Notes under the pieces: generated by a model
Seen by the model: the letters and a program-made list of their open reading frames with translations, nothing else
Databases searched by the model: none
Told to the model about the DNA's origin: nothing
DNA from: an uncultured virus (IMG/VR IMGVR_UViG_3300028833_006000)
Taxonomy: Duplodnaviria > Heunggongvirae > Uroviricota > Caudoviricetes
Length of the DNA: 64,000 nucleotides
Direction: 5' to 3' (one strand)
IMG/VR virus record: IMGVR_UViG_3300028833_006000
Position numbers and translations under genes: made by a program
Shown here: piece after piece, positions 1 through 64,000 of the stretch
How positions within the stretch are numbered: position 1 is the stretch's first letter
Layout of the letters: each line of letters starts with the position of its first letter

Positions 1-96
1 GATTATGAGCAGGCATTCATCAATGCGTACGCCATTCTCGGAATCGACGGGCATGACTGTGCGATTGAAGAGCAGAGCCTCGAAAATTGGGGATAA
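1..96 (+). CDS. 3' end of a CDS truncated by the window edge
   Basis: Open frame from base 1 (DYEQAFINAYAILGIDGHDCAIEEQSLENWG) to TAA at 94-96. Confidence 0.5.
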   Translation, partial: DYEQAFINAYAILGIDGHDCAIEEQSLENWG

Positions 97-351
97 TTAC
101 AATGAGCCGGATAAATCGTGTGGATGCCATTGAACCTGACAGATTCAGTGGTATCTCACGTCACAAACACCAATCGTCTTCCTACGAACAACGCAAAGAC
201 GCCAAAAACGATCAAGATTTTGATAATAAGCTGCATTCTGCCATCAAAGATTTATGTAGCAAACTGCCTAATGAAAAAAATTGATGCAATGCATATAGCA
301 TACAATTGTTACAAAAATTGTCACAATTTCGTAACAATTAGCGGCTTTTCC

Positions 352-380
352 TTGACATTCTGCTCATATATCAGTATAAT
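352..380 (+). promoter_or_regulatory. sigma70/sigmaA consensus promoter
   Basis: TTGACA (352-357), 17-bp spacer, TATAAT (375-380); upstream inverted repeat AATTGTTAC/GTAACAATT (304-312/331-339). Confidence 0.85.
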
Positions 381-411
381 CAAGGAGTATTTTGGTGCAA
401 GAGGAGAAACA

Positions 412-762
412 ATGAAACCCGAAGAGACTGTTGAAAGCTATCTGAAGCGCCGTGGTGAAGAATTGGGCTTTTTGGTTTATAAATTTGTAAGCCCCGGAAA
501 CGACGGTGTACCTGACAGAGTGCTTATTGGACACGGCAAGACATTCTTTGTCGAGACAAAAGCTCCCGGTGAAAAGCCGAGAAAACTGCAAGCAAAAGTC
601 ATCGCCAGAATCAACGACCATGGTGGCCTGGCGTATGTCGCTGCAAGCAGAGAAGCTATCGATACCCTACTGAACACCATGATACAAGACACAAAACCTA
701 AACGTAAACGTCCAAGGAAATCAATAGTCGATTCATGTGTTTCAGAAAGGATAAAAACATGA
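412..762 (+). CDS. VRR-NUC-like PD-(D/E)XK nuclease
   Basis: GAGGAG RBS then ATG at 412; motif KFVSPGNDGVPDR...FVETKAPG...RKLQ typical of phage VRR-NUC proteins. Confidence 0.8.
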   Translation: MKPEETVESYLKRRGEELGFLVYKFVSPGNDGVPDRVLIGHGKTFFVETKAPGEKPRKLQAKVIARINDHGGLAYVAASREAIDTLLNTMIQDTKPKRKRPRKSIVDSCVSERIKT

Positions 763-1481
763 ATCAATCCATCCGCAGCCGAGCTCAGGGCTTCGCGCTC
801 ACAGCAGGAGCTGCCGCCGTTTTATCCGCAAGTTTATTATGGACTAACACAATGGACTTGCATGACGGCGTAATACCGATGAAGGTTGTATACGCCGCTG
901 AGTTAGACTCTCAGGCAAAAATACAATCTGAAAGAACCGATGCGATCGTCGGCTCAGCCATGTTTGAGTCATCAGAATCCATCACCGAAAGCTCCGATGC
1001 AGAAGCACTCGGAGAACATGTTGCTTCCGTTTCCACTGGTTTTGAACAGACGCTGGAAGATGTAGAGCAGAGATCAGACTTTACTCCGGCAACAGAAATC
1101 ACAACGGAAAGCACACCATTTGTAGAATCACCTAAATCAGATCCTACGCAGACATATACACCATCTGGTTCAACAGGTGTATTGAATGCCTACAATGGTA
1201 CAGTTCAAGGACCATCTGGAAAAGAAACATATTACAATCTTCCGATGGGCGGCGTCATCAAAATCATGAGAAATATGGGATACTCCGAAGAAGAATATCC
1301 TTACTGGATCAGAGATGACGGCGTGAAAATGTTCGGACCATATGTCATGGTTGCTGCAAGTCTTGACATCAGACCAAAAGGAACAATCATCGAGTGTTCA
1401 AGAGGAACAGCAATAGTCGTGGATACCGGCGATTTTGCAAAAAGTAATCAGACACAATTAGATGTCGCAACGAACTGGTAA
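759..1481 (+). CDS. Secreted or membrane protein with C-terminal 3D-like (cell-wall associated) domain
   Basis: N-terminal hydrophobic segment, S/T/E-rich linker, C-terminal VAA.LDIRPKGT...VVDTG...LDVA pattern. Confidence 0.55.
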   Translation: MNQSIRSRAQGFALTAGAAAVLSASLLWTNTMDLHDGVIPMKVVYAAELDSQAKIQSERTDAIVGSAMFESSESITESSDAEALGEHVASVSTGFEQTLEDVEQRSDFTPATEITTESTPFVESPKSDPTQTYTPSGSTGVLNAYNGTVQGPSGKETYYNLPMGGVIKIMRNMGYSEEEYPYWIRDDGVKMFGPYVMVAASLDIRPKGTIIECSRGTAIVVDTGDFAKSNQTQLDVATNW

Positions 1482-1507
1482 TTAAATCACATAACGTGTG
1501 ACAATAG

Positions 1508-1544
1508 AAATGCACTCATGATCAAGCATTGTGAGTGCGTTTTT
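1508..1544 (+). terminator. Rho-independent terminator
   Basis: AAATGCACTCA/TGAGTGCGTTT stem followed by T-run. Confidence 0.7.
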
Positions 1545-1581
1545 ATGTGTTTCCGAAAATATCTATCGAGGTGATACGTAT

Positions 1582-1803
1582 ATGAACAACGTATACAAGC
1601 TGGAAGCTTATGACAAAGACAACGATGTATATTTCACGCTTGCTGAATCTGATGACATCGACGCTCTCAAGAAAATAGGTCAGAATATACAATCGACAAT
1701 GACGCTTACCCGCAAAGACAATAATGAGCCCATTGACTGGTTGATCATTTCAAATCAAAATGATAAGCAGCTTTGTTGCCTGACTGAAGAAGGATGGGAA
1801 TAA
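1582..1803 (+). CDS. hypothetical protein
   Basis: GAGGTG RBS, ATG at 1582. Confidence 0.65.
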   Translation: MNNVYKLEAYDKDNDVYFTLAESDDIDALKKIGQNIQSTMTLTRKDNNEPIDWLIISNQNDKQLCCLTEEGWE

Positions 1804-1891
1804 AATATGTTCAATCCAACAACACAGCAATTGTTTGCTGCAGAAATGCGGGTATTTTGGGAGAAATGCGACCAAAGAAAGGAGCAATCAC

Positions 1892-2170
1892 ATGAAAATA
1901 AAGCACTGGCAGGGATACGGTTGCGTAAATGCCACAAAGGTCAAAATGACCACAAAAGACAATATTCGCAACCTGATAATCCGTGTATCAGGAAATCACG
2001 AATGTGGGCTTGTCCGTGACGATAAATATGACGTCGCCAACTGGCTCATAAAGCGTTTCGATAAGTCATTCGATGACTATCGTAACATCATCAGCATGGA
2101 CATCAAGGAAGATTGGGATGATCTGAAACATGAGGATTCATGCATTTACAACATCACTTACAGAGTGTAA
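1892..2170 (+). CDS. hypothetical protein
   Basis: AAAGGAG RBS, ATG at 1892. Confidence 0.7.
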   Translation: MKIKHWQGYGCVNATKVKMTTKDNIRNLIIRVSGNHECGLVRDDKYDVANWLIKRFDKSFDDYRNIISMDIKEDWDDLKHEDSCIYNITYRV

Positions 2171-2210
2171 AATAAACAGGCAAATCACATATGTCTGAAA
2201 GGAGATTAAC

Positions 2211-2714
2211 ATGGAAGCAAAAGAAAACACATTATACTTTGCCAAGGTCAGAGACACAGCAAAGATCCCTGCAAGAGAAGAAGAGAACGCAGGATATGAC
2301 ATCTACGCCGATTTTGAAGGCGAGGAACTCGTCATTGGGCCTCACGAGACCGTTGGCGTGCCTACAGGTGTAGCATCTGCTATGGACTCTAACTGGTATC
2401 TCCAGGTTGAAGAAAGAGGATCTACCGGCATTGCAGGCATCAAGAAGTCAGCCGGAGTCGTAGACTCATCGTACAGAGGTGAAATCTTCATCGCTATCAC
2501 CAACTCCACCACAAAGACTCTTCGCATCACAAAGAAAACGGATAAGGTAGAGAAATCGGATTCCGAAATCCTCTATCCGTACACAAAGGCTATTGCGCAG
2601 CTCGTTCTGCACAGAGTGCACAATGAAGTTTCCACAGAAGAAATCTCCTTTGAAGACCTCAAATCGATTCCTTCCAAGCGTGGAGCAGGAGCATTAGGAT
2701 CATCAGGTAAATAA
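2211..2714 (+). CDS. dut: dUTPase (trimeric)
   Basis: Motifs AGYDI, ERGS, GVVDSSYRGEI, IAQL, RGAGALGSSG. Confidence 0.95.
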   Translation: MEAKENTLYFAKVRDTAKIPAREEENAGYDIYADFEGEELVIGPHETVGVPTGVASAMDSNWYLQVEERGSTGIAGIKKSAGVVDSSYRGEIFIAITNSTTKTLRITKKTDKVEKSDSEILYPYTKAIAQLVLHRVHNEVSTEEISFEDLKSIPSKRGAGALGSSGK

Positions 2715-2744
2715 TCTGATCTCACACAAAAAAAGGACACACAT

Positions 2745-3095
2745 ATGAAAGAAATCAAGGATAAGGTCGGCGGTGAACATTCCATACCCGAAAATAACAA
2801 CGAGCATGAACTTCACCGTGCGCCTGACCAGAACTATACAAAAGCATATCTCAAAATCCTGAAAGACGATTACAACATCTATTATGACGGTTATGGATGT
2901 CACGCTTTCAAGGTGATCCCTCGCACACACAGCAATCCTCTCATCCAGCTTTTCACAGAAGATGACGGCTACCTTTGTGCGACCGATATAACATTTGACG
3001 CTCACTGGGCACAGAACCTCACTGCGAGTCTTCAGCTGGCAATCACAGCCATCAACAAAAAGAAAATGATGTGCTGGCCGAAGAAACAATCCTGA
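2745..3095 (+). CDS. hypothetical protein
   Basis: AAAGGA RBS, 116-aa ORF. Confidence 0.6.
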   Translation: MKEIKDKVGGEHSIPENNNEHELHRAPDQNYTKAYLKILKDDYNIYYDGYGCHAFKVIPRTHSNPLIQLFTEDDGYLCATDITFDAHWAQNLTASLQLAITAINKKKMMCWPKKQS

Positions 3096-3144
3096 TCCGT
3101 CAAACTACTTACGGACATCAAAACGTCTCTGATATAATTGACAA

Positions 3145-3238
3145 TATTATAACCTCCAATGGGTCCGCCGAAGGCTCACCCAAAGGAGATAGCACATCGG
3201 TTAGAACGGCTGTGGACATAGCGTCCCCAGCCGTTTTT
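3145..3238 (+). ncRNA. candidate small RNA A (anti-SD seed, hairpin, terminator)
   Basis: Extended -10 TGaTATAAT (3130-3138); ACCTCC seed; GGGT..GCC-GAA-GGC..ACCC hairpin; terminator AACGGCTG/CAGCCGTT + TTT (3205-3238). Confidence 0.5.
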
Positions 3239-3270
3239 GCCATTTGATCAATTGCAAAGGAGGCAATCAT

Positions 3271-4005
3271 TTGAAAAACAAAAGCATCTTTATCGCTATT
3301 ATCTCGATACTTGTATTTGCCCTCGGTACGGCAATGACATGTCTCATCTGCCTGCCCGCAGGCGAAGAAAAAACAGCAGAGGTAAACACAGATTCTATCG
3401 AGAAGATAGAGGAATCGTATGTCACAGCAGAATATGGTACTTATACACATATGACACGTCCGATCAAGAAACTCAATGCGACGAATGCAGTCTATGTGGA
3501 GTATATGGAGCATATGGAAGCGCCGGAAAAGAAAATTTCCGAATCAGAAATCTCCGAGTCGGAAAATACTGCTTCGGAAGAAATTCCTGACTATATTCTG
3601 GAAGAATGTCCACTTACAATCGAACAGCAGACATACATATATGAAGTCTGTCAGGAAAACGATGTGGACTTTTTATTCGTTATGGCTATGATGGATGTCG
3701 AATCCGATTACATCATTGACTCTGTATCAAGAACAGGTGACTACGGCTTGATGCAGATAAACATCTGTAATCACAAAGAAGGACTCGATTATCTCGACTT
3801 TGAAACAAATGTTGATGAAGGCGTTGCCATGATCAGCACTCTGGTTCACAAATATGACACCCTGGATATGGCTCTAATGGCATACAATATGGGTGAATAT
3901 GGCGCGAGCCAGTGTTGGGAAAACGGTATATATTCTTCGGCATATTCCCGTGAAATCATGGATACCTACGAGCAACTGCAAATACCCAAACCCATACAAA
4001 TATAA
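3271..4005 (+). CDS. Membrane-anchored lytic transglycosylase (SLT domain)
   Basis: TTG start after AGGAGG; N-terminal TM; motifs AMMDVES, GLMQIN, ALMAYNMG. Confidence 0.85.
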   Translation: MKNKSIFIAIISILVFALGTAMTCLICLPAGEEKTAEVNTDSIEKIEESYVTAEYGTYTHMTRPIKKLNATNAVYVEYMEHMEAPEKKISESEISESENTASEEIPDYILEECPLTIEQQTYIYEVCQENDVDFLFVMAMMDVESDYIIDSVSRTGDYGLMQINICNHKEGLDYLDFETNVDEGVAMISTLVHKYDTLDMALMAYNMGEYGASQCWENGIYSSAYSREIMDTYEQLQIPKPIQI

Positions 4006-4016
4006 GGAGGTGCATA

Positions 4017-4193
4017 ATGGAATTTTCCGTTAAAGTTGAAAACTGTCCCGATTACGCCAAAGATTACAAATTGATTGTAGCCCGTGCCGTAAACGGCAAA
4101 TTATGGTTCTACGGTGCCTGGAATGATTATTCAGAGGCAAGCCGTGTAGCCGAATCATTAGGTGACAACGCAATCATTCTTGAAAACAAATAG
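4017..4193 (+). CDS. small hypothetical protein (58 aa; below ORF-track cutoff)
   Basis: TAAGGAGG RBS; MEFSVKVENCPDYAKDYKLIVARAVNGKLWFYGAW...ENK*. Confidence 0.7.
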   Translation: MEFSVKVENCPDYAKDYKLIVARAVNGKLWFYGAWNDYSEASRVAESLGDNAIILENK

Positions 4194-4209
4194 AAAGGAA
4201 CAATGTGAC

Positions 4210-4725
4210 ATGAGTACAAATGCTATGATCTACGCAAAACAGAAGGATAATTCTGTGAAAGGTATTTACCTGCATTGGGACGGATATCCTGAATGGGCAG
4301 GCCGAGTCCTGTTGAACGATTACAAGGATGATGAAAAGGTCCAGAAACTCATCGCTCTCGGCGGATTATCATCCCTCGGAAAGAATCCGGAAGCATCCGA
4401 ACTCGTCGAGCGTTTTGGATTTGACGCCACTTGCTACCCGGCAGCTGGTCCTATGGCTTCCTATTTGCCAAAGGAATGGCGCGATATGACTGAGGCTGAA
4501 AGGCAAAAGCTGCTCGACGACAACGGCAAATGTGAAAACACTGTTGCCTATGCCCGTGATCGAGGTGAGGATCTGGAATTCGATGAATATCCGACAGTAG
4601 CGGATTTCAAGAAAACATCAGCTTGCCAGGAATTCGAATATTACTGGGACGGCGAAAGCTGGTATATGCGTACCAATAAAGTCTTCCGCAAATTGTCACC
4701 GAAAACATGCGGCTGTGACGGATAA
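4210..4725 (+). CDS. phage-type hypothetical protein (YxHWDGYP motif)
   Basis: AGAAAGGA RBS; IYLHWDGYPEWAG and AYARDRGE motifs. Confidence 0.75.
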   Translation: MSTNAMIYAKQKDNSVKGIYLHWDGYPEWAGRVLLNDYKDDEKVQKLIALGGLSSLGKNPEASELVERFGFDATCYPAAGPMASYLPKEWRDMTEAERQKLLDDNGKCENTVAYARDRGEDLEFDEYPTVADFKKTSACQEFEYYWDGESWYMRTNKVFRKLSPKTCGCDG

Positions 4726-4741
4726 AGAAAGGATACGTGCT

Positions 4742-5287
4742 ATGGCGAATTTATGCTGTAATACAGTACATCTCATCGGCGCTAAATCAGCACTGGACAA
4801 GGTCGTAACTGCTTATAATCAGATTACGACCAAGTGTAAAACACTCGAAGCATTGCAGGAAAATCTCGGTTTTGCCTGCGATGACTGGGGCCGGTCATAT
4901 GATGACGGGATTTCATTCTGTGATTTCAACGATGAGACCGGACACCTTATCATTGATGTGTGTACTGCATGGGGCGGTGTTGACGACTATTGGGATGCCC
5001 TCAAGAAGTTCCTTGGATTGGAAAAATGGGCAAGCTGGTCAGAAGTAGATTCCGAAATCTTTGTCACCAATGATCCCGATTCCCAGGTCTTTCCCACACA
5101 GTACATTCTTGAAACATGGGAAGAAAATGATTATGGTATTGACGAAGACAGAATCGAGTTTAATTCAGAAGAGGACGCTCTCAACTACCTCAATCAGAAA
5201 ATCGGAACCCAGTTCAGTCTTGATGGTTATGCAGAGCTTATTGACGACGAAGAATGGGGCTCGCTGATAACCATTGAGAGAGATTAA
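4742..5287 (+). CDS. acidic hypothetical protein
   Basis: AGAAAGGA RBS, ATG at 4742. Confidence 0.7.
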   Translation: MANLCCNTVHLIGAKSALDKVVTAYNQITTKCKTLEALQENLGFACDDWGRSYDDGISFCDFNDETGHLIIDVCTAWGGVDDYWDALKKFLGLEKWASWSEVDSEIFVTNDPDSQVFPTQYILETWEENDYGIDEDRIEFNSEEDALNYLNQKIGTQFSLDGYAELIDDEEWGSLITIERD

Positions 5288-5300
5288 GGAGGAATATACC

Positions 5301-5567
5301 ATGCAATTAGCACTCAAAGGCCGCAAAACCACATACCATGCTGGCTATAAGGCTAATGCTCATGGTGATAACACCGGTATCGGTCTCTGGACTGATAATC
5401 ATACCACAGGCGATATACAGGACATTGCTTATCTATGGCCTGATGCGGATGAAAATGACATCCTGGTCATTGACATCGAGGCTGCCATCAAACAGGGTAT
5501 ACAGATTGTTATGCAAACGAAGAATGGTCCTGTTGACATCCGGCAGCTATTTGACAGAAAGGAGTGA
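5301..5567 (+). CDS. hypothetical protein
   Basis: AAGGAGG RBS. Confidence 0.7.
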   Translation: MQLALKGRKTTYHAGYKANAHGDNTGIGLWTDNHTTGDIQDIAYLWPDADENDILVIDIEAAIKQGIQIVMQTKNGPVDIRQLFDRKE

Positions 5568-5568
5568 T

Positions 5569-5802
5569 ATGATGTTCGGTTTATCCAATGAGCGCTTAAA
5601 AGAACTCAAAGAAAAATATCCTGTCGGAACCAGAGTGAAATGCATCTCAATGCCACAGGAGCCGCATCCCGTACCTCGCGGAACTATTGGAACAGTCACA
5701 GGTGTTGATGATCTCGGAACAATCCACGTCCACTGGGACAATCATTCAGCACTTGGGCTCGTCATCGACGTAGATAAATTTGAAATCGTCGATCAGAAAT
5801 AA
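5569..5802 (+). CDS. DUF4314-like protein
   Basis: YPVGTRV..ISM..EPHPVP.GTIGTV..VDDLGTIHVHWD..S.LGLV...D pattern. Confidence 0.8.
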   Translation: MMFGLSNERLKELKEKYPVGTRVKCISMPQEPHPVPRGTIGTVTGVDDLGTIHVHWDNHSALGLVIDVDKFEIVDQK

Positions 5803-5815
5803 TGGAGGAAAATCT

Positions 5816-7852
5816 ATGAGTACCGCACAGGAAAAATTAACGGAAGAACTCATCGCTGCTTCCGAAGAATACTATAATCATGGACAATCTTCAATGCCTG
5901 ACATTGAATTTGACCATAAACTGGAAGAGCTCAGACGCATGGAGGAAGAATCCGGCGTCGTGCTTCCTAACAGTCCCACGCAGAATGTCGGTGTTAAAGT
6001 GGACGGCTTAAAAACCGTCAAGCATGAATACCCGGCATTGTCACTGGACAAAGTAAAATACAAAGACCGTGAAGACCTCAAGAAGTGGCTTGGCGAACAG
6101 AAAGGTATCCTGTCTTGGAAAGCCGATGGCAGCACGATCGTTGCCACTTACGACAATGGTTCGCTTTCGCAGGTCATCACCAGAGGCAACGGTGAAGAGG
6201 GCAGTGATATTACACACAATGCCATGTTCTTCAAAGGTCTTCCGACAAAGATCGAATATAAAGAACATCTTGTCGTAAGAGGCGAAGCCATGATGACAAA
6301 CGCCGAATTCGACAGGATCAATGAAGAAGTCGGCGGCGAATATGAAAATGCAAGGAATCTTGCAACTGCTACGATTCAGATGCTTGACGCCAAAGAGTCA
6401 CGCAAGCGTGAAATCATCTTTAAGGCATTCAAGCTCGTATATCCCGTAGCCGGCGAATCCAACACGCTTTGGACAGAGACAAAGCGCTTTGAATGGCTCA
6501 CATCACTTGGATTTGATGTGATTCCATATGTTTCTGATGTCACAGATGACAATGTGCTCGACATCGTCGAAGATTTCAAACAGAAATTATCTGCGCTCGA
6601 CTACCCGACTGACGGATTAGTGCTTTCATATGATGATCAGATGTACGCCGATAGTCTTGGCATGACAGGTCATCACCCTCGTGGAAGCATTGCCATGAAA
6701 TGGACAGATGAAATCAAAGAGACCACGCTCACTGATGTGGAATGGTCTGTCGGAAAAACAGGTCTCATCACGCCTGTGGCGATCTTTGACACCGTTCGAC
6801 TCGGACTCGGATCAGATGTCAAGAGAGCGTCAATGCACAATCTCTCCATCATGAAAAAGTTGAATCCACACATCGGCGGTAAAGTGGGTGTGTACCTCGC
6901 CAATCTCATCATACCACAGATCGAAAGTGCGTATGGCGACGGCGCAGACATCGAGATACCAAAGACATGTCCTATTTGCCACGGAGAGGCAACTGTTGAA
7001 ACAGACGAGAAATCAGGTGTTATGACGCTCCACTGCAACAACGATGACTGTCCGGCAAGAGTGCGTGGCGCTTTGGAAAACACCTTCAGCAAAAGCGGCA
7101 TCTTCATCAAAGGTCTCGGACCAAGCCAGATCGTAGATTTGCAGACAGTCGGTATGCTGACCAAATATCCACTCCAGATATTCAGACTCCGTGCCGATGT
7201 AGACGGCTCAGGTTCAGCAGCAATTGCATATAAGAACCTGATGGCTAAAGACGGATGGGGCGATAAGTCATGGAACAATCTCCTTGACGCCATCGACGAT
7301 GCAAGACACACTGACTTGCAGCACTTCTTATATGCATTGAACATCCCACTTCTCGGCAATGATCTGTCGAAGAAATTATCAAAATACTGGAACAAAGACA
7401 TCCATAAGTTTCAGAAGTTTGTATATGATGAATCAATGCGAACAGAAGAAGATATCGTTGCCGTTCTTACTGCAATCGATGGAGTTGGACAGGAAAAGGC
7501 CAGCAACATCGCACAGTGGATCATGCATGTGAGAACTGATGAGGTTAGTTCATTCCAGTTCAAAGAACTTATAAATGAACTGAACTTTGAAGCACCGGCT
7601 ACAGAATCCGAACAGACCCTCGCAGGCATGACATTCGTCATAACAGGCGCTGTGTATGACTACAAGAATCGTGATGAATTCAAGGAAAGTGTCGAACGCC
7701 GTGGTGGTAAGGTTTCCGGATCCGTATCGGCAAAGACCAATTTCCTTGTGAACAATGATGTCACATCAACTTCCGGGAAAAATCAGAAAGCCAAGGAACT
7801 TGGCATTGAGATTATTTCTGAAGCCGACTTCATCGCCAGATTTGGAAGGTAA
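5816..7852 (+). CDS. ligA: NAD-dependent DNA ligase
   Basis: KADG adenylation motif, TRGNGEEG, VRGE, Zn finger CPIC...C....C, HhH repeats, C-terminal BRCT (FVITG...GGKVSGSVS). Confidence 0.97.
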   Translation: MSTAQEKLTEELIAASEEYYNHGQSSMPDIEFDHKLEELRRMEEESGVVLPNSPTQNVGVKVDGLKTVKHEYPALSLDKVKYKDREDLKKWLGEQKGILSWKADGSTIVATYDNGSLSQVITRGNGEEGSDITHNAMFFKGLPTKIEYKEHLVVRGEAMMTNAEFDRINEEVGGEYENARNLATATIQMLDAKESRKREIIFKAFKLVYPVAGESNTLWTETKRFEWLTSLGFDVIPYVSDVTDDNVLDIVEDFKQKLSALDYPTDGLVLSYDDQMYADSLGMTGHHPRGSIAMKWTDEIKETTLTDVEWSVGKTGLITPVAIFDTVRLGLGSDVKRASMHNLSIMKKLNPHIGGKVGVYLANLIIPQIESAYGDGADIEIPKTCPICHGEATVETDEKSGVMTLHCNNDDCPARVRGALENTFSKSGIFIKGLGPSQIVDLQTVGMLTKYPLQIFRLRADVDGSGSAAIAYKNLMAKDGWGDKSWNNLLDAIDDARHTDLQHFLYALNIPLLGNDLSKKLSKYWNKDIHKFQKFVYDESMRTEEDIVAVLTAIDGVGQEKASNIAQWIMHVRTDEVSSFQFKELINELNFEAPATESEQTLAGMTFVITGAVYDYKNRDEFKESVERRGGKVSGSVSAKTNFLVNNDVTSTSGKNQKAKELGIEIISEADFIARFGR

Positions 7853-7855
7853 CAT

Positions 7856-8134
7856 ATGGATAAGATTAGCATAAACGAAAAAGACACTGCTGCCCTCATT
7901 GAGTTTTTCATGGACGACATGATCAGTTACATCGATGATGAATGGGACAGTGTTTATGAGAGCGAAAAAATGTCTCGGAAAGAAGCTGAAGTATACCTTG
8001 GACATTCTGTAAAAGGGATGTCCAAGGAAGAAATAGAGGAAGAAGTCTCTGAAATAAAGAGAGCCTACTATACTGAACACCAGGCTTCACCACAGGAAGT
8101 TGTGGACATGTTTCTTCTCGCCATCAAAGAATAA
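7856..8134 (+). CDS. acidic hypothetical protein
   Basis: ORF starting 3 bp after ligA. Confidence 0.65.
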   Translation: MDKISINEKDTAALIEFFMDDMISYIDDEWDSVYESEKMSRKEAEVYLGHSVKGMSKEEIEEEVSEIKRAYYTEHQASPQEVVDMFLLAIKE

Positions 8135-8152
8135 AGAAAGGATACCACGAAC

Positions 8153-8521
8153 ATGGCAAATGTAGATGTAACTATATACATGGACGCCTTAGGCCTTCTG
8201 CTTTCGGATAAAACAGATATCAAATCTGAAATCTACAATCAGATTGTTCAGGGCGATGACTATTTCCTGGATCAGATCAGAGATGAGCTTCGTGATGATG
8301 CAGAAGAAGCAGGCATGTCAGTTTCCCAAATTGATGAGCTGACTGACAAGTTTGCTGAAGATGACATCGACACGCTCATGAAGTATATCACATTTGAAGA
8401 AAGTGATATTACTTTTGATTACGAGGAATCCGCCGCAGGCGGAGACCTTAAAGTGGTTGCATTCAGGATTCCTTGTCAGTTTGACACAAACCGTTACATT
8501 GATGACGCAAGCATCGCGTAA
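8153..8521 (+). CDS. acidic hypothetical protein
   Basis: AGAAAGGA RBS; D/E-rich. Confidence 0.7.
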   Translation: MANVDVTIYMDALGLLLSDKTDIKSEIYNQIVQGDDYFLDQIRDELRDDAEEAGMSVSQIDELTDKFAEDDIDTLMKYITFEESDITFDYEESAAGGDLKVVAFRIPCQFDTNRYIDDASIA

Positions 8522-8667
8522 CGTAAGATCAAAGACTAAAATACCACACTTACGCAAAAACTCATATTGAAGCATTCATATGTACACAAAAGGCCGACCA
8601 ATTTCAATGGTCGGTCCAATTGTGTAAGTACATAGTTTCAATTATGAAATCGCAAAGGAGAACTCAT

Positions 8668-9294
8668 ATGAACGAAATGTTTTTACCACGTGACTACACC
8701 ACCGTACCTACTGTACTAAAGCGCAGTGTGGACGGCGAGAGAGCATATGATTTATTTTCCCGTCTTCTTGAGGACAGAATCATTATGTTCACCGGCGAGG
8801 TGAATGCAGACACGGCACAGATCGCTATCGCGGAATTATTGTACCTTGCATCTGTAGATGATTCAAAGGACATCACCATGTATATCAACAGCCCCGGCGG
8901 ATCAGTCGTTGATGGACTCGCGATTTACGACACAATGCGTTATATCAAGCCTGATGTATCAACGGTTGTTGTCGGCATGGCAGCATCCATGGGATCAATC
9001 CTATTGTCCGGCGGTGCTAAGGGCAAGCGTTATGCGCTCCCTAATGCTGAAGTTATGATCCATCAGCCGTCAGGCGGATCAAAAGGTATGGCTTCCGATA
9101 TGGAAATCGCATGGAAGCAGATGGAGAGATGTAAGGAAAAGCTCACAAGATACCTGGTCGCTAATTCAGGCCGTAACCCTGATAATCCTGACGACTATCA
9201 GAAAGTCCTCAAAGACATGGATAGAGACTACTGGATGACTGCGCAGGAAGCCTTAGATTACGGGCTTATCGACAAGATCATTGAACTCAGATAA
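8668..9294 (+). CDS. clpP: ATP-dependent Clp protease proteolytic subunit
   Basis: YDLFSRLLEDRII, YINSPGGSV, AASMGS (catalytic Ser), MIHQPSGG (His), DRDYWM.A.EA..YGLID. Confidence 0.97.
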   Translation: MNEMFLPRDYTTVPTVLKRSVDGERAYDLFSRLLEDRIIMFTGEVNADTAQIAIAELLYLASVDDSKDITMYINSPGGSVVDGLAIYDTMRYIKPDVSTVVVGMAASMGSILLSGGAKGKRYALPNAEVMIHQPSGGSKGMASDMEIAWKQMERCKEKLTRYLVANSGRNPDNPDDYQKVLKDMDRDYWMTAQEALDYGLIDKIIELR

Positions 9295-9302
9295 TCAGAT
9301 TC

Positions 9303-9341
9303 TATGGGTAGACAGGCTCTGGTCTGCCTACCCATATTTTT
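9303..9341 (+). terminator. Rho-independent terminator after clpP
   Basis: TATGGGTAG/CTACCCATA stem + T-run. Confidence 0.75.
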
Positions 9342-9379
9342 ACGCTCAAAATCCATCATAATTAAAAAGGAGAAACAAC

Positions 9380-9715
9380 ATGGCAAGTACTCATATATGC
9401 CCAAAATGCGGTAATCGTACATTTTCAACACCTGTTCACGTCATGCAGGATTGGGAAGTAGACGAAGACGGAGAATTCATCAGTTGTCTAAATGACTGCT
9501 TACAGGTCTCTTTTTCGGCAGATGACGGCAACATCTGGAGTTGTATGAAGTGCGATGACGGCGAAGGTGTCATTGTACCCGATCAGTTCCTTACCGATAT
9601 GGACACACTATCATCAGCATTTTCCATGCTTCAGACCAAATCATTTGATGAAGTTGTTGCCGAACTGTCTCTGGATGATGATATGGCCGCATGGATCAAA
9701 TCAGAAATATCTTAA
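9380..9715 (+). CDS. Zn-ribbon hypothetical protein
   Basis: CPKC ... CMKC; AAGGAG RBS. Confidence 0.7.
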   Translation: MASTHICPKCGNRTFSTPVHVMQDWEVDEDGEFISCLNDCLQVSFSADDGNIWSCMKCDDGEGVIVPDQFLTDMDTLSSAFSMLQTKSFDEVVAELSLDDDMAAWIKSEIS

Positions 9716-9740
9716 AACTCACCAACAAGGAGGTGATTTT

Positions 9741-10052
9741 ATGTCTACAATCAAATACGACGCTGCTCTAATTGAGAAGCCAGGCGAACTTGGTCTCACA
9801 CAGACAGACATTGCTATGCTGCTCGACAAGTTAAACGGCGATGAAGTATATCCTGTTGAAATCGAAAATTCAGTCGGTGAATCTTCGGCAATGGGCTTCA
9901 TCACCACAACCGCTGCTGAAAAGATCGACTATATGTACGACGATCGCAGTGCGTTTGGTAATCATATAGCTCATATCTTGTCTGATGTGAATAACGAATC
10001 ACCTGATGGAACATACAAGATAACAGGCTTGGATGTACTCATCACGAAATGA
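9741..10052 (+). CDS. hypothetical protein
   Basis: AAGGAGGTG RBS. Confidence 0.7.
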   Translation: MSTIKYDAALIEKPGELGLTQTDIAMLLDKLNGDEVYPVEIENSVGESSAMGFITTTAAEKIDYMYDDRSAFGNHIAHILSDVNNESPDGTYKITGLDVLITK

Positions 10053-10066
10053 CAAGGAGTATTATT

Positions 10067-10744
10067 ATGGCAGAATTCCATCAATTCTATAAAGATGTGA
10101 ACACCACATCAAGGCAGGCAATGATTGATTTCCTTAAATCACATTTCCGTTACAATCTTCTGAACTCTTGGAACCAGACGACCTCATATGCCAACAACAT
10201 CAAGATCACGCATCTTAATGTGTCCAAAGAAATTGCAGACAAGCTTTTTGCTCTGCTCAGCGTAGAGGAGGCATATGAAGTTGGACATGATGTGCTGTTA
10301 AACTTCATGTACGAGCATGATGGATATTATCAGATCGGTTCCAATGGCCGCTCCGGTGGATACCTTGTGTTATATACCGGTCAGAAGAAAGCATCAGATT
10401 ACAAGTCCTATTGCACAGCCTGTGGACAGCGCAATTATCAACTTGTGACTGATGATAACTGTAAATGTGGACGATGCGGAAAAGACGCTCGCGTCAATTA
10501 TGCAAAGCCCATTTACGAATACACAGTTTCTTTTCACGATATCGATCAGGATGCCGATTTTGAAGAATGGTCAGACGATGAACTCAAAAGCCGTGTAGCA
10601 TTGGTTCAGTCATTTGACAAGGCTTGTGACGAATATATTGCATCAATGATCAATCTTGCTACAAACTATGATATAGTAGAAGAGACTGTTTATGTTCCAC
10701 AGAAGAGAGCTGTGTTGGTCTCAAGAAATCAGGAGGAAAAATAA
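10067..10744 (+). CDS. hypothetical protein with Zn finger
   Basis: HFRY...NSWN..TSYANNIK, NGRSGGYLVLY, CTACG...CGRCG. Confidence 0.75.
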   Translation: MAEFHQFYKDVNTTSRQAMIDFLKSHFRYNLLNSWNQTTSYANNIKITHLNVSKEIADKLFALLSVEEAYEVGHDVLLNFMYEHDGYYQIGSNGRSGGYLVLYTGQKKASDYKSYCTACGQRNYQLVTDDNCKCGRCGKDARVNYAKPIYEYTVSFHDIDQDADFEEWSDDELKSRVALVQSFDKACDEYIASMINLATNYDIVEETVYVPQKRAVLVSRNQEEK

Positions 10745-11439
10745 TGAAGTTAAAGACCGTAAAACCCACAATCAAGGTACAGAAAGACACCACCAAAAAT
10801 CCCATCAGCCTTATCGGTTATGAGGCAGGCGTCTGCTGGGGTGCAAACGTAAAAGATGCACAGAAAAACTATGACAGAGGTATGGACTGTATCACGGCTA
10901 ATCATGGTCGTACACTTGAGTTTCCTCAGGTCTATCTGACCATCGACGGATACTCTGCCCGTGTCATCCGTGAACTCTATACACACATCGCAGGCGGTCC
11001 CACAAGACTCCAGGCATCAACCCGTTATATCAATTATGAGAAAGGGTTCGATTACATTGTGCCGCCAAAGATCGCTGCAGACAAAAAGGCTCTTGCCGAA
11101 TACGTGCAGATGATGGCTGACACCCAGGCACATTTGCAGAAACTCGAAGAAATGGGTATGCCCCGTGAAGATTCTGCACTTGGCTTGCCTCTCGGCATGA
11201 CAACAAAGATTGTACTCCGTACCAATCTTCGCAATCTCATCGACATGTCGCACCAGAGAATGTGTTCCCGCGCATATTGGGAATTCCGTAATCTGATGAA
11301 TGACATGATCAAAGCCCTTGCTGCTTATTCGCCTGAATGGGCAACAATCACAAGTACCTGCTTTATGCCTAAGTGTGAACTCTTCGGATACTGCTCCGAG
11401 AAGAACAGCTGCGGCAGAAAGCCCAAGAAAGAGCAGTAG
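10744..11439 (+). CDS. thyX: FAD-dependent thymidylate synthase
   Basis: H..TLEF, RELYTH.....RLQASTRY (variant ThyX motif), LP.G..T......NLRNL....QR.C.RAYWE.R. Confidence 0.9.
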   Translation: MKLKTVKPTIKVQKDTTKNPISLIGYEAGVCWGANVKDAQKNYDRGMDCITANHGRTLEFPQVYLTIDGYSARVIRELYTHIAGGPTRLQASTRYINYEKGFDYIVPPKIAADKKALAEYVQMMADTQAHLQKLEEMGMPREDSALGLPLGMTTKIVLRTNLRNLIDMSHQRMCSRAYWEFRNLMNDMIKALAAYSPEWATITSTCFMPKCELFGYCSEKNSCGRKPKKEQ

Positions 11440-11539
11440 CATTCTGCTCACAAGATAAGAAAGACCAGAAAGAGAGTGTTATATCAATATCCTATGTATA
11501 GGTATGACGCTCTTTTTCTGTTGTGACGAGGTGACACCT

Positions 11540-11731
11540 ATGGCACATGTCAGCAGACAATATTTGCGAGAAAAATGGAAACGTGCAAAGAACGACATTG
11601 AATGCGTTCTCGATATTGAAAATGAAGAACTGCCGGATGGCATTCCTAAATCAGATGTCGCACGCTGCATTGCCAATGTCGAAGAGCAATTCCATGCTAT
11701 TTTGACAGAACTGAGAAAATATGAATATTAA
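11540..11731 (+). CDS. hypothetical protein
   Basis: GAGGTG RBS, ATG at 11540. Confidence 0.6.
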   Translation: MAHVSRQYLREKWKRAKNDIECVLDIENEELPDGIPKSDVARCIANVEEQFHAILTELRKYEY

Positions 11732-11748
11732 ACACAGGAGAACAAAGA

Positions 11749-11937
11749 ATGAGTGATTACAAAAAGATTGCAAAAAACATCCGTACCGTTGGCGAACTGA
11801 TGGATGTCCTCTCTACACTTGACAAAAACAATGATATTTCTCTCTCCGGTGTAGAAGGATTTGCAATTGCGCAAAATACCCAAGGTCACGTACTTATGGA
11901 TGAACCGAACTACATTGACGAACTCTGTGAGGAATGA
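11749..11937 (+). CDS. hypothetical protein
   Basis: AGGAG RBS. Confidence 0.6.
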   Translation: MSDYKKIAKNIRTVGELMDVLSTLDKNNDISLSGVEGFAIAQNTQGHVLMDEPNYIDELCEE

Positions 11938-11961
11938 CAACCGGAAATGAGGTGAACAAGC

Positions 11962-12330
11962 ATGAGTGAATTTCATGTTGATAACAGTGATGAAGGCGAA
12001 CACGCAAGCGAAGGATACGACTGGGATTACGAATTAGCAGACTTGTCCTCAGATGAAAAAGATAAATATAATGATGATTTCAAAGATTATATCCAAGAGC
12101 AAAAGCGTCTTCGCAAAGAACGACTGGCATATCAAGTTGGCAAATACATCATCACTGCTGATAAAAACGGAAAAACACTGTATCTGCAAGATCCACACAT
12201 TTCCAATCGTGGTTATTGGACACAGTTCCGAGCCAATGCCAGAGTGTTCCATACCAAATCTGAAGCAGACAAGGTAAACAGTCGTTTCAAATTAGGCAAT
12301 CCACAGGTCATCTTGGTGACAGGAAATTGA
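11962..12330 (+). CDS. hypothetical protein
   Basis: GAGGTG RBS. Confidence 0.65.
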   Translation: MSEFHVDNSDEGEHASEGYDWDYELADLSSDEKDKYNDDFKDYIQEQKRLRKERLAYQVGKYIITADKNGKTLYLQDPHISNRGYWTQFRANARVFHTKSEADKVNSRFKLGNPQVILVTGN

Positions 12331-12378
12331 AACGATTTCCACGGAACTTGAAAAATATGAGTATTGAGGAGAATCATC

Positions 12379-12762
12379 ATGCAGAAGACGAAACCTATCA
12401 CACCGGCAAATATGAGAAAACTTGCTATCAAGTTAATCGATTATCTTGCCAAGAAATCATACTGGTATGAAATGGGTATCTATGTGGATAACGAGCGCTG
12501 GTCATCAGAGCCGTCCGATGGTACAGAAGAGATGACGACAGACGCAGGAAACAAATACTATGTCAAGAAAGATGTAGATATCAAGTCATGTCTTGAATAC
12601 AGCAACCCGAAAACCATCAGTATGTACTTTGAAGGACCGCTGTATCACTGCATCAACTACAATGACTATGATTTCTTGACCAAGTTAGACAAAACCTTGC
12701 TCGCACCATATGGCTTGTATTTTGAACAGGGTTATGCATGGAGCGCAGCTGCCTATGAATAA
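12379..12762 (+). CDS. hypothetical protein
   Basis: GAGGAG RBS. Confidence 0.7.
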   Translation: MQKTKPITPANMRKLAIKLIDYLAKKSYWYEMGIYVDNERWSSEPSDGTEEMTTDAGNKYYVKKDVDIKSCLEYSNPKTISMYFEGPLYHCINYNDYDFLTKLDKTLLAPYGLYFEQGYAWSAAAYE

Positions 12763-13000
12763 GACAGAAAGATACTACGTCGCCGCTTATTTTGATGAAA
12801 GCAAACGAGGCTTGGATGACAATCTTGCTACGAATGACTTCGAAGAAGCTATTTCTTTTGCACACGATTGTATCTGCCGTGGAACGTTTGTCGAAATCAA
12901 AAATCAGATCACCGGCGACAGTAAAACATACACACCTGACGAATGGTTAGAGTGCATTGATATCGGCGATGCACCCGCATCGGTCAGGGAACTGGTATAA
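12755..13000 (+). CDS. hypothetical protein
   Basis: Overlaps the upstream stop by 8 nt; GGAG upstream. Confidence 0.6.
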   Translation: MNKTERYYVAAYFDESKRGLDDNLATNDFEEAISFAHDCICRGTFVEIKNQITGDSKTYTPDEWLECIDIGDAPASVRELV

Positions 13001-13017
13001 ACCGGAAGGAGACAAAT

Positions 13018-14364
13018 ATGACATCTATTGAGCCTCTTGCGTCCAGAATGCGACCGACGACACTTGATGATGTCATCGGACAACAACACATTCTCGGACC
13101 GGATAAAATGCTTCGATATCTGATAGAAGCAGATATGCTATCGTCAATTATTTTGTACGGCCCTCCGGGAACAGGAAAAACAACGATAGCCAATGTCATC
13201 GCACACACAACACAGTCGCATTTCAAAAGCGTCAATGCGACCACTTCCGGAAAAAAGGACATACAGGAAGTAATTGATTTTGCACAAAAAGAACTGGAAA
13301 ATAACGCAAAGAAGACAATCCTGTTCATAGACGAAATCCATCGCTTCAACAAGGCACAGCAGGATTATCTGTTGCCATATGTCGAAAATGGGACAGTCAT
13401 ACTTGTGGGCGCGACAACCGAAAACCCTTACTTTGAAGTAAATGGCGCTTTATTATCCAGATCCAATATCTTCGAAGTGAATCCGTTGTCGTCAGAGGAC
13501 ATTGTATCTGCCTTACACAGAATCATAGACAAACTGAATAAAGAAACCCCGACAATCATCTATAATGCCGATGAAGATGCTCTGCAGTTCTTCGCTGATG
13601 CCGCAAACGGCGACGCACGAAATGCAATCAACGGATTAGACCTTGCAATCAGGGTAACACCGGCATTCGGAGCTGCCAATGGTTCAGCGTCCCAAATAAA
13701 TATCACAAAAGATATTGCCATGAACTGTATTCAAAAGAAAATCGTACAGTATGACAAGGATGGAGATAATCACTATGACACCATCTCGGCATTCATTGAA
13801 TCAATGAAACACAGTGAAGTGGATGCTGCGCTATACTATCTGGCAAGGATGATCGACAGAGGTGAAGATCCAAAATACATCGCAAGACGACTCATGGTCT
13901 GTGCATCCATGGACATCGGACTCGCTGATCCAAACGCCTTGAACTTGGCAGCCAGCACATTCCAAACGGTAGAAAAAGTCGGGCTTCCCGAATGTGTATG
14001 GGCATTAGCATTATCGACTGTGTATAACTGCGTTGCTCCAAAAACACATTCTGTTGCAGACGCCTATGAACAGGCGATGGAAGATGTGCAGAATATTCCG
14101 AATGTGGAGATTCCGTACTTCCTCAAAGATGAATCTTATAAATCAGCACATAAACTTGGACATGGTGGTATCACTGACGTATTTGCCGCTCCATTTCACT
14201 ACGATGGCAGTGATTGCATGCCAACGGCGCTTACCGGTCACAAATATTTCCATCCGACGAATTTCGGATATGAAGAGACAGTAAGCAAAGTCATGACGTG
14301 GTACGATGATTACAAAAAGACGCATCCATGCCCTGACTATTATCCGAAAGGAGAAACGCAATAA
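13018..14364 (+). CDS. rarA: Replication-associated recombination protein A (RarA/MgsA), divergent copy
   Basis: PLASRMRP, GPPGTGKTT, FIDEIHRFNKAQQD, GATTENPYF, YDKDGDNHYDTISAF. Confidence 0.93.
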   Translation: MTSIEPLASRMRPTTLDDVIGQQHILGPDKMLRYLIEADMLSSIILYGPPGTGKTTIANVIAHTTQSHFKSVNATTSGKKDIQEVIDFAQKELENNAKKTILFIDEIHRFNKAQQDYLLPYVENGTVILVGATTENPYFEVNGALLSRSNIFEVNPLSSEDIVSALHRIIDKLNKETPTIIYNADEDALQFFADAANGDARNAINGLDLAIRVTPAFGAANGSASQINITKDIAMNCIQKKIVQYDKDGDNHYDTISAFIESMKHSEVDAALYYLARMIDRGEDPKYIARRLMVCASMDIGLADPNALNLAASTFQTVEKVGLPECVWALALSTVYNCVAPKTHSVADAYEQAMEDVQNIPNVEIPYFLKDESYKSAHKLGHGGITDVFAAPFHYDGSDCMPTALTGHKYFHPTNFGYEETVSKVMTWYDDYKKTHPCPDYYPKGETQ

Positions 14365-14365
14365 A

Positions 14366-14824
14366 ATGAAAAGCCACACATTACAGCAAACGCAGGTTCT
14401 TTCATTTATAAACAACTTTTGTTCTGATGCTGGACAGAGAATATCCACATGTGATCCCAGGGATGTAATAGACGGTATTTCTTCTTTTTATCGTGCAGGC
14501 TGGTGCTATTACTTTGCAACTATTCTAAAGACTGCTTTTGGCAGAGGAAAAGTGTGCTGGATGGCCCCATTTTCACATGTAGCATGGGAAGACACGGATG
14601 GGACTGTTTATGATATTGAAGGAATATACGCAGGAGAGGCTTTTTATGCAATTCCTGAAGAGTACTGCGGATTGCATATGCTTAGTTTTCTGCATTCTCC
14701 GGCATATCCCGAAAAAAATCATTACAGTTCAAAAGATGAGCTTATCAATATTGTTAAGTCTTACTGCGAAATAAGTGGTGAGACTTATGATGACAAGATT
14801 GAGAATTGGTTCAAGGAAGAATAA
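14366..14824 (+). CDS. hypothetical protein
   Basis: AAAGGAG RBS; F.AG.CYYFA.IL...F...H......YDIEG pattern. Confidence 0.7.
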   Translation: MKSHTLQQTQVLSFINNFCSDAGQRISTCDPRDVIDGISSFYRAGWCYYFATILKTAFGRGKVCWMAPFSHVAWEDTDGTVYDIEGIYAGEAFYAIPEEYCGLHMLSFLHSPAYPEKNHYSSKDELINIVKSYCEISGETYDDKIENWFKEE

Positions 14825-14871
14825 CATTGTCACATATTCTTCAAAAATAAACTAAAAAGGAGATATATATC

Positions 14872-15528
14872 ATGGATTGGTATTCTTTTAATGAACGTGA
14901 GAAAGAAGAAGACTATTATGTCAAGCTCTCGAATTTCATTGATTCGGAATACGAGAAGACAACCTGCTATCCGGCAAGAGATAAGATATTAAATGCTCTT
15001 AATCTCACGCCGTATGACCAGACGAAGGTTGTCATTCTTGGACAGGATCCTTATCACGGTGAAGGACAGGCTATGGGGTTGTCTTTCGCTGTTCCTGAAG
15101 GTATCAAATTGCCTCCATCACTTCGCAATATATACAAAGAACTGCAGATCGAATTCGGATACCCGATTCCTGAATCGGGTGATTTAACACCATGGGCTTT
15201 GCAGGGCGTTCTTTTATTGAACTCTGTGTTAACTGTACGTGCACATGATCCCGCATCACATGCAGGGCGTGGTTGGGAAACCTACACTGATCGTATTCTG
15301 CAGGAACTCAACGAAAAGACAACTCCTGTGGTTTTCATCTTGTGGGGACGATATGCTCGTGATAAGAAACATCTCATCACAAATCCGAAACATCTCGTTC
15401 TGGAAGCACCCCACCCATCACCATATTCCGCAGGTAACGGTTTCTTCGGCTGTGGTCATTTCAAAACATGCAATGATTACTTGATCCAGCATGGCATGGA
15501 ACCTATCAACTGGAAAATCGGAGGATAA
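14872..15528 (+). CDS. ung: Uracil-DNA glycosylase (family 1)
   Basis: GQDPYH, GLSF, PPSLRNI, GVLLLN, HPSPYS motifs. Confidence 0.97.
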   Translation: MDWYSFNEREKEEDYYVKLSNFIDSEYEKTTCYPARDKILNALNLTPYDQTKVVILGQDPYHGEGQAMGLSFAVPEGIKLPPSLRNIYKELQIEFGYPIPESGDLTPWALQGVLLLNSVLTVRAHDPASHAGRGWETYTDRILQELNEKTTPVVFILWGRYARDKKHLITNPKHLVLEAPHPSPYSAGNGFFGCGHFKTCNDYLIQHGMEPINWKIGG

Positions 15529-15932
15529 TGTATATGGGAAATAAAAACACCTGCATCTTATGTTATGAAGATGTTGCAACAGGTGTCGCCGGTTGGACGT
15601 GCATCGACAAAACGGAACTGGATGCATGGAAGTTGGATAATCCAACTCTTGCGCCGAGAAACCTTTTCAACCTAAAAAGCGATATCCTGGCCCGCAATGA
15701 TACACTGCGAAGCAACTTCTACGACCTTTACGCAGCTTATGACCTCTCGCCTGACAGCCTTGATAAGACATATCTGTCACCCGAAGGTCACACTGTTGTT
15801 GTCAAGGGTATTGCTCCGGCAAACCGCAAGTATCCAATCATCGTAGAAGATACCACCAATAATCGCAGATATAAAGTATCGCGATCCTACTTTAGCAAAT
15901 ATCTTGCCAAAGCAGATGATGCGACATCATAG
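15528..15932 (+). CDS. hypothetical protein
   Basis: Translationally coupled to ung (TAATG). Confidence 0.7.
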   Translation: MYMGNKNTCILCYEDVATGVAGWTCIDKTELDAWKLDNPTLAPRNLFNLKSDILARNDTLRSNFYDLYAAYDLSPDSLDKTYLSPEGHTVVVKGIAPANRKYPIIVEDTTNNRRYKVSRSYFSKYLAKADDATS

Positions 15933-15944
15933 AAAGGATAAAAG

Positions 15945-16241
15945 ATGGCTAAACAATCAGAAAAAAGAAAATGGATCATAGCCTTGTCAGGTAGTGAATG
16001 GGACGATGTCGCTGTATACTCATTCGAGGGCACAACCTACCAGGCTAAGAGAGTATTAGCTAACATTGTCAAAGAAGATAAAAAGGAAAACAACTTTGAC
16101 TACGGTTCTGAAAAAATATCTGAAATCAAGGAACGTCAGGACGGTAGTTTGTATGCAGGCTCCACTTTCAGCGACTGTCACACTGACTACACGGCTACAC
16201 CGGTTGACCAAATCGAAGACATCAAAGCCTTCATGAACTGA
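15945..16241 (+). CDS. hypothetical protein immediately upstream of the RT
   Basis: AGAAAGGA RBS; 98 aa. Confidence 0.7.
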   Translation: MAKQSEKRKWIIALSGSEWDDVAVYSFEGTTYQAKRVLANIVKEDKKENNFDYGSEKISEIKERQDGSLYAGSTFSDCHTDYTATPVDQIEDIKAFMN

Positions 16242-16258
16242 CAAACAGGAGAAAAACA

Positions 16259-17515
16259 ATGGATAAGTTATTAGACAAGGTTTTTGAGACGCAAAGATGG
16301 ACTGATGCGCTGCGTACAGGTCAGGAAAAAGGCATCGACCGATCCATACTCAAGCAGTTATGTCGTAAATCAGAGCGTGACAAACTAAAGGCGCAAATCC
16401 TGAATGATGATTATGAGATAGCACCGCCGCATGAAGCGCAAATTCCCAAGGATAATAACGAATTTCGTACAGTTTACGTAAATACGGGCATTGACAGAGT
16501 ACTGCTTGCCATCATCAACGATGTCATATTTGAGATGTGTCATGATATGGTGCATCCGACCTGCAAAAGTTATCAGAAAGGATTGAGCTGCGGAAAAACC
16601 GTGCAGCAGATCAGTAAGAGAATAGCCTGCATGCAAACGGACATCATCGGTACCAAAATCGACCTCACAAAATACTTCGATTCAGTTCCTATCCGGTACA
16701 TTGATGCTGTCTTTGATAAAATCACTGACAGGATAGGTGAGTCACATATTCTCACGATGCTGCGAAAATATTACCACATGGATATCGTGCTTGATATGAA
16801 AAAGCAGCCTATCGAGAAATACTCATCGTTGCGACAGGGTTGTGCATTTGCCGCATTTCTTGCCGACGCAAGTCTGTTTGATATAGACGAATGTATCAGC
16901 AAAATGAACGTGGACTATGTCAGATATTCAGACGACATACTCATCATCGGCGAAGAATGGGAAAGTGCTTATGCTTTGTTAAAGGATAAGCTTGGACAGA
17001 TGGAGCTTACGTTAAATCCGAAAAAAGTAGAAATACTCCATAAAAACATATGGTTCAAATTTCTCGGATTTGAGCTCAAAAATGATATGATCACTCTGTC
17101 AAGCAAACGTATCAAGACATTCCAGCACGATATTGAAGAATGTACAATACGTTCACATTTCACCGACCCGGAAGAAATAATACGGTGTGTTAACCGTAAA
17201 TTGTATATGGGACCCGACGGTTACTGTTGGGGAACAAGTGTACTTCCTGTCATCAATTCTGATAAAGACATACAAACAATGAACTGCTTCATTATGGACG
17301 CTATCAGGGCAGCCATGACAGGAAAAACCAACATCGGTGGACTTGGATGTGCGAAAACGCAGGAAAATGGACTTATTCTGCGTGCTAAAGGTCGCAATGT
17401 TAAACACAATAAAGAAAAAATTCCAACTTTAAGCAACTATACCACACTCAAATGTATGCAAAATGCCATTAGGGCATCCAAACAGGCATTTGACTTATTA
17501 GTCGCTACAATGTGA
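16259..17515 (+). CDS. Reverse transcriptase (stand-alone; not group II intron, DGR or canonical retron type)
   Basis: IPKDNNEFRTV, SYQKG, KIDLTKYFDSV, LRQGCAFAAFLAD, YVRYSDDIL, LNPKK, FKFLGF; AGGAG RBS. Confidence 0.93.
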   Translation: MDKLLDKVFETQRWTDALRTGQEKGIDRSILKQLCRKSERDKLKAQILNDDYEIAPPHEAQIPKDNNEFRTVYVNTGIDRVLLAIINDVIFEMCHDMVHPTCKSYQKGLSCGKTVQQISKRIACMQTDIIGTKIDLTKYFDSVPIRYIDAVFDKITDRIGESHILTMLRKYYHMDIVLDMKKQPIEKYSSLRQGCAFAAFLADASLFDIDECISKMNVDYVRYSDDILIIGEEWESAYALLKDKLGQMELTLNPKKVEILHKNIWFKFLGFELKNDMITLSSKRIKTFQHDIEECTIRSHFTDPEEIIRCVNRKLYMGPDGYCWGTSVLPVINSDKDIQTMNCFIMDAIRAAMTGKTNIGGLGCAKTQENGLILRAKGRNVKHNKEKIPTLSNYTTLKCMQNAIRASKQAFDLLVATM

Positions 17516-18386
17516 TTGTCACAAGTCATAACCATAGATAGTATAGTCTGATATTGTGAACAACATAACCCGCATATATACATTCTGCGCTTTATGAGGA
17601 TAATTTCTAAAGTGTGGATGATGTGTATATTCGTATGCTCGAATGTATATATGCTGAATAAGCTTATCAGGATACTGCAGCGTCCCACAGGATGACCTGT
17701 TGGACAGGGACTCCCGTGGATGGTCAATCCGGATACCAGTCAAGACTCTGAAGTGCCAGCTGGCGGAAGCAGATGAATGGGCACGGTGAGATTCTGCCTC
17801 AAGCCGGATGAGAATGATCAACTCCCCGCACGCTGTTGCGATGGAAGGTGAGATGAGTCAGTGCGGCTCGGGCTATCGAGTACAGGCTGATGGAGATGAG
17901 GATGATGCTGTCGGCGATTGGATTGGATCCAGCCGTCGTTCAATCAGAACCAAGGATGGAACTCCGATTGAAATCAGAAGCCAGGCAAAGACATCTGGGT
18001 CGCAGGGTGAGGTGAGCAGAGGAGAGCTGAGAGGACCTCCTCAACCAAGCTCCGCAGAACCTGCAAATCCACCTGCATATCTACCTTCTGGTTCGGAAAG
18101 AAAGAAAGAAGAACTCGAATGGAAGAAGAACTTCGCATCCTGGAATTCGAACTTCTACTGCAGTAACCGAAGAAGATCTTAATCTCTGAAGACCAGGTAG
18201 AAGCCATGCAAATGATGCTGGAGAAATCCTGAATGAGATATGTAGATCTTAAGATAAGCTTTTAGAAATCTGAGCATCTACTCGTATCAAACATCTTCGA
18301 TGTTCTGCTACTTGTAGAATGCATATATCACACATTTATAGTAATATACTATATGTTGTATCAATATCTATGATTAGATAATCACA
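17511..18386 (+). ncRNA. RT-associated large structured non-coding RNA candidate (about 875 nt)
   Basis: Nested long-range complementarity between the 5' and 3' flanks, many internal hairpins, no credible ORF; lies between the RT stop and the next RBS. Confidence 0.7.
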
Positions 18387-18401
18387 AAGGCAGAAAGGGA
18401 T

Positions 18402-19337
18402 ATGCTCATGGTCGATTTTACAACAAGGACTTTGAAGAATCAGGATTCTGTTCTAATCGATCATGGGTCAGCCCGATCGAATTACAAAATTCCAGAAACC
18501 ATCATCACCTGGAATATGTTAGAAAGACTATATACCGTATATGAAACATCTGTTCCTGATAAAAACAGACCGGCATTGTGTACTGCAAAAACAGAATCAG
18601 ATCTGACAATGGCTGACATCATCTTCGGCGCAAAACGATCTAAAGCTCAGGAAGATTTCGAACAGGCCATACTTATCGGTATATTGAACGGTTCGCTTCG
18701 TTATCCTGATAATACAAAATGGTTTTGGCAATCGTCTAAATACAGAAACATGATCATCCCAAAATGGATTTTCGAATCATGCGATAAAACAGTTCATCAT
18801 GCGCGAAACTCCGTTCAAGAAAATGAACTTTGGGATCGAAATCTGGTTGCAAGACGATTAAGACAGATACTGAACACAGATCCGGAAGCCAATATTCCAT
18901 GGAATTCCGATTTCAAAACATGTCTCCTGACCATCAGGGAAGAACTGGCAGAAAAAACGAATATACGATATTTCACAGATGAAATCATAGACGAATTGCT
19001 TCATGCATATATGACTCATCTGCCGAAAAAGTATATCCAGGAAAAAGCCAGAATAGGACAATACATCGCCGCTCTCAAAAAGGCAAAAATGGCATACAAA
19101 AAAGTCAAAGCCATAGACGATATTTTAGCCAATTGCCCTATGTATGCGTATGAATATCAGAATAAAAAATGGATCACAGCCTACGGACATTTCGTGAATC
19201 ATAAGACGATTGCGTTCATATCAGAGTTTATACCTGATGTAAGCATGCCTGATTTTTCCGAGAATACAGACAGGAACGTCGAACAATACGTTCTTTTGAA
19301 TAAAAACGCAATCTGTAAATATGCAGAAATTCATTAG
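18402..19337 (+). CDS. Putative RT-system accessory protein
   Basis: AGAAAGGG RBS directly after the ncRNA closing stem; LERLY..Y..SVP, KWFWQS and KKWITAY motifs. Confidence 0.7.
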   Translation: MLMVDFTTRTLKNQDSVLIDHGSARSNYKIPETIITWNMLERLYTVYETSVPDKNRPALCTAKTESDLTMADIIFGAKRSKAQEDFEQAILIGILNGSLRYPDNTKWFWQSSKYRNMIIPKWIFESCDKTVHHARNSVQENELWDRNLVARRLRQILNTDPEANIPWNSDFKTCLLTIREELAEKTNIRYFTDEIIDELLHAYMTHLPKKYIQEKARIGQYIAALKKAKMAYKKVKAIDDILANCPMYAYEYQNKKWITAYGHFVNHKTIAFISEFIPDVSMPDFSENTDRNVEQYVLLNKNAICKYAEIH

Positions 19338-19353
19338 CAAAGGAGGAAACAAG

Positions 19354-19635
19354 ATGGCACGAACGGTTCTTACAGAAAACGATAATGGCGTAATCTATCG
19401 CTACAACAAAGTACCAAGCAATATGTTCAATTTTTATCTCTTGCGACGCAGAGCATATAAAAATGGAAAATCACTTTGGCATCTTTGCGTGGAAGTAGCA
19501 GCTCCGCCGGCTGGTAAAAATGCACCGGAATGCATTAACACAGAATCCAATTACATCAAGCTGCAGAGTTTTCGTGGTACAAAGACAGAAGCAGCAAAGC
19601 AACTTGACAACATCATAAAGGAATATACATCATAA
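19354..19635 (+). CDS. hypothetical protein
   Basis: AAGGAGG RBS. Confidence 0.65.
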   Translation: MARTVLTENDNGVIYRYNKVPSNMFNFYLLRRRAYKNGKSLWHLCVEVAAPPAGKNAPECINTESNYIKLQSFRGTKTEAAKQLDNIIKEYTS

Positions 19636-19647
19636 GGAATATATATC

Positions 19648-20664
19648 ATGAAAAATATCAAGACACTTGGTTTGTGTCTGATCATAGGTCTGGTTCTGAG
19701 TGGTTGCACTAATGATGCAATCCTTTCGGATTCAGACCTATCTGTTCAGAGCAATGAAATCATCGCAGAAACTACAACTGAATCAACAGAATCAACTGAA
19801 ATACCGGTCACGGACAGCACCGACGACCAGAACACCATCGTGGCATCTGCTGAACTTCCGTTATTCAAAATTCCGGAATTCGCAGGTGAGCCGTTTGTAG
19901 AAATCAACGGCAATGTTCCGACATTTACACAGGAAGAACTTACGACTAAAGCATACGAAGTGTATGCTCCATTAGATGATCTCGGACGACCACAAACCGC
20001 AGTAGCTTGTCTTGGTAAAGAAACTATGCCTGCTGACGGAGAGGAGCGAGACGATATCGGTATGATAAAACCTGTTGGATGGCATTTATCCAAATATCCC
20101 GATATCATATCTGATTTGTATTTATACAATCGTTGTCACTTGATCGGCTGGCAGCTCGGAGCAGAAAATGCCAACGAGCTAAACTTAATCACGGGAACAC
20201 GCTATCTTAATGTAACCGGAATGTTACCGTTTGAAAATCTCGTGGACGATTATATTGATACAACCGGTAATCATGTTTTATACAGAGTTGCGCCAATCTA
20301 CGTTCAGGATGAACTTGTGTGTCGTGGCGTTCTGATGGAAGCAAAATCCATTGAAACAGACGATATTTCATTTTGCGTATATTGTTTCAATGTACAACCG
20401 GGTATATGCATCGATTACGCCACTGGCGACAATTGGGTAGACGAAACTTATACTGCACCAACAACAGTTTCGGATCCCGCCCAGGATACAGAAGATACAG
20501 AAGGCAAATCATATGTGCTGAACACCCACACGATGAAAATCCATCTGCCGAATTGCCAGGCTGTAGATAAAATCGCAGAATACAACCGGCAGGATTATAC
20601 GGGAGATATCGACGACTTACTCTCACAGGGGTATTCACCCTGTGGCTATTGTCATCCTGAATAA
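19648..20664 (+). CDS. Lipoprotein DNA/RNA non-specific endonuclease (DNA-entry nuclease-like) with C-terminal Ada-like Zn domain
   Basis: Lipobox LSGC; LDDLGR, YNRCHLIG, ENAN..NLITGTRYLN..GM..FE; H...C...GYSPCGYCHP. Confidence 0.88.
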   Translation: MKNIKTLGLCLIIGLVLSGCTNDAILSDSDLSVQSNEIIAETTTESTESTEIPVTDSTDDQNTIVASAELPLFKIPEFAGEPFVEINGNVPTFTQEELTTKAYEVYAPLDDLGRPQTAVACLGKETMPADGEERDDIGMIKPVGWHLSKYPDIISDLYLYNRCHLIGWQLGAENANELNLITGTRYLNVTGMLPFENLVDDYIDTTGNHVLYRVAPIYVQDELVCRGVLMEAKSIETDDISFCVYCFNVQPGICIDYATGDNWVDETYTAPTTVSDPAQDTEDTEGKSYVLNTHTMKIHLPNCQAVDKIAEYNRQDYTGDIDDLLSQGYSPCGYCHPE

Positions 20665-20679
20665 AAAAGGAGAAACATT

Positions 20680-21951
20680 ATGAAAACACCCCTTGCCGTC
20701 AGAATGCGGCCTCAAACCATCGATGAAATCGTCGGTCAAAAAGACATTCTGGATGAAAACTCATTGCTCACCCAGATGATCAAAAATGACTTACTTTCAT
20801 CTATCATCTTATACGGCCCGCCCGGCACGGGTAAAACTACAATAGCCAATGTTATAGCCAACTCTACCAACGCCAAATTTGCACAGGTGAATGCTGTCAC
20901 AGATGGTAAGAAAGAGTTGGAGAAAATATGTATGCAGGGCAAGAAGGATTTGGAAAATGATGGCACCCGCACAATATTGTTTATCGATGAAATACATCGT
21001 TTCAACAAAGCGCAACAGGATTATCTGCTTCCGTTTGTCGAACAGGGCATTGTTGTGCTCATCGGTGCTACCACGGAAAACCCATACTTCGAAGTAAACA
21101 AGGCTTTGGTGTCAAGATCCACAATCTTTGAGCTAAAGCCTGTTACGGCTGAAGACATGATCATCTGCTTGAACAGAACACTGAACGATGCCGAGAGAGG
21201 ACTGAAAGAAAATAATCTCGTCATTGATGATGATACAAAAATGTTCATCGCAGAACAGGCAAATGGCGATGTGCGCAGAGCACTATCACTTTTGGAACTA
21301 TCTGCTGTGGTCGTCGGTGACGGTGGAACTATCACCGTTGATACAGTCAAATCGATCATTCAGAAACCAAATCTGACATATGATAAAGACGGCGACAAGC
21401 ACTATGACACCATCTCAGCCTTCATTAAATCGATGAGAGGCTCTGATCCTGACGCCGTATTGTATTATCTTGCTCGAATGATTACGGCCGGCGAAGATCC
21501 AAAATTCATAGCAAGGCGGATAATGATAGCCGCATCGGAAGATGTAGGCAATGCTGATCCGATGGCTATCGTCGTTGCTACCAATGCTGCACTTGCTGCT
21601 GAACGGATAGGGTGGCCCGAAAGCCAGATCATACTGTCACAAGCGGCACTGTATGTCGCTATGGCTCCAAAATCAAACAGTGCCTGTACAGGTATTGAAA
21701 AAGCTATGGCTTACGTTGCCGACCATCCATCAAACGATGTTCCGACTCATCTTCAGGATGCCCATTACAAAAGTGCAGCCAAATTGGGACACGGAATTGG
21801 CTACAAGTACCCACATGATTTTCCGAATCATTGGTGCGAGCAGAATTATCTGCCGGACTCCGTAACCGAATATTTCTATCAGAATAGTCATCAGGGTTAC
21901 GAAGCGATACAGGCAAACTATCAGAACAGCATCCGAAACTCTGATTCATGA
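20680..21951 (+). CDS. rarA: Replication-associated recombination protein A (RarA/MgsA), canonical copy
   Basis: Walker A/B, SAFIKSMRGSDPDA, ASEDVGNADP, HLQDAHY..A.KLGHG.GY.YPHD. Confidence 0.96.
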   Translation: MKTPLAVRMRPQTIDEIVGQKDILDENSLLTQMIKNDLLSSIILYGPPGTGKTTIANVIANSTNAKFAQVNAVTDGKKELEKICMQGKKDLENDGTRTILFIDEIHRFNKAQQDYLLPFVEQGIVVLIGATTENPYFEVNKALVSRSTIFELKPVTAEDMIICLNRTLNDAERGLKENNLVIDDDTKMFIAEQANGDVRRALSLLELSAVVVGDGGTITVDTVKSIIQKPNLTYDKDGDKHYDTISAFIKSMRGSDPDAVLYYLARMITAGEDPKFIARRIMIAASEDVGNADPMAIVVATNAALAAERIGWPESQIILSQAALYVAMAPKSNSACTGIEKAMAYVADHPSNDVPTHLQDAHYKSAAKLGHGIGYKYPHDFPNHWCEQNYLPDSVTEYFYQNSHQGYEAIQANYQNSIRNSDS

Positions 21952-21991
21952 AAATGTTCATATATCAGTCAAACTAATTACATCAAATATA

Positions 21992-22020
21992 TTGCACATT
22001 TTGGCGGTGTATGGTATAAT
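21992..22020 (+). promoter_or_regulatory. sigmaA promoter of nrdD
   Basis: TTGCAC, 17 bp, TGgTATAAT. Confidence 0.75.
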
Positions 22021-22033
22021 ACAGGAGCAACAG

Positions 22034-22080
22034 ACACAAAATATAGATTGTTTTCCAAACAATAGACCTATATATTGTGT
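22034..22080 (+). promoter_or_regulatory. Tandem NrdR boxes
   Basis: ACACAAAATATAGATT (22034-22049) and GACCTATATATTGTGT (22065-22080) resemble acaCwAtATaTwGtgt; starts 31 bp apart; directly upstream of nrdD. Confidence 0.75.
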
Positions 22081-22128
22081 TGGAACCCGTCAAAATGACA
22101 TATATTTGTAAAGAAAGGAAAAAATGCC

Positions 22129-24651
22129 ATGATTAAGATTTGTCGCAAAAGAGACGGTCGTCATGCGGAATTTGATTCCAAGTTCATCGCAGCCGCCATT
22201 GACAAGGCGCTGAAGGCAACTAACGAATCAGGAAAATCTGCAGAAGACATTGCAAAAACTGCGGTTCTCATCATCGAACAGGATTATGTTGACGAGGATG
22301 GAATCGTTGATGTAGAGGAATGCCAGGAGGCAGCAGAAAGAGCCCTTTTCGTGAACGGATTGTTCACAACCCTTATGGCGTATCATGAATACCGTAAGGC
22401 TCACAGTGAAGTCCGTAAACTTGAGGTTAAGAAGGACTGGGCCAGATCAGTTACGGAAGGCTATGTCGGAGCCCCTGTCATCGATGATATCACTGATATG
22501 ACATCCGAAAGCATCCACGGTGCTGAAGTCAAGAAAGACGGACAGAGCTGGCGTGTAAAGCAGAATGCGTCTGTCAGCTACTCCATCGGAGGAAATGTCC
22601 TTAACCAGTCATCTATGATCACAGAAGAGTACTGGCTTGATACACTTTACGATCCTGAAATCGCTGCATACCATCGTCAGAAGAGATTCCATCTCCATGA
22701 CCTTGGCTGGCTTGGCGGTTACTGTGCAGGATGGAACCTCAAGACACTCATCGAGAGAGGTATCACCGGCGTACCCGGAAAGATCTCATCAGGTCCTGCT
22801 CATCACTTGCAGGCACTGTGTAATCAGATGACTAACTTCCTCGGAATCATGCAGAATGAATGGGCCGGCGCTCAGGCGTTCTCATCTTTTGACACATACC
22901 TTGCTCCATTTGTTAAGGCAGACAATATGTCTTACAAGGAAGTTAAGCAGGCAATCCAGTCGTTCGTATTCGGTATCAATACACCGAGCAGATGGGGCTG
23001 TCAGGCACCGTTCTCAAATATCACTCTGGATTGGGTGATTCCTGAAGACCTTGCAAACATCCCTGCTATCGTAGCCGGTAAGCCGTTAGAAATCGACGGC
23101 AAGATCATCACTTATGGTGATTGTCAGGCTGAAGCCGATATTGTCAACAAGGCGTTCATGGAAACAATGATCGAAGGTGATTCCGAAGGTCGTGGATTTG
23201 CTTATCCTATCCCGACATACAGCATCACCACTGATTTCAAGTGGGATGATACCGAGAATAACCGTCTCCTCTTTGAAATGGCCGGCAAATACGGCGCACC
23301 TTACTTCTCCAATTATATCAACTCTGATATGAAGCCGAGTGACGTAAGATCAATGTGCTGCCGCCTCCGCCTTGACCTCAGAGAGTTAAGAAAGCAGAAC
23401 GGTGGTAACTTCGGTGCAGGTGAAAACACAGGTAGTATCGGTGTTGTTACAATCAACCTTCCTCAGATCGCATATCTTGCATCAAACGAGGACGATTTCT
23501 TCAAGCGTCTTGAAGATGTCATGAGCGTAGCAGCAAGATCACTTGATACAAAGCGTCGTGTCATCACAGCGTACTACAACGCGGGCCTGTATCCTTATAC
23601 CAAGGCTTACCTGCCTAACGGATATAAGGATCACTTCAGCACAATCGGACTTGTCGGCATGAATGAAGCTTGCCTCAATGCAAAGTGGATTCAGGCTGAT
23701 CTCACAACCGATAAGGCTCATGCATGGGCTAACAAGGTACTCGATTTCATGAGAGAAAAGTTGTCCGACTTCCAGGTGAAGTATGGATGCCTGTTCAACC
23801 TCGAAGCAACACCTGCAGAGTCAACTGCATACAGATTTGCCCGCTATGACAAGGAAACATATCCTGATATCATCACAGCCGGCGCAGTCGGTGGTGATCC
23901 GTACTATACAAACAGTACACACCTTCCTGTTGGAGCAACAGACGATGTGTTCGAAGCACTTGATATCGAAGATGATATGCAGTGTAAATACACATCCGGT
24001 ACAGTGTTCCACTGCTTCCTCGGCGAGAAGATGCCGAACTGGAGAAGCGCAATGCAGCTCGTACGTACTGTAGCTGAGAACTATAAGCTTCCGTACTTCA
24101 CTTTATCACCCGTATACTCCATCTGTGAGGAACACGGATATCTTGAAGGTGAACAGAAAAGCTGCCCGTGTTGTGGAAAGCCTACGGAAGTCTACTCCCG
24201 TATCACAGGCTATTACAGAGCTGTTTCCAACTGGAACAATGGTAAGGCTTCTGAGTTCAAGGAGAGAAAGTCCTACGATATCGGAAATTCTTTCTCAATG
24301 CACAACAAAGAAATCGATATGACCCTTGATGATTCCGACAACGCAGCAATCGAAGCACTTGAGATGGATTCTTCTCACATTCCCCTTGGAAGAGAAGATC
24401 AGATCCAGTCTGGAACAGAATATCTCTTGTTCAAGACACACACCTGTCCGAACTGCCAGATGTTGGAAAACATGAATGTGCTGGAGCATTACCCTGTGCA
24501 AAAGATCTATGCTGACGATGAGGAAAACAAAGATCTTGTCGAAAAGTATGGAATCTGTTCAGCACCGACACTTGTTGTCAAAACCGGCAATGATATCAAA
24601 TCATACACCGGTGTCAGCAACATCATCGGTTTTGTGAAAGCAGATGAATAA
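22129..24651 (+). CDS. nrdD: Anaerobic (class III) ribonucleoside-triphosphate reductase with ATP cone and C-terminal glutaredoxin-like domain
   Basis: N-terminal KRDGR ATP cone, HLHDL, YCAGW, SMCCRL, ATPAES, CEEHG...CPCCG, YSRITGYY glycyl-radical motif, C-terminal TCPNC...SAPTLV. Confidence 0.96.
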   Translation: MIKICRKRDGRHAEFDSKFIAAAIDKALKATNESGKSAEDIAKTAVLIIEQDYVDEDGIVDVEECQEAAERALFVNGLFTTLMAYHEYRKAHSEVRKLEVKKDWARSVTEGYVGAPVIDDITDMTSESIHGAEVKKDGQSWRVKQNASVSYSIGGNVLNQSSMITEEYWLDTLYDPEIAAYHRQKRFHLHDLGWLGGYCAGWNLKTLIERGITGVPGKISSGPAHHLQALCNQMTNFLGIMQNEWAGAQAFSSFDTYLAPFVKADNMSYKEVKQAIQSFVFGINTPSRWGCQAPFSNITLDWVIPEDLANIPAIVAGKPLEIDGKIITYGDCQAEADIVNKAFMETMIEGDSEGRGFAYPIPTYSITTDFKWDDTENNRLLFEMAGKYGAPYFSNYINSDMKPSDVRSMCCRLRLDLRELRKQNGGNFGAGENTGSIGVVTINLPQIAYLASNEDDFFKRLEDVMSVAARSLDTKRRVITAYYNAGLYPYTKAYLPNGYKDHFSTIGLVGMNEACLNAKWIQADLTTDKAHAWANKVLDFMREKLSDFQVKYGCLFNLEATPAESTAYRFARYDKETYPDIITAGAVGGDPYYTNSTHLPVGATDDVFEALDIEDDMQCKYTSGTVFHCFLGEKMPNWRSAMQLVRTVAENYKLPYFTLSPVYSICEEHGYLEGEQKSCPCCGKPTEVYSRITGYYRAVSNWNNGKASEFKERKSYDIGNSFSMHNKEIDMTLDDSDNAAIEALEMDSSHIPLGREDQIQSGTEYLLFKTHTCPNCQMLENMNVLEHYPVQKIYADDEENKDLVEKYGICSAPTLVVKTGNDIKSYTGVSNIIGFVKADE

Positions 24652-24673
24652 TACAAGAACATGATGTCATGCG

Positions 24674-24708
24674 AGAGGGAAGATTGTCATGATCTTCCCT
24701 CTTTTTTT
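24674..24708 (+). terminator. Rho-independent terminator
   Basis: AGAGGGAAGAT/ATCTTCCCTCT + T-run. Confidence 0.8.
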
Positions 24709-24790
24709 CATCAATGATGCTAAGCTGAGAATAGAAAATGCTGTGATATTTTCAGCTTAACAGCATTGGCACAAGAAAGGATACACCATA

Positions 24791-25486
24791 ATGATAATAA
24801 GCGGATTACAAAAATTAACGCTTTTGGATTTTCCGGGCTATGTTGCATGTACGATATTCACCCGTGGATGTAATATGAGATGCCCGTTCTGTCAAAACGC
24901 AGGATTGGTAACACCTGATCAATTTGATGACACAGCCATCATCCCTGTCAATGATATACTTCGTTTCTTGAACGAAAGAAAGAACAGGTTACAGGGCATC
25001 TGCATCACCGGCGGAGAACCAACCCTGCAAAAAGATCTTCCTGAATTTATTGAACATGTGAGAGCCATCGGGTACAAAGTCAAATTGGATACCAATGGCA
25101 CGAATCCTCAAATGTTGCAGGAATTATTGCAAAACTCAATGCTTGACTACATTGCAATGGATATCAAATCCGATTTTGATACCTATGACAAACTGTCCGG
25201 CTGCAAAATCGACACGCAGTCTTTGATGCGGAGTATCGATTTGATCAAACATTCGGACATCGACTATGAATTTCGCACGACTGTGACAGCGGAAGAGCAC
25301 TCTGCCGACACATTCCGTCGTATAGGTGAATGCATAGGTCATGTGACAAATTACAGCCTGCAATACTATGAAGAATCCGAGCATGTATTGAACCCGATTT
25401 TTCATACACCATCGGATTCAGATATGCAGACATATGCCGAAATCTTAAAATCTTATGCCGACAATGTTATCATCAAGGGAAAGTAA
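24791..25486 (+). CDS. nrdG: Anaerobic RNR activating radical-SAM enzyme
   Basis: GCNMRCPFCQN, ITGGEPTL, KLDTNG, AMDIK, EFRTT. Confidence 0.93.
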   Translation: MIISGLQKLTLLDFPGYVACTIFTRGCNMRCPFCQNAGLVTPDQFDDTAIIPVNDILRFLNERKNRLQGICITGGEPTLQKDLPEFIEHVRAIGYKVKLDTNGTNPQMLQELLQNSMLDYIAMDIKSDFDTYDKLSGCKIDTQSLMRSIDLIKHSDIDYEFRTTVTAEEHSADTFRRIGECIGHVTNYSLQYYEESEHVLNPIFHTPSDSDMQTYAEILKSYADNVIIKGK

Positions 25487-25502
25487 AAAAGGAGGAGAAA
25501 CA

Positions 25503-26657
25503 ATGTCACCACAAAGTAAGAAAAGACACTCAAGGCCGAAACACTCGAAACCGAAAAAATTAGTATCATTCAAAGAATATAAGAAACAGACCGAAGAAGT
25601 GAAGCCCACTTCACTGAAACAAAGAATTCTGTTGGATATTCTCGCTGTGATCATCGTTCTTGTTATCGGCAGCATTGTATTTATCGCCATTGGGCAGTAC
25701 AAAGCCAAACATGCTGGTGCAAAGGATAAGGATCAACTGATCCAGAATTACATCACAGCTATGAGTGATGTAGACAGAAACGGCATCAAGCAATGTTACT
25801 ATCCATACCAGCCAGACATGCAAAGCTACGAAACCGATATCGACAGGCAGATCCAATATGCGCAAAATGCCAAAGATCAAGAACAAATTGTCTGGGATTC
25901 AGCAAACATTGAAACAGAATGGACTCCTACTGATACTGCAAAAATTACAGAAGTGTTGTCAAATGCACAACCGGAAGAAGCGCAGCTTGGTGTATCATTC
26001 ATACCACTAACGCAGAAGAGTGGTGACTACACAGTCCACCAAGAAGATGTTTATCAGTTTATCGTGTTCAAAACAAACAATACATGGTATCTTGCCGCAT
26101 ATATGCAGGTTGCTCGAAATCTGACAGCGGTCGAAGACGCCGATGGTAATCCGCTTTCAGAAGAAGAAATCAATGAATGGATATATTCTATGTCCTATGA
26201 AATCGGCAATGATAATGTAGGTTATCTATATGTTGATAAATCATGGGTTGAAATTGCAGATCCAGAAAATCCGGACGAGTATATCAAGACATTCATCACC
26301 AATGATTACTCATCATATATGACCATGGCGTCCATTGCTGATGCCGATGTAAAAGACTTCAAAGCATATTCAGCATCAATCATCCAGCAATCTGAACGCA
26401 ATTATGGTGATATCATCGAAAGCGAAGGTGTCATTGGAACATATCCCACTGATGTACAAATCGCACAGAACGAAGAAACCGGTGCGAGAATTATCGTGTG
26501 GATATTCAAGACTGATGAGAATGATCCAAGAACTCACGTAATCACATTGGAAGCATTATCTGATTATGATGCATCGACGTACATCAATACTTTCCATACG
26601 GTGAAGGCACAAACGGATAATTCTTCCGAAACACAACCAACGACTGAATCGGAGTAA
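25503..26657 (+). CDS. Membrane-anchored hypothetical protein
   Basis: Basic N-terminus, one TM helix, large acidic domain. Confidence 0.75.
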   Translation: MSPQSKKRHSRPKHSKPKKLVSFKEYKKQTEEVKPTSLKQRILLDILAVIIVLVIGSIVFIAIGQYKAKHAGAKDKDQLIQNYITAMSDVDRNGIKQCYYPYQPDMQSYETDIDRQIQYAQNAKDQEQIVWDSANIETEWTPTDTAKITEVLSNAQPEEAQLGVSFIPLTQKSGDYTVHQEDVYQFIVFKTNNTWYLAAYMQVARNLTAVEDADGNPLSEEEINEWIYSMSYEIGNDNVGYLYVDKSWVEIADPENPDEYIKTFITNDYSSYMTMASIADADVKDFKAYSASIIQQSERNYGDIIESEGVIGTYPTDVQIAQNEETGARIIVWIFKTDENDPRTHVITLEALSDYDASTYINTFHTVKAQTDNSSETQPTTESE

Positions 26658-26682
26658 GCACCGAAATACCACACATAAGAAA

Positions 26683-26723
26683 AATCCCCCGAATGTGCTA
26701 TGCACTCGGGGGATTATATTTTT
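26683..26723. terminator. Bidirectional terminator between convergent genes
   Basis: AATCCCCCGA/TCGGGGGATT stem with A/T-rich flanks. Confidence 0.75.
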
Positions 26724-26742
26724 GCATTTGCGATAATTACGT

Positions 26743-27414
26743 TCAAGGCTGCTGTGGCTTAGCCCCATCATTAGAATCTTCAGAATCAGGCTCATTCTTG
26801 AGTACATCATCGCCTGCATGTGCTGTCTGACGACCTTCGACATATTTCTTGACGTTTTCCACCAAGTCGGGGCTTGCTGGAATACGTAAGCTCTCTGCAA
26901 CATAGATGAGATTTACATCGCGGATTTGGTTATACTCAGCAAGTTCATCCACGCTGTAACCGAGTATACCAGATACCTCGGAAAGGGTATCACCTTTTTG
27001 CACAAGATATACCATGTTTCCTTCCGGGTCAACGACAACAAACTCCGTACCAATGTAATAAGGGTAAGTGACGGCTTCGCCGTCATCAGCGTTCATCGTG
27101 ATGTTGCTGGGTGACGTGGTCTGGTCTTCTGGCGAAGAGTTCTCATCACTTAATTGGTCTCCGAGAATTGAACCATCTTCCGATGGTTCTCCCTGAACTA
27201 TATCGGTGTTATCGTTTACCCGATCATCCGGCATAGTACGCAGAGCGGAATCGTTAAGTGCTGACTCATTCAAAGCGGAAACATATTTCATATCTGCTTC
27301 CTTATTGAGATGACGAACCAGAGCGACCGACGAGAAAATCGTCAAAGCTGCTACTCCCGCAATCAGAACCGTACCAAGTCCAATTGTTGCGACATCTTTA
27401 CCTGCTTTTTTCAT
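26743..27414 (-). CDS. Membrane-anchored LysM-domain protein
   Basis: N-terminal TM; YLVQKGDTLSEVS...SVDELAEYNQIRDVNLIYVAESLRIP. Confidence 0.88.
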   Translation of the reverse strand: MKKAGKDVATIGLGTVLIAGVAALTIFSSVALVRHLNKEADMKYVSALNESALNDSALRTMPDDRVNDNTDIVQGEPSEDGSILGDQLSDENSSPEDQTTSPSNITMNADDGEAVTYPYYIGTEFVVVDPEGNMVYLVQKGDTLSEVSGILGYSVDELAEYNQIRDVNLIYVAESLRIPASPDLVENVKKYVEGRQTAHAGDDVLKNEPDSEDSNDGAKPQQP

Positions 27415-27459
27415 TTCTGCTACCTCGTGTCCTTTTTCGTATTTCTTTCAAAATATCTA

Positions 27460-27488
27460 TTGATATATGAAAAGATTTATGATATAAT
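27460..27488 (+). promoter_or_regulatory. sigmaA promoter for the SSB-like/primase genes
   Basis: TTGATA, 17 bp, TGaTATAAT. Confidence 0.7.
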
Positions 27489-27570
27489 CACATCATAGCA
27501 GAGTTCGTGGAAAAAAGCAAGAACAATGCTAAAAAATAAATGGTTATGCTGTGAACGCCAATCACAGAAC

Positions 27571-27622
27571 AAAGATGAAACAGCCACATGAAGTAATCAA
27601 ATGAAGAAACCACATGAAGAAA
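27571..27622 (+). repeat. 4 x 13-bp periodic repeat (core ATGAA)
   Basis: ATGAA at 27575, 27588, 27601 and 27614; CCACATGAAG at 27584 and 27610. Confidence 0.7.
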
Positions 27623-27635
27623 GGAAAAGAAAATT

Positions 27636-28457
27636 ATGGCAAGAACAGTTTTGAACAATCAGCTTACTCCTGGTAGCGTATTCTTCGTACGTGGACAGGT
27701 AGGATTCTCAAGAATCACCCGTCACACTACTGACGAAGAGAGAGCCAAGGACAATCTCCGCAGAACCCACAAGGTAGACAAGAACTACACTACGATCTCC
27801 GTGTACAATGCACAGGTACTTGCAAAGGATCCTGCTCATCCTACACCCGAAGAGATCTACGGTTTGGAAGGATGCTACAATTCTTCCCGTGCTGCAGATT
27901 ATCCCGGCCTCAATTACACCGGTATGAACAAGTCACAGTTCCTTCCTAAGGTAGGTTTGATCGCAGAGGGTTGCGACCCTAACAATCATCCTTCTTATGA
28001 TGAGATCCAGCTTAACGGCGAGCTCGCCAAGGGCACAGACGTAACTCTGGTACTTCGTGTATTCGCCGGACAGGGTAACAATGGTGTATCCCTTGATACC
28101 GTCCTTATCAATACACATGACTTCCAGTATTACGGCAACAACGCCAATGTTGCCAACGCTTTGGCAGATTACGGCGTAACATTCAATGCTATGGCTCCTG
28201 AAGATAAGAAGCCTACAGCAGAAGAGATCGCTGCTCAGTCAGCACCTCAGGCTGCAACTTCTGCACCTGCTAACGGATTTGCAAGCAACGGCTTTGCCGC
28301 ACAGGGTAGCACACCTGCTCCTGCAGCAGAAGCACCTCAGGCAACACCTAATCCGTTCAATTCATTTGGCGCAGTTCCACAGACTCCTGTTGCTAACAAC
28401 GCAGCACCTCAGCAGCAGGCAGTTCAGTTCGGCGTAGGACCTGGTAGAACTTACTAA
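27636..28457 (+). CDS. Probable single-stranded DNA-binding protein (inferred)
   Basis: Beta-rich N-domain (ELAKGTDVTLVLRVF..NNGVSLDTVLI), long A/P/Q low-complexity tail, adjacent to primase. Confidence 0.5.
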   Translation: MARTVLNNQLTPGSVFFVRGQVGFSRITRHTTDEERAKDNLRRTHKVDKNYTTISVYNAQVLAKDPAHPTPEEIYGLEGCYNSSRAADYPGLNYTGMNKSQFLPKVGLIAEGCDPNNHPSYDEIQLNGELAKGTDVTLVLRVFAGQGNNGVSLDTVLINTHDFQYYGNNANVANALADYGVTFNAMAPEDKKPTAEEIAAQSAPQAATSAPANGFASNGFAAQGSTPAPAAEAPQATPNPFNSFGAVPQTPVANNAAPQQQAVQFGVGPGRTY

Positions 28458-28587
28458 GCCACGGCTTGATTCAAACGGCGTAAAATCATGACGTAACCAT
28501 TGAATTTTATGTGGCTCATGCGTATATTCATACAATGAATTGCGTATGGGCCACATTTTTTTAATCACTTTTGAAGAGGATAAAACT

Positions 28588-29793
28588 ATGACACCAGATG
28601 GAATCATGACTTACGAGGACTTTGGTGATTTCTACACCAATCCCGTAATACAAAAAATTGCCAATAACAAGAGATGGACCGTATCTACGACCAAAGAAGT
28701 CATCGGCAATGATGGTAAGAAGAAAAGCAAAATGCCTCTGGATATGTATGCACTTATAAATCTCGAAAAAGTATGGGGTTGTGCATGGGATCGAGGGCAT
28801 CATCCTCTGGTTGATCTGCAAACGGTATGCGATACGCTGCCTACAGCAAGAAATAATGCATACCTGTTAGATGCCACAGAGGACGGCTTTGTGGTCCTCG
28901 ATGTCGAGGGCGCATGTCCGGAATTTCTTAAGAAAGAATTCCTGAAGCTCCCATACAAATATGGAGAAATATCCATGTCAGGACATGGTTTGCATTTAGT
29001 CTTTGATTTGCCAAAAGACATCCTTGCTAAATATCCTGATGCAGCGGCTAAGGCTTCAATGCAGAGCAAGGATAAGGATTATGAAATTCTTATGGCAGAT
29101 CACTTTGTTACATTCACCAGAAACGTACTTCCGCCATCTACCGGAGAACTGTCAATCAAAGATTTTGAGAACATCTTTGAATCGCTTTGCAGAATTCAAA
29201 GACCATCCGTGAAAGCAGAATCTGTCCGTGTTGCAGACATCGACACGAGCAATATTCCACGTTTTGAAGAAATCACGGATGCACTTCGTAAGCAGGAATA
29301 CGGCAAGACTCTGGAAGATTTTGCTTATGAAAGACGTGCAGGCTATGACAATTCAGCTTACGAACACTACCTGTCACGATTTTATTACACTCGTCTGAAG
29401 AAAATGCTCAGAGAAGCACAATACGCTGATCTGAACTACTCAGATGAAGATAAAGCGCTCATCATCTATACAATCGCCAGCGAAAAACTACCATACAGAG
29501 ATAAACACGACGAGAGTAGAGCCGGCATGCCTTGGCTGTTATTCCTTGTGACCAGAATGATCGCTAAGACCGACATTCAGGATGAGGAATGGGAAAAGAG
29601 CCAGATGCACAGTAAATACGAAACAGACGAAGAGCGTGAAGCAAGACTCGCCAGGGAACAGGAAGTCATTGAAAAGCGCAGAGCCCGTGATCACAGATAC
29701 AATTCTCTTGTACTGAAAGAACACTCTGGCACGCTCACTGACGCTGAGAAGAATGAACTCGAAAACATCAGAAAAGAATTCAAGTTCAAATAA
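28588..29793 (+). CDS. AEP-superfamily primase-polymerase-like protein
   Basis: VVLDVE (motif I), EISMSGHGLHLVF (motif II), HFVTFT. Confidence 0.75.
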   Translation: MTPDGIMTYEDFGDFYTNPVIQKIANNKRWTVSTTKEVIGNDGKKKSKMPLDMYALINLEKVWGCAWDRGHHPLVDLQTVCDTLPTARNNAYLLDATEDGFVVLDVEGACPEFLKKEFLKLPYKYGEISMSGHGLHLVFDLPKDILAKYPDAAAKASMQSKDKDYEILMADHFVTFTRNVLPPSTGELSIKDFENIFESLCRIQRPSVKAESVRVADIDTSNIPRFEEITDALRKQEYGKTLEDFAYERRAGYDNSAYEHYLSRFYYTRLKKMLREAQYADLNYSDEDKALIIYTIASEKLPYRDKHDESRAGMPWLLFLVTRMIAKTDIQDEEWEKSQMHSKYETDEEREARLAREQEVIEKRRARDHRYNSLVLKEHSGTLTDAEKNELENIRKEFKFK

Positions 29794-29816
29794 TATCGAA
29801 AGGAGGATTTGGGATA

Positions 29817-30965
29817 ATGAAGAAAAAAACAAATGATTACCCCTTTATGCCGGAATCGCGAATGCAGAAACTGACAAAAGAGGCAATGTCATATGCCACG
29901 CATCAAACCAATGTGATATCAAAAATCCTGAATCCTCATCGATATGATGATGGCGGTATATACGGTCAAAACGATCTGATATCCATGTGGAATGATACCG
30001 CCTTTAATACTGATGCGTGGCCCGAATACAAGAAACCGGTATTGATTGCTCGCGAGACCAATCCTGTTGTTGATTTCTACGAGCCGCTATTGCGTAAAAT
30101 GCGCACGCAATACTTTGACCATGCGTTCCAAAAACATGGATATAAGAACTTGCAGGAGTTAAAACAGCTTCCACAATTCGATATTTCCAAATCATGTGAA
30201 CATACGGCATCATTCAAAAGTCTCAAAATGAATATCGAAGATGATGCAAAAGATGTTGCTATGACATATGGTATGGATATCTTCACACCATGCCTACCGG
30301 AATATGTCATAAAATTGTCTGTGAATCATATGCTTCACATAAAATCACTTGACAAAAATCCTGAAAATGATTTATATCAGTATGAGTTTAGCGATTATCT
30401 GATCGATAAGCGTGAAGTGGTATGCACCACACGTATGACATTAACAGCGCAATACGACAGGGAAAACCAAAGTATCGATTGGAACATTGACTCATATATA
30501 GCATATGAAGATTTTCTGACACAGGACATACCTGACATGGGATGGTCATCGCAGGAAGTAAATTTTTGGAACGATATCTTTGGAATAGAACATACAGGCG
30601 AAATGATAGAGATCAATTGTCCTTTGGGCTTTGATGAATCAGATCGCTTATGCATTGATAAAGCAAAAACAGGTCATATGTTTCTCAGAAATCAAGCAAT
30701 AGTAGAGTATTTGCAAAAATCCTTACGACAGCTTGATTTACCCAACTTGGACATTATTGCACAAGGCCCCGACGTTATGGACAAACTGAGAAACAAGAAG
30801 ATAAACATGGCTTATCCAAAATATCTCACTTTAATAGCATTGATAAACATTGAGCTTATAAAAGAAAAGCGGAATTTCATCCTCCCTGAGGATGCAACCG
30901 CTATCAAAATAGGTAACTTATCAGTGAGAACATCGACTCCACTCAGATTGAATATCCGAGTATAA
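29817..30965 (+). CDS. hypothetical protein
   Basis: 382-aa ORF with AAGGAGG RBS. Confidence 0.75.
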   Translation: MKKKTNDYPFMPESRMQKLTKEAMSYATHQTNVISKILNPHRYDDGGIYGQNDLISMWNDTAFNTDAWPEYKKPVLIARETNPVVDFYEPLLRKMRTQYFDHAFQKHGYKNLQELKQLPQFDISKSCEHTASFKSLKMNIEDDAKDVAMTYGMDIFTPCLPEYVIKLSVNHMLHIKSLDKNPENDLYQYEFSDYLIDKREVVCTTRMTLTAQYDRENQSIDWNIDSYIAYEDFLTQDIPDMGWSSQEVNFWNDIFGIEHTGEMIEINCPLGFDESDRLCIDKAKTGHMFLRNQAIVEYLQKSLRQLDLPNLDIIAQGPDVMDKLRNKKINMAYPKYLTLIALINIELIKEKRNFILPEDATAIKIGNLSVRTSTPLRLNIRV

Positions 30966-30987
30966 TAACAGAAAGGAGATATGTCAT

Positions 30988-31797
30988 ATGAAGTCATTGA
31001 CATATTTTGACGTAACACAATTCATAACACTATTTCATATCGAAATATGTGCTATTGTCTTAGCGATAATCGGATTTATCAGTCTGGTTATCACATTCGT
31101 TATGAGATGGCGATATACAGTCAAGACAAAACAGCATGTGGATGAAATTGGGGATTTTGGTGTTGCCGCCGAAAATGCAAAACTGACAAAAATCCACAAT
31201 GCTGCATTCAAAGTCGGAGCAGTCGCTTTTGCTCTCGCACTTATTTGCCTGTTCATATACGGTATCATCTTTTCCCAGGCAAAGAAATACGGAGCATATG
31301 GTGATTTTTATAAGAAAAACACCTTATCAGAGATAAAGTACAACATTGACCACGGTTTCATCGACCAGTCGGCAGAAGTTCCTGTAGATCCAAAAGGATG
31401 TGTAATTATATTCTTCCGCTGGGGATGTCCTGACTGTGCCAATGTACATGATGCTCTGTTGGAAAAGCTGAAAGAATATGATCTCTTTAAGACATATTTC
31501 GTATCATCACGCTCTGACAGAGGCCAGCAGCTGATTGCACAGTATCCAATTGAAGAAGTACCATCTGGCATTTATATCTATTACGATATGAATAGCGGCG
31601 TTGAATATCAGTACAAAGTCCTAAACGATGGAACAGAACTGGATGAGTACAATCTTGATACACTGCTCTGTGTGCAGCTTTATATACGTACATTTGAATT
31701 GCCTGTAGAATATGCGGATGATGCTCCTGCAGAAATGCCCGAAAGATACCGCATGGACACAGAAGATTCACCAGCTCCCGAGGAGGAAGAAAAATGA
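30988..31797 (+). CDS. Membrane protein with thioredoxin-like domain
   Basis: Two TM helices; WGCPDC; EVPS cis-Pro-like motif. Confidence 0.7.
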   Translation: MKSLTYFDVTQFITLFHIEICAIVLAIIGFISLVITFVMRWRYTVKTKQHVDEIGDFGVAAENAKLTKIHNAAFKVGAVAFALALICLFIYGIIFSQAKKYGAYGDFYKKNTLSEIKYNIDHGFIDQSAEVPVDPKGCVIIFFRWGCPDCANVHDALLEKLKEYDLFKTYFVSSRSDRGQQLIAQYPIEEVPSGIYIYYDMNSGVEYQYKVLNDGTELDEYNLDTLLCVQLYIRTFELPVEYADDAPAEMPERYRMDTEDSPAPEEEEK

Positions 31798-32609
31798 TAT
31801 ACCTTATAGTTGGTCGGACAGGATCCGGCAAAGATTACCTTGCCAGAAAACTCACCGAGCGAGGATTAAAACAGGTTCTGTCATATGCGACAAGACCAAA
31901 GCGCAGCGAAAATGAAAACAGCCATATATTCATAAAGCCCGAAGAGGCTGATCAGTTCACTGATAAAGTGGCGCAGACCGTCATCAACGGATACGAATAC
32001 TTTGCCACGGCTGAACAGGTGAATGAGTCCGACATTTACATCATCGATCCTAACGGGATTGATGTTCTTGTGAAGAATATGCCGGAAACAGAATTTCAGG
32101 TAATCTATGTTCAGGCAAATGATGACTTGAACCGTAAAGCAAATGCAGTAAAGCGTGCTGAAGACAAAATCGCAGAAGAGCAGGTTTTCGATCAGAGAAA
32201 TGCTGCTGAAGATGAGCAGTTCAGCGATTTTGAAGACAAGATCTACAATCGCATGGATGATGAAGTGTGCTTTCCAAGCAACATCAATCACGTGTTAATC
32301 TACACAAATGATTACACAGAAGAATCCGTGTCCAAATATGCAGACGGTCTGATCCAGAGAAAAACCCTCATCGAACGCATGGCAGCAATTGTCAAAGACT
32401 GCCTCGATATGGGTATCTTGGAAAAGGCTGATGACACAGCGGACAATGGTGAACCAAAGGTTAAATCCTACATCACATCCGATGACGGTGAAACCAGAGA
32501 AAACATTGCGGCCACCATAGAGCATTGTGCGATCAGATTGCTTGGTGAACCCGAGAATTTCATGTACATCATGCAGCAGTACATCACTGCATCCGAAAAA
32601 TTCAGCTAA
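31794..32609 (+). CDS. Guanylate-kinase-like protein
   Basis: GRTGSGKD P-loop, SYATRPKR..E...HIFI, YIIDPNG. Confidence 0.8.
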   Translation: MIYLIVGRTGSGKDYLARKLTERGLKQVLSYATRPKRSENENSHIFIKPEEADQFTDKVAQTVINGYEYFATAEQVNESDIYIIDPNGIDVLVKNMPETEFQVIYVQANDDLNRKANAVKRAEDKIAEEQVFDQRNAAEDEQFSDFEDKIYNRMDDEVCFPSNINHVLIYTNDYTEESVSKYADGLIQRKTLIERMAAIVKDCLDMGILEKADDTADNGEPKVKSYITSDDGETRENIAATIEHCAIRLLGEPENFMYIMQQYITASEKFS

Positions 32610-32640
32610 CAACCATCAGCGATTCACAAGGAGATGAATT

Positions 32641-33006
32641 ATGATAGCAGAAAGCGTAAACATTCACGTATGCCCCCGATGCCATTCAGATCATGTCAAA
32701 TCCGGCAGAATATCGGGGCGAGGATCCAAGCACTACATCCGATGCGAGAACTGTGGTCATGAGATCAAGGGCGATACACTTGCAACATTAGCCACTATAT
32801 GGAACGTATCCAAAGAAGATCATGTTGCTTACGTTCCAAAAATCCTCAGCAATTACGGAAACTGCTTCATCGCACAGAAAACCTGTGATATCTGGGAGGG
32901 TTATGACCTCGCGGATTATCTGTCAAAATTGACAGACCAAGTTGTCATACTCCGAGAGTGCAACTATATGGACAATGGACGTGTGGCTGAAATGAAACGA
33001 TACTAA
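32641..33006 (+). CDS. Zn-ribbon protein (Lar-like N-terminus)
   Basis: CPRC...CENCG...WN. Confidence 0.55.
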   Translation: MIAESVNIHVCPRCHSDHVKSGRISGRGSKHYIRCENCGHEIKGDTLATLATIWNVSKEDHVAYVPKILSNYGNCFIAQKTCDIWEGYDLADYLSKLTDQVVILRECNYMDNGRVAEMKRY

Positions 33007-33015
33007 AGAACGGAG

Positions 33016-33729
33016 ATGAGTATGATGGAGAACATTACCATTGTTAAGGCTCAGGATAATCAGCATATCTTGGCCTTATACAATCCTGATGATGTCAGGG
33101 AATATGGGATAACTGCATCAGGGCTGCTTGAACAGGTAACAATGTTCAGTGCTCTCGGCGCCAACGGCGTATTTATAGGGCACTTGATGCACAGCTTCAT
33201 CATGCCTTATTTCCAACAGAACACAAAAGATCAATATCTCGACTACAAGCCTGTATCTGTGGATTTCAAGCAACTACCTGATGACATGGTGTTGCTGATT
33301 GTTCAGTTTTGTAGAAAAGACATGACATGTGACGGAAACTGTCGGCAATGCCAGTATGATCCAAAAGAAATGGTTGAGTCATCAGCTGAACAGTATATCA
33401 ACGAATATCTGGCCGAGAAGAAAGTTGAAATAGACGAGTTCCAGAACAAGTGTGTCCTCAAGACAGATTCACTTGACACCTTATTCAAGGCATGTACGGT
33501 ACTCCCGATAACAAAATGCATCGATGGCGATATCATCAAATATCAAAATGCATATTATCTGTCATTCACATATTATGACAAGGATTGGGAAAGTATCAAG
33601 TGGAACGTACTCGCCCTTGGCGAATTCGGTGAACTGAAGAATCCAATCATGCATAGTTACCTCACAGAACATGGACAGCTGATATCTGATAAATTGCTTG
33701 ACATCTGCAACAGTGATTTGGTCAAATGA
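33016..33729 (+). CDS. MecA-like Clp adaptor (divergent)
   Basis: C-terminal KYQNAYYLSF...LGEFG......SYLTEHGQLI resembles the MecA C-terminal domain. Confidence 0.6.
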   Translation: MSMMENITIVKAQDNQHILALYNPDDVREYGITASGLLEQVTMFSALGANGVFIGHLMHSFIMPYFQQNTKDQYLDYKPVSVDFKQLPDDMVLLIVQFCRKDMTCDGNCRQCQYDPKEMVESSAEQYINEYLAEKKVEIDEFQNKCVLKTDSLDTLFKACTVLPITKCIDGDIIKYQNAYYLSFTYYDKDWESIKWNVLALGEFGELKNPIMHSYLTEHGQLISDKLLDICNSDLVK

Positions 33730-33791
33730 CAAGTACCCTGTATCAGTCATTTGATCAGCCGCTGGCTGTGTTTATTTAAGGAGACAATAAA

Positions 33792-34127
33792 ATGACAATC
33801 AAAATGTTGAAAGAAGCCATCAAAGACTTGCCTGATGACATGAGAATTTGCGCCGATGACGGATCACGTGGACTTTTCAGCGATAACAGTGAGTTTCTTT
33901 CTCTCTGTGCAGCCGTTGGAAATGACAAGATGTGTGTTCTCCAGACAAGGCACGACTTTGACACTGTCAACGAATTATATTCGTGGCTTGAAAATGCGTC
34001 TGAGAGCAATCAGGACGAACAGGATTTTTGGACCGAAGTCTATGAAAGAGGATACACTCCTGCTGATTTTGGTTCCGAAAAAGAAGATTGGGCCAGAGAG
34101 CAGATGAAACATTATGGACTGATCTAA
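33792..34127 (+). CDS. hypothetical protein
   Basis: AAGGAG RBS; MTIKML...KDLPDDM. Confidence 0.7.
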   Translation: MTIKMLKEAIKDLPDDMRICADDGSRGLFSDNSEFLSLCAAVGNDKMCVLQTRHDFDTVNELYSWLENASESNQDEQDFWTEVYERGYTPADFGSEKEDWAREQMKHYGLI

Positions 34128-34153
34128 AAATCACTGATACACAAAGAATAAGA

Positions 34154-34186
34154 ATCCCCGCATTCCCAAATGCGGGGATATTTTTT
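34154..34186. terminator. Terminator between convergent genes
   Basis: ATCCCCGCATT/AATGCGGGGAT + T-run. Confidence 0.75.
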
Positions 34187-34745
34187 ACCATTGAAAAATA
34201 ACATGTAAGAAATGATATGTATGTTGAAAAGCAAACACCGTATATATAATGGATATCATTACTGCAATAGTCATAACCACATATTCAGAAGGTGAACTGG
34301 TGTGGTACAATTTACAATAATGTTTGGTCTTCAGGGGATAAAACCACATCACACCTGATGCTGAAAACGAATCCCAAAACATGTGAGTAAAAATTCCCAT
34401 GCCGAGCCAGAAAAGCATACGGTACCAAATACTGCCGATGGCGCATAAAAACAATGGTATCCAACAATGCGTCCACGTTCGATGCTTGAACGGGATATAA
34501 AATATTCGCCCAAGTGCAGAATATGGGCTGTCAATATCCGGTAACAAAAGTCCGAGCAAAAAAAGCACCAAGCAAATCGGCATGTACACGAATAATGGCC
34601 ACGATGTTGTAGTTAAAAACTCAACGGACTTTTCGGCTACTTTGAAAAATACGGATTCTTCCGGCATATGGCTCATCAAAAGATATGTATCATATGCTAC
34701 TGCTGCGGTGGCAACTCCCGTCGCCACATGACTACCACCTGTCAT
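34185..34745 (-). CDS. YdjM-like membrane metal-dependent hydrolase
   Basis: MTG.SH, LLPDID..S, HRTWTH, THMFWD motifs; multiple TM helices. Confidence 0.85.
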   Translation of the reverse strand: MTGGSHVATGVATAAVAYDTYLLMSHMPEESVFFKVAEKSVEFLTTTSWPLFVYMPICLVLFLLGLLLPDIDSPYSALGRIFYIPFKHRTWTHCWIPLFLCAIGSIWYRMLFWLGMGIFTHMFWDSFSASGVMWFYPLKTKHYCKLYHTSSPSEYVVMTIAVMISIIYTVFAFQHTYHFLHVIFQW

Positions 34746-34988
34746 ATCAATCTCCTATTCAAAAAACCTCATTTATCAGATTATTATACCAGAAATGGAG
34801 AGAATATTCAATGCTGTTTCAAGTATTGATACATTTTCTACGCTGATATGCAAGGATTATTTTTTTATGTTTACAGGTTTCCACCATATAGGTAGAAACC
34901 TGTTTTACTTTGGCAAACATTGTGGGACTTGAAGTCGCCCACAACGTAAGCAAAGGAACCTATCAGCAATCTATAGGAGAGGAGTAGT

Positions 34989-35444
34989 ATGACAATCAGA
35001 GAAATTCCCGGTGATTTATTCACTGCCAAAGACGTGACGTTCATACAATGTATTTCGGCGGATATTGCTTGCGGGGCAGGTATTGCCGTAGCGTTCAACA
35101 AGCATTTCGATATAAAGAATCGTATTAAGACACGCTTAGAAAACCTGCCGTTAGATTATTGGGATGAGGGTCACATGGGCTTCGCTATTTTAGAGACTCC
35201 GGTTATCAATCTCGTTACAAAGCGAAGATATTTTGAGAAACCCACAGAGACAACTCTCAAAAATGCACTTATGGCTGCCGTCAAGATCTGTCAGGAGAAA
35301 GACGTCACTGCAATCGCCATGCCATATATTGCGTCCGGACTTGACAAGATGAACTGGAAGACCCAGGTCCGTCCTGCAATTGAAGAGGCTTTTGCAGGTA
35401 CGAATATTGATATAATGGTTTATCAGGGTATTCCTAAGAAGTGA
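34989..35444 (+). CDS. Macrodomain protein (TARG1/DarG-like ADP-ribose hydrolase)
   Basis: GDLF, CISAD..CGAGIA..F, INLVTK..Y..KPT, IAMPYIASGLD.MNW. Confidence 0.88.
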   Translation: MTIREIPGDLFTAKDVTFIQCISADIACGAGIAVAFNKHFDIKNRIKTRLENLPLDYWDEGHMGFAILETPVINLVTKRRYFEKPTETTLKNALMAAVKICQEKDVTAIAMPYIASGLDKMNWKTQVRPAIEEAFAGTNIDIMVYQGIPKK

Positions 35445-35602
35445 ATGCTCACTTCTACGAATAAGACTTTTTTCTACGAAAAGTTATGAGTATTACAACC
35501 AAAACTGTGTATTTTGGTTGCAATAGATATCTCGCAACAAACTATTGTTACACATTTTTTCATATGTCGCTACATAATAAAAACAAAAGGAGAACAGAAA
35601 TT

Positions 35603-36907
35603 ATGAACATCCCTATTGAAGTTGGCAAGGACTTTCAGGACCTTATTGCTAAAGAGGTGAAGTACGTTTCTTCAGCAACGCCTATCTGTCCCTTGATCAA
35701 GGGCGAGCCCGGCATTGGTAAGTCGAGCATCATAAGAGACATGTGCGAGCAGAACGGCTGGCATTTCTTCGAGCTCTTATGCAATCAGCTTGGCGATAGA
35801 GCTGATCTCACAGGCTGCCGTTCCGTAAAGTCAATCGAGACAGTAAACGGCAAAGACGAAGAGATTTGGAAGCAGATCTTCTTCCCTCATCAGGCAGTGC
35901 AGAATGCAATCACCTGCGCACAGAACAACCCTGATGACATCGTTGTTCTCTTCCTCGATGAAATCAACAGAACAAGTGCTGATATCACATCAGCTATCTT
36001 GTCATTCACAACAGCAAGAACAATCGGAACATATCAGTTCCCTGACAATATCCGCTTCATCGTAGCCGGTAACGATAAGGGTAATATCCAGGCATTGGAC
36101 TCTGCGTCTATCTCAAGATTCGCACAGTTCACCTTGATTCCTTCATCGGTTGCATGGATGCAGCATGAGCCGAATCTCAACCCTTACATCGCTCAGGTGC
36201 TCAAGGCAAATCCTTCTTACATTTTCTGCAAGGAATCCGGCATTGAGACATCCACTGTACAGGGTGATGACGGTGATGATTACGAGGCATCTTACGAGTC
36301 ATTCGATGACGCAGCAGAAGGCTTCCAGCAGATCACCACTCCAAGAACTATCTCCGGTTTGAACGCATTCCTTAACAGCTGCGATCTTGCACAGCTCACT
36401 TACTATGTCGGACAGACATACAAGGATTCCGACAGTGGAGAGGACGCATCATTGCTCCAGTGCATTGTCAAGGGCCACGTAGGTGATACACCTTTCGCCG
36501 ATGCACTTTGCTCCGTAATCGCAGATGATGTTTCCAAGGGTATGCTGCAGAAGGCAAACACTATCACAGCTCCTACAGAGCCTGCTGTGTACAAGAGCAT
36601 CTTGAAGTGCAAGGATAGACAGACCAGAAATGACATGATCGCGCAGCTTTCTGATGATGAGAAGTCTGCACTCATTCTCTATGCAACATGGGATAAGGAT
36701 GAGTCCAATGGCAGAGGTATTGCCAACAGAGAGATTATCACTGTTGCTGCTCAGTCCTACAAGGCAAATCTGCTCACCGGTTCATATCAGCAGCAGTTTG
36801 CAAATCTCAAGAGCCACGATGAAATGAACGAGGATAACTATGCCGCTCTCGTAAATTCAGGCACTCCGCTTGGATCAATGATCGGTAGCTTCCTTGGAAT
36901 GGATTAA
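35603..36907 (+). CDS. MoxR-like AAA+ ATPase
   Basis: GEPGIGKS, DLTG, LFLDEINR, AGN, LDSA..SRF, TPRT. Confidence 0.85.
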   Translation: MNIPIEVGKDFQDLIAKEVKYVSSATPICPLIKGEPGIGKSSIIRDMCEQNGWHFFELLCNQLGDRADLTGCRSVKSIETVNGKDEEIWKQIFFPHQAVQNAITCAQNNPDDIVVLFLDEINRTSADITSAILSFTTARTIGTYQFPDNIRFIVAGNDKGNIQALDSASISRFAQFTLIPSSVAWMQHEPNLNPYIAQVLKANPSYIFCKESGIETSTVQGDDGDDYEASYESFDDAAEGFQQITTPRTISGLNAFLNSCDLAQLTYYVGQTYKDSDSGEDASLLQCIVKGHVGDTPFADALCSVIADDVSKGMLQKANTITAPTEPAVYKSILKCKDRQTRNDMIAQLSDDEKSALILYATWDKDESNGRGIANREIITVAAQSYKANLLTGSYQQQFANLKSHDEMNEDNYAALVNSGTPLGSMIGSFLGMD

Positions 36908-36930
36908 ACACAGAAAGGAGCCGACATTCA

Positions 36931-38586
36931 ATGGCTATTACTACAAATAACCAGAAACCAACGGAATTGGTAAGTCTGTATACCGGCTCCGTTATGAATC
37001 AGTTTGATCCATATGATATAGTACGGAATCAGATCACGAAGCCGTTGTTCACACCATTGCTTCCCGGATCTCCCGCAACAATTGAAGAAGATGGAACGCC
37101 TTTGACCGAACAGGATATCACAGATTTGTTGTTTGACTGTTCGGCCGACGGTGTCAATGTGCAGGCTGAAGACCGCATGAAGGAAATCTTCCAGCAGACA
37201 TTGACATACTACAGCAAAGAACTGAATGTTCAGAACGTCTATGCTGTACAGGCTGGCCTGAAAGAGCACATGCCTCTTCCCACATCGAGATGTAAATACG
37301 TACCTACCGATGTAATCGATGCATCAAAACAGCTCATGAGCGGACAGATATCAAAGGACGCATTTTTTGCGACAGTTGCTTTCTACACCAGAGTAGATAC
37401 TTTCGGATACTATTTCGTCAACGACACTGCATGGCAGGAGTTCCAGACATGGATGGTGAATGAGGTGCAGCAGCTCGGCAGCGTCATTCCTGCAGATACC
37501 ATCAAACTCTGCCAGGATCTTCAGAACATCCGTCTCAATCAGCTTACGCAGAGCTTCGTTTTGCGTGATGATGACTCACAGAATAACGATCCATATTCAT
37601 TTGCAAGAATCTTCCCGTTTTATCTTATGATGTATGAAGTTCTCAACACGCAGAACGGCAAGCCGGCATATCTTGCTGGTCATATGCCATTCTCATTTGC
37701 AGAAAATCTGTGCCCAAGAACCATCGTCATCATGAACGTGGAGAAGCATGCCCACGCACATCCTGCTGAAATCCAGAACGAATGGAATATCGTGCAGAAG
37801 GCGTTGCAGATGAGACCAAAGGTGCTTGGCAACAATAAGATTCAGAGTTTGACATCTGTTGCCAGAATGGCTACAAAAATCTCGGCATCCGGTGCAATGA
37901 GAAAGAGCAGCCAGTTATGCAAATCTGCACAAATCAGATTCCGCAAAACGCCTTTGACGATCGCAGACCTTGATTCATATCTGAAAAAGATCTACAAGCA
38001 CGCATCTTTCGTACAGACCTCCGAAAATGCTACCAAATGCTACAAGATGACTTATCAGAGACCGTCAAGAAGAGATCCTGATAACCCGGACAGAATGGGC
38101 AAGACAACAGGCTGGAAGTATAAGCCTGATTTGCACATTTATCTTGACTGCTCCGGATCGATCTCCGAGAGGCAGTATCAGGATGCCATCAAGGCATGTA
38201 TCAAGCTGGCTAAGAAAATGAACGTAAACTTTTACTTCAACTCGTTTTCTCACTACATGAGCCAGACGACCAAGTTGAAGCTCAAGGACCGTTCCGTCAA
38301 CGAGATCTACAAAGAGTTCAGAAAGATTCCTAAGGTTGGCGGCGGTACCGACTATGAACAGATATGGCATTACATCAATCGGAGTCAAAAGTTCAGCAAA
38401 GAAGTCTCAGTCGTAATCTCTGACTTTGAATACACTGCTCCGAATCATTATGTCAAGCATCCGAGATTCCTGTATTATGCACCTATCTCGACAAGTTCAT
38501 GGAATTATATCACAGATGCTGCGAAGGACTTTGCAAAGAGCATGTTAGCAATATGCCCCGGCATCCGTAAGCACATCTTAATGTAA
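36931..38586 (+). CDS. vWA-domain protein (probable MoxR partner)
   Basis: MIDAS DCSGS, GGGTD, VISD near the C-terminus. Confidence 0.82.
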   Translation: MAITTNNQKPTELVSLYTGSVMNQFDPYDIVRNQITKPLFTPLLPGSPATIEEDGTPLTEQDITDLLFDCSADGVNVQAEDRMKEIFQQTLTYYSKELNVQNVYAVQAGLKEHMPLPTSRCKYVPTDVIDASKQLMSGQISKDAFFATVAFYTRVDTFGYYFVNDTAWQEFQTWMVNEVQQLGSVIPADTIKLCQDLQNIRLNQLTQSFVLRDDDSQNNDPYSFARIFPFYLMMYEVLNTQNGKPAYLAGHMPFSFAENLCPRTIVIMNVEKHAHAHPAEIQNEWNIVQKALQMRPKVLGNNKIQSLTSVARMATKISASGAMRKSSQLCKSAQIRFRKTPLTIADLDSYLKKIYKHASFVQTSENATKCYKMTYQRPSRRDPDNPDRMGKTTGWKYKPDLHIYLDCSGSISERQYQDAIKACIKLAKKMNVNFYFNSFSHYMSQTTKLKLKDRSVNEIYKEFRKIPKVGGGTDYEQIWHYINRSQKFSKEVSVVISDFEYTAPNHYVKHPRFLYYAPISTSSWNYITDAAKDFAKSMLAICPGIRKHILM

Positions 38587-38656
38587 CACAAACGCATAGA
38601 GTGCGACACCATGTTGCATTCTATGCGTATTTTCGCGTAAAGGAGAACATAACACC

Positions 38657-40651
38657 ATGCTGAATAATATGAACCCTAATGCTGGTAACGGCAATCCTAA
38701 TTCAGGCGGTACGGGCGGAAGTGGAAATGGTGGTGGAAACGGTGGCAGCGGTATTCCCGCAAGCGCATTCACTGGCGGTTTCGGAATGGATGACGAAGAA
38801 TTTGATCCTAACGAATACCTCATCAACTATAACGAGAAGTTCAAGAATGAACCGCCAATCTTATTCCGTGATGCTGTTATTCAGCAGACACTGTCATGTC
38901 TTATCGGTAAGTTCAAGCCAAACGCACTCTTGATCGGTGCATGTGGCGTCGGTAAGACCAAGATTGTTGAAGATATCGCAAGGCGAATTGCCGTAGGTGA
39001 TATCCTGATTCCAAGCAGATTACAGGACTACACCATCTGGGAATTGCCTATTACAAATATCGTTTCCGGTTCAGGTCTTGTTGGTGAAGTTGAGCGTAAG
39101 ACCAAGAACATCATCAAGTTCGCATCCGATCCTGCCAATAAGGTAATCCTCTTCATTGATGAGATTCATGTTCTCATCGGTCAGAGCAAGACCTACGAGC
39201 AGATTGCTCAGATCATGAAGCCTGCTCTTGCAAGAGGTGATATGAAGGTTATCGGTGCGACGACCAGTCAGGAAGCACAAAACCTCATGGATGATCCTGC
39301 ATTCAACAGACGTTTCACAAGACTTATCGTGGACGAATTCTCTGTTGAGCAGACTGAAGTCATCCTGAACAACATGACTACTTCCATGTTTGACCACTAC
39401 GATAAGAAGATTGCCATCAACGACAAACTCATCAAAGAAGTTGTCAAAGTTGCTGATGAGTACCGTACTATGGGCTCTCACAGACCTGATAACGCCATTA
39501 CTTTGCTTGACCGTGCTATGTCTACGGCATACATCAAGCGTAAGGTCATGGAAGTTCAGGCACAGAATGATCCACAGCTTGCGGCGGCCCTTCAGAACAT
39601 GCCCACTATGTCGCTCTCAAAGTCCCAGCTTCGTGCCACTGCGATGAAGTTGATGACAGGCAACAATGAGAAAGTCATCGTTGATACAAACGAGATGAGA
39701 AATCAGCTCTCTGTTATCAAGGGCCAAGATCAGGCCATCGATTATCTCATCGATACTGTTGAGAGAGACAACTTGTCCCTTTTCCAGAGACAGAAACCGC
39801 TTACAATCCTGTTCGCAGGAAATTCCGGCGTCGGCAAGACAGAAGTGGTCAAGATCATTGCCCAGTATATTACCGGTGTAAAGCCGATCATTTTGAACAT
39901 GACGGAATATACCGATCACACCACGATCAATCGAATCATCGGTTCGTCCGCAGGTTTCGTTGGCTATGACAGCAAAATGGAACTGCCTTTTGACATTCTG
40001 GAAAGCAACCCTTATCAGATCATCCTTCTGGATGAGTTTGAGAAGGCACACCGCTCAGTACAGAGACTCTTTATGTCAGCTTTCGATGAAGGCTACATCA
40101 AGACATCAAGAGGTAAGGTAATTGATTTCTCAAAGTCAATCATCATTGCTACAACCAACGCAGGACACACGACTAAATCAGATCCTATCGGCTTCATCGA
40201 AGATGATGCCCAGACCGGCGCATCCGTGGCTGATTTGTCCAAATTCTTTGATGTGGAATTGCTCAACCGTTTCACAAAGGTTATCAACTTCAATCCAATC
40301 ACAAGAAACCTGTTCAAAGAAATTGCAGCAGATACTTACAAGCGCACGGTTGCCAAAGTCAAATCAAAGCATCCATCATTCACATTCCTTGCAGATGAAA
40401 TGTCTGACGATGAAGTTGAAGAGTTTGCTGAGAAGAACTTTGTCAAGGAATACGGTGCTCGCCCTGTAAGACCGGCGATTCAAAAGATCATCGAGGATGC
40501 TGTCCTCGAATTCAAACACAACAATGCCAATGGATTTGCGTCTGTTGTCAATCCTTCCGATACAGACGACATTCTGTTGCCATCGGGGGAAGAAGATGCA
40601 GCGCAGTCTGAGGATACAGACACGGACAATGCACAGTCCGAAGATGCGTAA
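38657..40651 (+). CDS. Clp/Hsp100 double-AAA ATPase lacking the N-terminal Clp-R domain
   Basis: GACGVGKT, FIDEIH, IGATT, RRF, PDNAITLLD; GNSGVGKT, LLDEFEKAH, TTNAG, PIGF loop, YGARP; G/N-rich N-terminus. Confidence 0.9.
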   Translation: MLNNMNPNAGNGNPNSGGTGGSGNGGGNGGSGIPASAFTGGFGMDDEEFDPNEYLINYNEKFKNEPPILFRDAVIQQTLSCLIGKFKPNALLIGACGVGKTKIVEDIARRIAVGDILIPSRLQDYTIWELPITNIVSGSGLVGEVERKTKNIIKFASDPANKVILFIDEIHVLIGQSKTYEQIAQIMKPALARGDMKVIGATTSQEAQNLMDDPAFNRRFTRLIVDEFSVEQTEVILNNMTTSMFDHYDKKIAINDKLIKEVVKVADEYRTMGSHRPDNAITLLDRAMSTAYIKRKVMEVQAQNDPQLAAALQNMPTMSLSKSQLRATAMKLMTGNNEKVIVDTNEMRNQLSVIKGQDQAIDYLIDTVERDNLSLFQRQKPLTILFAGNSGVGKTEVVKIIAQYITGVKPIILNMTEYTDHTTINRIIGSSAGFVGYDSKMELPFDILESNPYQIILLDEFEKAHRSVQRLFMSAFDEGYIKTSRGKVIDFSKSIIIATTNAGHTTKSDPIGFIEDDAQTGASVADLSKFFDVELLNRFTKVINFNPITRNLFKEIAADTYKRTVAKVKSKHPSFTFLADEMSDDEVEEFAEKNFVKEYGARPVRPAIQKIIEDAVLEFKHNNANGFASVVNPSDTDDILLPSGEEDAAQSEDTDTDNAQSEDA

Positions 40652-40712
40652 GACAATGCCTTGCCAAGCTTAGCTTGGCAAGGTCTTTACCGCTTGTATA
40701 AGGAGGATAAAA

Positions 40713-43700
40713 ATGCCTGTTATCATTGATGATAATAATTCTGCTACACTGGTTGACGTACACGGTGCAGCGAAAACCAATACAAAGGTCAATACCTTAT
40801 ATACGCCTAAGTTCTTTCACAAGAGCATTCTCACAGGTAAGGGTGGCCAGAGCAGGGGTCTCTTGAACGAGAAATGGGATCCTAAAATGCGTGCCAATGG
40901 CTATACATTGACACCAAATCCTGATATGGAACTTTCAACCCAGTATAACAAGGATATCAAGTTATACAACATTCCTTGTTACCTCATTTCAGCGGGTATC
41001 TGGGCTAATTATATTCGTAACATGAAGCGTCCGGCACTCACCGATATGGTGAAAATTGCTGAAAAAGGCACAGAAGAGATTTACATCATCGCTCCGATCC
41101 ATGCACTTCAGATTCAGGAACAGCAGGTTGTGAACGCACCCGGTGCTTCAGCAACACATGCAGAGAAAGCACTTGCACCCCTTATCAACGTATTCATCTT
41201 TGCCATAAAAGACATGAATGATGAAAATCATGTGAATTGTGGCGGCTTACAGATGATGCAGGGTGCTTCGTTCACAAACAACAAGAAGAACGCTTTCTAT
41301 CAGGACATCGTGCCTAACCTTGTGACTTGCTTGCTTGACATCTATAACAAGCTGACAGCAGCAGGCTACAATGTGTATAAGCAGACGCTTGATGACTTCC
41401 TGCAGAATTACAGTCTTTACACGGAACTCTGCAAGGCTTCCGAGAAATGGCTCACACAGGCTGATTATTTCATCAATGATGTTCTCATCAGCAATATCAT
41501 GGCTGTATGCAAGGGCAACTTTGATCCCAACGATCATTTCAGCGTATGGACATCTCCAAAGGATTCAGTCATGGAGATGCTTTCCAGACTTGAGAAATAC
41601 AGCATTCCTCTGGAGCAGTACAAAGCAATGTACGATCACATGAGTGCAAATCTCCCGGCGGATATCGTGGCTACGATTTCAAAAGCAAATCTGAACCTCA
41701 GATTGTCCAATACCCTGCAGCACATGGACCAGAACAGAGCACAGAACACTTTTGTTCCGTGTACAACCCACGTGAAGTCGAAGATTCCTTTCTCTTTGGA
41801 ACAAACGGCTGCCATCGAGTCTGTATCTCCGTTCACACTGGTACAGTCCGGAGCCGGCACAGGAAAGTCAACAGTTATTCGTGGCCGAATCGACCACATG
41901 ATTGCTAATGGCGTTGATCCTCACGACATCACCGTGCTGTCATTCACAAATGCCGCTGCTGACCATATCAAAGACCTTCAGCCGAATGTCCATAGTATGA
42001 CAATCGCAGCGATGCTTCACACGATCTACTCACACAATTATCCGACACATCAGTTGTCATCTTTATCGACAATCCTGAACAGTCTGGATATCTACTTCAG
42101 TCCTAAGAGTAGAACCATATCCGCAGCACAGCGAACATTCGTTGATAAATTCAAGAGAATCCTCGAAAGACTTCGTGACAACAACGAATATACGAAGGCT
42201 AACAACTTCGTAGAGGATTATATCGACGAGACTATCGACGTGCTGAACGTAATCCAGCAGACATCATTGGAACTGGAAAGCATCATTTGCTATCAGAAGA
42301 TGGATACGCTCGTGGAGCCGGATGAAACAAAGACAAAGCATCTCATCATTGACGAGGTGCAGGACAACTCGATCGCTGAGTTCATCTACAGCATCAAGTA
42401 CACCGATAAACATCAGTGCTCGATGTACATTGTAGGTGACTGCTCACAGACTCTTTATGAGTTCAGAGCATCCAATCCGAAGGCACTCAATGTGCTTGAA
42501 GCATCCGGCGTATTCGAGACATATAAGCTTCAGACCAACTATCGTTCAAATCAGGAGATTCTTGATTTTGCGAACGTATTGCTTGGTAACATTGAGGCAA
42601 ACCAGTATGCCAACATTCAGTTGCATGCCAACTCACTTGCTCCGGTCACAAAGAAGAGCTTCCAGAAGGCCGTAACCTTACACTACGAGAGAATGCAGAA
42701 TAAGAGCGCCGTATCTATCGACAACCTTATTTCACACAGCATCGCCGTAGACACAAAGGCGTGGATCGATGACAAGCTTCAGAAAGGTGAGCAGGTAGCA
42801 TTCCTTGCACCGAAGAGATATACTTTGACCAAAATCGAAGATTACCTCAGACGTATCTATGGCATTCCAAGACCTACAAGTCCCGGCATGCCTGATGACA
42901 TTGTGAGTCTTGTACCTGCGCATCCGCACGATAACGCAGTGTTCTCAAAGTTCATCGCAAGATATTGGGACAACATCCAGTATGTTCCGCCTGCAAATAT
43001 CCTTACGACCATCAGAAGAGAGCTTGCTTCCAAGTTTGATTATCTGATGCCTTACAAGAGTCAGGCTGCTTTGCAGAAAGCCAGAGATGATATCTTCGGC
43101 AGACCCGGACAGAACATGGGTATCTACGGTGAATTTGAAGCAATGTACAAGAACCGTGTCGCAACATGGCAGAATCAGGTATCAATGTCCGTTCTCACAA
43201 CGGCGCAGATGCTTGAGGAAGTCAAGAAGATCATGATCACATTCGAAATCCAGCGTAACGCTGTCATGAAGTCAGTAATCTCACAGAAGAATGCTGACAA
43301 CAAGAATTCACAGGCTGTTGAAAATGCGAAGTTCATTCTTTCGACAATCCACAGCGCAAAGGGTCTTGAGTTTGATAATGTCGTTGTCTTCTACGAGAGT
43401 GAATCGGCTGCTTCAGTCGAGGAAGCCACAAAGCGTATGTATTATGTGGCATTTACTCGTGCGAAGAAAGCAGAGTTCATCTTTGCGTATGATACGATGG
43501 CGTATCCGAAGATCTGCGGTGACTATGAAAAGATCATTGATGACCTGGATAAACAGGCGGCAGCAGCTATTGCAAATGGCACTGCTTTACCTGATGACGA
43601 TGATGACGACGATACCGTTGTTATCCAGACAGCCAGCAATACACCAATGGCTGTGCCGGGATTAGTCAAGATCAACGCAGGTGATTCAGATGATGAACCT

Positions 43701-43736
43701 GCTGACAGCATGGATGACGAAGACGAAGATGAATAA
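40713..43736 (+). CDS. UvrD/Rep-like SF1 helicase with long N-terminal extension
   Basis: GAGTGKS, SFTNAAA, IIDEVQD, VGDCSQTLYEFR, LQTNYRS, STIHSAKGLEFD, YYVAFTRAK. Confidence 0.92.
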   Translation: MPVIIDDNNSATLVDVHGAAKTNTKVNTLYTPKFFHKSILTGKGGQSRGLLNEKWDPKMRANGYTLTPNPDMELSTQYNKDIKLYNIPCYLISAGIWANYIRNMKRPALTDMVKIAEKGTEEIYIIAPIHALQIQEQQVVNAPGASATHAEKALAPLINVFIFAIKDMNDENHVNCGGLQMMQGASFTNNKKNAFYQDIVPNLVTCLLDIYNKLTAAGYNVYKQTLDDFLQNYSLYTELCKASEKWLTQADYFINDVLISNIMAVCKGNFDPNDHFSVWTSPKDSVMEMLSRLEKYSIPLEQYKAMYDHMSANLPADIVATISKANLNLRLSNTLQHMDQNRAQNTFVPCTTHVKSKIPFSLEQTAAIESVSPFTLVQSGAGTGKSTVIRGRIDHMIANGVDPHDITVLSFTNAAADHIKDLQPNVHSMTIAAMLHTIYSHNYPTHQLSSLSTILNSLDIYFSPKSRTISAAQRTFVDKFKRILERLRDNNEYTKANNFVEDYIDETIDVLNVIQQTSLELESIICYQKMDTLVEPDETKTKHLIIDEVQDNSIAEFIYSIKYTDKHQCSMYIVGDCSQTLYEFRASNPKALNVLEASGVFETYKLQTNYRSNQEILDFANVLLGNIEANQYANIQLHANSLAPVTKKSFQKAVTLHYERMQNKSAVSIDNLISHSIAVDTKAWIDDKLQKGEQVAFLAPKRYTLTKIEDYLRRIYGIPRPTSPGMPDDIVSLVPAHPHDNAVFSKFIARYWDNIQYVPPANILTTIRRELASKFDYLMPYKSQAALQKARDDIFGRPGQNMGIYGEFEAMYKNRVATWQNQVSMSVLTTAQMLEEVKKIMITFEIQRNAVMKSVISQKNADNKNSQAVENAKFILSTIHSAKGLEFDNVVVFYESESAASVEEATKRMYYVAFTRAKKAEFIFAYDTMAYPKICGDYEKIIDDLDKQAAAAIANGTALPDDDDDDDTVVIQTASNTPMAVPGLVKINAGDSDDEPADSMDDEDEDE

Positions 43737-43895
43737 GGTATAAATTGTATGGTGCGGTCGAAAAATCATTGGCCGCACCAATACGATTAAAACATCACAT
43801 CTAAGCACTATCCCAGTTATAAGCAACAAAATGCTATCCAACACCAAATAAAATTGGTACGATATTGGTAGTACTTGCGAACACTATTGTATTAT

Positions 43896-43949
43896 AGTGA
43901 TGTTCTCCTTACAGAGCCTCGCAGACACTGTCTGTGAGGCTATTTTTTT
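43896..43949 (+). ncRNA. candidate small RNA B (anti-SD seed + terminator)
   Basis: GTGATGTTCTCCTT followed by AGCCTCGCAGAC/GTCTGTGAGGCT hairpin and T7; promoter not clear. Confidence 0.45.
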
Positions 43950-43990
43950 ACATTTGGAGAAATAATAATCTAATTGAAAGGATGATTGCC

Positions 43991-45679
43991 ATGTCGCCAG
44001 AAGAATACGGAATGGTGTGCGACCGCATTTTGAGAGAAACTATGAAATATATCTCTACGGATAATATGCGGAAAGCTACAATAGACAAATCATATGTTAA
44101 CAACCCAGATCCGATATATATCAGTGCGGCAATCAGCAAATCACCCATCGTTATTGTTGATACACCGGCTGGTTCAGGAAAATCTACGCTGATTGCCGAC
44201 AGAGCAAAAGGACTTATCCAAAGTGGAACCCCGGCATCAGAAATCGCTGTATTGTCAATGAATATCGCAAAAGCCAATCAGCTTGCCCAGATCATTCCGG
44301 GAACGCATAGCATGACATTCAGCGACTTTATTCACAGTATATACACCGTGAATAATCCAGACAATGTGCTTATTGATGATGATTCACTCATCAGCACATT
44401 AAAGTTATGCCAGCAGACTCCATTCAGACAGGCATTTCTTGAAAAAATGACCATTGTTGATCCGTTGGATAGAACTACGCTGCTCACACTGTTTGTCAAT
44501 AAGCACCTTGACGAAGTAGAAGCAGAACTTTCTGCTATCAAGCGGTCAAGTTACACTCTTGAGTCAATGGTATGTCAGAACAGAGCATATCATTACGATA
44601 AGAACCCATTTTCATTATCCGAAATCATCATCAATGGTATTCACAATATGCCATTGCCTATCGTATGCTTCGTACTTGAGTATGCATCCCGTTATGGATG
44701 TCGTTTATACATTACGGGTGCAAATGACGAAACAATCTACACGTTCAACATGGCATACGGTAAAGTTATCGACTTTCTGTCAAAATACACAGAACTTAAA
44801 GTCGATATGATCCATCTGCAGACAACGCAGCTCAGTGATGATATTCGTCACGTCATGGAAATGGACGAAAGATTTGATGTGTCTGAAGACCATATTCGAG
44901 CAGAACACATAACCGCGAAGAACATCGCTGATCCAAAACCACTCATCCAGCAACTGTTCGTGAACGGATCCGATTATGTGACTGACAAGCTACAGAAGCA
45001 TGAACAGATTCTCATAATGGCCCGTTCCAAATATGATATTGCCCATCTGGAAAACGCAATCCTGCCGTATTATAAGCAGCAATTTCCGAATTTGAAAATT
45101 GCTGATCTGACAAATGTGCAGGCACCGATATTCCTGTGGGGTAAAATCCTGGCGAAATATCACAGAACATTGCTCAACGCATTCCCACAGGGAATCACAC
45201 TGCCGGAATTATGCGGCAAGTTATGGGATTTTCATGATACAGAAATAGAAAATGCGCAATCCCAAAACATGAAAAGCCTGTACAAAGCAAGCAAAGATGA
45301 TCTGGAAGCTATGAGCCAGACCACCTGGTCAACACAAGATATGATAAGAATGCCAGTTCTCACCCGCATCCAGAATGTGATTGACGCTGAAGCTGCAAAA
45401 ATCCAGCAGCACAACTTATCAATGCGTGCAAATAACGCTTTGGATATCGAATCGGCAGATATCATATTCTCGACAATTCATTCATCCATAGACTTGCGCA
45501 TTGACAATACCATTGTGTATTTTCGTAACTCCACTAACACCGTAGATGAAAGTTTGTATAAGGTAGCACTGTCCCGGGCAAAGAAATCAGAATATCTGAT
45601 CTTCGTCAATTCAGATTATTTTGATGTTCCCGTGCAGTATTATCTCAAACATCATCTGATTAAAATGAAAGGAAATTAA
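43991..45679 (+). CDS. Degenerate (probably inactive) UvrD-like helicase paralogue
   Basis: PAGSGKST retained; Walker B replaced by IINGIHN; GANDETIYTF; STIHSSIDL; LYKVALSRAKK. Confidence 0.78.
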   Translation: MSPEEYGMVCDRILRETMKYISTDNMRKATIDKSYVNNPDPIYISAAISKSPIVIVDTPAGSGKSTLIADRAKGLIQSGTPASEIAVLSMNIAKANQLAQIIPGTHSMTFSDFIHSIYTVNNPDNVLIDDDSLISTLKLCQQTPFRQAFLEKMTIVDPLDRTTLLTLFVNKHLDEVEAELSAIKRSSYTLESMVCQNRAYHYDKNPFSLSEIIINGIHNMPLPIVCFVLEYASRYGCRLYITGANDETIYTFNMAYGKVIDFLSKYTELKVDMIHLQTTQLSDDIRHVMEMDERFDVSEDHIRAEHITAKNIADPKPLIQQLFVNGSDYVTDKLQKHEQILIMARSKYDIAHLENAILPYYKQQFPNLKIADLTNVQAPIFLWGKILAKYHRTLLNAFPQGITLPELCGKLWDFHDTEIENAQSQNMKSLYKASKDDLEAMSQTTWSTQDMIRMPVLTRIQNVIDAEAAKIQQHNLSMRANNALDIESADIIFSTIHSSIDLRIDNTIVYFRNSTNTVDESLYKVALSRAKKSEYLIFVNSDYFDVPVQYYLKHHLIKMKGN

Positions 45680-45680
45680 C

Positions 45681-46814
45681 ATGAAAATGACAGAACAAGA
45701 AGCCCTCCGCAGAAAGATACTTTTTCGTATCCTCGGTGGTCTGATTGCCGTGTTTGGTATCACGCTCATTGTCTATATCGTGACATTGACGCGATACAGA
45801 CACCCCAGCCAGGATACGGATATGAAAGTCGTTGATGCCTCAGAAAACACATCTGCTGTCGTGACAGAAGTCGCAACTGCTGACGATGCAGTGATAGACT
45901 CCATTCAGAATCCGACTGAGCAGGTCATTCCCGACATCATCAAGATTGAGACAGAAGATACTCCCGTGGAAATATCTGACGAAACATCAGAAGAGTCATT
46001 AGAAGAAATATCAGAAGATATCCCTGATGATTCAGAAATAAATATCCCTGCAACAGTGCGTGAGCAGGTTACCATGAACTGGTCCGAGGAAATGGAATCT
46101 GCAGATGACGTCTATTTATCAGATACGACTTATGTGGCCGTCACCAAAGGTTCCATCAACAACGAGCCATATTGGCTATTCCACGTGATCATGGCAGATC
46201 CATCACAGATGACAACCGCCATGACGTCGAATCCCCGTAACAGAACATCTGCATACAGACTCAATGAACGAAAGCCATACGTATTGGCACTTCCCGGCAG
46301 CGATATGATCGGTGGATATCTGGCCATGTGCGACGGCGTGCATGTGTATAATGGGGAACTTCAGGGCGACCGTTCCGAAACGCTTGGTACTGAAGTCCTA
46401 TTCACAAACGTAGGATACATGAGCAGAGCAGAAGCTGGTCTGTCCTACGAAGAAATCAATATGCCCGGTTTATCATGGACTATCAGTACTGAATATCCGA
46501 CGCTCATTGATAACGGTGTCGGTCTTGATATCCCAGACTCGTTTGCCAATAATCGTTCATGCAAGACAGCAATGGGTATGGTTAAACCCTGCGAATACTA
46601 TTTTCTTGCCTGCAGCGATGGTGACTATATCTGTGATATCTCGTATGCAGATATGAGAGATATTCTCGCCGATAAGGGCTGTTTCTTCGCCCAAGCAATG
46701 CACACTGAAGCCAATGCATTCATTGCAATGCATGGAGATATCATAAATGATCCTGCTGTAGAATATGGAAGACCACAAATCGAATACATCATCATCACAG
46801 ATAATGTCGATTAA
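45681..46814 (+). CDS. Membrane-anchored protein, possible phosphodiester-glycosidase (NAGPA)-like domain
   Basis: N-terminal TM, acidic linker, PTLIDNG...KTAMG......YYF...DG pattern. Confidence 0.5.
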   Translation: MKMTEQEALRRKILFRILGGLIAVFGITLIVYIVTLTRYRHPSQDTDMKVVDASENTSAVVTEVATADDAVIDSIQNPTEQVIPDIIKIETEDTPVEISDETSEESLEEISEDIPDDSEINIPATVREQVTMNWSEEMESADDVYLSDTTYVAVTKGSINNEPYWLFHVIMADPSQMTTAMTSNPRNRTSAYRLNERKPYVLALPGSDMIGGYLAMCDGVHVYNGELQGDRSETLGTEVLFTNVGYMSRAEAGLSYEEINMPGLSWTISTEYPTLIDNGVGLDIPDSFANNRSCKTAMGMVKPCEYYFLACSDGDYICDISYADMRDILADKGCFFAQAMHTEANAFIAMHGDIINDPAVEYGRPQIEYIIITDNVD

Positions 46815-46889
46815 GTCTTGCAATTTTCGCTGATATATGATAGGATTTTATGATGAGGGCTCACGCCGATAGTTATCAGAGGTGATAAA

Positions 46890-48224
46890 ATGACAAGATA
46901 TGACGTAGAAAACTATTACAGTGCTATCGGTAAGCGGGATAATCTGCTTATCGTATCCACTACCGAACGGATTGATGAAATCGCAGATAACATCAATACT
47001 TTGATTCGGGAAAAGAACATTGCCACGGTCAACATCGAAGTGATCCACAAAATGGAGAACATCCAATCCTATACATTGGTATCGATCCATAACGGCACAT
47101 GCGACATGTATTCGGAAAAGAACAAGATTCTTTCCGGTGGTACTATTTTAGAAGTAGCAAGCTACATTACCAATCACATGCCGGCCATCATCACCGTGCC
47201 TTATACGGATTATGTTGATCGTATTGATGACAATGACGGTATTGTCATCAAAAACATCAAGACTGGAGAAGAGAAGACTGTCGATATTGACATGATCAAT
47301 ATTGCCGAGATGAACATCCTCGGTGTCTACCTTGACAACGATGGATCCGTTAATATCCGTCCAGTCAACCACATTTCAGATGAGGATATGAATGATTTCA
47401 TACGTCTGACTGAATACATAAAAGACGAAGGTCTCAGAGTATTCGCTCAGATCGGCCTCAGGATAATTCCTGATTATGTGGTCACGGCACCATCCGGCGT
47501 CGATGGATATCATTATCCTGCGGATAATGTTGCTGAAGGCGGCTTGAAGCGCAGAATCATCAATACCGTTGAAATGATGAGACTGCTCACCAGCCAGGAT
47601 TATGCTCATATCAAGTTCACAGACAGAGAAATTGATATGATGATCACAGCCTGCATCTTCTGCGATGCATGGCACAGCGGCTGGCAGGAAGATTACGACA
47701 GGAATCCATCGGTTCGGTTTGAACATCCAAGAATTGCTGCTGAAGCACTTCGCAGTATTCACGGCATAATCCCCGAAGGTTCCAAGAAGTTCATTACGAA
47801 CTGCATTGAATCCCATATGGGACAGAAGAACAAATCGACAGAAGATTTATCAGTCAAACCGTTGCCTGTTCCTGACACGGAATTCAAGTACACGGTTCAT
47901 TTGGCAAACTTCCTGACCAAACAGCAGAACATTGCATTCGCATCAGGCGACAAATGGTTCCACTATGAAGAGGTCAAAGACAATATCACGTGGATTCCGA
48001 GAGAAGCCGGTTTATCCAGAGACGACATGGTTATTTTACAGAATGCCTTAACAGAAGTCATTGATCATGACAAGGTTGTGGAAGCCGGCATCGTTGATGA
48101 AAAAGGTCGTCCGTTAAAGCCTGATATGATCAAAAGCATTTGGCGCAATATTCTGAATGCGAGAGCGGTAAAGCCTGAAAACATGAAGTTCGTAGAACTT
48201 GCCAGAACAGTGACAATGTTCTGA
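46890..48224 (+). CDS. HD-like phosphohydrolase-domain protein (degenerate motif)
   Basis: APS...YHYP....EGGL, ACIFCD, EHP, IESHMG, VHLAN in the C-terminal half. Confidence 0.6.
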   Translation: MTRYDVENYYSAIGKRDNLLIVSTTERIDEIADNINTLIREKNIATVNIEVIHKMENIQSYTLVSIHNGTCDMYSEKNKILSGGTILEVASYITNHMPAIITVPYTDYVDRIDDNDGIVIKNIKTGEEKTVDIDMINIAEMNILGVYLDNDGSVNIRPVNHISDEDMNDFIRLTEYIKDEGLRVFAQIGLRIIPDYVVTAPSGVDGYHYPADNVAEGGLKRRIINTVEMMRLLTSQDYAHIKFTDREIDMMITACIFCDAWHSGWQEDYDRNPSVRFEHPRIAAEALRSIHGIIPEGSKKFITNCIESHMGQKNKSTEDLSVKPLPVPDTEFKYTVHLANFLTKQQNIAFASGDKWFHYEEVKDNITWIPREAGLSRDDMVILQNALTEVIDHDKVVEAGIVDEKGRPLKPDMIKSIWRNILNARAVKPENMKFVELARTVTMF

Positions 48225-48308
48225 ATTGACAACTAAATAAATACAAAAACATTGTACAGCAGACTGGGATTTCTCGGTCTGCTGTTTGCGTGAAAGGAGA
48301 ACAATCAC

Positions 48309-48554
48309 ATGGCAAAACAGAAATATGTGATACCTGTAACTTATGAAATGACAGGTGTGATCACAATAGAAGCAGAATCACCCGATGAAGCAATTGATAT
48401 TGCATTGGAAAATGTGGATATGATACCACTTCCCGATGACCCTGCGTATGTAGACGGTAGTTTCACAGTAGAAACTGACGCCGATCTCGTCGAGGCAAAC
48501 ACAGCTGACGCCAAGAAGAGAGGAAAGTATCCCAATATATTTGTACCGTCGTAA
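48309..48554 (+). CDS. small hypothetical protein
   Basis: AAAGGAG RBS; IEAES.DEAI..A pattern. Confidence 0.7.
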   Translation: MAKQKYVIPVTYEMTGVITIEAESPDEAIDIALENVDMIPLPDDPAYVDGSFTVETDADLVEANTADAKKRGKYPNIFVPS

Positions 48555-48572
48555 TCGCAGGAGGACAACAAT

Positions 48573-48998
48573 ATGCAGATAACATACATTCAGAACTGTG
48601 CATATGACATTACTGCCTGTAAGAAAGGCGAAAACCCTGACATGTGCACGCCCATGACCAAATCCGAAATCACAGCGCTTCGCAAAGCCCATCCCGGCAA
48701 ATTAGAAAAGGCTTTGGATGCGCTTTCTTCAAACCATATGTGCGGCGGTGAAAAGATGAAGACGCCGGAATACCGTGAGCATTTAGCTAAATGCTTCATT
48801 CCCGGAACAAAAGCCGCAAAGATCAAATACCGTCTTGGTGGTTATGCCAGAGTTTCTATCGTATTTGATCATGAACTCTCAGATGCAGAACAGACGAATC
48901 TCGATGATGCCATTGAAGGTCAGATGACCGATGGATATGGTGAAAATCCATTTGAACTGTTCACCATCAAAGGCGTAACATACTGGTTGACCATATGA
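48573..48998 (+). CDS. hypothetical protein
   Basis: AGGAGG RBS; GQMTDGYGE. Confidence 0.7.
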   Translation: MQITYIQNCAYDITACKKGENPDMCTPMTKSEITALRKAHPGKLEKALDALSSNHMCGGEKMKTPEYREHLAKCFIPGTKAAKIKYRLGGYARVSIVFDHELSDAEQTNLDDAIEGQMTDGYGENPFELFTIKGVTYWLTI

Positions 48999-49132
48999 TT
49001 TTTAAGCCCGTATGAGCCTCAGAATCGGCTTTACACCCACAAACGTATATCCGTAGCCTTACACTGATTGAAGGGCAAATACGGGCAATCTGAGCCGTTC
49101 TGACAGGTTTCAAAGAACAGACAGAATACAAT

Positions 49133-49480
49133 ATGAACAATGAACAGAAAAATTTATCACTGTGTGCCCATGCGTTGACAACAAATGCTGCCAAAAATAA
49201 AACAAAATTATCATTTCATGGTACATTGGCGACTGTTTCAACGCAATACGGCGCATACAGATGCGACTATACAGCAACTCGCAACCCCGATGAATCCTTT
49301 TATCAGATGTATGAAACGAGCATATTTTGCTCAAACGACGGACACGTTCTGAAAAGGGTTCATGAGACAAAGTCTGTTGAGATTAGCGATGATGCCATCC
49401 TGGCAGGCTTAAAAGATATGATAGGTATTTTTCATGATGACATCCAGAGTGACTGGCTGAAAACAGGCTCGAAGATATGA
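49133..49480 (+). CDS. hypothetical protein
   Basis: 115-aa ORF, weak RBS. Confidence 0.55.
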   Translation: MNNEQKNLSLCAHALTTNAAKNKTKLSFHGTLATVSTQYGAYRCDYTATRNPDESFYQMYETSIFCSNDGHVLKRVHETKSVEISDDAILAGLKDMIGIFHDDIQSDWLKTGSKI

Positions 49481-49541
49481 ACCCATATTATTGAGAAATA
49501 CCAAAATCATATATGCCACAACGATGAATGGGAGAGCAATA

Positions 49542-50582
49542 ATGAATAAGACAAGTACAAAAGCGAAGAGAGTAGACATCTTCGATGATCAAACCATTGA
49601 TACAGATGATCTACCCTGTGAACCTGACGATGACGCATTGATGCTGCTCGAAGTCGAAATTGAAGAAGAAAATGATGATGATATGAGCGACATTGAAGGC
49701 TCATCGTCGAATGATCCGGGTACGATTGACCTGATACGCCAGTACTTTGCCGAAATGGGAAATTATCCATTGCTGTCACCGGAAGAAGAAATCAAACTGA
49801 CACATCGATATCACCAAGGTGATACATCAGCCTTTGACAAATTAGTGCAGTCAAACTTGCGCCTGGTTGTCAATATTGCCAAGAAATATACCAATCACGG
49901 TCTTGATTTTGCCGACCTCATTCAGGAGGGCAATATCGGACTGATGAAAGGTATAGATAAGTTTGATCCTGCCAAGGGCTTCAAACTTTCGACCTATGCT
50001 ACATGGTGGATCCGGCAAAACATCACGCGTGCAATTGCTGACCAGGGCAGGACCATACGTGTGCCTGTACATATGTCAGAAAACGTGTACAGAGTATCAA
50101 ACGCAAAGAAACACCTCGTTCAGGAAATTGGCCGGGAGCCTACCGTTGAAGAGATTATTGCATATCTGAATACAGTAACACCTCCGAAGAATGACGGTAA
50201 GCCTTTTTGGACAAAGGATAAGATCGATGAGATTACCCAATTATCCGAAACACCGGTGTCACTCAGTACACCAATCGGCGAAGATGGTGATACTCAGTTG
50301 GAAGATTTTATCTCCAATGACGATTTTACCCCGGAAAGTGAAACTGACAACATAGCATTGCATGACGCATTATTTCATCTGATCGACAAACTGAGCAATC
50401 GTGAAAAAGATATCTTAATGAAACGATTTGGCTTCATTGGCGGTCGGGTCTACACCTTGGAAGAAATCGGCGCGGAATATAACATCACTCGTGAACGAAT
50501 ACGGCAGATCGAATCCAAAGCTTTGAAATTCCTGAGAAGTCCTAAAAACAAAGAATATCTGAAAGATTTTGCTTCCAAATAG
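49542..50582 (+). CDS. RpoD/SigA-like sigma70 factor
   Basis: YPLLSPEEE, NLRLVVNIAKKY, DLIQEGNIGLMK..DKFD..KGFK.STYATWWIRQ.ITRAIADQ.RTIRVPVHM, TLEEIG..Y.ITRERIRQIE.KAL. Confidence 0.95.
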   Translation: MNKTSTKAKRVDIFDDQTIDTDDLPCEPDDDALMLLEVEIEEENDDDMSDIEGSSSNDPGTIDLIRQYFAEMGNYPLLSPEEEIKLTHRYHQGDTSAFDKLVQSNLRLVVNIAKKYTNHGLDFADLIQEGNIGLMKGIDKFDPAKGFKLSTYATWWIRQNITRAIADQGRTIRVPVHMSENVYRVSNAKKHLVQEIGREPTVEEIIAYLNTVTPPKNDGKPFWTKDKIDEITQLSETPVSLSTPIGEDGDTQLEDFISNDDFTPESETDNIALHDALFHLIDKLSNREKDILMKRFGFIGGRVYTLEEIGAEYNITRERIRQIESKALKFLRSPKNKEYLKDFASK

Positions 50583-50714
50583 CGCCGGAAGAGAGTGGAA
50601 ACAGCGATTTCCATCTATTCGTTTAATCCGCGTTAAACGCAGAGATATTGACAAATGTCGAGAAAAATGCTTAAATTATCTTGATATATCAATAAATCTA
50701 CGGAGGTGTTTCTT

Positions 50715-51734
50715 ATGAGCAGTCATGCTGAAACAACAAATCATTACAAAGATAAAACAAGATACCTGCTGCAAGATATGCCAACTTATGTTAAGGATTT
50801 CATCAGAGAAATTCACAATGATACTGCGGAACGCACGCAGTATGAATATGTCTTGGACATACGACATTTGCTGGAGTATCTTGCGGTTGGTAACGAATTG
50901 ACGTCCATCACGCCGCAGAACCTCGATAATCTGACCAAGGCTGATTTCGAAGAATATTTCGAAAAACTGGAACATTACAGTCAAAACGGCAAAGACGCAT
51001 ACAACGGCCGAACATCCATAAAACGGAAAATGTCGGCTGTACGTAACTTCTTTGACTATATGTACCAGGAAGGTCAGATTTCCAACAACGAAATCCGCAA
51101 AATTCCAATGCCGAAAATTGCGGACAAACCCGTTGTATTTCTGAATCAGGATGAAGTCAAACGACTGATCAAACTGGTCAAAACCGGTGACGGAATGTCC
51201 CGGAAACAGCAGGATTACAATAAGATCCAGTCCACCAGAGATCTTGCACTCATCTTCACTCTCCTATCAACCGGCATTCGTGTATCAGAATGTGCCGAAA
51301 TTGATCTTGATGATGTGAACATGAGTGATTCGAGCATACGAATCGTTCGTAAAGGCGGTGATGCATCCCTCGTCTATTTCTCCGATGAGGCTTCATCGTA
51401 CCTTGCTGACTGGCTTGACTACAGAAAAAACATCAAGGGTATTGATGATGAACCTGCCCTCTTCATCTCGTCTCAAAAGCGCAGAATCAGCGTGCGGGCT
51501 ATTCAGAATCTTGTAAAGAAATATGCTGTGAGAGTGATTCCTCAAAAAAACATCACACCTCACAAACTCAGAGCCACGTATGCCACCCAGTTATATGAAG
51601 CGACCGGTGACATCTATCTCGTGGCTGAAAATCTCGGACATAAAGATATTCAGACCACAAAAAAGCATTATGCAAATATCTCCAATGCCCATAAAGAAAA
51701 AAGCCGGAACATCATTTCATATGATTCCGATTGA
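50715..51734 (+). CDS. Tyrosine recombinase (XerC/D-like)
   Basis: RD..I..LLSTGIRVSE, RKGG, TPHKLRATYAT, LGHKDIQTT..HY. Confidence 0.93.
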   Translation: MSSHAETTNHYKDKTRYLLQDMPTYVKDFIREIHNDTAERTQYEYVLDIRHLLEYLAVGNELTSITPQNLDNLTKADFEEYFEKLEHYSQNGKDAYNGRTSIKRKMSAVRNFFDYMYQEGQISNNEIRKIPMPKIADKPVVFLNQDEVKRLIKLVKTGDGMSRKQQDYNKIQSTRDLALIFTLLSTGIRVSECAEIDLDDVNMSDSSIRIVRKGGDASLVYFSDEASSYLADWLDYRKNIKGIDDEPALFISSQKRRISVRAIQNLVKKYAVRVIPQKNITPHKLRATYATQLYEATGDIYLVAENLGHKDIQTTKKHYANISNAHKEKSRNIISYDSD

Positions 51735-51755
51735 TCAAAGAAAGGAAAAATAATT

Positions 51756-52142
51756 ATGAGTCAACTGACCGTAGAACACAAAACAATCATCAAAAGCATA
51801 TCTTCGCCTGAGGACATCCTCGATGTTCTTGTCGGACTTGGTGAAATAGACGCTGATTTCAGCGGTGACAACGGTGATGAATATCTTTGGGACGCTGCCA
51901 AGAAAAAGAAGTTTGATACCAATGCGAAGTACCTGGCAAACAAGGTAGTCTTCGGTGCTTCAGCGAATACCAAAAAGTATGGCATCAAGGCTTACACCGA
52001 CAAATTTGCTAAGGAATGGCTCGCTAACGATCACTACTATGACAGCCTCGTCATCGATGTAGTCAAGCTTGACGGCTATGCCGAAGATACGAATATGACC
52101 GGCATATATGCATTCAGCATTATTGCCACGGCATACGTATAA
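51756..52142 (+). CDS. hypothetical protein
   Basis: AGAAAGGA RBS. Confidence 0.7.
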   Translation: MSQLTVEHKTIIKSISSPEDILDVLVGLGEIDADFSGDNGDEYLWDAAKKKKFDTNAKYLANKVVFGASANTKKYGIKAYTDKFAKEWLANDHYYDSLVIDVVKLDGYAEDTNMTGIYAFSIIATAYV

Positions 52143-52167
52143 AATCGTTCAGAAAGGAATACGGAAA

Positions 52168-52923
52168 ATGGCACGATATATCAACGATGACGCACCCGTG
52201 TCACCAAATTTGCGTACTGCAAAAAAGATTTCCATCGCAGATTTGGAGCAGATTATGATCAATGATTATAATGCAGCGCCGGCAGGGCCTAATCAAAATG
52301 CTGTATTCGATCCAAATATATATGCGTCTCAAGGTGACAAGGATTCTGACCTCATGGCAGTCATCGCTTACAATAATCCTCAGGTCAAAACTGACATGAG
52401 TAATATCGATTTTGATCTTGAAAACCTCAGTGCAGAGTCCCCTAACCTATACGCATACATCGGTGATCAGGGCACAGACTTGTGTGGTTTTCATACGTTG
52501 TCCAACGGCCTCACATTCTGTGGAGCTGTCGCCGGCGGAGATTGGGAATATCCTCTCTTTTTCATCATATATCATGACGGAGCAAATCTGAGAGCATACA
52601 TTCCCATCAAGGGCAATATGGTGAACTGCGATACCCTGTCTGCTTTTGGATCGGAGGTAAATTTGCATAATCCAAATGCACCTTATAATCTCCCACAGCT
52701 ATATGATCTGTACAAGCAGCACGGTTTCCTGACACCTGCGAATGCGACGCTTGATGAATTTATCGACGACGCTGACATAATTGGAAACAGCTACCTTGCG
52801 CAGTATGATCATCTTGCAATAGTTGCTGCAAACTCAAATCCCGGCGCATCCGGACAGTCCTATGCAGGGTTCAACTGGGATGCAATCGCCGATGAACTGA
52901 TGCAGACCATTCAGGTAATGTAA
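52168..52923 (+). CDS. hypothetical protein
   Basis: AGAAAGGA RBS; GGDWEYPLFFIIY.DG..LRAYIP..GN. Confidence 0.75.
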   Translation: MARYINDDAPVSPNLRTAKKISIADLEQIMINDYNAAPAGPNQNAVFDPNIYASQGDKDSDLMAVIAYNNPQVKTDMSNIDFDLENLSAESPNLYAYIGDQGTDLCGFHTLSNGLTFCGAVAGGDWEYPLFFIIYHDGANLRAYIPIKGNMVNCDTLSAFGSEVNLHNPNAPYNLPQLYDLYKQHGFLTPANATLDEFIDDADIIGNSYLAQYDHLAIVAANSNPGASGQSYAGFNWDAIADELMQTIQVM

Positions 52924-53126
52924 ACCATAGCAAACACACGAAAGGAATATGAAAATGATCATCTTCTATCTCATTTGGATGCTTCTCAGAATGCTTCCAT
53001 GGTAATCCCTAAATGAATATGGACCAAAATTCCTGATAAATTCAGCATTCTCTGATTGAAATCTCTTTTGATTTATGGTAAAATAACTCATATATGAGGA
53101 GAATATCAATCAAGAGGTGTCAGCGT

Positions 53127-53519
53127 ATGTATGTTGAGATAAGAAAAATATCAGCGAAAAATGAACAATTGATGGACATGCTGAAGTACAATGTCATGAA
53201 AATGGTGAGTCTGCTCAACGCACACGGCATCACTCTCACTGACGATTGCGTAAAGATCTGGATCAAACAATTTTCAGATGATGTATTCTATCCGAAAATT
53301 GAATTTGACACGGACAGACAGGAAGTTCAATATGACATGACCGCTGATGGAGAAATCAGGGAAATTCACTACAAGTGTTTCACAGGATCCCGTGGTAATT
53401 CCAGACGAATCGATATTGCCCGCAATGAGTTGAAACCAAAACTCGTCATCATAGACAATATCATCCGCAAAGGATATGGATTTGTCGATTACTACACGCC
53501 GCAGATAAAGGAGGAATGA
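53127..53519 (+). CDS. hypothetical protein
   Basis: GAGGTG RBS. Confidence 0.65.
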   Translation: MYVEIRKISAKNEQLMDMLKYNVMKMVSLLNAHGITLTDDCVKIWIKQFSDDVFYPKIEFDTDRQEVQYDMTADGEIREIHYKCFTGSRGNSRRIDIARNELKPKLVIIDNIIRKGYGFVDYYTPQIKEE

Positions 53520-53636
53520 ATAATGAAGCGCAAAGATATTTATCACTAAAAGCATAAACGTAGTCTACAGAGAGCCACTTCAATCTTTATTGGAGTGGTT
53601 TTTTGTATGCTCACAAATCAAAAGAAAGGTCATCTT

Positions 53637-54017
53637 ATGGACAACGATTCATTTTGGATCACGTATGCCATCGGATTCATATCCGGCATAGTCATTACCA
53701 TAATCATCGGAAACATCATACCCAGAATACGTTCTCGGATTCTGGCTGCTCAGAAAGAAAAAATAAAGCGGCGGAACATTGAAAATGACATAGCCCTCTG
53801 CTCTTCCAAGGCCGTTGTACGAGCTGACTACAGCGGAGCGGTCTATAAACTATGTGTTCCCGAAGCAGCTCTCGTCAAAGAAGGCGATGTTGTCCTTGTT
53901 TTTGAGACAATGAAACTGGAAATAGAAGTCAAGGCACCTGTTACCGGATTCATCACATTCTATCGTGAAGTTGGCGAAGTGTGTGACGCAAATGATCCGC
54001 TCTTTGCCATAATTTGA
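53637..54017 (+). CDS. Membrane-anchored biotinyl/lipoyl-attachment domain protein
   Basis: N-terminal TM; VKEGDVVLVFETMKLEIEVKAPVTG. Confidence 0.75.
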   Translation: MDNDSFWITYAIGFISGIVITIIIGNIIPRIRSRILAAQKEKIKRRNIENDIALCSSKAVVRADYSGAVYKLCVPEAALVKEGDVVLVFETMKLEIEVKAPVTGFITFYREVGEVCDANDPLFAII

Positions 54018-54048
54018 TCACGAACAAATCTGATGAAAGGAGATCACA

Positions 54049-54420
54049 TTGAGAAGAAAACGCAAGACGAAAATTGAAAAGAAACCTGTCTTCGCTCCAT
54101 TTGATAATGCAGCGGAGAAACACATGATTCCTTTTGATGAGGAATTTCACTGCGTGCAGGACGCAGATGAAGAAGATATCGACAACATGGATCTTGACGA
54201 CCTCGAAGTCCTTCAGGATTCCCTTGTGGATGATATCGCAGACTATGACACCATCATCGATATGCAGCTTGATAAAACCAAGACTTGTATCGGCTTCGAC
54301 CAGGAATCGTTGAAGATGGACCGTCAGAGACGACAGAAATGCGTCGTAGAACTTCGTAGAGTTCGCGACAGGATTAAGATGCTTAAATACGGAAATAAGG
54401 AGGCAGCAATCGCCGTATAG
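54049..54420 (+). CDS. hypothetical coiled-coil protein
   Basis: TTG start after AAAGGAG. Confidence 0.65.
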   Translation: MRRKRKTKIEKKPVFAPFDNAAEKHMIPFDEEFHCVQDADEEDIDNMDLDDLEVLQDSLVDDIADYDTIIDMQLDKTKTCIGFDQESLKMDRQRRQKCVVELRRVRDRIKMLKYGNKEAAIAV

Positions 54421-54521
54421 GAAAGATTGCATAAGGTGAGGAATAATAAGCATTAAGAACGTAAGAACTTGTTGAGTAGCCTGGCGTTCGCGCTTCTATA
54501 TATGCGATTGAATGATGCCTC

Positions 54522-55376
54522 ATGTCCGGCACATTCAATATTGCTACCACAAATCCGCATCTTAATCCAAATCATACAAACCATGTCATATCATGGTCCG
54601 GCGGTAAAGATTCAACCGCCACTGTCATCCTGTTCCATGAGCATGAAAATGAACTGTTAAAACAGGGTGACACAGTTACCATATTATTTGCCGAAGTCAT
54701 GTTTGACCTGAAAAGAAACATCTCAGGTCACAATCCCCAGATCATCAAGTTCATATATGAAAAAAAACAGATTTTTGAATCATGGGGTTACACCGTTCAG
54801 ATACTCCGCGCAGACACAGATTATCTGGATAATTTCTGGCATAAATTAAGCCGTTCGCCAAAACCAGAACGTGTCGGCAAGACATGGGGCTTCGTGCCGG
54901 GCGGCATATGTGCAATCAAACGTGACTGCAAATTGAAACCTATCAACCAATGGAATGAACAGCACGCAAGGGATAATCGCATACAATATATAGGTATTGC
55001 CATCGATGAACCCTCTCGTTTAGAAGCTGTTCATAAACAGCCTGATCAAATATCCCTTCTGGAAAAATATGGTTATACAGAAAATGATGCCATGAACCTA
55101 TGCAGGAAATATAACATGGTATCACCCCAATATTCTATGGAAGGCTTGAAGCGAGATGGCTGCTGGTTCTGTCCAAATGCAAAACTGTGTGAACACAAAG
55201 CGATATACAAAGAAATGCCAGCTGTCTGGCAGGAATATGTAGCTTTGGAACAAACGCCTAATCTGGCGTATCCTAAATGGAATCCATACACCACGCAGAC
55301 ACTGAAGGACCGTGATGAACTCATCCGAAAAGAAGTTCTGGCAGAACAACAAAATGCTATGGATAAACCATCGTAA
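54522..55376 (+). CDS. PAPS-reductase-family (PP-loop) protein
   Basis: SWSGGKDSTA, C..KRDCK, YIGIAIDE..R, RDGCWFCPN. Confidence 0.82.
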   Translation: MSGTFNIATTNPHLNPNHTNHVISWSGGKDSTATVILFHEHENELLKQGDTVTILFAEVMFDLKRNISGHNPQIIKFIYEKKQIFESWGYTVQILRADTDYLDNFWHKLSRSPKPERVGKTWGFVPGGICAIKRDCKLKPINQWNEQHARDNRIQYIGIAIDEPSRLEAVHKQPDQISLLEKYGYTENDAMNLCRKYNMVSPQYSMEGLKRDGCWFCPNAKLCEHKAIYKEMPAVWQEYVALEQTPNLAYPKWNPYTTQTLKDRDELIRKEVLAEQQNAMDKPS

Positions 55377-55440
55377 CTGAAAGGAGCAATAAAAACATGC
55401 GACCTTTATCTATCAAACAAACAGGAAAGGAATAACACGA

Positions 55441-55670
55441 ATCCTGGTAGACCAGGTTGAGCCCCGGAGATAACGATGGGGGTTTATAAAATTATTCACT
55501 GTTCAGACTCTAACTGTTTTCCGGTGCAGGTGAAAAGACTGAGAACACTGGGCTACAGCTGAATGCTCAATAGTGCATCGTGGCCATAAGGACGGAAATC
55601 CGGAAACGGCTCCGTTCGTATAAGGGCAATCTCAAAAATATCCGCTCCGCAAGGACTTGTGTAGCGGTGT
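55441..55670 (+). ncRNA. candidate structured RNA with GNRA-capped hairpins
   Basis: CCTGG-taga-CCAGG; GACGGA..CCG-GAAA-CGG.TCCGTT; CCGCT-CC-GCAA-GG..AGCGG. Confidence 0.45.
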
Positions 55671-55673
55671 GTT

Positions 55674-56423
55674 ATGACAAACAGAAAAATCATATGGTAT
55701 AGCTGTGGAGTATCATCAACAATTGCAGGGCTTCTCGCAGACAGAAATGGTGCTGCAGAATGGATCAGAATCTTCCTTCCCAACGAAGACACAGACTCTG
55801 AACGCTATTTAGATGACTGTATAAAAAGATTCAACATCAATGTACAGACTATCACAGCCAACAAAAACGTTGACGAAGTTATCTTGAAGAGGAAATTCAT
55901 CAACTCTCCTTTTGGTGCTCCCTGCACTTCTGTGCTTAAGAAAGAAGTCAGATTCGCCTGGGAGAAAGAAAACATCAAAGATGATGATCACATCACATAC
56001 GTCTGGGGTTTCGATGTCAACGAAGCTCACAGAGCGAAAAGGATGATTGAGAGTTATCCACAGTTTGACCATGAGTTTCCTCTCATTGATAACGGACTCA
56101 CAAAAGCCGATTGCCACGGCATCATCAAAGCACTTGGCGTAAAAAGACCAAGAATGTATGATATGGGCTTTCCTAACAATAACTGCATTATGTGCGTTAA
56201 AGGCGGAATGGGATCTTTCAACCTGTTCAGACAGTACTTCCCCGAACAGTTTGACAAAAGAGCGCAGACTGAACGCCAGATAGGACATTCATGCCTCAAA
56301 AAGTGCTTTCTTGATGAACTCCCGGAAGACGCCGGAAGAAAACCGAAAACAATACCGCAGGATCTTACCGTGACAGGCGAAGCGGCTTTGCAAATCATAA
56401 ACAGCAATCTGGAACAAAAATAG
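55674..56423 (+). CDS. PAPS-reductase-like / adenine nucleotide alpha hydrolase family protein
   Basis: WYSCGVSS, GAPCT..LKK, WGFD..E.HR, FPLID, MYDMGF.NNNCIMCVKGG. Confidence 0.72.
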   Translation: MTNRKIIWYSCGVSSTIAGLLADRNGAAEWIRIFLPNEDTDSERYLDDCIKRFNINVQTITANKNVDEVILKRKFINSPFGAPCTSVLKKEVRFAWEKENIKDDDHITYVWGFDVNEAHRAKRMIESYPQFDHEFPLIDNGLTKADCHGIIKALGVKRPRMYDMGFPNNNCIMCVKGGMGSFNLFRQYFPEQFDKRAQTERQIGHSCLKKCFLDELPEDAGRKPKTIPQDLTVTGEAALQIINSNLEQK

Positions 56424-56436
56424 AAAGGAATAGACT

Positions 56437-57018
56437 ATGGGAACATTTATCTCAATGAACGCATCGCTTACGCTGCCTGATATTGAACCTGTGAGAAAAA
56501 TTCTCTGTGACACGGTACTCTCTTACTGGTGCGGTGAAAAAGCACAGGTCATGCAGGCAGTCGGTGCAACAACTGATGCTGAACTCATCAAGAAAGCCAG
56601 CATTGAAAAGATACTGGAAAAGGATTTCGAGATCGAGAACATCACTGAAGACGATGATACCAACACATACGAAATCAGCTTCAACAGTGATTGTGGATAT
56701 GGCTGGTCTGATGAGCTTCGAAGAATGTTCACCTCGCTCGCCGAGCATTTGTCAGACGGTTCAAACATGACTATGGAATCCGATGACGACGGTGGCTGGT
56801 ATGAGTCATATGAAATAAAGGACGGCAAACTCATCTCAGGAGAAAGTCATGACTTCTTTACAGATGACGGTGGCTGCCCTTCTGATGATGAAATTGCTGA
56901 CGCTATCATCAAAGCCGCCGGCATCCTTGTGGCTAATCCTTCAGCCAGAACAGGACTCGCTGAAGCGTTCAGCAACGTATCATCTGTTCAGGACATCGTT
57001 GACACTTTGCCATCATAA
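56437..57018 (+). CDS. acidic hypothetical protein
   Basis: AGAAAGGA RBS. Confidence 0.7.
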   Translation: MGTFISMNASLTLPDIEPVRKILCDTVLSYWCGEKAQVMQAVGATTDAELIKKASIEKILEKDFEIENITEDDDTNTYEISFNSDCGYGWSDELRRMFTSLAEHLSDGSNMTMESDDDGGWYESYEIKDGKLISGESHDFFTDDGGCPSDDEIADAIIKAAGILVANPSARTGLAEAFSNVSSVQDIVDTLPS

Positions 57019-57085
57019 ATGTAAAAGCGGCGCTGGAAACACACTGGCGCCGCTGAACATAAAAAAAACAAAAGGAGAAAACGAA

Positions 57086-57598
57086 ATGAAAAGTAACTGT
57101 AACAAATGTTCACACAAGGAGCTGTGCAAATACAGGGACAACATCAACTCTGAAGAAATGCTGGCGAAAATACAGACAGACTACCCTTTCGTAGCAGATC
57201 TTGATTTCTCATGCAAATTCTTTGAGAAGAAAGAAAAGCCTGCTGTGAGCACCGAACCATCAAAGCCTGCCAAAACAGTAAAGGCAGCAAAGACTGAAAA
57301 AGCTGAGAAGACACCTGCTCCTGCGAAATCTGAAAAGACTGACAGCAAGACCAACAAGGACACTGTCGATACAAAGAACATTGACGACCAGCCTGTTGAC
57401 GCAGGCGATGAACCAATGGAATTTGAAGATATCAGGATCATCGACTTTGGATTAAGCGATGACACTACATCAGAACTCCTGCGTATCGGCGGCAAAGAGA
57501 TGAAAATCAAAGATCTGAAAGATCACGCAAATCGCATGTCGCCTAAATGCAAGAGTGAGATTAACGCCAAGCTTGCAGCATTCCATAGAAGTCTGTAA
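57086..57598 (+). CDS. hypothetical protein with Cys-rich N-terminus and K/A/P linker
   Basis: AAAGGAG RBS; CNKCSHKELC. Confidence 0.7.
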   Translation: MKSNCNKCSHKELCKYRDNINSEEMLAKIQTDYPFVADLDFSCKFFEKKEKPAVSTEPSKPAKTVKAAKTEKAEKTPAPAKSEKTDSKTNKDTVDTKNIDDQPVDAGDEPMEFEDIRIIDFGLSDDTTSELLRIGGKEMKIKDLKDHANRMSPKCKSEINAKLAAFHRSL

Positions 57599-57628
57599 AC
57601 AGACAATATCATTTCAGGAGAAAAAAAT

Positions 57629-57997
57629 ATGGATAAAATGCCTTGTAAAAGACCTGAGCTTCGCATCATTGCTATGACAATGGACGAATACGATGCTGCA
57701 ATGCACCAGTTCCTCGGGAAAGATTATGACGAAGACATTGGTAGTTATTGGGATTATGCAATGGGCGAGTTTGATCAGGTTTACGAGAAGAACCTGGAAA
57801 TCGTCAATATGGATGATCTCGGAACACAGTATTTCGCAGTCATCACAGATGCCAAGACCGGTCAGTATGATCAGCGTCTATATGAACTTCCCGAATCATT
57901 TGATCCGGATAAGTTTCAATTCACGGAAGACTTACTGAATCATCCGTATTATGATACGGATGACGAAAATGCCGGTGATGAGCAGGACGACGCTTAA
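57629..57997 (+). CDS. acidic hypothetical protein
   Basis: AGGAG RBS. Confidence 0.7.
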   Translation: MDKMPCKRPELRIIAMTMDEYDAAMHQFLGKDYDEDIGSYWDYAMGEFDQVYEKNLEIVNMDDLGTQYFAVITDAKTGQYDQRLYELPESFDPDKFQFTEDLLNHPYYDTDDENAGDEQDDA

Positions 57998-58012
57998 ATA
58001 ATCAGTGCAAAC

Positions 58013-58064
58013 AAATACCCCCTTCAGATAGCCCATGGCAGCATATCTGTAAGGGGGTATTTTT
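58013..58064. terminator. Bidirectional terminator at the strand switch
   Basis: AAATACCCCCTT/AAGGGGGTATTT stem. Confidence 0.75.
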
Positions 58065-58113
58065 ATATGATAACGGCTTTGGCCGTGCCGGACACGTAGC
58101 ACGTGGCCGATTA

Positions 58114-58725
58114 TCAACCTCCTGGATATTCTATTGTATCACTTGATTCCGGTGTTGTCTGCAAATCATTAACTAATTCATCTGCCGTGCGATTTGTATC
58201 TCCGGATGGCTGTGATACTGCTTCACTTTCCGGTGCAGCGGTCTGCGTATCAGTAGTCGTAGTTTCAGTAGGTGTAGCCTCAGTAACTGTGGCTGTAGGA
58301 TCAACAACGCCATGCAGATACTCATTTCCACTTCGTTCATGCAGATTATTCTCGGCTGCCTGTTTATCATTATACCAGTGAACGCCCTGTGAAACGCCAT
58401 ATGCCATAGTTGCAAATATAGTAACACGCTTGCATATAGTCTTCCAAGGTGAATCCGTATCGACGTCATCATCGACGCCACGAATATGATTGATGATTCC
58501 CGGTGCCGTACTTACACCAAAAGCGCCTATGAGACCAGCAAGCCCAGGCTGTAAACTTTTTCCTGTACCTGCTTCTACGGCATTATTGATCATTGTGCCG
58601 ACGCCATATCCGATGCCAGCTTTCAGACCAAACTTTGCCATAGAACCAATACCTGATCCGATGCCGGAAAATGTCTCGCCGGCGTATTGTGTAATTTTCG
58701 CACCTATATTGCTAAATGCTCCCAT
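58114..58725 (-). CDS. Gly-rich membrane protein with T/E-rich tail
   Basis: AAAGGA RBS; glycine-zipper-like segments. Confidence 0.7.
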   Translation of the reverse strand: MGAFSNIGAKITQYAGETFSGIGSGIGSMAKFGLKAGIGYGVGTMINNAVEAGTGKSLQPGLAGLIGAFGVSTAPGIINHIRGVDDDVDTDSPWKTICKRVTIFATMAYGVSQGVHWYNDKQAAENNLHERSGNEYLHGVVDPTATVTEATPTETTTTDTQTAAPESEAVSQPSGDTNRTADELVNDLQTTPESSDTIEYPGG

Positions 58726-58747
58726 GTGCGATAATCCTTTCTATCAA

Positions 58748-59167
58748 TTATACAAAAGGCAAATCATCCGGATTTTCGACATCAACCGGTACAGCAGGAA
58801 CTTCCCGCTGTGCATTTGTTTGTGAATCCAGATCAAGATTGTTCGCCTTATCATTCTTGACTAACTGTCTTGACTGATTATAGAGTTCCTTAAACTTTCT
58901 GATGCCCATTTCCTCAGTGTGAAAATGTACCTCATCATCATAAAAACGTACATGAGCCTTTATATTTTCCTGAATAACAAATGTAGTCAGCTTTGGATTA
59001 GTCGGAACGGACTTCTGCTGAACACCATATCCCTGAGGAATAAATGCTTTTGCCCATCCCGTCGCAGAATTCTCACTACGGAAACGTATACCGTATTGAT
59101 TCTTATATGTATCCACGCCCCAGACATTTGAAATCGTCACCATTTGTGACTGTGGTTTCTTAGGCAT
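58748..59167 (-). CDS. hypothetical protein
   Basis: GGAGG RBS; ends in DDLPFV (SSB-like acidic tip). Confidence 0.7.
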   Translation of the reverse strand: MPKKPQSQMVTISNVWGVDTYKNQYGIRFRSENSATGWAKAFIPQGYGVQQKSVPTNPKLTTFVIQENIKAHVRFYDDEVHFHTEEMGIRKFKELYNQSRQLVKNDKANNLDLDSQTNAQREVPAVPVDVENPDDLPFV

Positions 59168-59181
59168 ATCACAAACCCTCC

Positions 59182-60129
59182 TTATGCTTCTAATCCGTTC
59201 TGTGGTTCGGTGCTACCTGCCTCAGCGATCACGGGTAATTCTCTATCTGAATAAAGCGCTTCCGTCGGAAAACCTTCGACATTCTTCAAAGATTCGATAA
59301 ACTTCTTTTCGCTCGGCTTGAGAGGCACATCACATGCAATCTTGGCAAGTTTATCAACATATTCATTGCCTTCGATACCTGTGTGGCCTTTTGTGTGGAC
59401 AAAATCTACAGCCAAGCCTGTCATGCGCACAGACTTGACAAAATCGAGATAGTCCTTCGTGTACGGTGTGCCGGGCTTATACACTCCGGAAGGAATGTCG
59501 CCGATATGTCTCAAGTCATACCCAATTGTAACAGAGTCATATTTACCCTGTCTATATCCCTCAAGAGCATAATTCAAAGCGACTTTTGCGCCCAGGATCT
59601 CGCTCTCAATATTACGACCGCCATACTCGCATTTAATCTTTCCGGTAAAAATACGAGGATTCTTTTCATCGGCTACATATACACCATAGCCGGCTTCGTT
59701 CGTATTCTGATTATAACTTCCATCGGTAAAGATCCACACATGATTACCCGCATATTCTTTCAAAAGTGGGTTATCCGCAGACTCTTGCTCGGAAACTTCA
59801 GTCTTTGTCGGAACAACGCCTGTCTCGACATATTTTTCGGCTTCAGACTTATACTCAAAGCTCTTATACTGAGCACCAGGAAAACCGTTTACCTGCTCCT
59901 TGCATGTATCCCAGTCAAGATAGACTCCGGGTACACGGCCTTTATGTACGGCATAAAACTTGCCCTTTGCTTCGGTTGCGCCTAAATATTCCTGTGCTGA
60001 TGCTTCATCGGGAAAACCCTTGTACTGGGCACCGGCGAAGCCATCGACCTGAGCTTTACAATCATCCCACGATGTGTATAATCCCGGTGTGCGCCCTTTC
60101 AAGACCGCATAAAACTTATTCTTTGCCAT
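59182..60129 (-). CDS. rnhA: Ribonuclease HI with two N-terminal hybrid-binding (Cauli_VI) domains
   Basis: 2x FYAV..GR.PG.Y..WD.CK.QV.GF.GA.YK; FTDGS, ESE, HTKGHTG..GNEYVDKLA. Confidence 0.92.
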   Translation of the reverse strand: MAKNKFYAVLKGRTPGLYTSWDDCKAQVDGFAGAQYKGFPDEASAQEYLGATEAKGKFYAVHKGRVPGVYLDWDTCKEQVNGFPGAQYKSFEYKSEAEKYVETGVVPTKTEVSEQESADNPLLKEYAGNHVWIFTDGSYNQNTNEAGYGVYVADEKNPRIFTGKIKCEYGGRNIESEILGAKVALNYALEGYRQGKYDSVTIGYDLRHIGDIPSGVYKPGTPYTKDYLDFVKSVRMTGLAVDFVHTKGHTGIEGNEYVDKLAKIACDVPLKPSEKKFIESLKNVEGFPTEALYSDRELPVIAEAGSTEPQNGLEA

Positions 60130-60260
60130 AAAACTCTCCTCTATACAAAACAAAGGATCACCGGAGGCTATGTCTCGGCAATCCCCTGTTTATCATATCG
60201 AATAAAAATTTCTATCAGTGATATTTTATTCAGCTGATCACCACACGGTATTGATCTGTA

Positions 60261-61037
60261 TTAAGACAATTCTGTCTGTGCAGAGATGCCATCAGTTCCG
60301 TCCATCTGGATATCAGCTGTGAGTTCAGCTGCGGCTGCATAACGAGCATCACCTGTCATTGCATCAGGTGTTGCAGGTGCGGCATAACGAGGATCACCTG
60401 CCATTGCATTAGGTGCTGCCGGAGCCTCATAACGAGGATCACCAGCCATTGCATTAGATGTCTGCGCAGCCTGTCTGCCCTCGTAAACTTCCTCTCTCAC
60501 AGAAGAAGGTGTATTTTCCGGCAAATCAGCTGTTGCTGCCATAACCTGTTCCTGATATGTAGGACCTTCAGCAGCTTCTGTTTCCTCGTGCTGAACATCA
60601 CCCATCTCAGCAGCCATTGCCTTGATCTCAGCAAACTTCTGACCAAGACTTGTCTTGGCGAAAGCATCCTTGATGCTGGCTGTCACATCATGCACACTGT
60701 CTTCGATCTTATCGATACCGTGAGCTTCCTTCCAGTCAGCCACAGCTTCAAATTTATTTGCGATAGCCAACTTCTTTGTATCTTCACCGAATGCATTGGT
60801 CTGAAGAGTCTGAACTTCCTCATTGTACTTCTCCTCAGTAATAGCACCGTTCTCCAGCGCATGGTCAAGATCGTTCTTGCTGTCCACGTATTCATTGATA
60901 GCGCGAATAGGCGCCATTATATGATCATACGCTGCAGTAGCCTTGCTATATGCAGATGCGATCGTTGTGGTAACGCCACCAGCCTTTGGTGCTTCTGCTT
61001 CTGTAGTTTCAGTTGTCTGATTAGTATTGTCAGCCAT
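60261..61037 (-). CDS. hypothetical Ala/Glu-rich protein with C-terminal repeats
   Basis: AGGAGG RBS; own TTGACA promoter upstream. Confidence 0.75.
   Translation of the reverse strand: MADNTNQTTETTEAEAPKAGGVTTTIASAYSKATAAYDHIMAPIRAINEYVDSKNDLDHALENGAITEEKYNEEVQTLQTNAFGEDTKKLAIANKFEAVADWKEAHGIDKIEDSVHDVTASIKDAFAKTSLGQKFAEIKAMAAEMGDVQHEETEAAEGPTYQEQVMAATADLPENTPSSVREEVYEGRQAAQTSNAMAGDPRYEAPAAPNAMAGDPRYAAPATPDAMTGDARYAAAAELTADIQMDGTDGISAQTELS
60338..60455 (-). repeat. 3 x 45-bp coding tandem repeat (NAMAGDPRY..P..P)
   Basis: CATAACGAG at 60338, 60383 and 60428. Confidence 0.85.
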
Positions 61038-61241
61038 TGTATATTACCTCCTATGGATTATCTACTCATCTTAAAAAATCATAACACAAATATGTGTGGT
61101 CATTTTTGACTGTCTATATAATATATAATATGGCGTGGCTTGTCAAGAGATTTTCCAAAAAAAGTTGAAAAAAATTCAAATCATTATAAAAAATAACACC
61201 GCTCATATCTCATTTCATCGAGAAAAGTGGTGTTATTTGTT

Positions 61242-61937
61242 TTAAGATTCGATCTGTTTTTGTATGTTCTCTGACCTCAAATCATATATCTTTTGCCTAA
61301 AATCCTGCGGCAATACCACACTCACCAGAACCTGTTCCCGGTTAGATATACGTTTATATCGAAGCTCAAAATCTGATCCAAATTCCAATCGGTCATCAGT
61401 TGGTTTGATATACTCTATCCGTAAGCCATTGATGGCAACTTCAATCGCATCACGCTTCTCATCATAATGTGTTTCAAATGTTCGCGTGGTCAATGTTTCC
61501 GCATTTGCGACCAAAGCCTTATGCTTCCTCGCTTTATATGCTTCCATCGCCCACAATATCAACATGAATACGCCATATAATACATAAAATACCACAAGAA
61601 ATAATATGACTATGACCAGCGCTATAACTGGTATGGCCGGTTCTACAGCTGACATGATCTTTGTCATCGCAGGCGGCAGATTTGGTGAAGAATATATCAA
61701 TCCTATGCCTGATAGCATGCACAGGCTTCCCAGAATCAATTTAACCAGTGGAATACATCGTGATACATATCCATATGATAAAAATGCTCGCAATATTCGA
61801 AATACTGCAAGCATAATCAGGATTGCTCCTATAGATATCAACAATGCACCGCCGAATACAGTTGGCTGTTGAAACAATGAATATGCATCTCCATGCAATA
61901 ACTCATCCGAAGGAACAATAGTCTGTGTCAATAACAT
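61242..61937 (-). CDS. Membrane protein (3 TM)
   Basis: Three hydrophobic helices. Confidence 0.65.
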   Translation of the reverse strand: MLLTQTIVPSDELLHGDAYSLFQQPTVFGGALLISIGAILIMLAVFRILRAFLSYGYVSRCIPLVKLILGSLCMLSGIGLIYSSPNLPPAMTKIMSAVEPAIPVIALVIVILFLVVFYVLYGVFMLILWAMEAYKARKHKALVANAETLTTRTFETHYDEKRDAIEVAINGLRIEYIKPTDDRLEFGSDFELRYKRISNREQVLVSVVLPQDFRQKIYDLRSENIQKQIES

Positions 61938-61948
61938 ATCAGGGTATA

Positions 61949-62197
61949 TTACACAGACTCCATCTTCGCCTTCAACTTGCCAAGCATCTGGTCTTTCTTT
62001 GCAGGATCGCCAACGGTCTCATCGACAACAGTTGCTGCTTCTGCATAAGCTACCACATTCGACATGAGCTTGCTCATCGCAGGATTCTTCTGAGCTGCTG
62101 CTTCATCAGCCATCCTCTCGAAAGCCTGTCCCAAAGGCGTAGATCTGTCAATCTGCATATTCTCCTTATCAATAACGATATTATCTGTTCCTGGCAT
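61949..62197 (-). CDS. hypothetical protein
   Basis: AAAGGAG RBS before ATG at 62197. Confidence 0.65.
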   Translation of the reverse strand: MPGTDNIVIDKENMQIDRSTPLGQAFERMADEAAAQKNPAMSKLMSNVVAYAEAATVVDETVGDPAKKDQMLGKLKAKMESV

Positions 62198-62289
62198 ATT
62201 AGTCGCTCCTTTCAGAATAAATTGTTCCAACACTCAAAATATAGCAAAAATCTCCTCATTTGTCAACAGATTTGGCATAGATCCAAGCT

Positions 62290-62553
62290 TTACAAATCAG
62301 AAATTTCCACAACAGGCTCTGACCTGCTGACATCTGCCATCTGCTCCAAATGTGCTTTCGTCTGAACCAAAGCCAAAATCGTACGCACAACGTCATCATC
62401 CTGAGGCTGATATGATTTCAAATATGATATGGCATCTGACACAGCTTTGATATCACGCTCAAATGCCATTGCACCAGATAATTCCCTCGGTGCTGCATCA
62501 TGTATGATCAATGGCTCATCTAAATTTATCACAGGTTCTGTCATCGAACTCAC
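62290..62553 (-). CDS. hypothetical protein
   Basis: Overlaps the upstream stop by 4 nt. Confidence 0.55.
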   Translation of the reverse strand: MSSMTEPVINLDEPLIIHDAAPRELSGAMAFERDIKAVSDAISYLKSYQPQDDDVVRTILALVQTKAHLEQMADVSRSEPVVEISDL

Positions 62554-63374
62554 CCCTTCAAAAATGAAAATGTTATTTCCGAATATTCAGGTTTCTCGCT
62601 AAGCAATTTGATCACGTTCTCAGCATGTTCTGCCTGAAGCTTCATCCGCCATGTCTTGCTATCCTTATGGAAAAAGAAGCCGTCAGCTTTCAACAAATCT
62701 TTCTGGTCATATGTCCGACCCGTGGCCTGGATATATGTAATAGCCGAAACATGCATCTCAGATGCCGACTGTTTATAATATTCCCGGCAGCCGATGGACG
62801 CCAGAAATGAAACTTCCGCCGATTCATCATCTATCTGCTTCTCCCAAACCTGCTCAATGGAATTCCACCTATAACCAGCAGCTTTCAGATGCTCACGCTG
62901 TTCATAACAATTCTTAACGCAGATAATCTCATCTGACGGCAATGTATAATCAATCGCGTGTGGTACATATGCGTCCATGATCCTGCGGACTTTATTCTGG
63001 TCCGATGACCATGTGTCATGGTAAAAATCATCGACCGTAAGAATACCCATATCGATAGCCGCATATGCCAAACGAGCATATGCCTCATAGAAAGGAGCCT
63101 GATGTCCTGTATTTCCGTGAAGCATCTGATCAATATGGTGTGAAAGCTCATGGATGCAGCATTTTGCCATATGCCTCTGCCCCAGACGAGCATTGTACAC
63201 CTGTATATGTTTTGTCTGGGAATTATACATTCCGGAGCTGGACTTGACTTCCTTTGGCATTATCTCAATCGTATAGGTATGCAACGGAAGTCTCATCGGT
63301 CCTTCAACATCAGCATATGCAACATCAATGATATCATCCATGATACGCTTAATCCGCTTATCCAACGTGTTCAT
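62550..63374 (-). CDS. SprT-like Zn metallopeptidase-domain protein
   Basis: IHELSHH...GHQAPF; C-terminal LK..GY.W...W repeats. Confidence 0.72.
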   Translation of the reverse strand: MNTLDKRIKRIMDDIIDVAYADVEGPMRLPLHTYTIEIMPKEVKSSSGMYNSQTKHIQVYNARLGQRHMAKCCIHELSHHIDQMLHGNTGHQAPFYEAYARLAYAAIDMGILTVDDFYHDTWSSDQNKVRRIMDAYVPHAIDYTLPSDEIICVKNCYEQREHLKAAGYRWNSIEQVWEKQIDDESAEVSFLASIGCREYYKQSASEMHVSAITYIQATGRTYDQKDLLKADGFFFHKDSKTWRMKLQAEHAENVIKLLSEKPEYSEITFSFLKG

Positions 63375-63431
63375 ACAAAAAACAACACCTCCTGCTCATT
63401 CATAACGGAGGGCAATCAAACATCCCGAACC

Positions 63432-63614
63432 TTATGGTTCAAGAAAAAGATCAGGATCAACCATTTCATCAATGTTGTCCCAGTCATCATATTCATCTTC
63501 CTGCTCTGCTGCTTTCAGGTCGCCGGCATGGCCATCACTCAAAAACTTATAAAACAGATATGCGACCATTCCAATAAAAGAAATAACCAAACAACATTTG
63601 AAAAAATTCTTCAT
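63432..63614 (-). CDS. small membrane protein with acidic tail
   Basis: GGAGG RBS, one TM. Confidence 0.6.
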   Translation of the reverse strand: MKNFFKCCLVISFIGMVAYLFYKFLSDGHAGDLKAAEQEDEYDDWDNIDEMVDPDLFLEP

Positions 63615-63704
63615 GAAATCATCCTCCATCGATATGCTGACATGATATGGTATCGTACACTCTTTAATATATCATAAAACATCTCATAAATCAACATATT
63701 TCAA

Positions 63705-63773
63705 CAAAAAGCGGAGAGGCCCGTCACGCTGATAACGAAGCCTCTCCAGAAAGGAACACATATTGGAACCCGT
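63705..63773 (-). ncRNA. candidate small RNA C (about 70 nt; anti-SD seed + terminator)
   Basis: - strand TTGAGA-17-TGgTATAAT (63808-63780); ACGGGTTCCAATATGTGTTCCTTTCT then GGAGAGGC/GCCTCTCC stem + T5; no ORF. Confidence 0.6.
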
Positions 63774-63815
63774 GAAAGAATTATACCACAATATCCTGTG
63801 TTTCTCAAATAGTTT

Positions 63816-64000
63816 TTAAGGTTTTGTATAAGAATATTTTCCCCATTCACTCTTCGTGCCGTCAGACATTACAGACTGAACACGGAAATAATATGTCCTG
63901 CCGGATTTCATACCACTAATGATAACCGAAGTACCGGAAATTGACATCGATGCCATCTTGGAAGAATATGATGCGTTGCTATAAATCTCGACATTGTATG
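63816..64000 (-). CDS. 3' end of a fibronectin-type-III-domain protein (truncated by the window)
   Basis: YNVEIY...SVIISGMKSGRTYYFRVQSV....SEW*. Confidence 0.7.
   Translation of the reverse strand, partial: YNVEIYSNASYSSKMASMSISGTSVIISGMKSGRTYYFRVQSVMSDGTKSEWGKYSYTKP

Follow-up and report, generated by a model that had tools for sequence, protein, structure and literature searches.

The locus described here lies in a 64-kb stretch of DNA (the window, meaning the whole of the DNA analysed) and is a real, well-formed, divergent sub-lineage of the described UG27 family of reverse transcriptase (RT) systems, not a new system. The favored reading, to which we assign a probability of roughly 0.75, is that of a UG27 system with a divergent layout of two proteins and one RNA, located among the DNA-metabolism genes of a large phage of the ruminant gut and yielding a short cDNA. 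By analogy with the published systems, the RT and the fused accessory protein would bind an RNA scaffold, DNA synthesis would begin at the 3' motif, and the adjacent 3' hairpin (18271-18330) would most likely be copied to give one single-stranded DNA (ssDNA) of ~60 nt.

A sequence-only reading of this DNA had termed the locus a candidate uncharacterised RT system. This did not stand, as Mestre et al. 2022 (NAR 50:6084, PMC9226505) describe the UG27 RT along with a putative ncRNA and two clusters of partners, and report UG27 as lacking defence enrichment, while cDNA synthesis with a YSAA control is described in the September 2026 preprint of Li et al. (bioRxiv 10.64898/2026.09.22.753630). In this preprint, arrays of ~150-nt RNA units give rise to ssDNA hairpins of 50-100 nt, which are RT dependent and derive from the hairpin in the centre of every unit. 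Synthesis begins at the AUC of AUCN7UANAG and is abolished in a YSAA mutant or on deletion of either accessory gene. The preprint gives 14,118 loci with ncRNA units, and its authors call the role of the cDNA unknown. The general idea of the sequence-only reading, that the adjacent RNA would serve as template together with a downstream partner protein, fits the family so described. The template region that it put forward, 17511-18386, is putative, and the anti-defence, exclusion, or replication roles that it suggested are conjectural for this locus.

The features were assigned as follows, with comparisons made to two related loci, L082 and L084.

16259..17515 (+): UG27-class reverse transcriptase, 418 aa, YSDD (ORF, PADLOC, Pfam, motif alignment)
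17514..18383 (+): whole structured ncRNA domain (z −5.18, terminal stem, covariation)
17514-17530, 17550-17555, 17561-17566, within 17514..17566 (+): closing stem, 5' strand (covariation)
17536-17549 (+): small conserved hairpin with UAUAG, within the 5' strand of the closing stem (covariation)
17570..17657 (+): conserved 5' hairpin, ~90 nt (helices 6-8)
17690..18257 (+): variable centre, ~550 nt, containing the non-genic ORF 17808..18182
18271..18330 (+): covarying 3' hairpin (helices 2-4: 18 pairs, 5 compensatory)
18327..18341 (+): exact match to the published initiation motif AUCNNNNNNNUANAG, the sole one in the gap
18339-18351 (+): small 5-bp hairpin of the 3' scaffold, in 18339..18383
18353-18358, 18363-18383 (+): closing stem, 3' strand (covariation)
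18402..19337 (+): accessory fusion protein of 311 aa (309 aa from the likely start at 18408; PADLOC, HMMs, hhalign)
19321..19635 (+): 104-aa gene of no known family (61-63% identity and synteny in L082/L084)

Reverse transcriptase and locus

The family of the RT was deduced from profile searches. PADLOC RT_UG27 covered the whole protein (E 1.9e-170, 565 bits; residues 1-418 aligned to profile positions 2-420 of 420), the next-best PADLOC profile being RT_UG26 (E 2.2e-38), and Pfam RVT_1 was matched with E 3.3e-21. The UG27 label suggested in the sequence-only reading was thereby confirmed. The same reading had reported an intact 418-aa RT with QG, YSDD, and FLGF motifs, and these (Q193 G194, Y223 S224 D225 D226, and F268 L269 G270 F271 in the numbering of the window protein) were invariant in 31 aligned RTs; judged from its sequence, the RT is catalytically intact. 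It had also proposed placing the RT in a phylogeny. In a quick IQ-TREE tree of 65 rows, the window RT was nested among canonical UG27 RTs in a 3-row clade with 100% SH-aLRT and a long stem branch of 1.07. Profile and tree alike identify the RT as a member of the UG27 (class 2 UG/Abi) family. A search found 3991 relatives; identity to the RTs of L082 and L084 was about 71.5%, and the best IMG/VR RT was 53% identical.

The module is ordered on the (+) strand as RT (16259-17515), gap (17516-18401), and 311-aa gene (18402-19337), an order of RT, ncRNA, and accessory gene(s) that is shared with UG27 systems. Between the end of the upstream ORF (16241) and the RT start lie 17 nt, and the long non-coding segment directly after the RT, followed by a same-strand 311-aa gene, was found as described, with a gap of 886 nt. 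The gap had been called the longest ORF-free one. It is indeed the largest intergenic stretch of the 64-kb window (by a listing of ORFs of at least 90 aa) but is not literally ORF-free, as three mechanical ORFs of 96-124 aa overlap it at 17437..17727 (−), 17519..17821 (−), and 17808..18182 (+). The last of these, of 124 aa, had no family match in Pfam, PADLOC, NCBIfam, or PHROGs. Relatives of ~95% identity carry 1- and 2-nt indels within it, and for two relatives the substitutions were distributed 21/18/11 over the codon positions. A gene at this position was ruled out by the frameshifting indels and the absent codon periodicity, and none of the three overlapping ORFs is a gene.

The neighbours are of phage type (ligase, primase, helicase, sigma factor, integrase, NrdD, UDG, and a head-protease-like gene), and the sources of the locus are ruminant-gut runs. 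Neighbour genes and source runs both point to carriage by a gut phage, among replication genes, as is known for UG27 systems; UG27 is among the commonest RT families of gut phages. L082 was found in a MAG labelled Lachnospiraceae. Examination of homologous loci, which the sequence-only reading had also proposed, found the RT-RNA-fusion order kept in both L082 and L084, within a maintained synteny of UDG-..-RT-RNA-fusion-small gene-endonuclease-MgsA. GenBank phages gave no close relatives of the locus and one weak match to the small accessory only (32% identity), and an IMG/VR scan with three patterns for the scaffold motifs of the clade gave 0 matches for each. The region was covered at 100% identity by a 29-kb contig from an RNA library (run X1), which may represent DNA carry-over. 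Neither promoter-like sites (16 versus 12.5 ± 4.0 expected) nor terminator-like sites (4 versus 3.3 ± 1.8 expected) were above chance.

A fused accessory protein

The accessory gene is listed from 18402, and 18408 is the likelier start from sequence comparison because an identical database protein has 309 aa and relatives begin MVNF. Residues 2-123 matched PADLOC RTas346 (E 6.9e-21), and our own HMM of the small accessory (sORF, Mestre cluster 346) gave 77.6 bits on the 311-aa protein, placing the small accessory as a domain at the N terminus of a longer protein. The 378 matches from an exhaustive profile search were mostly sORFs of ~110-170 aa aligning to positions 2-122; four longer matches, of 369-635 aa, were fusions of sORF with the large accessory (bORF). 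The profile of window-type proteins aligned with one such natural fusion (P0133) over 270 columns in hhalign (99.8% probability, E 1e-27), and P0133 in turn matched the bORF HMM with E 1.8e-30. The homology of the C-terminal half to bORF was deduced through these fusion intermediates, the direct hhalign comparison with separate bORFs being weak (probability 8.7%, E 0.0038). A separate bORF gene (about 300-360 aa) was not found at the locus, the bORF HMM giving no match at E≤1 among all ORFs of at least 50 aa in the 64-kb window while matching 40 ORFs in the related loci.

These comparisons indicate that the 311-aa protein comprises the small accessory (2-123) and a shortened, diverged large accessory (~165-280) in one chain. 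The 309-311-aa form is conserved across 8 clusters at 42-70% identity. The locus therefore resembles UG27 systems in its small-accessory homology and, via the fusion intermediates, in its large-accessory homology, but differs in having two proteins rather than three, sORF and shortened bORF forming one 309-311-aa chain. In the main text of the preprint, the words "fused" and "fusion" are absent (bioRxiv 10.64898/2026.09.22.753630). The AF2 model of the 311-aa protein had a mean pLDDT of 72.7, and Foldseek found no match to it in the PDB at E≤1e-3. The complex prediction for the RT (alignment A1) with the fusion protein (alignment A4) gave a score of 0.01 and a mark of 0.32, values that speak neither for nor against a complex. 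As a single chain, the fusion could reveal how the two accessory proteins are arranged relative to each other.

Two points had been overlooked in the sequence-only reading, namely, that the 311-aa protein is a fusion of both known accessories and that the RNA departs from the published unit-array layout.

Architecture of the RNA

The proposal that the gap contains a structured RNA was supported by its predicted fold, which at −282.6 kcal/mol compared with −248.8 ± 6.5 kcal/mol for shuffled sequences (z −5.18), 0/20 shuffles being as good. The domain extends from the RT stop codon to just 5' of the ribosome-binding site of the next gene. Its terminal stem was predicted separately in the window, L082, and L084, where it spans 843-875 nt, and helices 1, 2, 4, and 5 of this closing stem contain 25 pairs, 9 of them changed on both sides. 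The block 17514..17566 is 84-86% identical to L082/L084. The 5' hairpin was likewise predicted in all three (helices 6-8: 35 pairs, 6 compensatory). The 3' hairpin is preceded by a conserved AAUCUGA and followed directly by the start-like motif; a three-sequence alignment, A7, disagrees with alignment A5 in this hairpin. In its analysis the count of pairs changed on both sides, taken over the whole structure, was reached in 0/500 shuffles, and slid controls gave 1-2. Across the 69 scaffold pairs, 96% were paired and 15 were changed on both sides, a value reached in 0/500 shuffles and compared with 0-3 in slid controls, for a covariation set of three sequences, two of them close, from which the tested structure was itself derived.

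From this covariation, the RNA is deduced to form a single closed domain of ~870 nt in which a stem of ~25 bp joins the 5' and 3' scaffolds. Between L082 and L084, divergence was 0.014 in the 5' scaffold and 0.037 in the 3' scaffold, compared with 0.17-0.28 at 4-fold sites of the neighbouring genes. The alignments thus mark the scaffolds, of ~150 nt on the 5' side with its own hairpin and ~125 nt on the 3' side, as strongly conserved.

The published initiation motif AUCNNNNNNNUANAG had 15 matches in the window, one of the 15 lying in the gap. This gap copy of the family's initiation-like motif reads AUC-N7-UAUAG and lies in the 3' scaffold, 3' of the covarying hairpin, a further likeness to UG27 systems. 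Because L082/L084 have UUU/AUU in place of the motif's AUC, the start site is uncertain. A clear UUYA stop motif was not conserved at one position; L082 and L084 carry a GGAAUUCAG element directly 3' of the 5' hairpin, similar to the 5' UUYA context of canonical units. A second UAUAG lies at 17542 in the 5' scaffold, and L082/L084 contain a further UAUAG (3846/3847) beside an AAUCUGA-like element and a long hairpin.

Canonical units were sought with a model, R1, which is our own and not one of the authors' covariance models. It was built from 46 canonical units and was sequence-only because RNAalifold returned no base pairs on the canonical-unit alignment. With default filters, R1 gave 57 matches in 13/19 sources searched, with each of 12 untrained loci having 3-7 units and the thirteenth 2, versus 0 canonical units in the window, L082, and L084. 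With filters off, one partial match was obtained in the window (18297-18349, model positions 84-136, 10.5 bits, E 9e-4) but the L082/L084 gaps remained without a match; the 3' scaffold as an nhmmer profile gave 5.3 bits (E 3.2). None of the three gaps (window, L082, and L084) contained an internal periodic repeat. The array of ~135-167-nt units (UUYA ... AUCN7UANAG plus scaffold stem) that marks UG27 systems was therefore not found at the window locus. Instead of such an array, the RNA is one ~870-nt domain with a long-range closing stem, an additional 5' hairpin of ~90 nt, and an unconstrained centre of ~550 nt. In both layouts conserved scaffolds surround variable sequence.

The centre was only 14-48% identical to L082/L084 and had no match among phage records. 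Its divergence of 0.195 is about the 4-fold-site rate, and hypermutation or diversification of the centre was rejected on this ground. The window centre folded no better than chance (z +0.30), and that of L082 was modestly stable (z −2.46). Of the 37 listed variant sites in a ~95% identical relative, 16 break predicted centre pairs, 8 are one-sided changes keeping the pair, 0 are compensatory, and 13 are unpaired. Between L082 and L084, 36 centre pairs were broken, 1 was compensatory, and 11 were one-sided and kept, slid controls being no worse. Conserved fine structure in the centre was accordingly not supported. The gap length is nevertheless similar across lineages (886 nt in the window, 847 and 863 nt in L082/L084), and in each of the three lineages the GC content of the centre (0.45-0.51) exceeds that of 4-fold sites (0.37-0.40), with 0.51 versus a GC4 of 0.40 in the window. 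From these data the centre is non-coding and without detectable structure; its sequence evolves neutrally, but its length and raised GC are retained.

Template, alternatives, and related systems

By analogy with the canonical central hairpin, the 3' hairpin (18271-18330) is a candidate template. The short-cDNA model leaves the constant length and GC enrichment of the centre unexplained. These two properties are what would be expected if the same system made a long product, the stretch of ~17660-18326 (roughly 0.65 kb) templating one long single-stranded cDNA; the centre would then be retained as copied, its sequence free to drift with length and GC held, as is observed across lineages whose RTs share 71.5% identity. 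The GGAAUUCAG UUYA-like element 3' of the 5' hairpin in L082/L084 fits such a product as well. Long products are made by other class 2 UG RTs. An expectation of long products, as for those RTs, is also noted in the preprint, where all five UG27 systems tested gave only 50-100-nt products (bioRxiv 10.64898/2026.09.22.753630). The latter result counts against a long cDNA here, as do the covarying hairpin directly 5' of the start-like motif, which resembles canonical units, and a centre that is unconstrained in sequence and in predicted structure. A long product is on balance unlikely. If it were made, it would be a product class so far unreported among UG27 systems, with one fused accessory protein serving it, and would widen the range of the family.

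Somewhat less likely again is descent from a canonical multi-unit array by decay, in which inner units lost their scaffolds, or an array of several clade-specific units too divergent to be recognised. In the former case the 5' scaffold would be a relic of the first unit, the last unit still working would be the 3' scaffold, and the centre would be a remnant without function. The gap length of 847-886 nt does equal that of a canonical array of 5-6 units (the gaps of canonical UG27 loci are 666-1353 nt), the centre evolves at a neutral rate, and the additional UAUAG copies at 17542 and in L082/L084 could be vestiges of units; gain and loss of units, and clades whose units escape the authors' model, are reported in bioRxiv 10.64898/2026.09.22.753630. 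A neutral remnant, however, would be expected to shrink or vary in length and to lose its GC enrichment, the absence of a periodic repeat from all three gaps speaks against an array, and covarying pairs join the 5' scaffold to the 3' one, which is not the case for neighbouring canonical units.

That the locus is not of UG27 type at all, being a group II intron remnant, a retron, or a diversity-generating retroelement (DGR), is so improbable as to be negligible and was refuted by profile cutoffs, Rfam, gene spacing, and repeat search, since the RT matches to group II maturase (TIGR04416, 113.8 bits versus a cutoff of 300) and retron St85 (NF038233, 43.6 versus 235) are sub-threshold and usual for any RT, the UG27 profile is ahead by >130 orders of magnitude, Rfam revealed neither a group II intron domain nor a retron nor any other genuine family, only 17 nt separate the upstream gene from the RT, no TR/VR pair was present in 64 kb (best off-self match of the gap, 21-27 nt, E 0.15), and the substitutions of the X5 relative were not adenine specific (A>G 11, G>A 10, T>A 10, T>C 8, and others). 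The sequence-only reading had come to the same conclusion on these three classes. The sole Rfam match at the gathering threshold, the eukaryotic SNORD36 (31 bits versus a cutoff of 30), was deemed spurious.

The favored short-cDNA system would nonetheless share with retrons an RT accompanied by its own structured RNA next to it, a hairpin giving rise to a short ssDNA, and a required accessory protein. It differs from them in the clade of its RT, in the absence of an Rfam retron RNA at the locus, in an RNA that lies downstream of the RT, in unrelated accessory proteins, and in being carried by a phage, not in a defence island. With DRT2, DRT3, and DRT9 (UG2, UG3+UG8, and UG28), it shares membership of the UG/Abi superfamily and an RT-adjacent ncRNA as template or cofactor. 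Those are bacterial defence systems with long or homopolymeric products, and the window RT scores 3.6e-22 with Drt9, 8.5e-15 with Drt3a, and 3.7e-11 with Drt2, versus 1.9e-170 with UG27. As a natural minimal version, the locus could reveal the essential parts of the published three-protein, multi-unit system and could show the contribution of the scaffold rather than that of the template.

The 104-aa gene that follows the accessory gene (19321..19635) had no family match in Pfam, PADLOC, NCBIfam, or PHROGs. Related ORFs of 118-144 aa were observed directly 3' of UG27 RTs of a different clade (6 loci; best E 3.6e-8), and from these sequence relationships this gene is possibly a further member of the module.

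Family assignment of the reverse transcriptase locus

The reverse transcriptase (RT) locus is a real, well-formed UG27 system. The open reading frames (ORFs) that define it are as follows.

ends 16241, ORF preceding the RT
16259..17515, +, RT ORF, 418 aa
18402..19337, +, accessory ORF after the gap, 311 aa

Since the RT ends at 17515 and the next ORF starts at 18402, the gap is 886 nt. The intact RT, large noncoding gap and downstream 311-aa partner described in the sequence-only reading were confirmed by the ORF listing, the motif alignment and the fold of the gap, which was far better than that of shuffles (z -5.18, 0/20 shuffles as good). The RT matched Pfam RVT_1 (E 3.3e-21), and its QG, YSDD and FLGF motifs did not vary among 31 aligned family members. 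The PADLOC model RT_UG27 matched over the full length with an E of 1.9e-170, compared with 2.2e-38 for the runner-up, RT_UG26, which bears out the UG27 label of the sequence-only reading. The exclusion of group II intron and retron types also held. The RT fell far short of the NCBIfam cut-offs for group II intron maturase, retron St85, Drt2, Drt3a and Drt4. In a quick IQ-TREE analysis of 65 RTs, those of the window and the related loci L082 and L084 formed one clade (100% SH-aLRT, stem of 1.07 changes per column) placed among the canonical UG27 clades.

As the locus is a UG27 system, its family and general mechanism are already known, and the description "uncharacterised" was not sustained. 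Mestre et al. (2022, PMC9226505) report that UG27 is frequent among predicted viruses of the human gut and shows no defence-island enrichment; two protein clusters without a known domain go with it, and a putative ncRNA follows it. In its main text, the preprint of Li et al. (bioRxiv, 24 Sept 2026) reports three UG27 proteins (a small sORF and a large bORF in addition to the RT) together with arrays of sequence-diverse units of ~135-167 nt (82,314 units in 14,118 loci), some clades having units missed by the preprint's own model. The product was lost in a YSAA mutant and also when either accessory gene was deleted. Canonical UG27 has separate sORF and bORF genes and a tandem unit array in the gap, whereas the window's clade has both proteins in one 309-311-aa chain and a single large closed RNA. 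Neither this combination nor the words "fused" and "fusion" appear in the main text of the preprint, and relative to that text the locus is new in its fused accessory and single closed RNA.

The accessory protein

The N-terminal part of the 311-aa protein was assigned from a PADLOC RTas346 match at residues 2-123 (E 6.9e-21) and from the sORF HMM, built on the ~150-aa genes, which gave 77.6 bits at residues 3-123. The bORF HMM, which found 40 ORFs in related loci, gave no match in the 64-kb window. The 311-aa form was kept in 8 clusters (309-311 aa, 42-70% identical). Its profile gave a weak match to separate bORFs that was nonetheless colinear, residues 167-277 falling on bORF columns 125-267 (probability 8.7%, E 0.0038). 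Searched exhaustively with HMMER, the fusion profile returned 378 hits, mostly sORFs covering positions 2-122.

Four proteins, P0133 (369 aa), P0138 (406 aa), P0141 (543 aa) and P0240 (635 aa), carry, after an sORF domain, a region that matches the bORF HMM (E 1.8e-30, 2.3e-25, 4.8e-53 and 9e-47, respectively). These are natural single-chain fusions of the small and large UG27 accessories, 369-635 aa long; the P0141 cluster has 15 members, on contigs of up to 183 kb. The window-type profile aligned to P0133 over 270 columns (2-279 on 2-305; probability 99.8%, E 1e-27). Since the natural fusions match the bORF HMM and the window-type profile aligns to one of them, the 311-aa protein is a compact sORF-bORF fusion, its bORF part being shortened and fast-evolving. 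An AF2 model (pLDDT 72.7) gave a mixed N-terminal and a helical C-terminal domain, and a fold search with it found no PDB match.

The gap RNA and its variable centre

In the gap alignment of the window, L082 and L084 (A5), ~170 nt at the start and ~110 nt at the end were conserved, the best blocks reaching 84-86% identity, and the middle was 14-48% identical. A terminal stem spanning 843-875 nt was found in all three sequences, each folded alone, as were a 4-bp hairpin and a 5' hairpin of ~90 nt. On A5, 96% of cells were paired across the 69 pairs of the scaffold and 15 pairs had changed on both sides (slid controls 0-3; 0/500 shuffles reaching the observed value), this covariation coming from three sequences, two of them close, on a structure that RNAalifold derived from the same alignment. 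Read in the same way, the 3' hairpin and centre-closing stem had 26 pairs, 89% of cells paired and 8 pairs changed on both sides (slid 1-2; again 0/500). The long-range stem within the scaffold accounted for 25 pairs, 9 of them compensatory, and the hairpin at 18271-18330, just upstream of the motif, for 18 pairs and 5 compensatory changes.

The centre (17690..18257) is a neutrally drifting, GC-enriched, constant-length filler kept within a strongly constrained scaffold. Between L082 and L084 its divergence was 0.195. Four genes nearby gave 0.17-0.28 at their 4-fold sites, and the 5' and 3' scaffolds gave 0.014 and 0.037, respectively. Its GC content (0.51, 0.47 and 0.45) exceeded that of the pooled 4-fold sites (0.40, 0.40 and 0.37), and total gap length was kept (886, 847 and 863 nt). 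In relatives ~95% identical to the window (public runs X5, X6 and X7), differences were concentrated in the centre and included indels of 1-21 nt. Among those listed for X5, 34 of 40 substitutions fell in 17701-18201, and stretches of RT coding sequence (216 nt) and 5' scaffold (185 nt) had 3 each; of the 37 RNA sites among these, set against the window MFE structure, 16 broke a pair, 13 were unpaired, 8 kept a pair by a one-sided change and 0 were compensatory. The L082 MFE structure applied to the L084 centre was no better than slid controls (36 pairs broken, 11 one-sided pair-keeping, 1 compensatory). Compared with shuffles, the window centre alone had no extra stability (z +0.30) and that of L082 a modest one (z -2.46). 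The centre had no second copy within the window and no match among GenBank phages.

Mechanical ORF calling places three ORFs of 96-124 aa across parts of the gap, none of them supported as a gene. The 124-aa ORF was rejected, having no family match and carrying 1- and 2-nt indels in the ~95% identical ruminant-gut-run relatives; substitutions between the two more distant relatives showed no codon periodicity (21/18/11). The sole Rfam match at threshold in the gap, at 18206-18278, is to the eukaryotic C/D snoRNA SNORD36. It exceeds the gathering score of 30 by one bit (31; E 0.59 over the window), falls where the phage RNA is variable and is almost certainly due to chance. In run X1, a metatranscriptomic library by its record, a 29-kb contig was identical to the window over 17300-18600, the RT-RNA-accessory region; this could be from active infection or DNA carry-over.

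Proposed mechanism, canonical arrays and neighbourhood

The locus belongs to UG27 and its catalytic motifs are intact; its accessory is fused, its RNA scaffold is closed and covarying, and a single initiation-like motif lies beside a covarying hairpin. By homology with tested UG27 systems, the RT and fused accessory would bind the scaffold, and the RT would prime at the 3' motif and copy the adjoining hairpin into one short ssDNA. This mechanism has two weak points: the motif's AUC is absent from L082 and L084, and no stop motif is conserved in a fixed position. A long cDNA spanning the centre, where length is kept while sequence drifts, is an unlikely alternative to the short product.

Canonical arrays were plain in L001, L047, L059 and L068-L081, with the motif repeated every ~150-190 nt; the exact initiation motif occurs once in the window's gap, at 18327. 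A sequence-only Infernal model built from 46 canonical units gave 57 matches in 13/19 sources, all 13 outside the training set, with 3-7 tandem units in 12 of these and 2 in L062. It recognised no unit in the window, in L082 or L084, or in L020, L041 and L053, the three loci searched from a 21-member clade of UG27-like RTs. With filters off, one partial match appeared in the window (18297-18349 on model positions 84-136, 10.5 bits, E 9e-4) and nothing in the L082 and L084 gaps; an nhmmer profile of the 3' scaffold agreed (5.3 bits). A decayed or cryptic array is a less likely alternative still.

The 21-member clade (426-431 aa; L016-L044, L008 and L056; e.g. L020:3501-8287) had no sORF or bORF HMM match within 3.5 kb and may be another noncanonical UG27 layout. 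Its gene order is RT, ~120, 215, 109, 72, ~398 and 144 aa, and the window's 104-aa protein has relatives among the 118-144-aa ORFs that immediately follow the RT.

Among 81 UG27 loci taken from IMG/VR (RTs 43-53% identical to the window RT), the RT was usually followed by a gap of ~370-1350 nt and then by genes of ~150 aa and ~310-360 aa, in that order. Alignment searches with the fusion protein recovered three loci: L083, which matches the window exactly across 8933 bases; L082, from a MAG labelled uncultured Lachnospiraceae, where its contig is 199 kb long; and L084, a metagenome contig. Gene order was the same in the window, L082 and L084.

Identity of L082/L084 proteins to those of the window
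RT: 71.5%
Fusion protein: 43%
104-aa gene: 61-63%
Endonuclease: 61-62%
Downstream MgsA: 83%
UDG: 75%

The window neighbours are phage DNA-metabolism genes, comprising two MgsA-like ATPases, UDG, a non-specific endonuclease, NrdD, ligase, primase, helicase, a sigma factor and an integrase. The two MgsA/WRNIP-type AAA+ paralogues lie on either side of the RT module, at 13018-14364 and 20680-21951 (Pfam MgsA_C 3.6e-48 and 1.6e-66, respectively), and close conservation in L082 and L084 is limited to the downstream one, the upstream one being 50% identical. NrdD (22129-24651, 840 aa) is an anaerobic ribonucleotide reductase with an ATP-cone and weak thioredoxin-like matches at its C terminus (residues ~766-831). 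The phage sigma-factor and tyrosine-integrase genes are adjacent at 49491-51734. From ~58 kb (about 58000-64000), GC and AT skew go negative and long ORFs move to the minus strand.

Follow-up and report, generated by a model that had tools for sequence, protein, structure and literature searches.

A reverse transcriptase (RT) locus in the window (W; the whole 64,000-nt stretch of DNA analysed here) is a new variant of the UG27 systems and provides a strong, testable clue to their function. The usual array of short RNA units appears to be replaced by a predicted single giant UG27 RNA unit of 876 nt (17511..18386, + strand), and its main feature, absent from the preliminary description of this DNA, is a core rich in restriction sites. 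UG27 occurs at thousands of gut phage loci, and this variant reveals what selection keeps in the template, namely restriction sites. The reading that we favour, with moderate confidence, is that the UG27 RT copies the polylinker of the giant unit into DNA, which would fold back on itself, be converted to a duplex and titrate host restriction enzymes.

Reverse transcriptase and host element

The ORF at 16259..17515 (+ strand) encodes a UG27 RT of 418 aa with a YSDD active site. PADLOC matched RT_UG27 over residues 1-418 with an E-value of 1.9e-170, the runner-up being UG26 (2.2e-38), and Pfam RVT_1 also matched. The RT does not fall into the retron clade, the UG27 profile being ahead by more than 130 orders of magnitude. 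Its relatives formed 20 clusters at 65-88% identity, with DNA for few members, and the accessory form of 309-311 aa described below was found in 7 further clusters and 3 distant ones; on account of these clusters the giant-unit system can be regarded as a lineage. Nineteen metagenome loci (L-numbers) and two genome loci were surveyed. L003 and L006 are complete relatives of W and L007 is a partial one; L005 duplicates the window sequence and does not count as independent. Because L003 and L006 resemble each other closely, effectively two to three lineages were compared, too few for a formal covariation test.

The window is syntenic with C57, a 199-kb contig of a Lachnospiraceae bin; a further contig, C7, is related. 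When 54 ORFs of C57 were compared with Pfam and 41 with PHROGs, a primase, a DNA polymerase, an RNA polymerase subunit-like protein, two methyltransferases and pilus-type genes were identified, and no terminase or capsid gene was found among them. We call the host replicon of the RT locus a large phage-like element of gut Bacillota; the sequencing runs containing it were labelled mostly as sheep or bovine gut. The RT matched two phage records and no plasmid record, the RNA region gave no DNA match to phage and plasmid records, and scans of viral contigs yielded no locus of the RT clade of W. In the family of genome G001, one of 401 genomes, G001 itself, carried the RT. Three viral-contig matches to an 18-nt pattern were discarded, no RT being located nearby.

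Structure and conservation of the RNA unit

The preliminary description had proposed that nested long-range pairing closes the RNA downstream of the RT into one large domain, and all eight of its arm pairs are present in the sequence. When the RNA region was folded against shuffled sequences, a z of -4.45 was obtained and 0/20 shuffles folded as well. The region 17511-18386 folded at -281.6 kcal/mol, compared with -244.1 +/- 8.8 for 40 whole shuffles and -250.0 +/- 9.5 kcal/mol (best -270.5) for 40 shuffles in which the AT-rich arms and the GC-rich core were kept apart. End-to-end pairs numbered 32, against at most 25 in the whole shuffles and at most 28 in the shuffles with arms and core separated. 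The outer stem overlaps the last codon and the stop of the RT and ends just 5' of the next ribosome site. Folding and compensatory changes in relatives together argue for one closed, precisely bounded domain downstream of the RT and ahead of the following gene, which would measure ~850-865 nt in L003 and L006.

The individual helices fared unevenly. Three of the eight are supported: the outermost (17511-20/18377-86, pairing probability 0.98), 17560-67/18352-59 (0.84, with a compensatory change in relatives) and 17660-68/18253-61 (0.96), the counterpart of the last being verified in no relative. The other five all lie below 0.2 in the predicted ensemble. These are 17533-40/18365-72, of which 4/8 pairs are kept in L003 and L006; 17581-88/18314-21 and 17635-40/18272-77, which both clash with a hairpin termed A below; 17667-73/18226-32, which shares two bases with 17660-68/18253-61; and the alternative register 17603-11/18261-69.

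The unit begins with the 5' arms of two stems (17511..17530), P1a (17511-20) and P1b (17524-30), which pair with 18377-86 and 18369-75 at probabilities of 0.98 and 0.97. The sequence of P1a differs in L003 and L006 with 8/8 pairs kept, and P1b shows two compensatory changes. The basal hairpin (17536..17549) was observed in 4/4 relatives examined; its bases 17539-44 form a pseudoknot with 18346-51, in which a T-A pair in W corresponds to C-G in L003 and L006, one compensatory change. The 5' arms of P2 (17550-56) and P3 (17560-67), at 17550..17567, have their partners at 18362-68 and 18352-59, with two compensatory changes in P2 and one in P3 between W and L003/L006. The 3' arms of the pseudoknot, P3, P2, P1b and P1a follow one another at 18346..18386, as indicated by folding and the relatives. 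Both components of the UG27 unit base, the basal hairpin and the pseudoknot, are hence present in W, and the parts stand in the order of a canonical unit: pseudoknot loop, stem, insert, ATC-N7-TATAG, pseudoknot partner, stem. P1b, P2, the pseudoknot and the perfect 14-bp stem of hairpin A had not appeared in the preliminary description.

The insert is 755 nt long in W and 721 and 733 nt in L003 and L006, compared with 43-112 nt for canonical hairpins (n=152), the search for which admitted inserts of up to ~150 nt only. It starts with hairpin A (17572..17654, + strand), which is supported by four sequences and by the predicted cDNA fold. The Watson-Crick base stem of this hairpin (17572-85/17641-54) contains no mismatch or G-U pair and measures 14, 15, 17 and 13 bp in W, L003, L006 and L007; between W and L003/L006 it shows two compensatory changes and an outer part of different sequence. 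Next come domain B (17660..18261), the core described below, and domain C (18262..18326), a short 3' hairpin region (18274-81/18314-22, probability 0.84-0.90) for which a similar hairpin was predicted in L003 and L006. Directly downstream, at 18327..18341, lies an exact match to AUC-N7-UANAG, the RT start in tested UG27 systems; it is the one exact copy in the intergenic region of W, and L003 and L006 have TTT-N7-TATAG. Canonical units carry the UUYA stop motif 5' of the insert; the corresponding position of W (17568..17571) reads ACCC, and that of L003 and L006 CAAC. With UUYA absent, and with TTT in place of AUC in L003 and L006, the boundaries of copying are uncertain.

According to the accessible text of the UG27 preprint (bioRxiv 10.64898/2026.09.22.753630), the units are 135-167 nt long, form arrays and contain a basal hairpin and a pseudoknot. 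No such array, with units of ~135-167 nt and one central hairpin each, is present here, but a single unit. A second RT clade (47-52% identity) showed related arrangements. The closed domain of L004 (8212-9671) includes a hairpin A but lacks a clear start motif. In L017 (5915-9269), a pair of short two-hairpin units precedes one of >2.8 kb, an array that is possibly an intermediate between ordinary arrays and the giant unit. The >2.8-kb unit, which runs on past the end of the available L017 sequence, contains 41/64 six-base palindromes. In L009 and L013, a tandem duplication, either real or an assembly artefact, takes in a portion of the array and the beginning of the accessory gene.

An Rfam search of the region returned only SNORD36 at 18206-78 (31 bits, E 0.59), which was judged a chance match, and promoter and terminator scans were near chance. 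In RNA run X1 the locus was found inside one 29-kb contig of flat depth, which might be DNA; the run may share its source with the window DNA. The assembled contigs of this run gave no sign of a transcript or cDNA, and no strand-switch joint was seen in the locus contig.

Accessory protein and downstream ORF

The gene at 18402..19337 (+ strand) encodes an accessory protein of 311 aa, in which an RTas346 domain (PADLOC, residues 2-123, E 6.9e-21) is probably fused to a compact, diverged RTas337-like domain. PADLOC gave no RTas337 match on the C-terminal 185 aa, nor in G001, in which no separate large accessory gene was found. When the C-terminal part was compared with our own RTas337 alignment of nine large accessory proteins, hhalign reported 85% (E 6e-6, 138 columns), and in hmmsearch 7/9 C-terminal extensions passed against 1/9 reversed controls. 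The match appeared just with trimmed C-terminal parts, the untrimmed accessory alignment reaching only 0.6% against five large accessory proteins. With our own large-accessory profile, the best frames in the window and in C57 were the fused gene itself, at weak E-values. Unambiguous 346+337 fusions were found in four other database proteins of other lineages (P0132, P0137, P0140, P0239). As far as sequence comparison can tell, the product is thus probably a fusion of the small and large UG27 accessory proteins with the large one shortened. Fold searches with the accessory model (pLDDT 72.7, pTM 0.49) gave nothing at E 0.001. A 207-aa large-accessory-like protein adjoins the RT at L004:7307-9695 and G002:C7:88015-88392, the small accessory gene being ~20 kb away.

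Downstream of the system in W, L003 and L006 follows a 104-aa ORF (19321..19635, + strand), with 58% identity in both relatives and no family match in Pfam or PADLOC. This conserved ORF and a nuclease gene downstream in W and L003 might suggest a tripwire, in which a nuclease or methylase cutting or methylating the RT-bound cDNA would trigger an effector, as in retrons; a broad catalogue of sites would also suit a sensor. However, no toxin domain was found in the accessory protein by Pfam or fold searches, and cDNA synthesis in tested systems requires both accessory proteins (accessible text of the UG27 preprint). The position of the neighbours says little, because they sit in a long syntenic block. 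We regard such a sensor as improbable.

Coding capacity and evolution of the core

Domain B contains 42 sites of 31 commercial restriction specificities. No long reading frame is common to the cores: the longest stop-free stretches in W are 130 aa (+) and 95 aa (-), and at most 132 aa was reached in any core. A 124-aa ORF (17808-18182) was rejected as a gene, as it matched no Pfam family and indels break its frame in a close relative. In relative X5, 10 of 12 listed indels, counted among the best 12 of 18, fell within 17707-18243, most of them 1-2 nt long. The cores of L003 and L006 differ at 105/568 bases; the corresponding figures are 2/145 and 6/130 for the arms and 15% for third positions of the RT. 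Apart from one 18-nt match, no alignment was possible among the cores of W, L003, L004 and L017. Read from these comparisons, the 600-nt core is non-coding and fast-evolving.

Restriction sites in the core

The polylinker look of the core was spotted by eye first and tested afterwards. The test comprised 135 commercial specificities of at least 12 bits, with expectations from dinucleotide shuffles; domain limits followed the structure in W and were drawn by eye in the other loci, which may inflate the figures somewhat. The W core showed 42 sites of 31 specificities against 24.8 expected (z 3.6; 0/200 shuffles reached 42) and its inner core 35 against 23.1 (2/200 shuffles). PstI is among the enzymes with a site in the W core, whereas KpnI and SalI sites do not occur there. 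The excess was stronger in L003 (48/21.9, z 5.8) and L006 (51/21.0, z 6.8), and also in the second clade, in L004 (106/48.9, z 9.1) and L017 (180/87.2, z 10.3). The counts exceeded those of every window of the same replicon (104 windows for W, 344 for L003 and 104 for L004). Eleven controls gave z values from -2.0 to 0.5, among them 16S (0.5), 23S (-1.7), five canonical arrays (-1.7 to 0.2) and the RT gene (-0.1).

Palindromes could also be a by-product of hairpin selection, or of template-switch mutation in structured RNA, and be unrelated to restriction. Palindromes of 8 and 10 bp were likewise in excess, gapped palindromes other than enzyme sites were raised 1.3-fold, and several W palindromes pair with their own second copy, all in line with this explanation. 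Known enzyme sites, however, showed twice the enrichment of gapped palindromes resembling them. Among gapped palindromes, the 22 known sites occurred 87 times against 33.1 expected (2.63-fold; 15/4.4 in W alone) and 490 others of the same shape 875 times against 677 (1.29-fold), a contrast reached in 0/5000 matched permutations (rRNA, p 0.23; canonical arrays, p 0.88). Asymmetric commercial 6-mers were also enriched (99/65.3, 1.52-fold, p 0.006), led by the sites of BciVI, BspMI, AcuI and BbsI, while rRNA and canonical arrays were flat. Retention of palindromes was, moreover, independent of pairing: between L003 and L006, 14/20 were intact against 7.8 expected (1/553 shifts), at paired and unpaired bases alike. 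We therefore assign little probability to a by-product. Bases conserved from L003 to L006 were 111/118 inside palindromes against 344/449 outside (p 3e-6), and from L006 to L003 117/138 against 341/441 (p 0.04). Judged from this pattern of conservation, the palindromes in the core are kept by selection.

Six-base palindromes numbered 13 against 8.3 expected in W, 21/9.2 in L003, 24/10.3 in L006, 52/21.8 in L004 and 95/43.3 in L017; 16S and 23S gave 31/21.1 and 26/39.4. W is the weakest locus in this respect. Its count was reached by 15/200 shuffles, its inner core showed no excess (8/7.0), and its density of 8 per 500 nt is under the 11-12 of some among 157 canonical viral loci. Palindromes without an exact enzyme were also raised (13/7.7), and enrichment per palindrome was unrelated to the number of enzymes known for it (rho -0.08). 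The core sites showed no correspondence to the sites most avoided by the replicon (p 0.81-0.96), and the idea that the core carries the most-avoided sites was abandoned.

Twelve palindromes are missing altogether from the replicon in W, 6 in C57 and 10 in C7. Since C57 in addition encodes two DNA methyltransferases, restriction pressure on these replicons is real. The replicon-absent palindromes are absent from their own cores too (0 observed, 3.9 expected in all), which fits a locus that needs to survive as DNA and is not support for a decoy. Outside the RNA, TTTAAA, ATTAAT and CTAG are absent from the window and AAGCTT from 198 kb of C57 and 136 kb of C7. TTTAAA, which shows the strongest enrichment of all palindromes when the cores are pooled (7/0.8), is lacking in both the W core and the rest of the window; with GATC it is a shared rumen methylation motif according to the accessible text of PMC13519090.

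In 152 non-redundant canonical hairpins from 83 loci, the units of which are related, commercial 5-mers were enriched 1.59-fold (p 0.049) and 6-mers 1.16-fold (p 0.25), so that enzyme sites left a weak signal there, which counts against the decoy reading. With 35 G-U against 24 A-C pairs, pairing at the RNA level and at the DNA level was not separated in these hairpins. TCAGG, described as a methylated motif in the Bacteroides fragilis group in the accessible text of PMC10333322, was frequent in canonical hairpin stems (26/5.2), a single motif match sought after the list had been seen. Canonical UG27 stems of Bacteroides-type phages (L052-L128) heavily reuse CCTGTA, TACAG, ACCGG, TCAGG and CCAG, reflecting either common descent or protein-binding motifs.

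Proposed mechanism

In tested UG27 systems the insert between the start and stop motifs is copied into DNA; reverse transcription starts at AUC of AUC-N7-UANAG and ends after UUYA, producing 50-100-nt hairpins, and the role of the cDNA is stated to be unknown (accessible text of the UG27 preprint). The long-range stems of W form the conserved base, which by analogy would be bound by the RT and the accessory protein, itself probably a fusion. Copying would start at AUC 18327-29 and proceed through domains C and B and hairpin A to about 17570, yielding a cDNA of ~760 nt. The 3' end of this cDNA is predicted to fold on the perfect hairpin A stem, which would place it at the start of domain B, where it could serve as a snap-back primer from which a polymerase would make a second strand over domain B. 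The multicopy double-stranded polylinker, with about 40 sites, would bind and titrate many host restriction enzymes and thereby shield the unmethylated DNA of the element in hosts that differ in their restriction systems. In the predicted single-stranded cDNA fold, 1/21 palindromes in L003 and 6/13 in W were fully paired. The single-stranded fold hence fails to display the sites as duplex in L003, and the decoy model needs a putative second strand. More tentatively, and with slightly less than even confidence, the template could be an expandable site catalogue (0.6 to >2.8 kb) that is turned into a self-primed double-stranded bait for dozens of specificities at once.

Copying might instead be confined to domain C, after TTTA 18261-64, giving an ordinary 65-nt hairpin, with the polylinker acting as genomic DNA or as RNA. 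In W this TTTA lies directly 5' of domain C, and canonical products are 50-100 nt (accessible text of the UG27 preprint), but TTTA is not conserved there in L003 and L006. A single genomic copy, moreover, would present any given enzyme with one or two sites, hardly enough for titration, and in two RT clades the polylinker is found where the unit carries its insert. This reading is unlikely, if the least so of the alternatives considered here.

The polylinker DNA could also act in the opposite direction, as an activator in trans that supplies second sites for two-site host enzymes; after establishment and methylation of the element, its site-poor competitors among phages or plasmids would be restricted more. 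The W core has sites for BspMI, Eco57I/AcuI, BpmI, FokI, EcoRII, AloI, FalI and BsaXI. The accessible text of PMC1474071 names BspMI, Eco57I/AcuI, BpmI, FokI and EcoRII as two-site looping enzymes, and that of PMC1892151 reports that AloI, BaeI and FalI are activated in trans by specific duplexes, so that site-bearing oligoduplexes may activate two-site enzymes rather than block them. As duplexes activate some two-site enzymes and inhibit others (accessible parts of PMC1892151 and PMC1474071), the effect of the polylinker could go in either direction. Against activation, a BplI duplex solely inhibited (PMC1892151, accessible text), UG27 shows no defence-island enrichment in the accessible text of PMC9226505, and the core also has many sites of the classic palindromic type (EcoRI, BamHI, HindIII, PvuII, BglII). 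We consider activation unlikely as well, and titration by the decoy DNA remains our preferred reading.

Relation to known systems

In retrons, the msr-msd RNA is closed by the a1/a2 repeats. The earlier comparison of the closing stems with a1/a2 arms holds as a mere analogy, the RT being UG27 and the stems matching the UG27 unit base. W resembles retrons in that the RT adjoins an RNA closed by terminal stems, the internal part of which would be copied into multicopy DNA; it differs in its RT clade, in the pseudoknotted UG27 base and in that no effector was found. DRT2 is a class 2 UG RT with a pseudoknotted RNA template, as in W, and its cDNA encodes a reading frame, whereas the W core contains no conserved reading frame on either strand, as judged from frames within one core copy. 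Ocr and ArdA are anti-restriction proteins that mimic DNA. The proposed outcome would be alike, with restriction enzymes occupied and incoming DNA surviving, but W would use genuine DNA as its bait, offering a whole range of specific sites.

With UG27 as described in the accessible texts (Mestre et al. 2022, PMC9226505; UG27 preprint), W shares the RT clade with YSDD, the small accessory domain, the unit base with hairpin, pseudoknot and AUC-N7-UANAG, and the location on a large phage-like element. In contrast to these systems, W has one 876-nt unit with a 755-nt multi-domain insert instead of one 50-100-nt hairpin, lacks UUYA at the usual place, has probably fused accessory proteins with the large one shortened, and has an insert rich in restriction sites. 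The preprint mentions units beyond its model in some clades (fig. S34), maybe including that of W, and the words 'restriction', 'decoy', 'fusion' and 'fused' are absent from its main text in the accessible version. The accessible literature, which covered few subscription journals, was found to describe neither a giant UG27 unit nor a restriction-site decoy made by an RT.

If the proposed mechanism is correct, UG27 cDNAs in general may be baits for host DNA-binding defence proteins, and anti-restriction by RNA-encoded decoy DNA would be a new form of counter-defence. It would also provide a natural route to several hundred bases of programmable DNA in cells, and could aid the delivery of DNA into gut bacteria with strong restriction barriers. 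The role of UG27 cDNA becomes testable site by site with standard strains and enzymes.

Additional observations

In L021 (4001-4506), a close relative with 78% identity over the first 85 aa of the RT, window position 16506 is joined to 20403. The deletion of ~3.9 kb takes away the RNA, the accessory gene and the 104-aa ORF, together with the greater part of both the RT and the nuclease gene, so that at least one assembly dispenses with the giant-unit system. In Bacteroides phage BS-TP1 (L051, PQ571274.1), the UG27-type RT carries the annotation "tail protein". Two SspD-like proteins are encoded in the window at 54522-55376 and 55674-56423 (PADLOC E 5e-13 and 4e-9), possibly a DNA-modification module of the element. 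The RT region is flanked by two related AAA+ ATPase genes (window 13018-14364 and 20680-21951), which we take to be of the RarA/MgsA type and which both match the same C57 gene. A block comprising an AAA ATPase, a partner gene, a ClpB-like ATPase and a UvrD helicase is located at 35486-43736 of the window. This block adjoins the RT in L004 and L017; the RT system of L004 lies inside it, and that of W 16 kb off.
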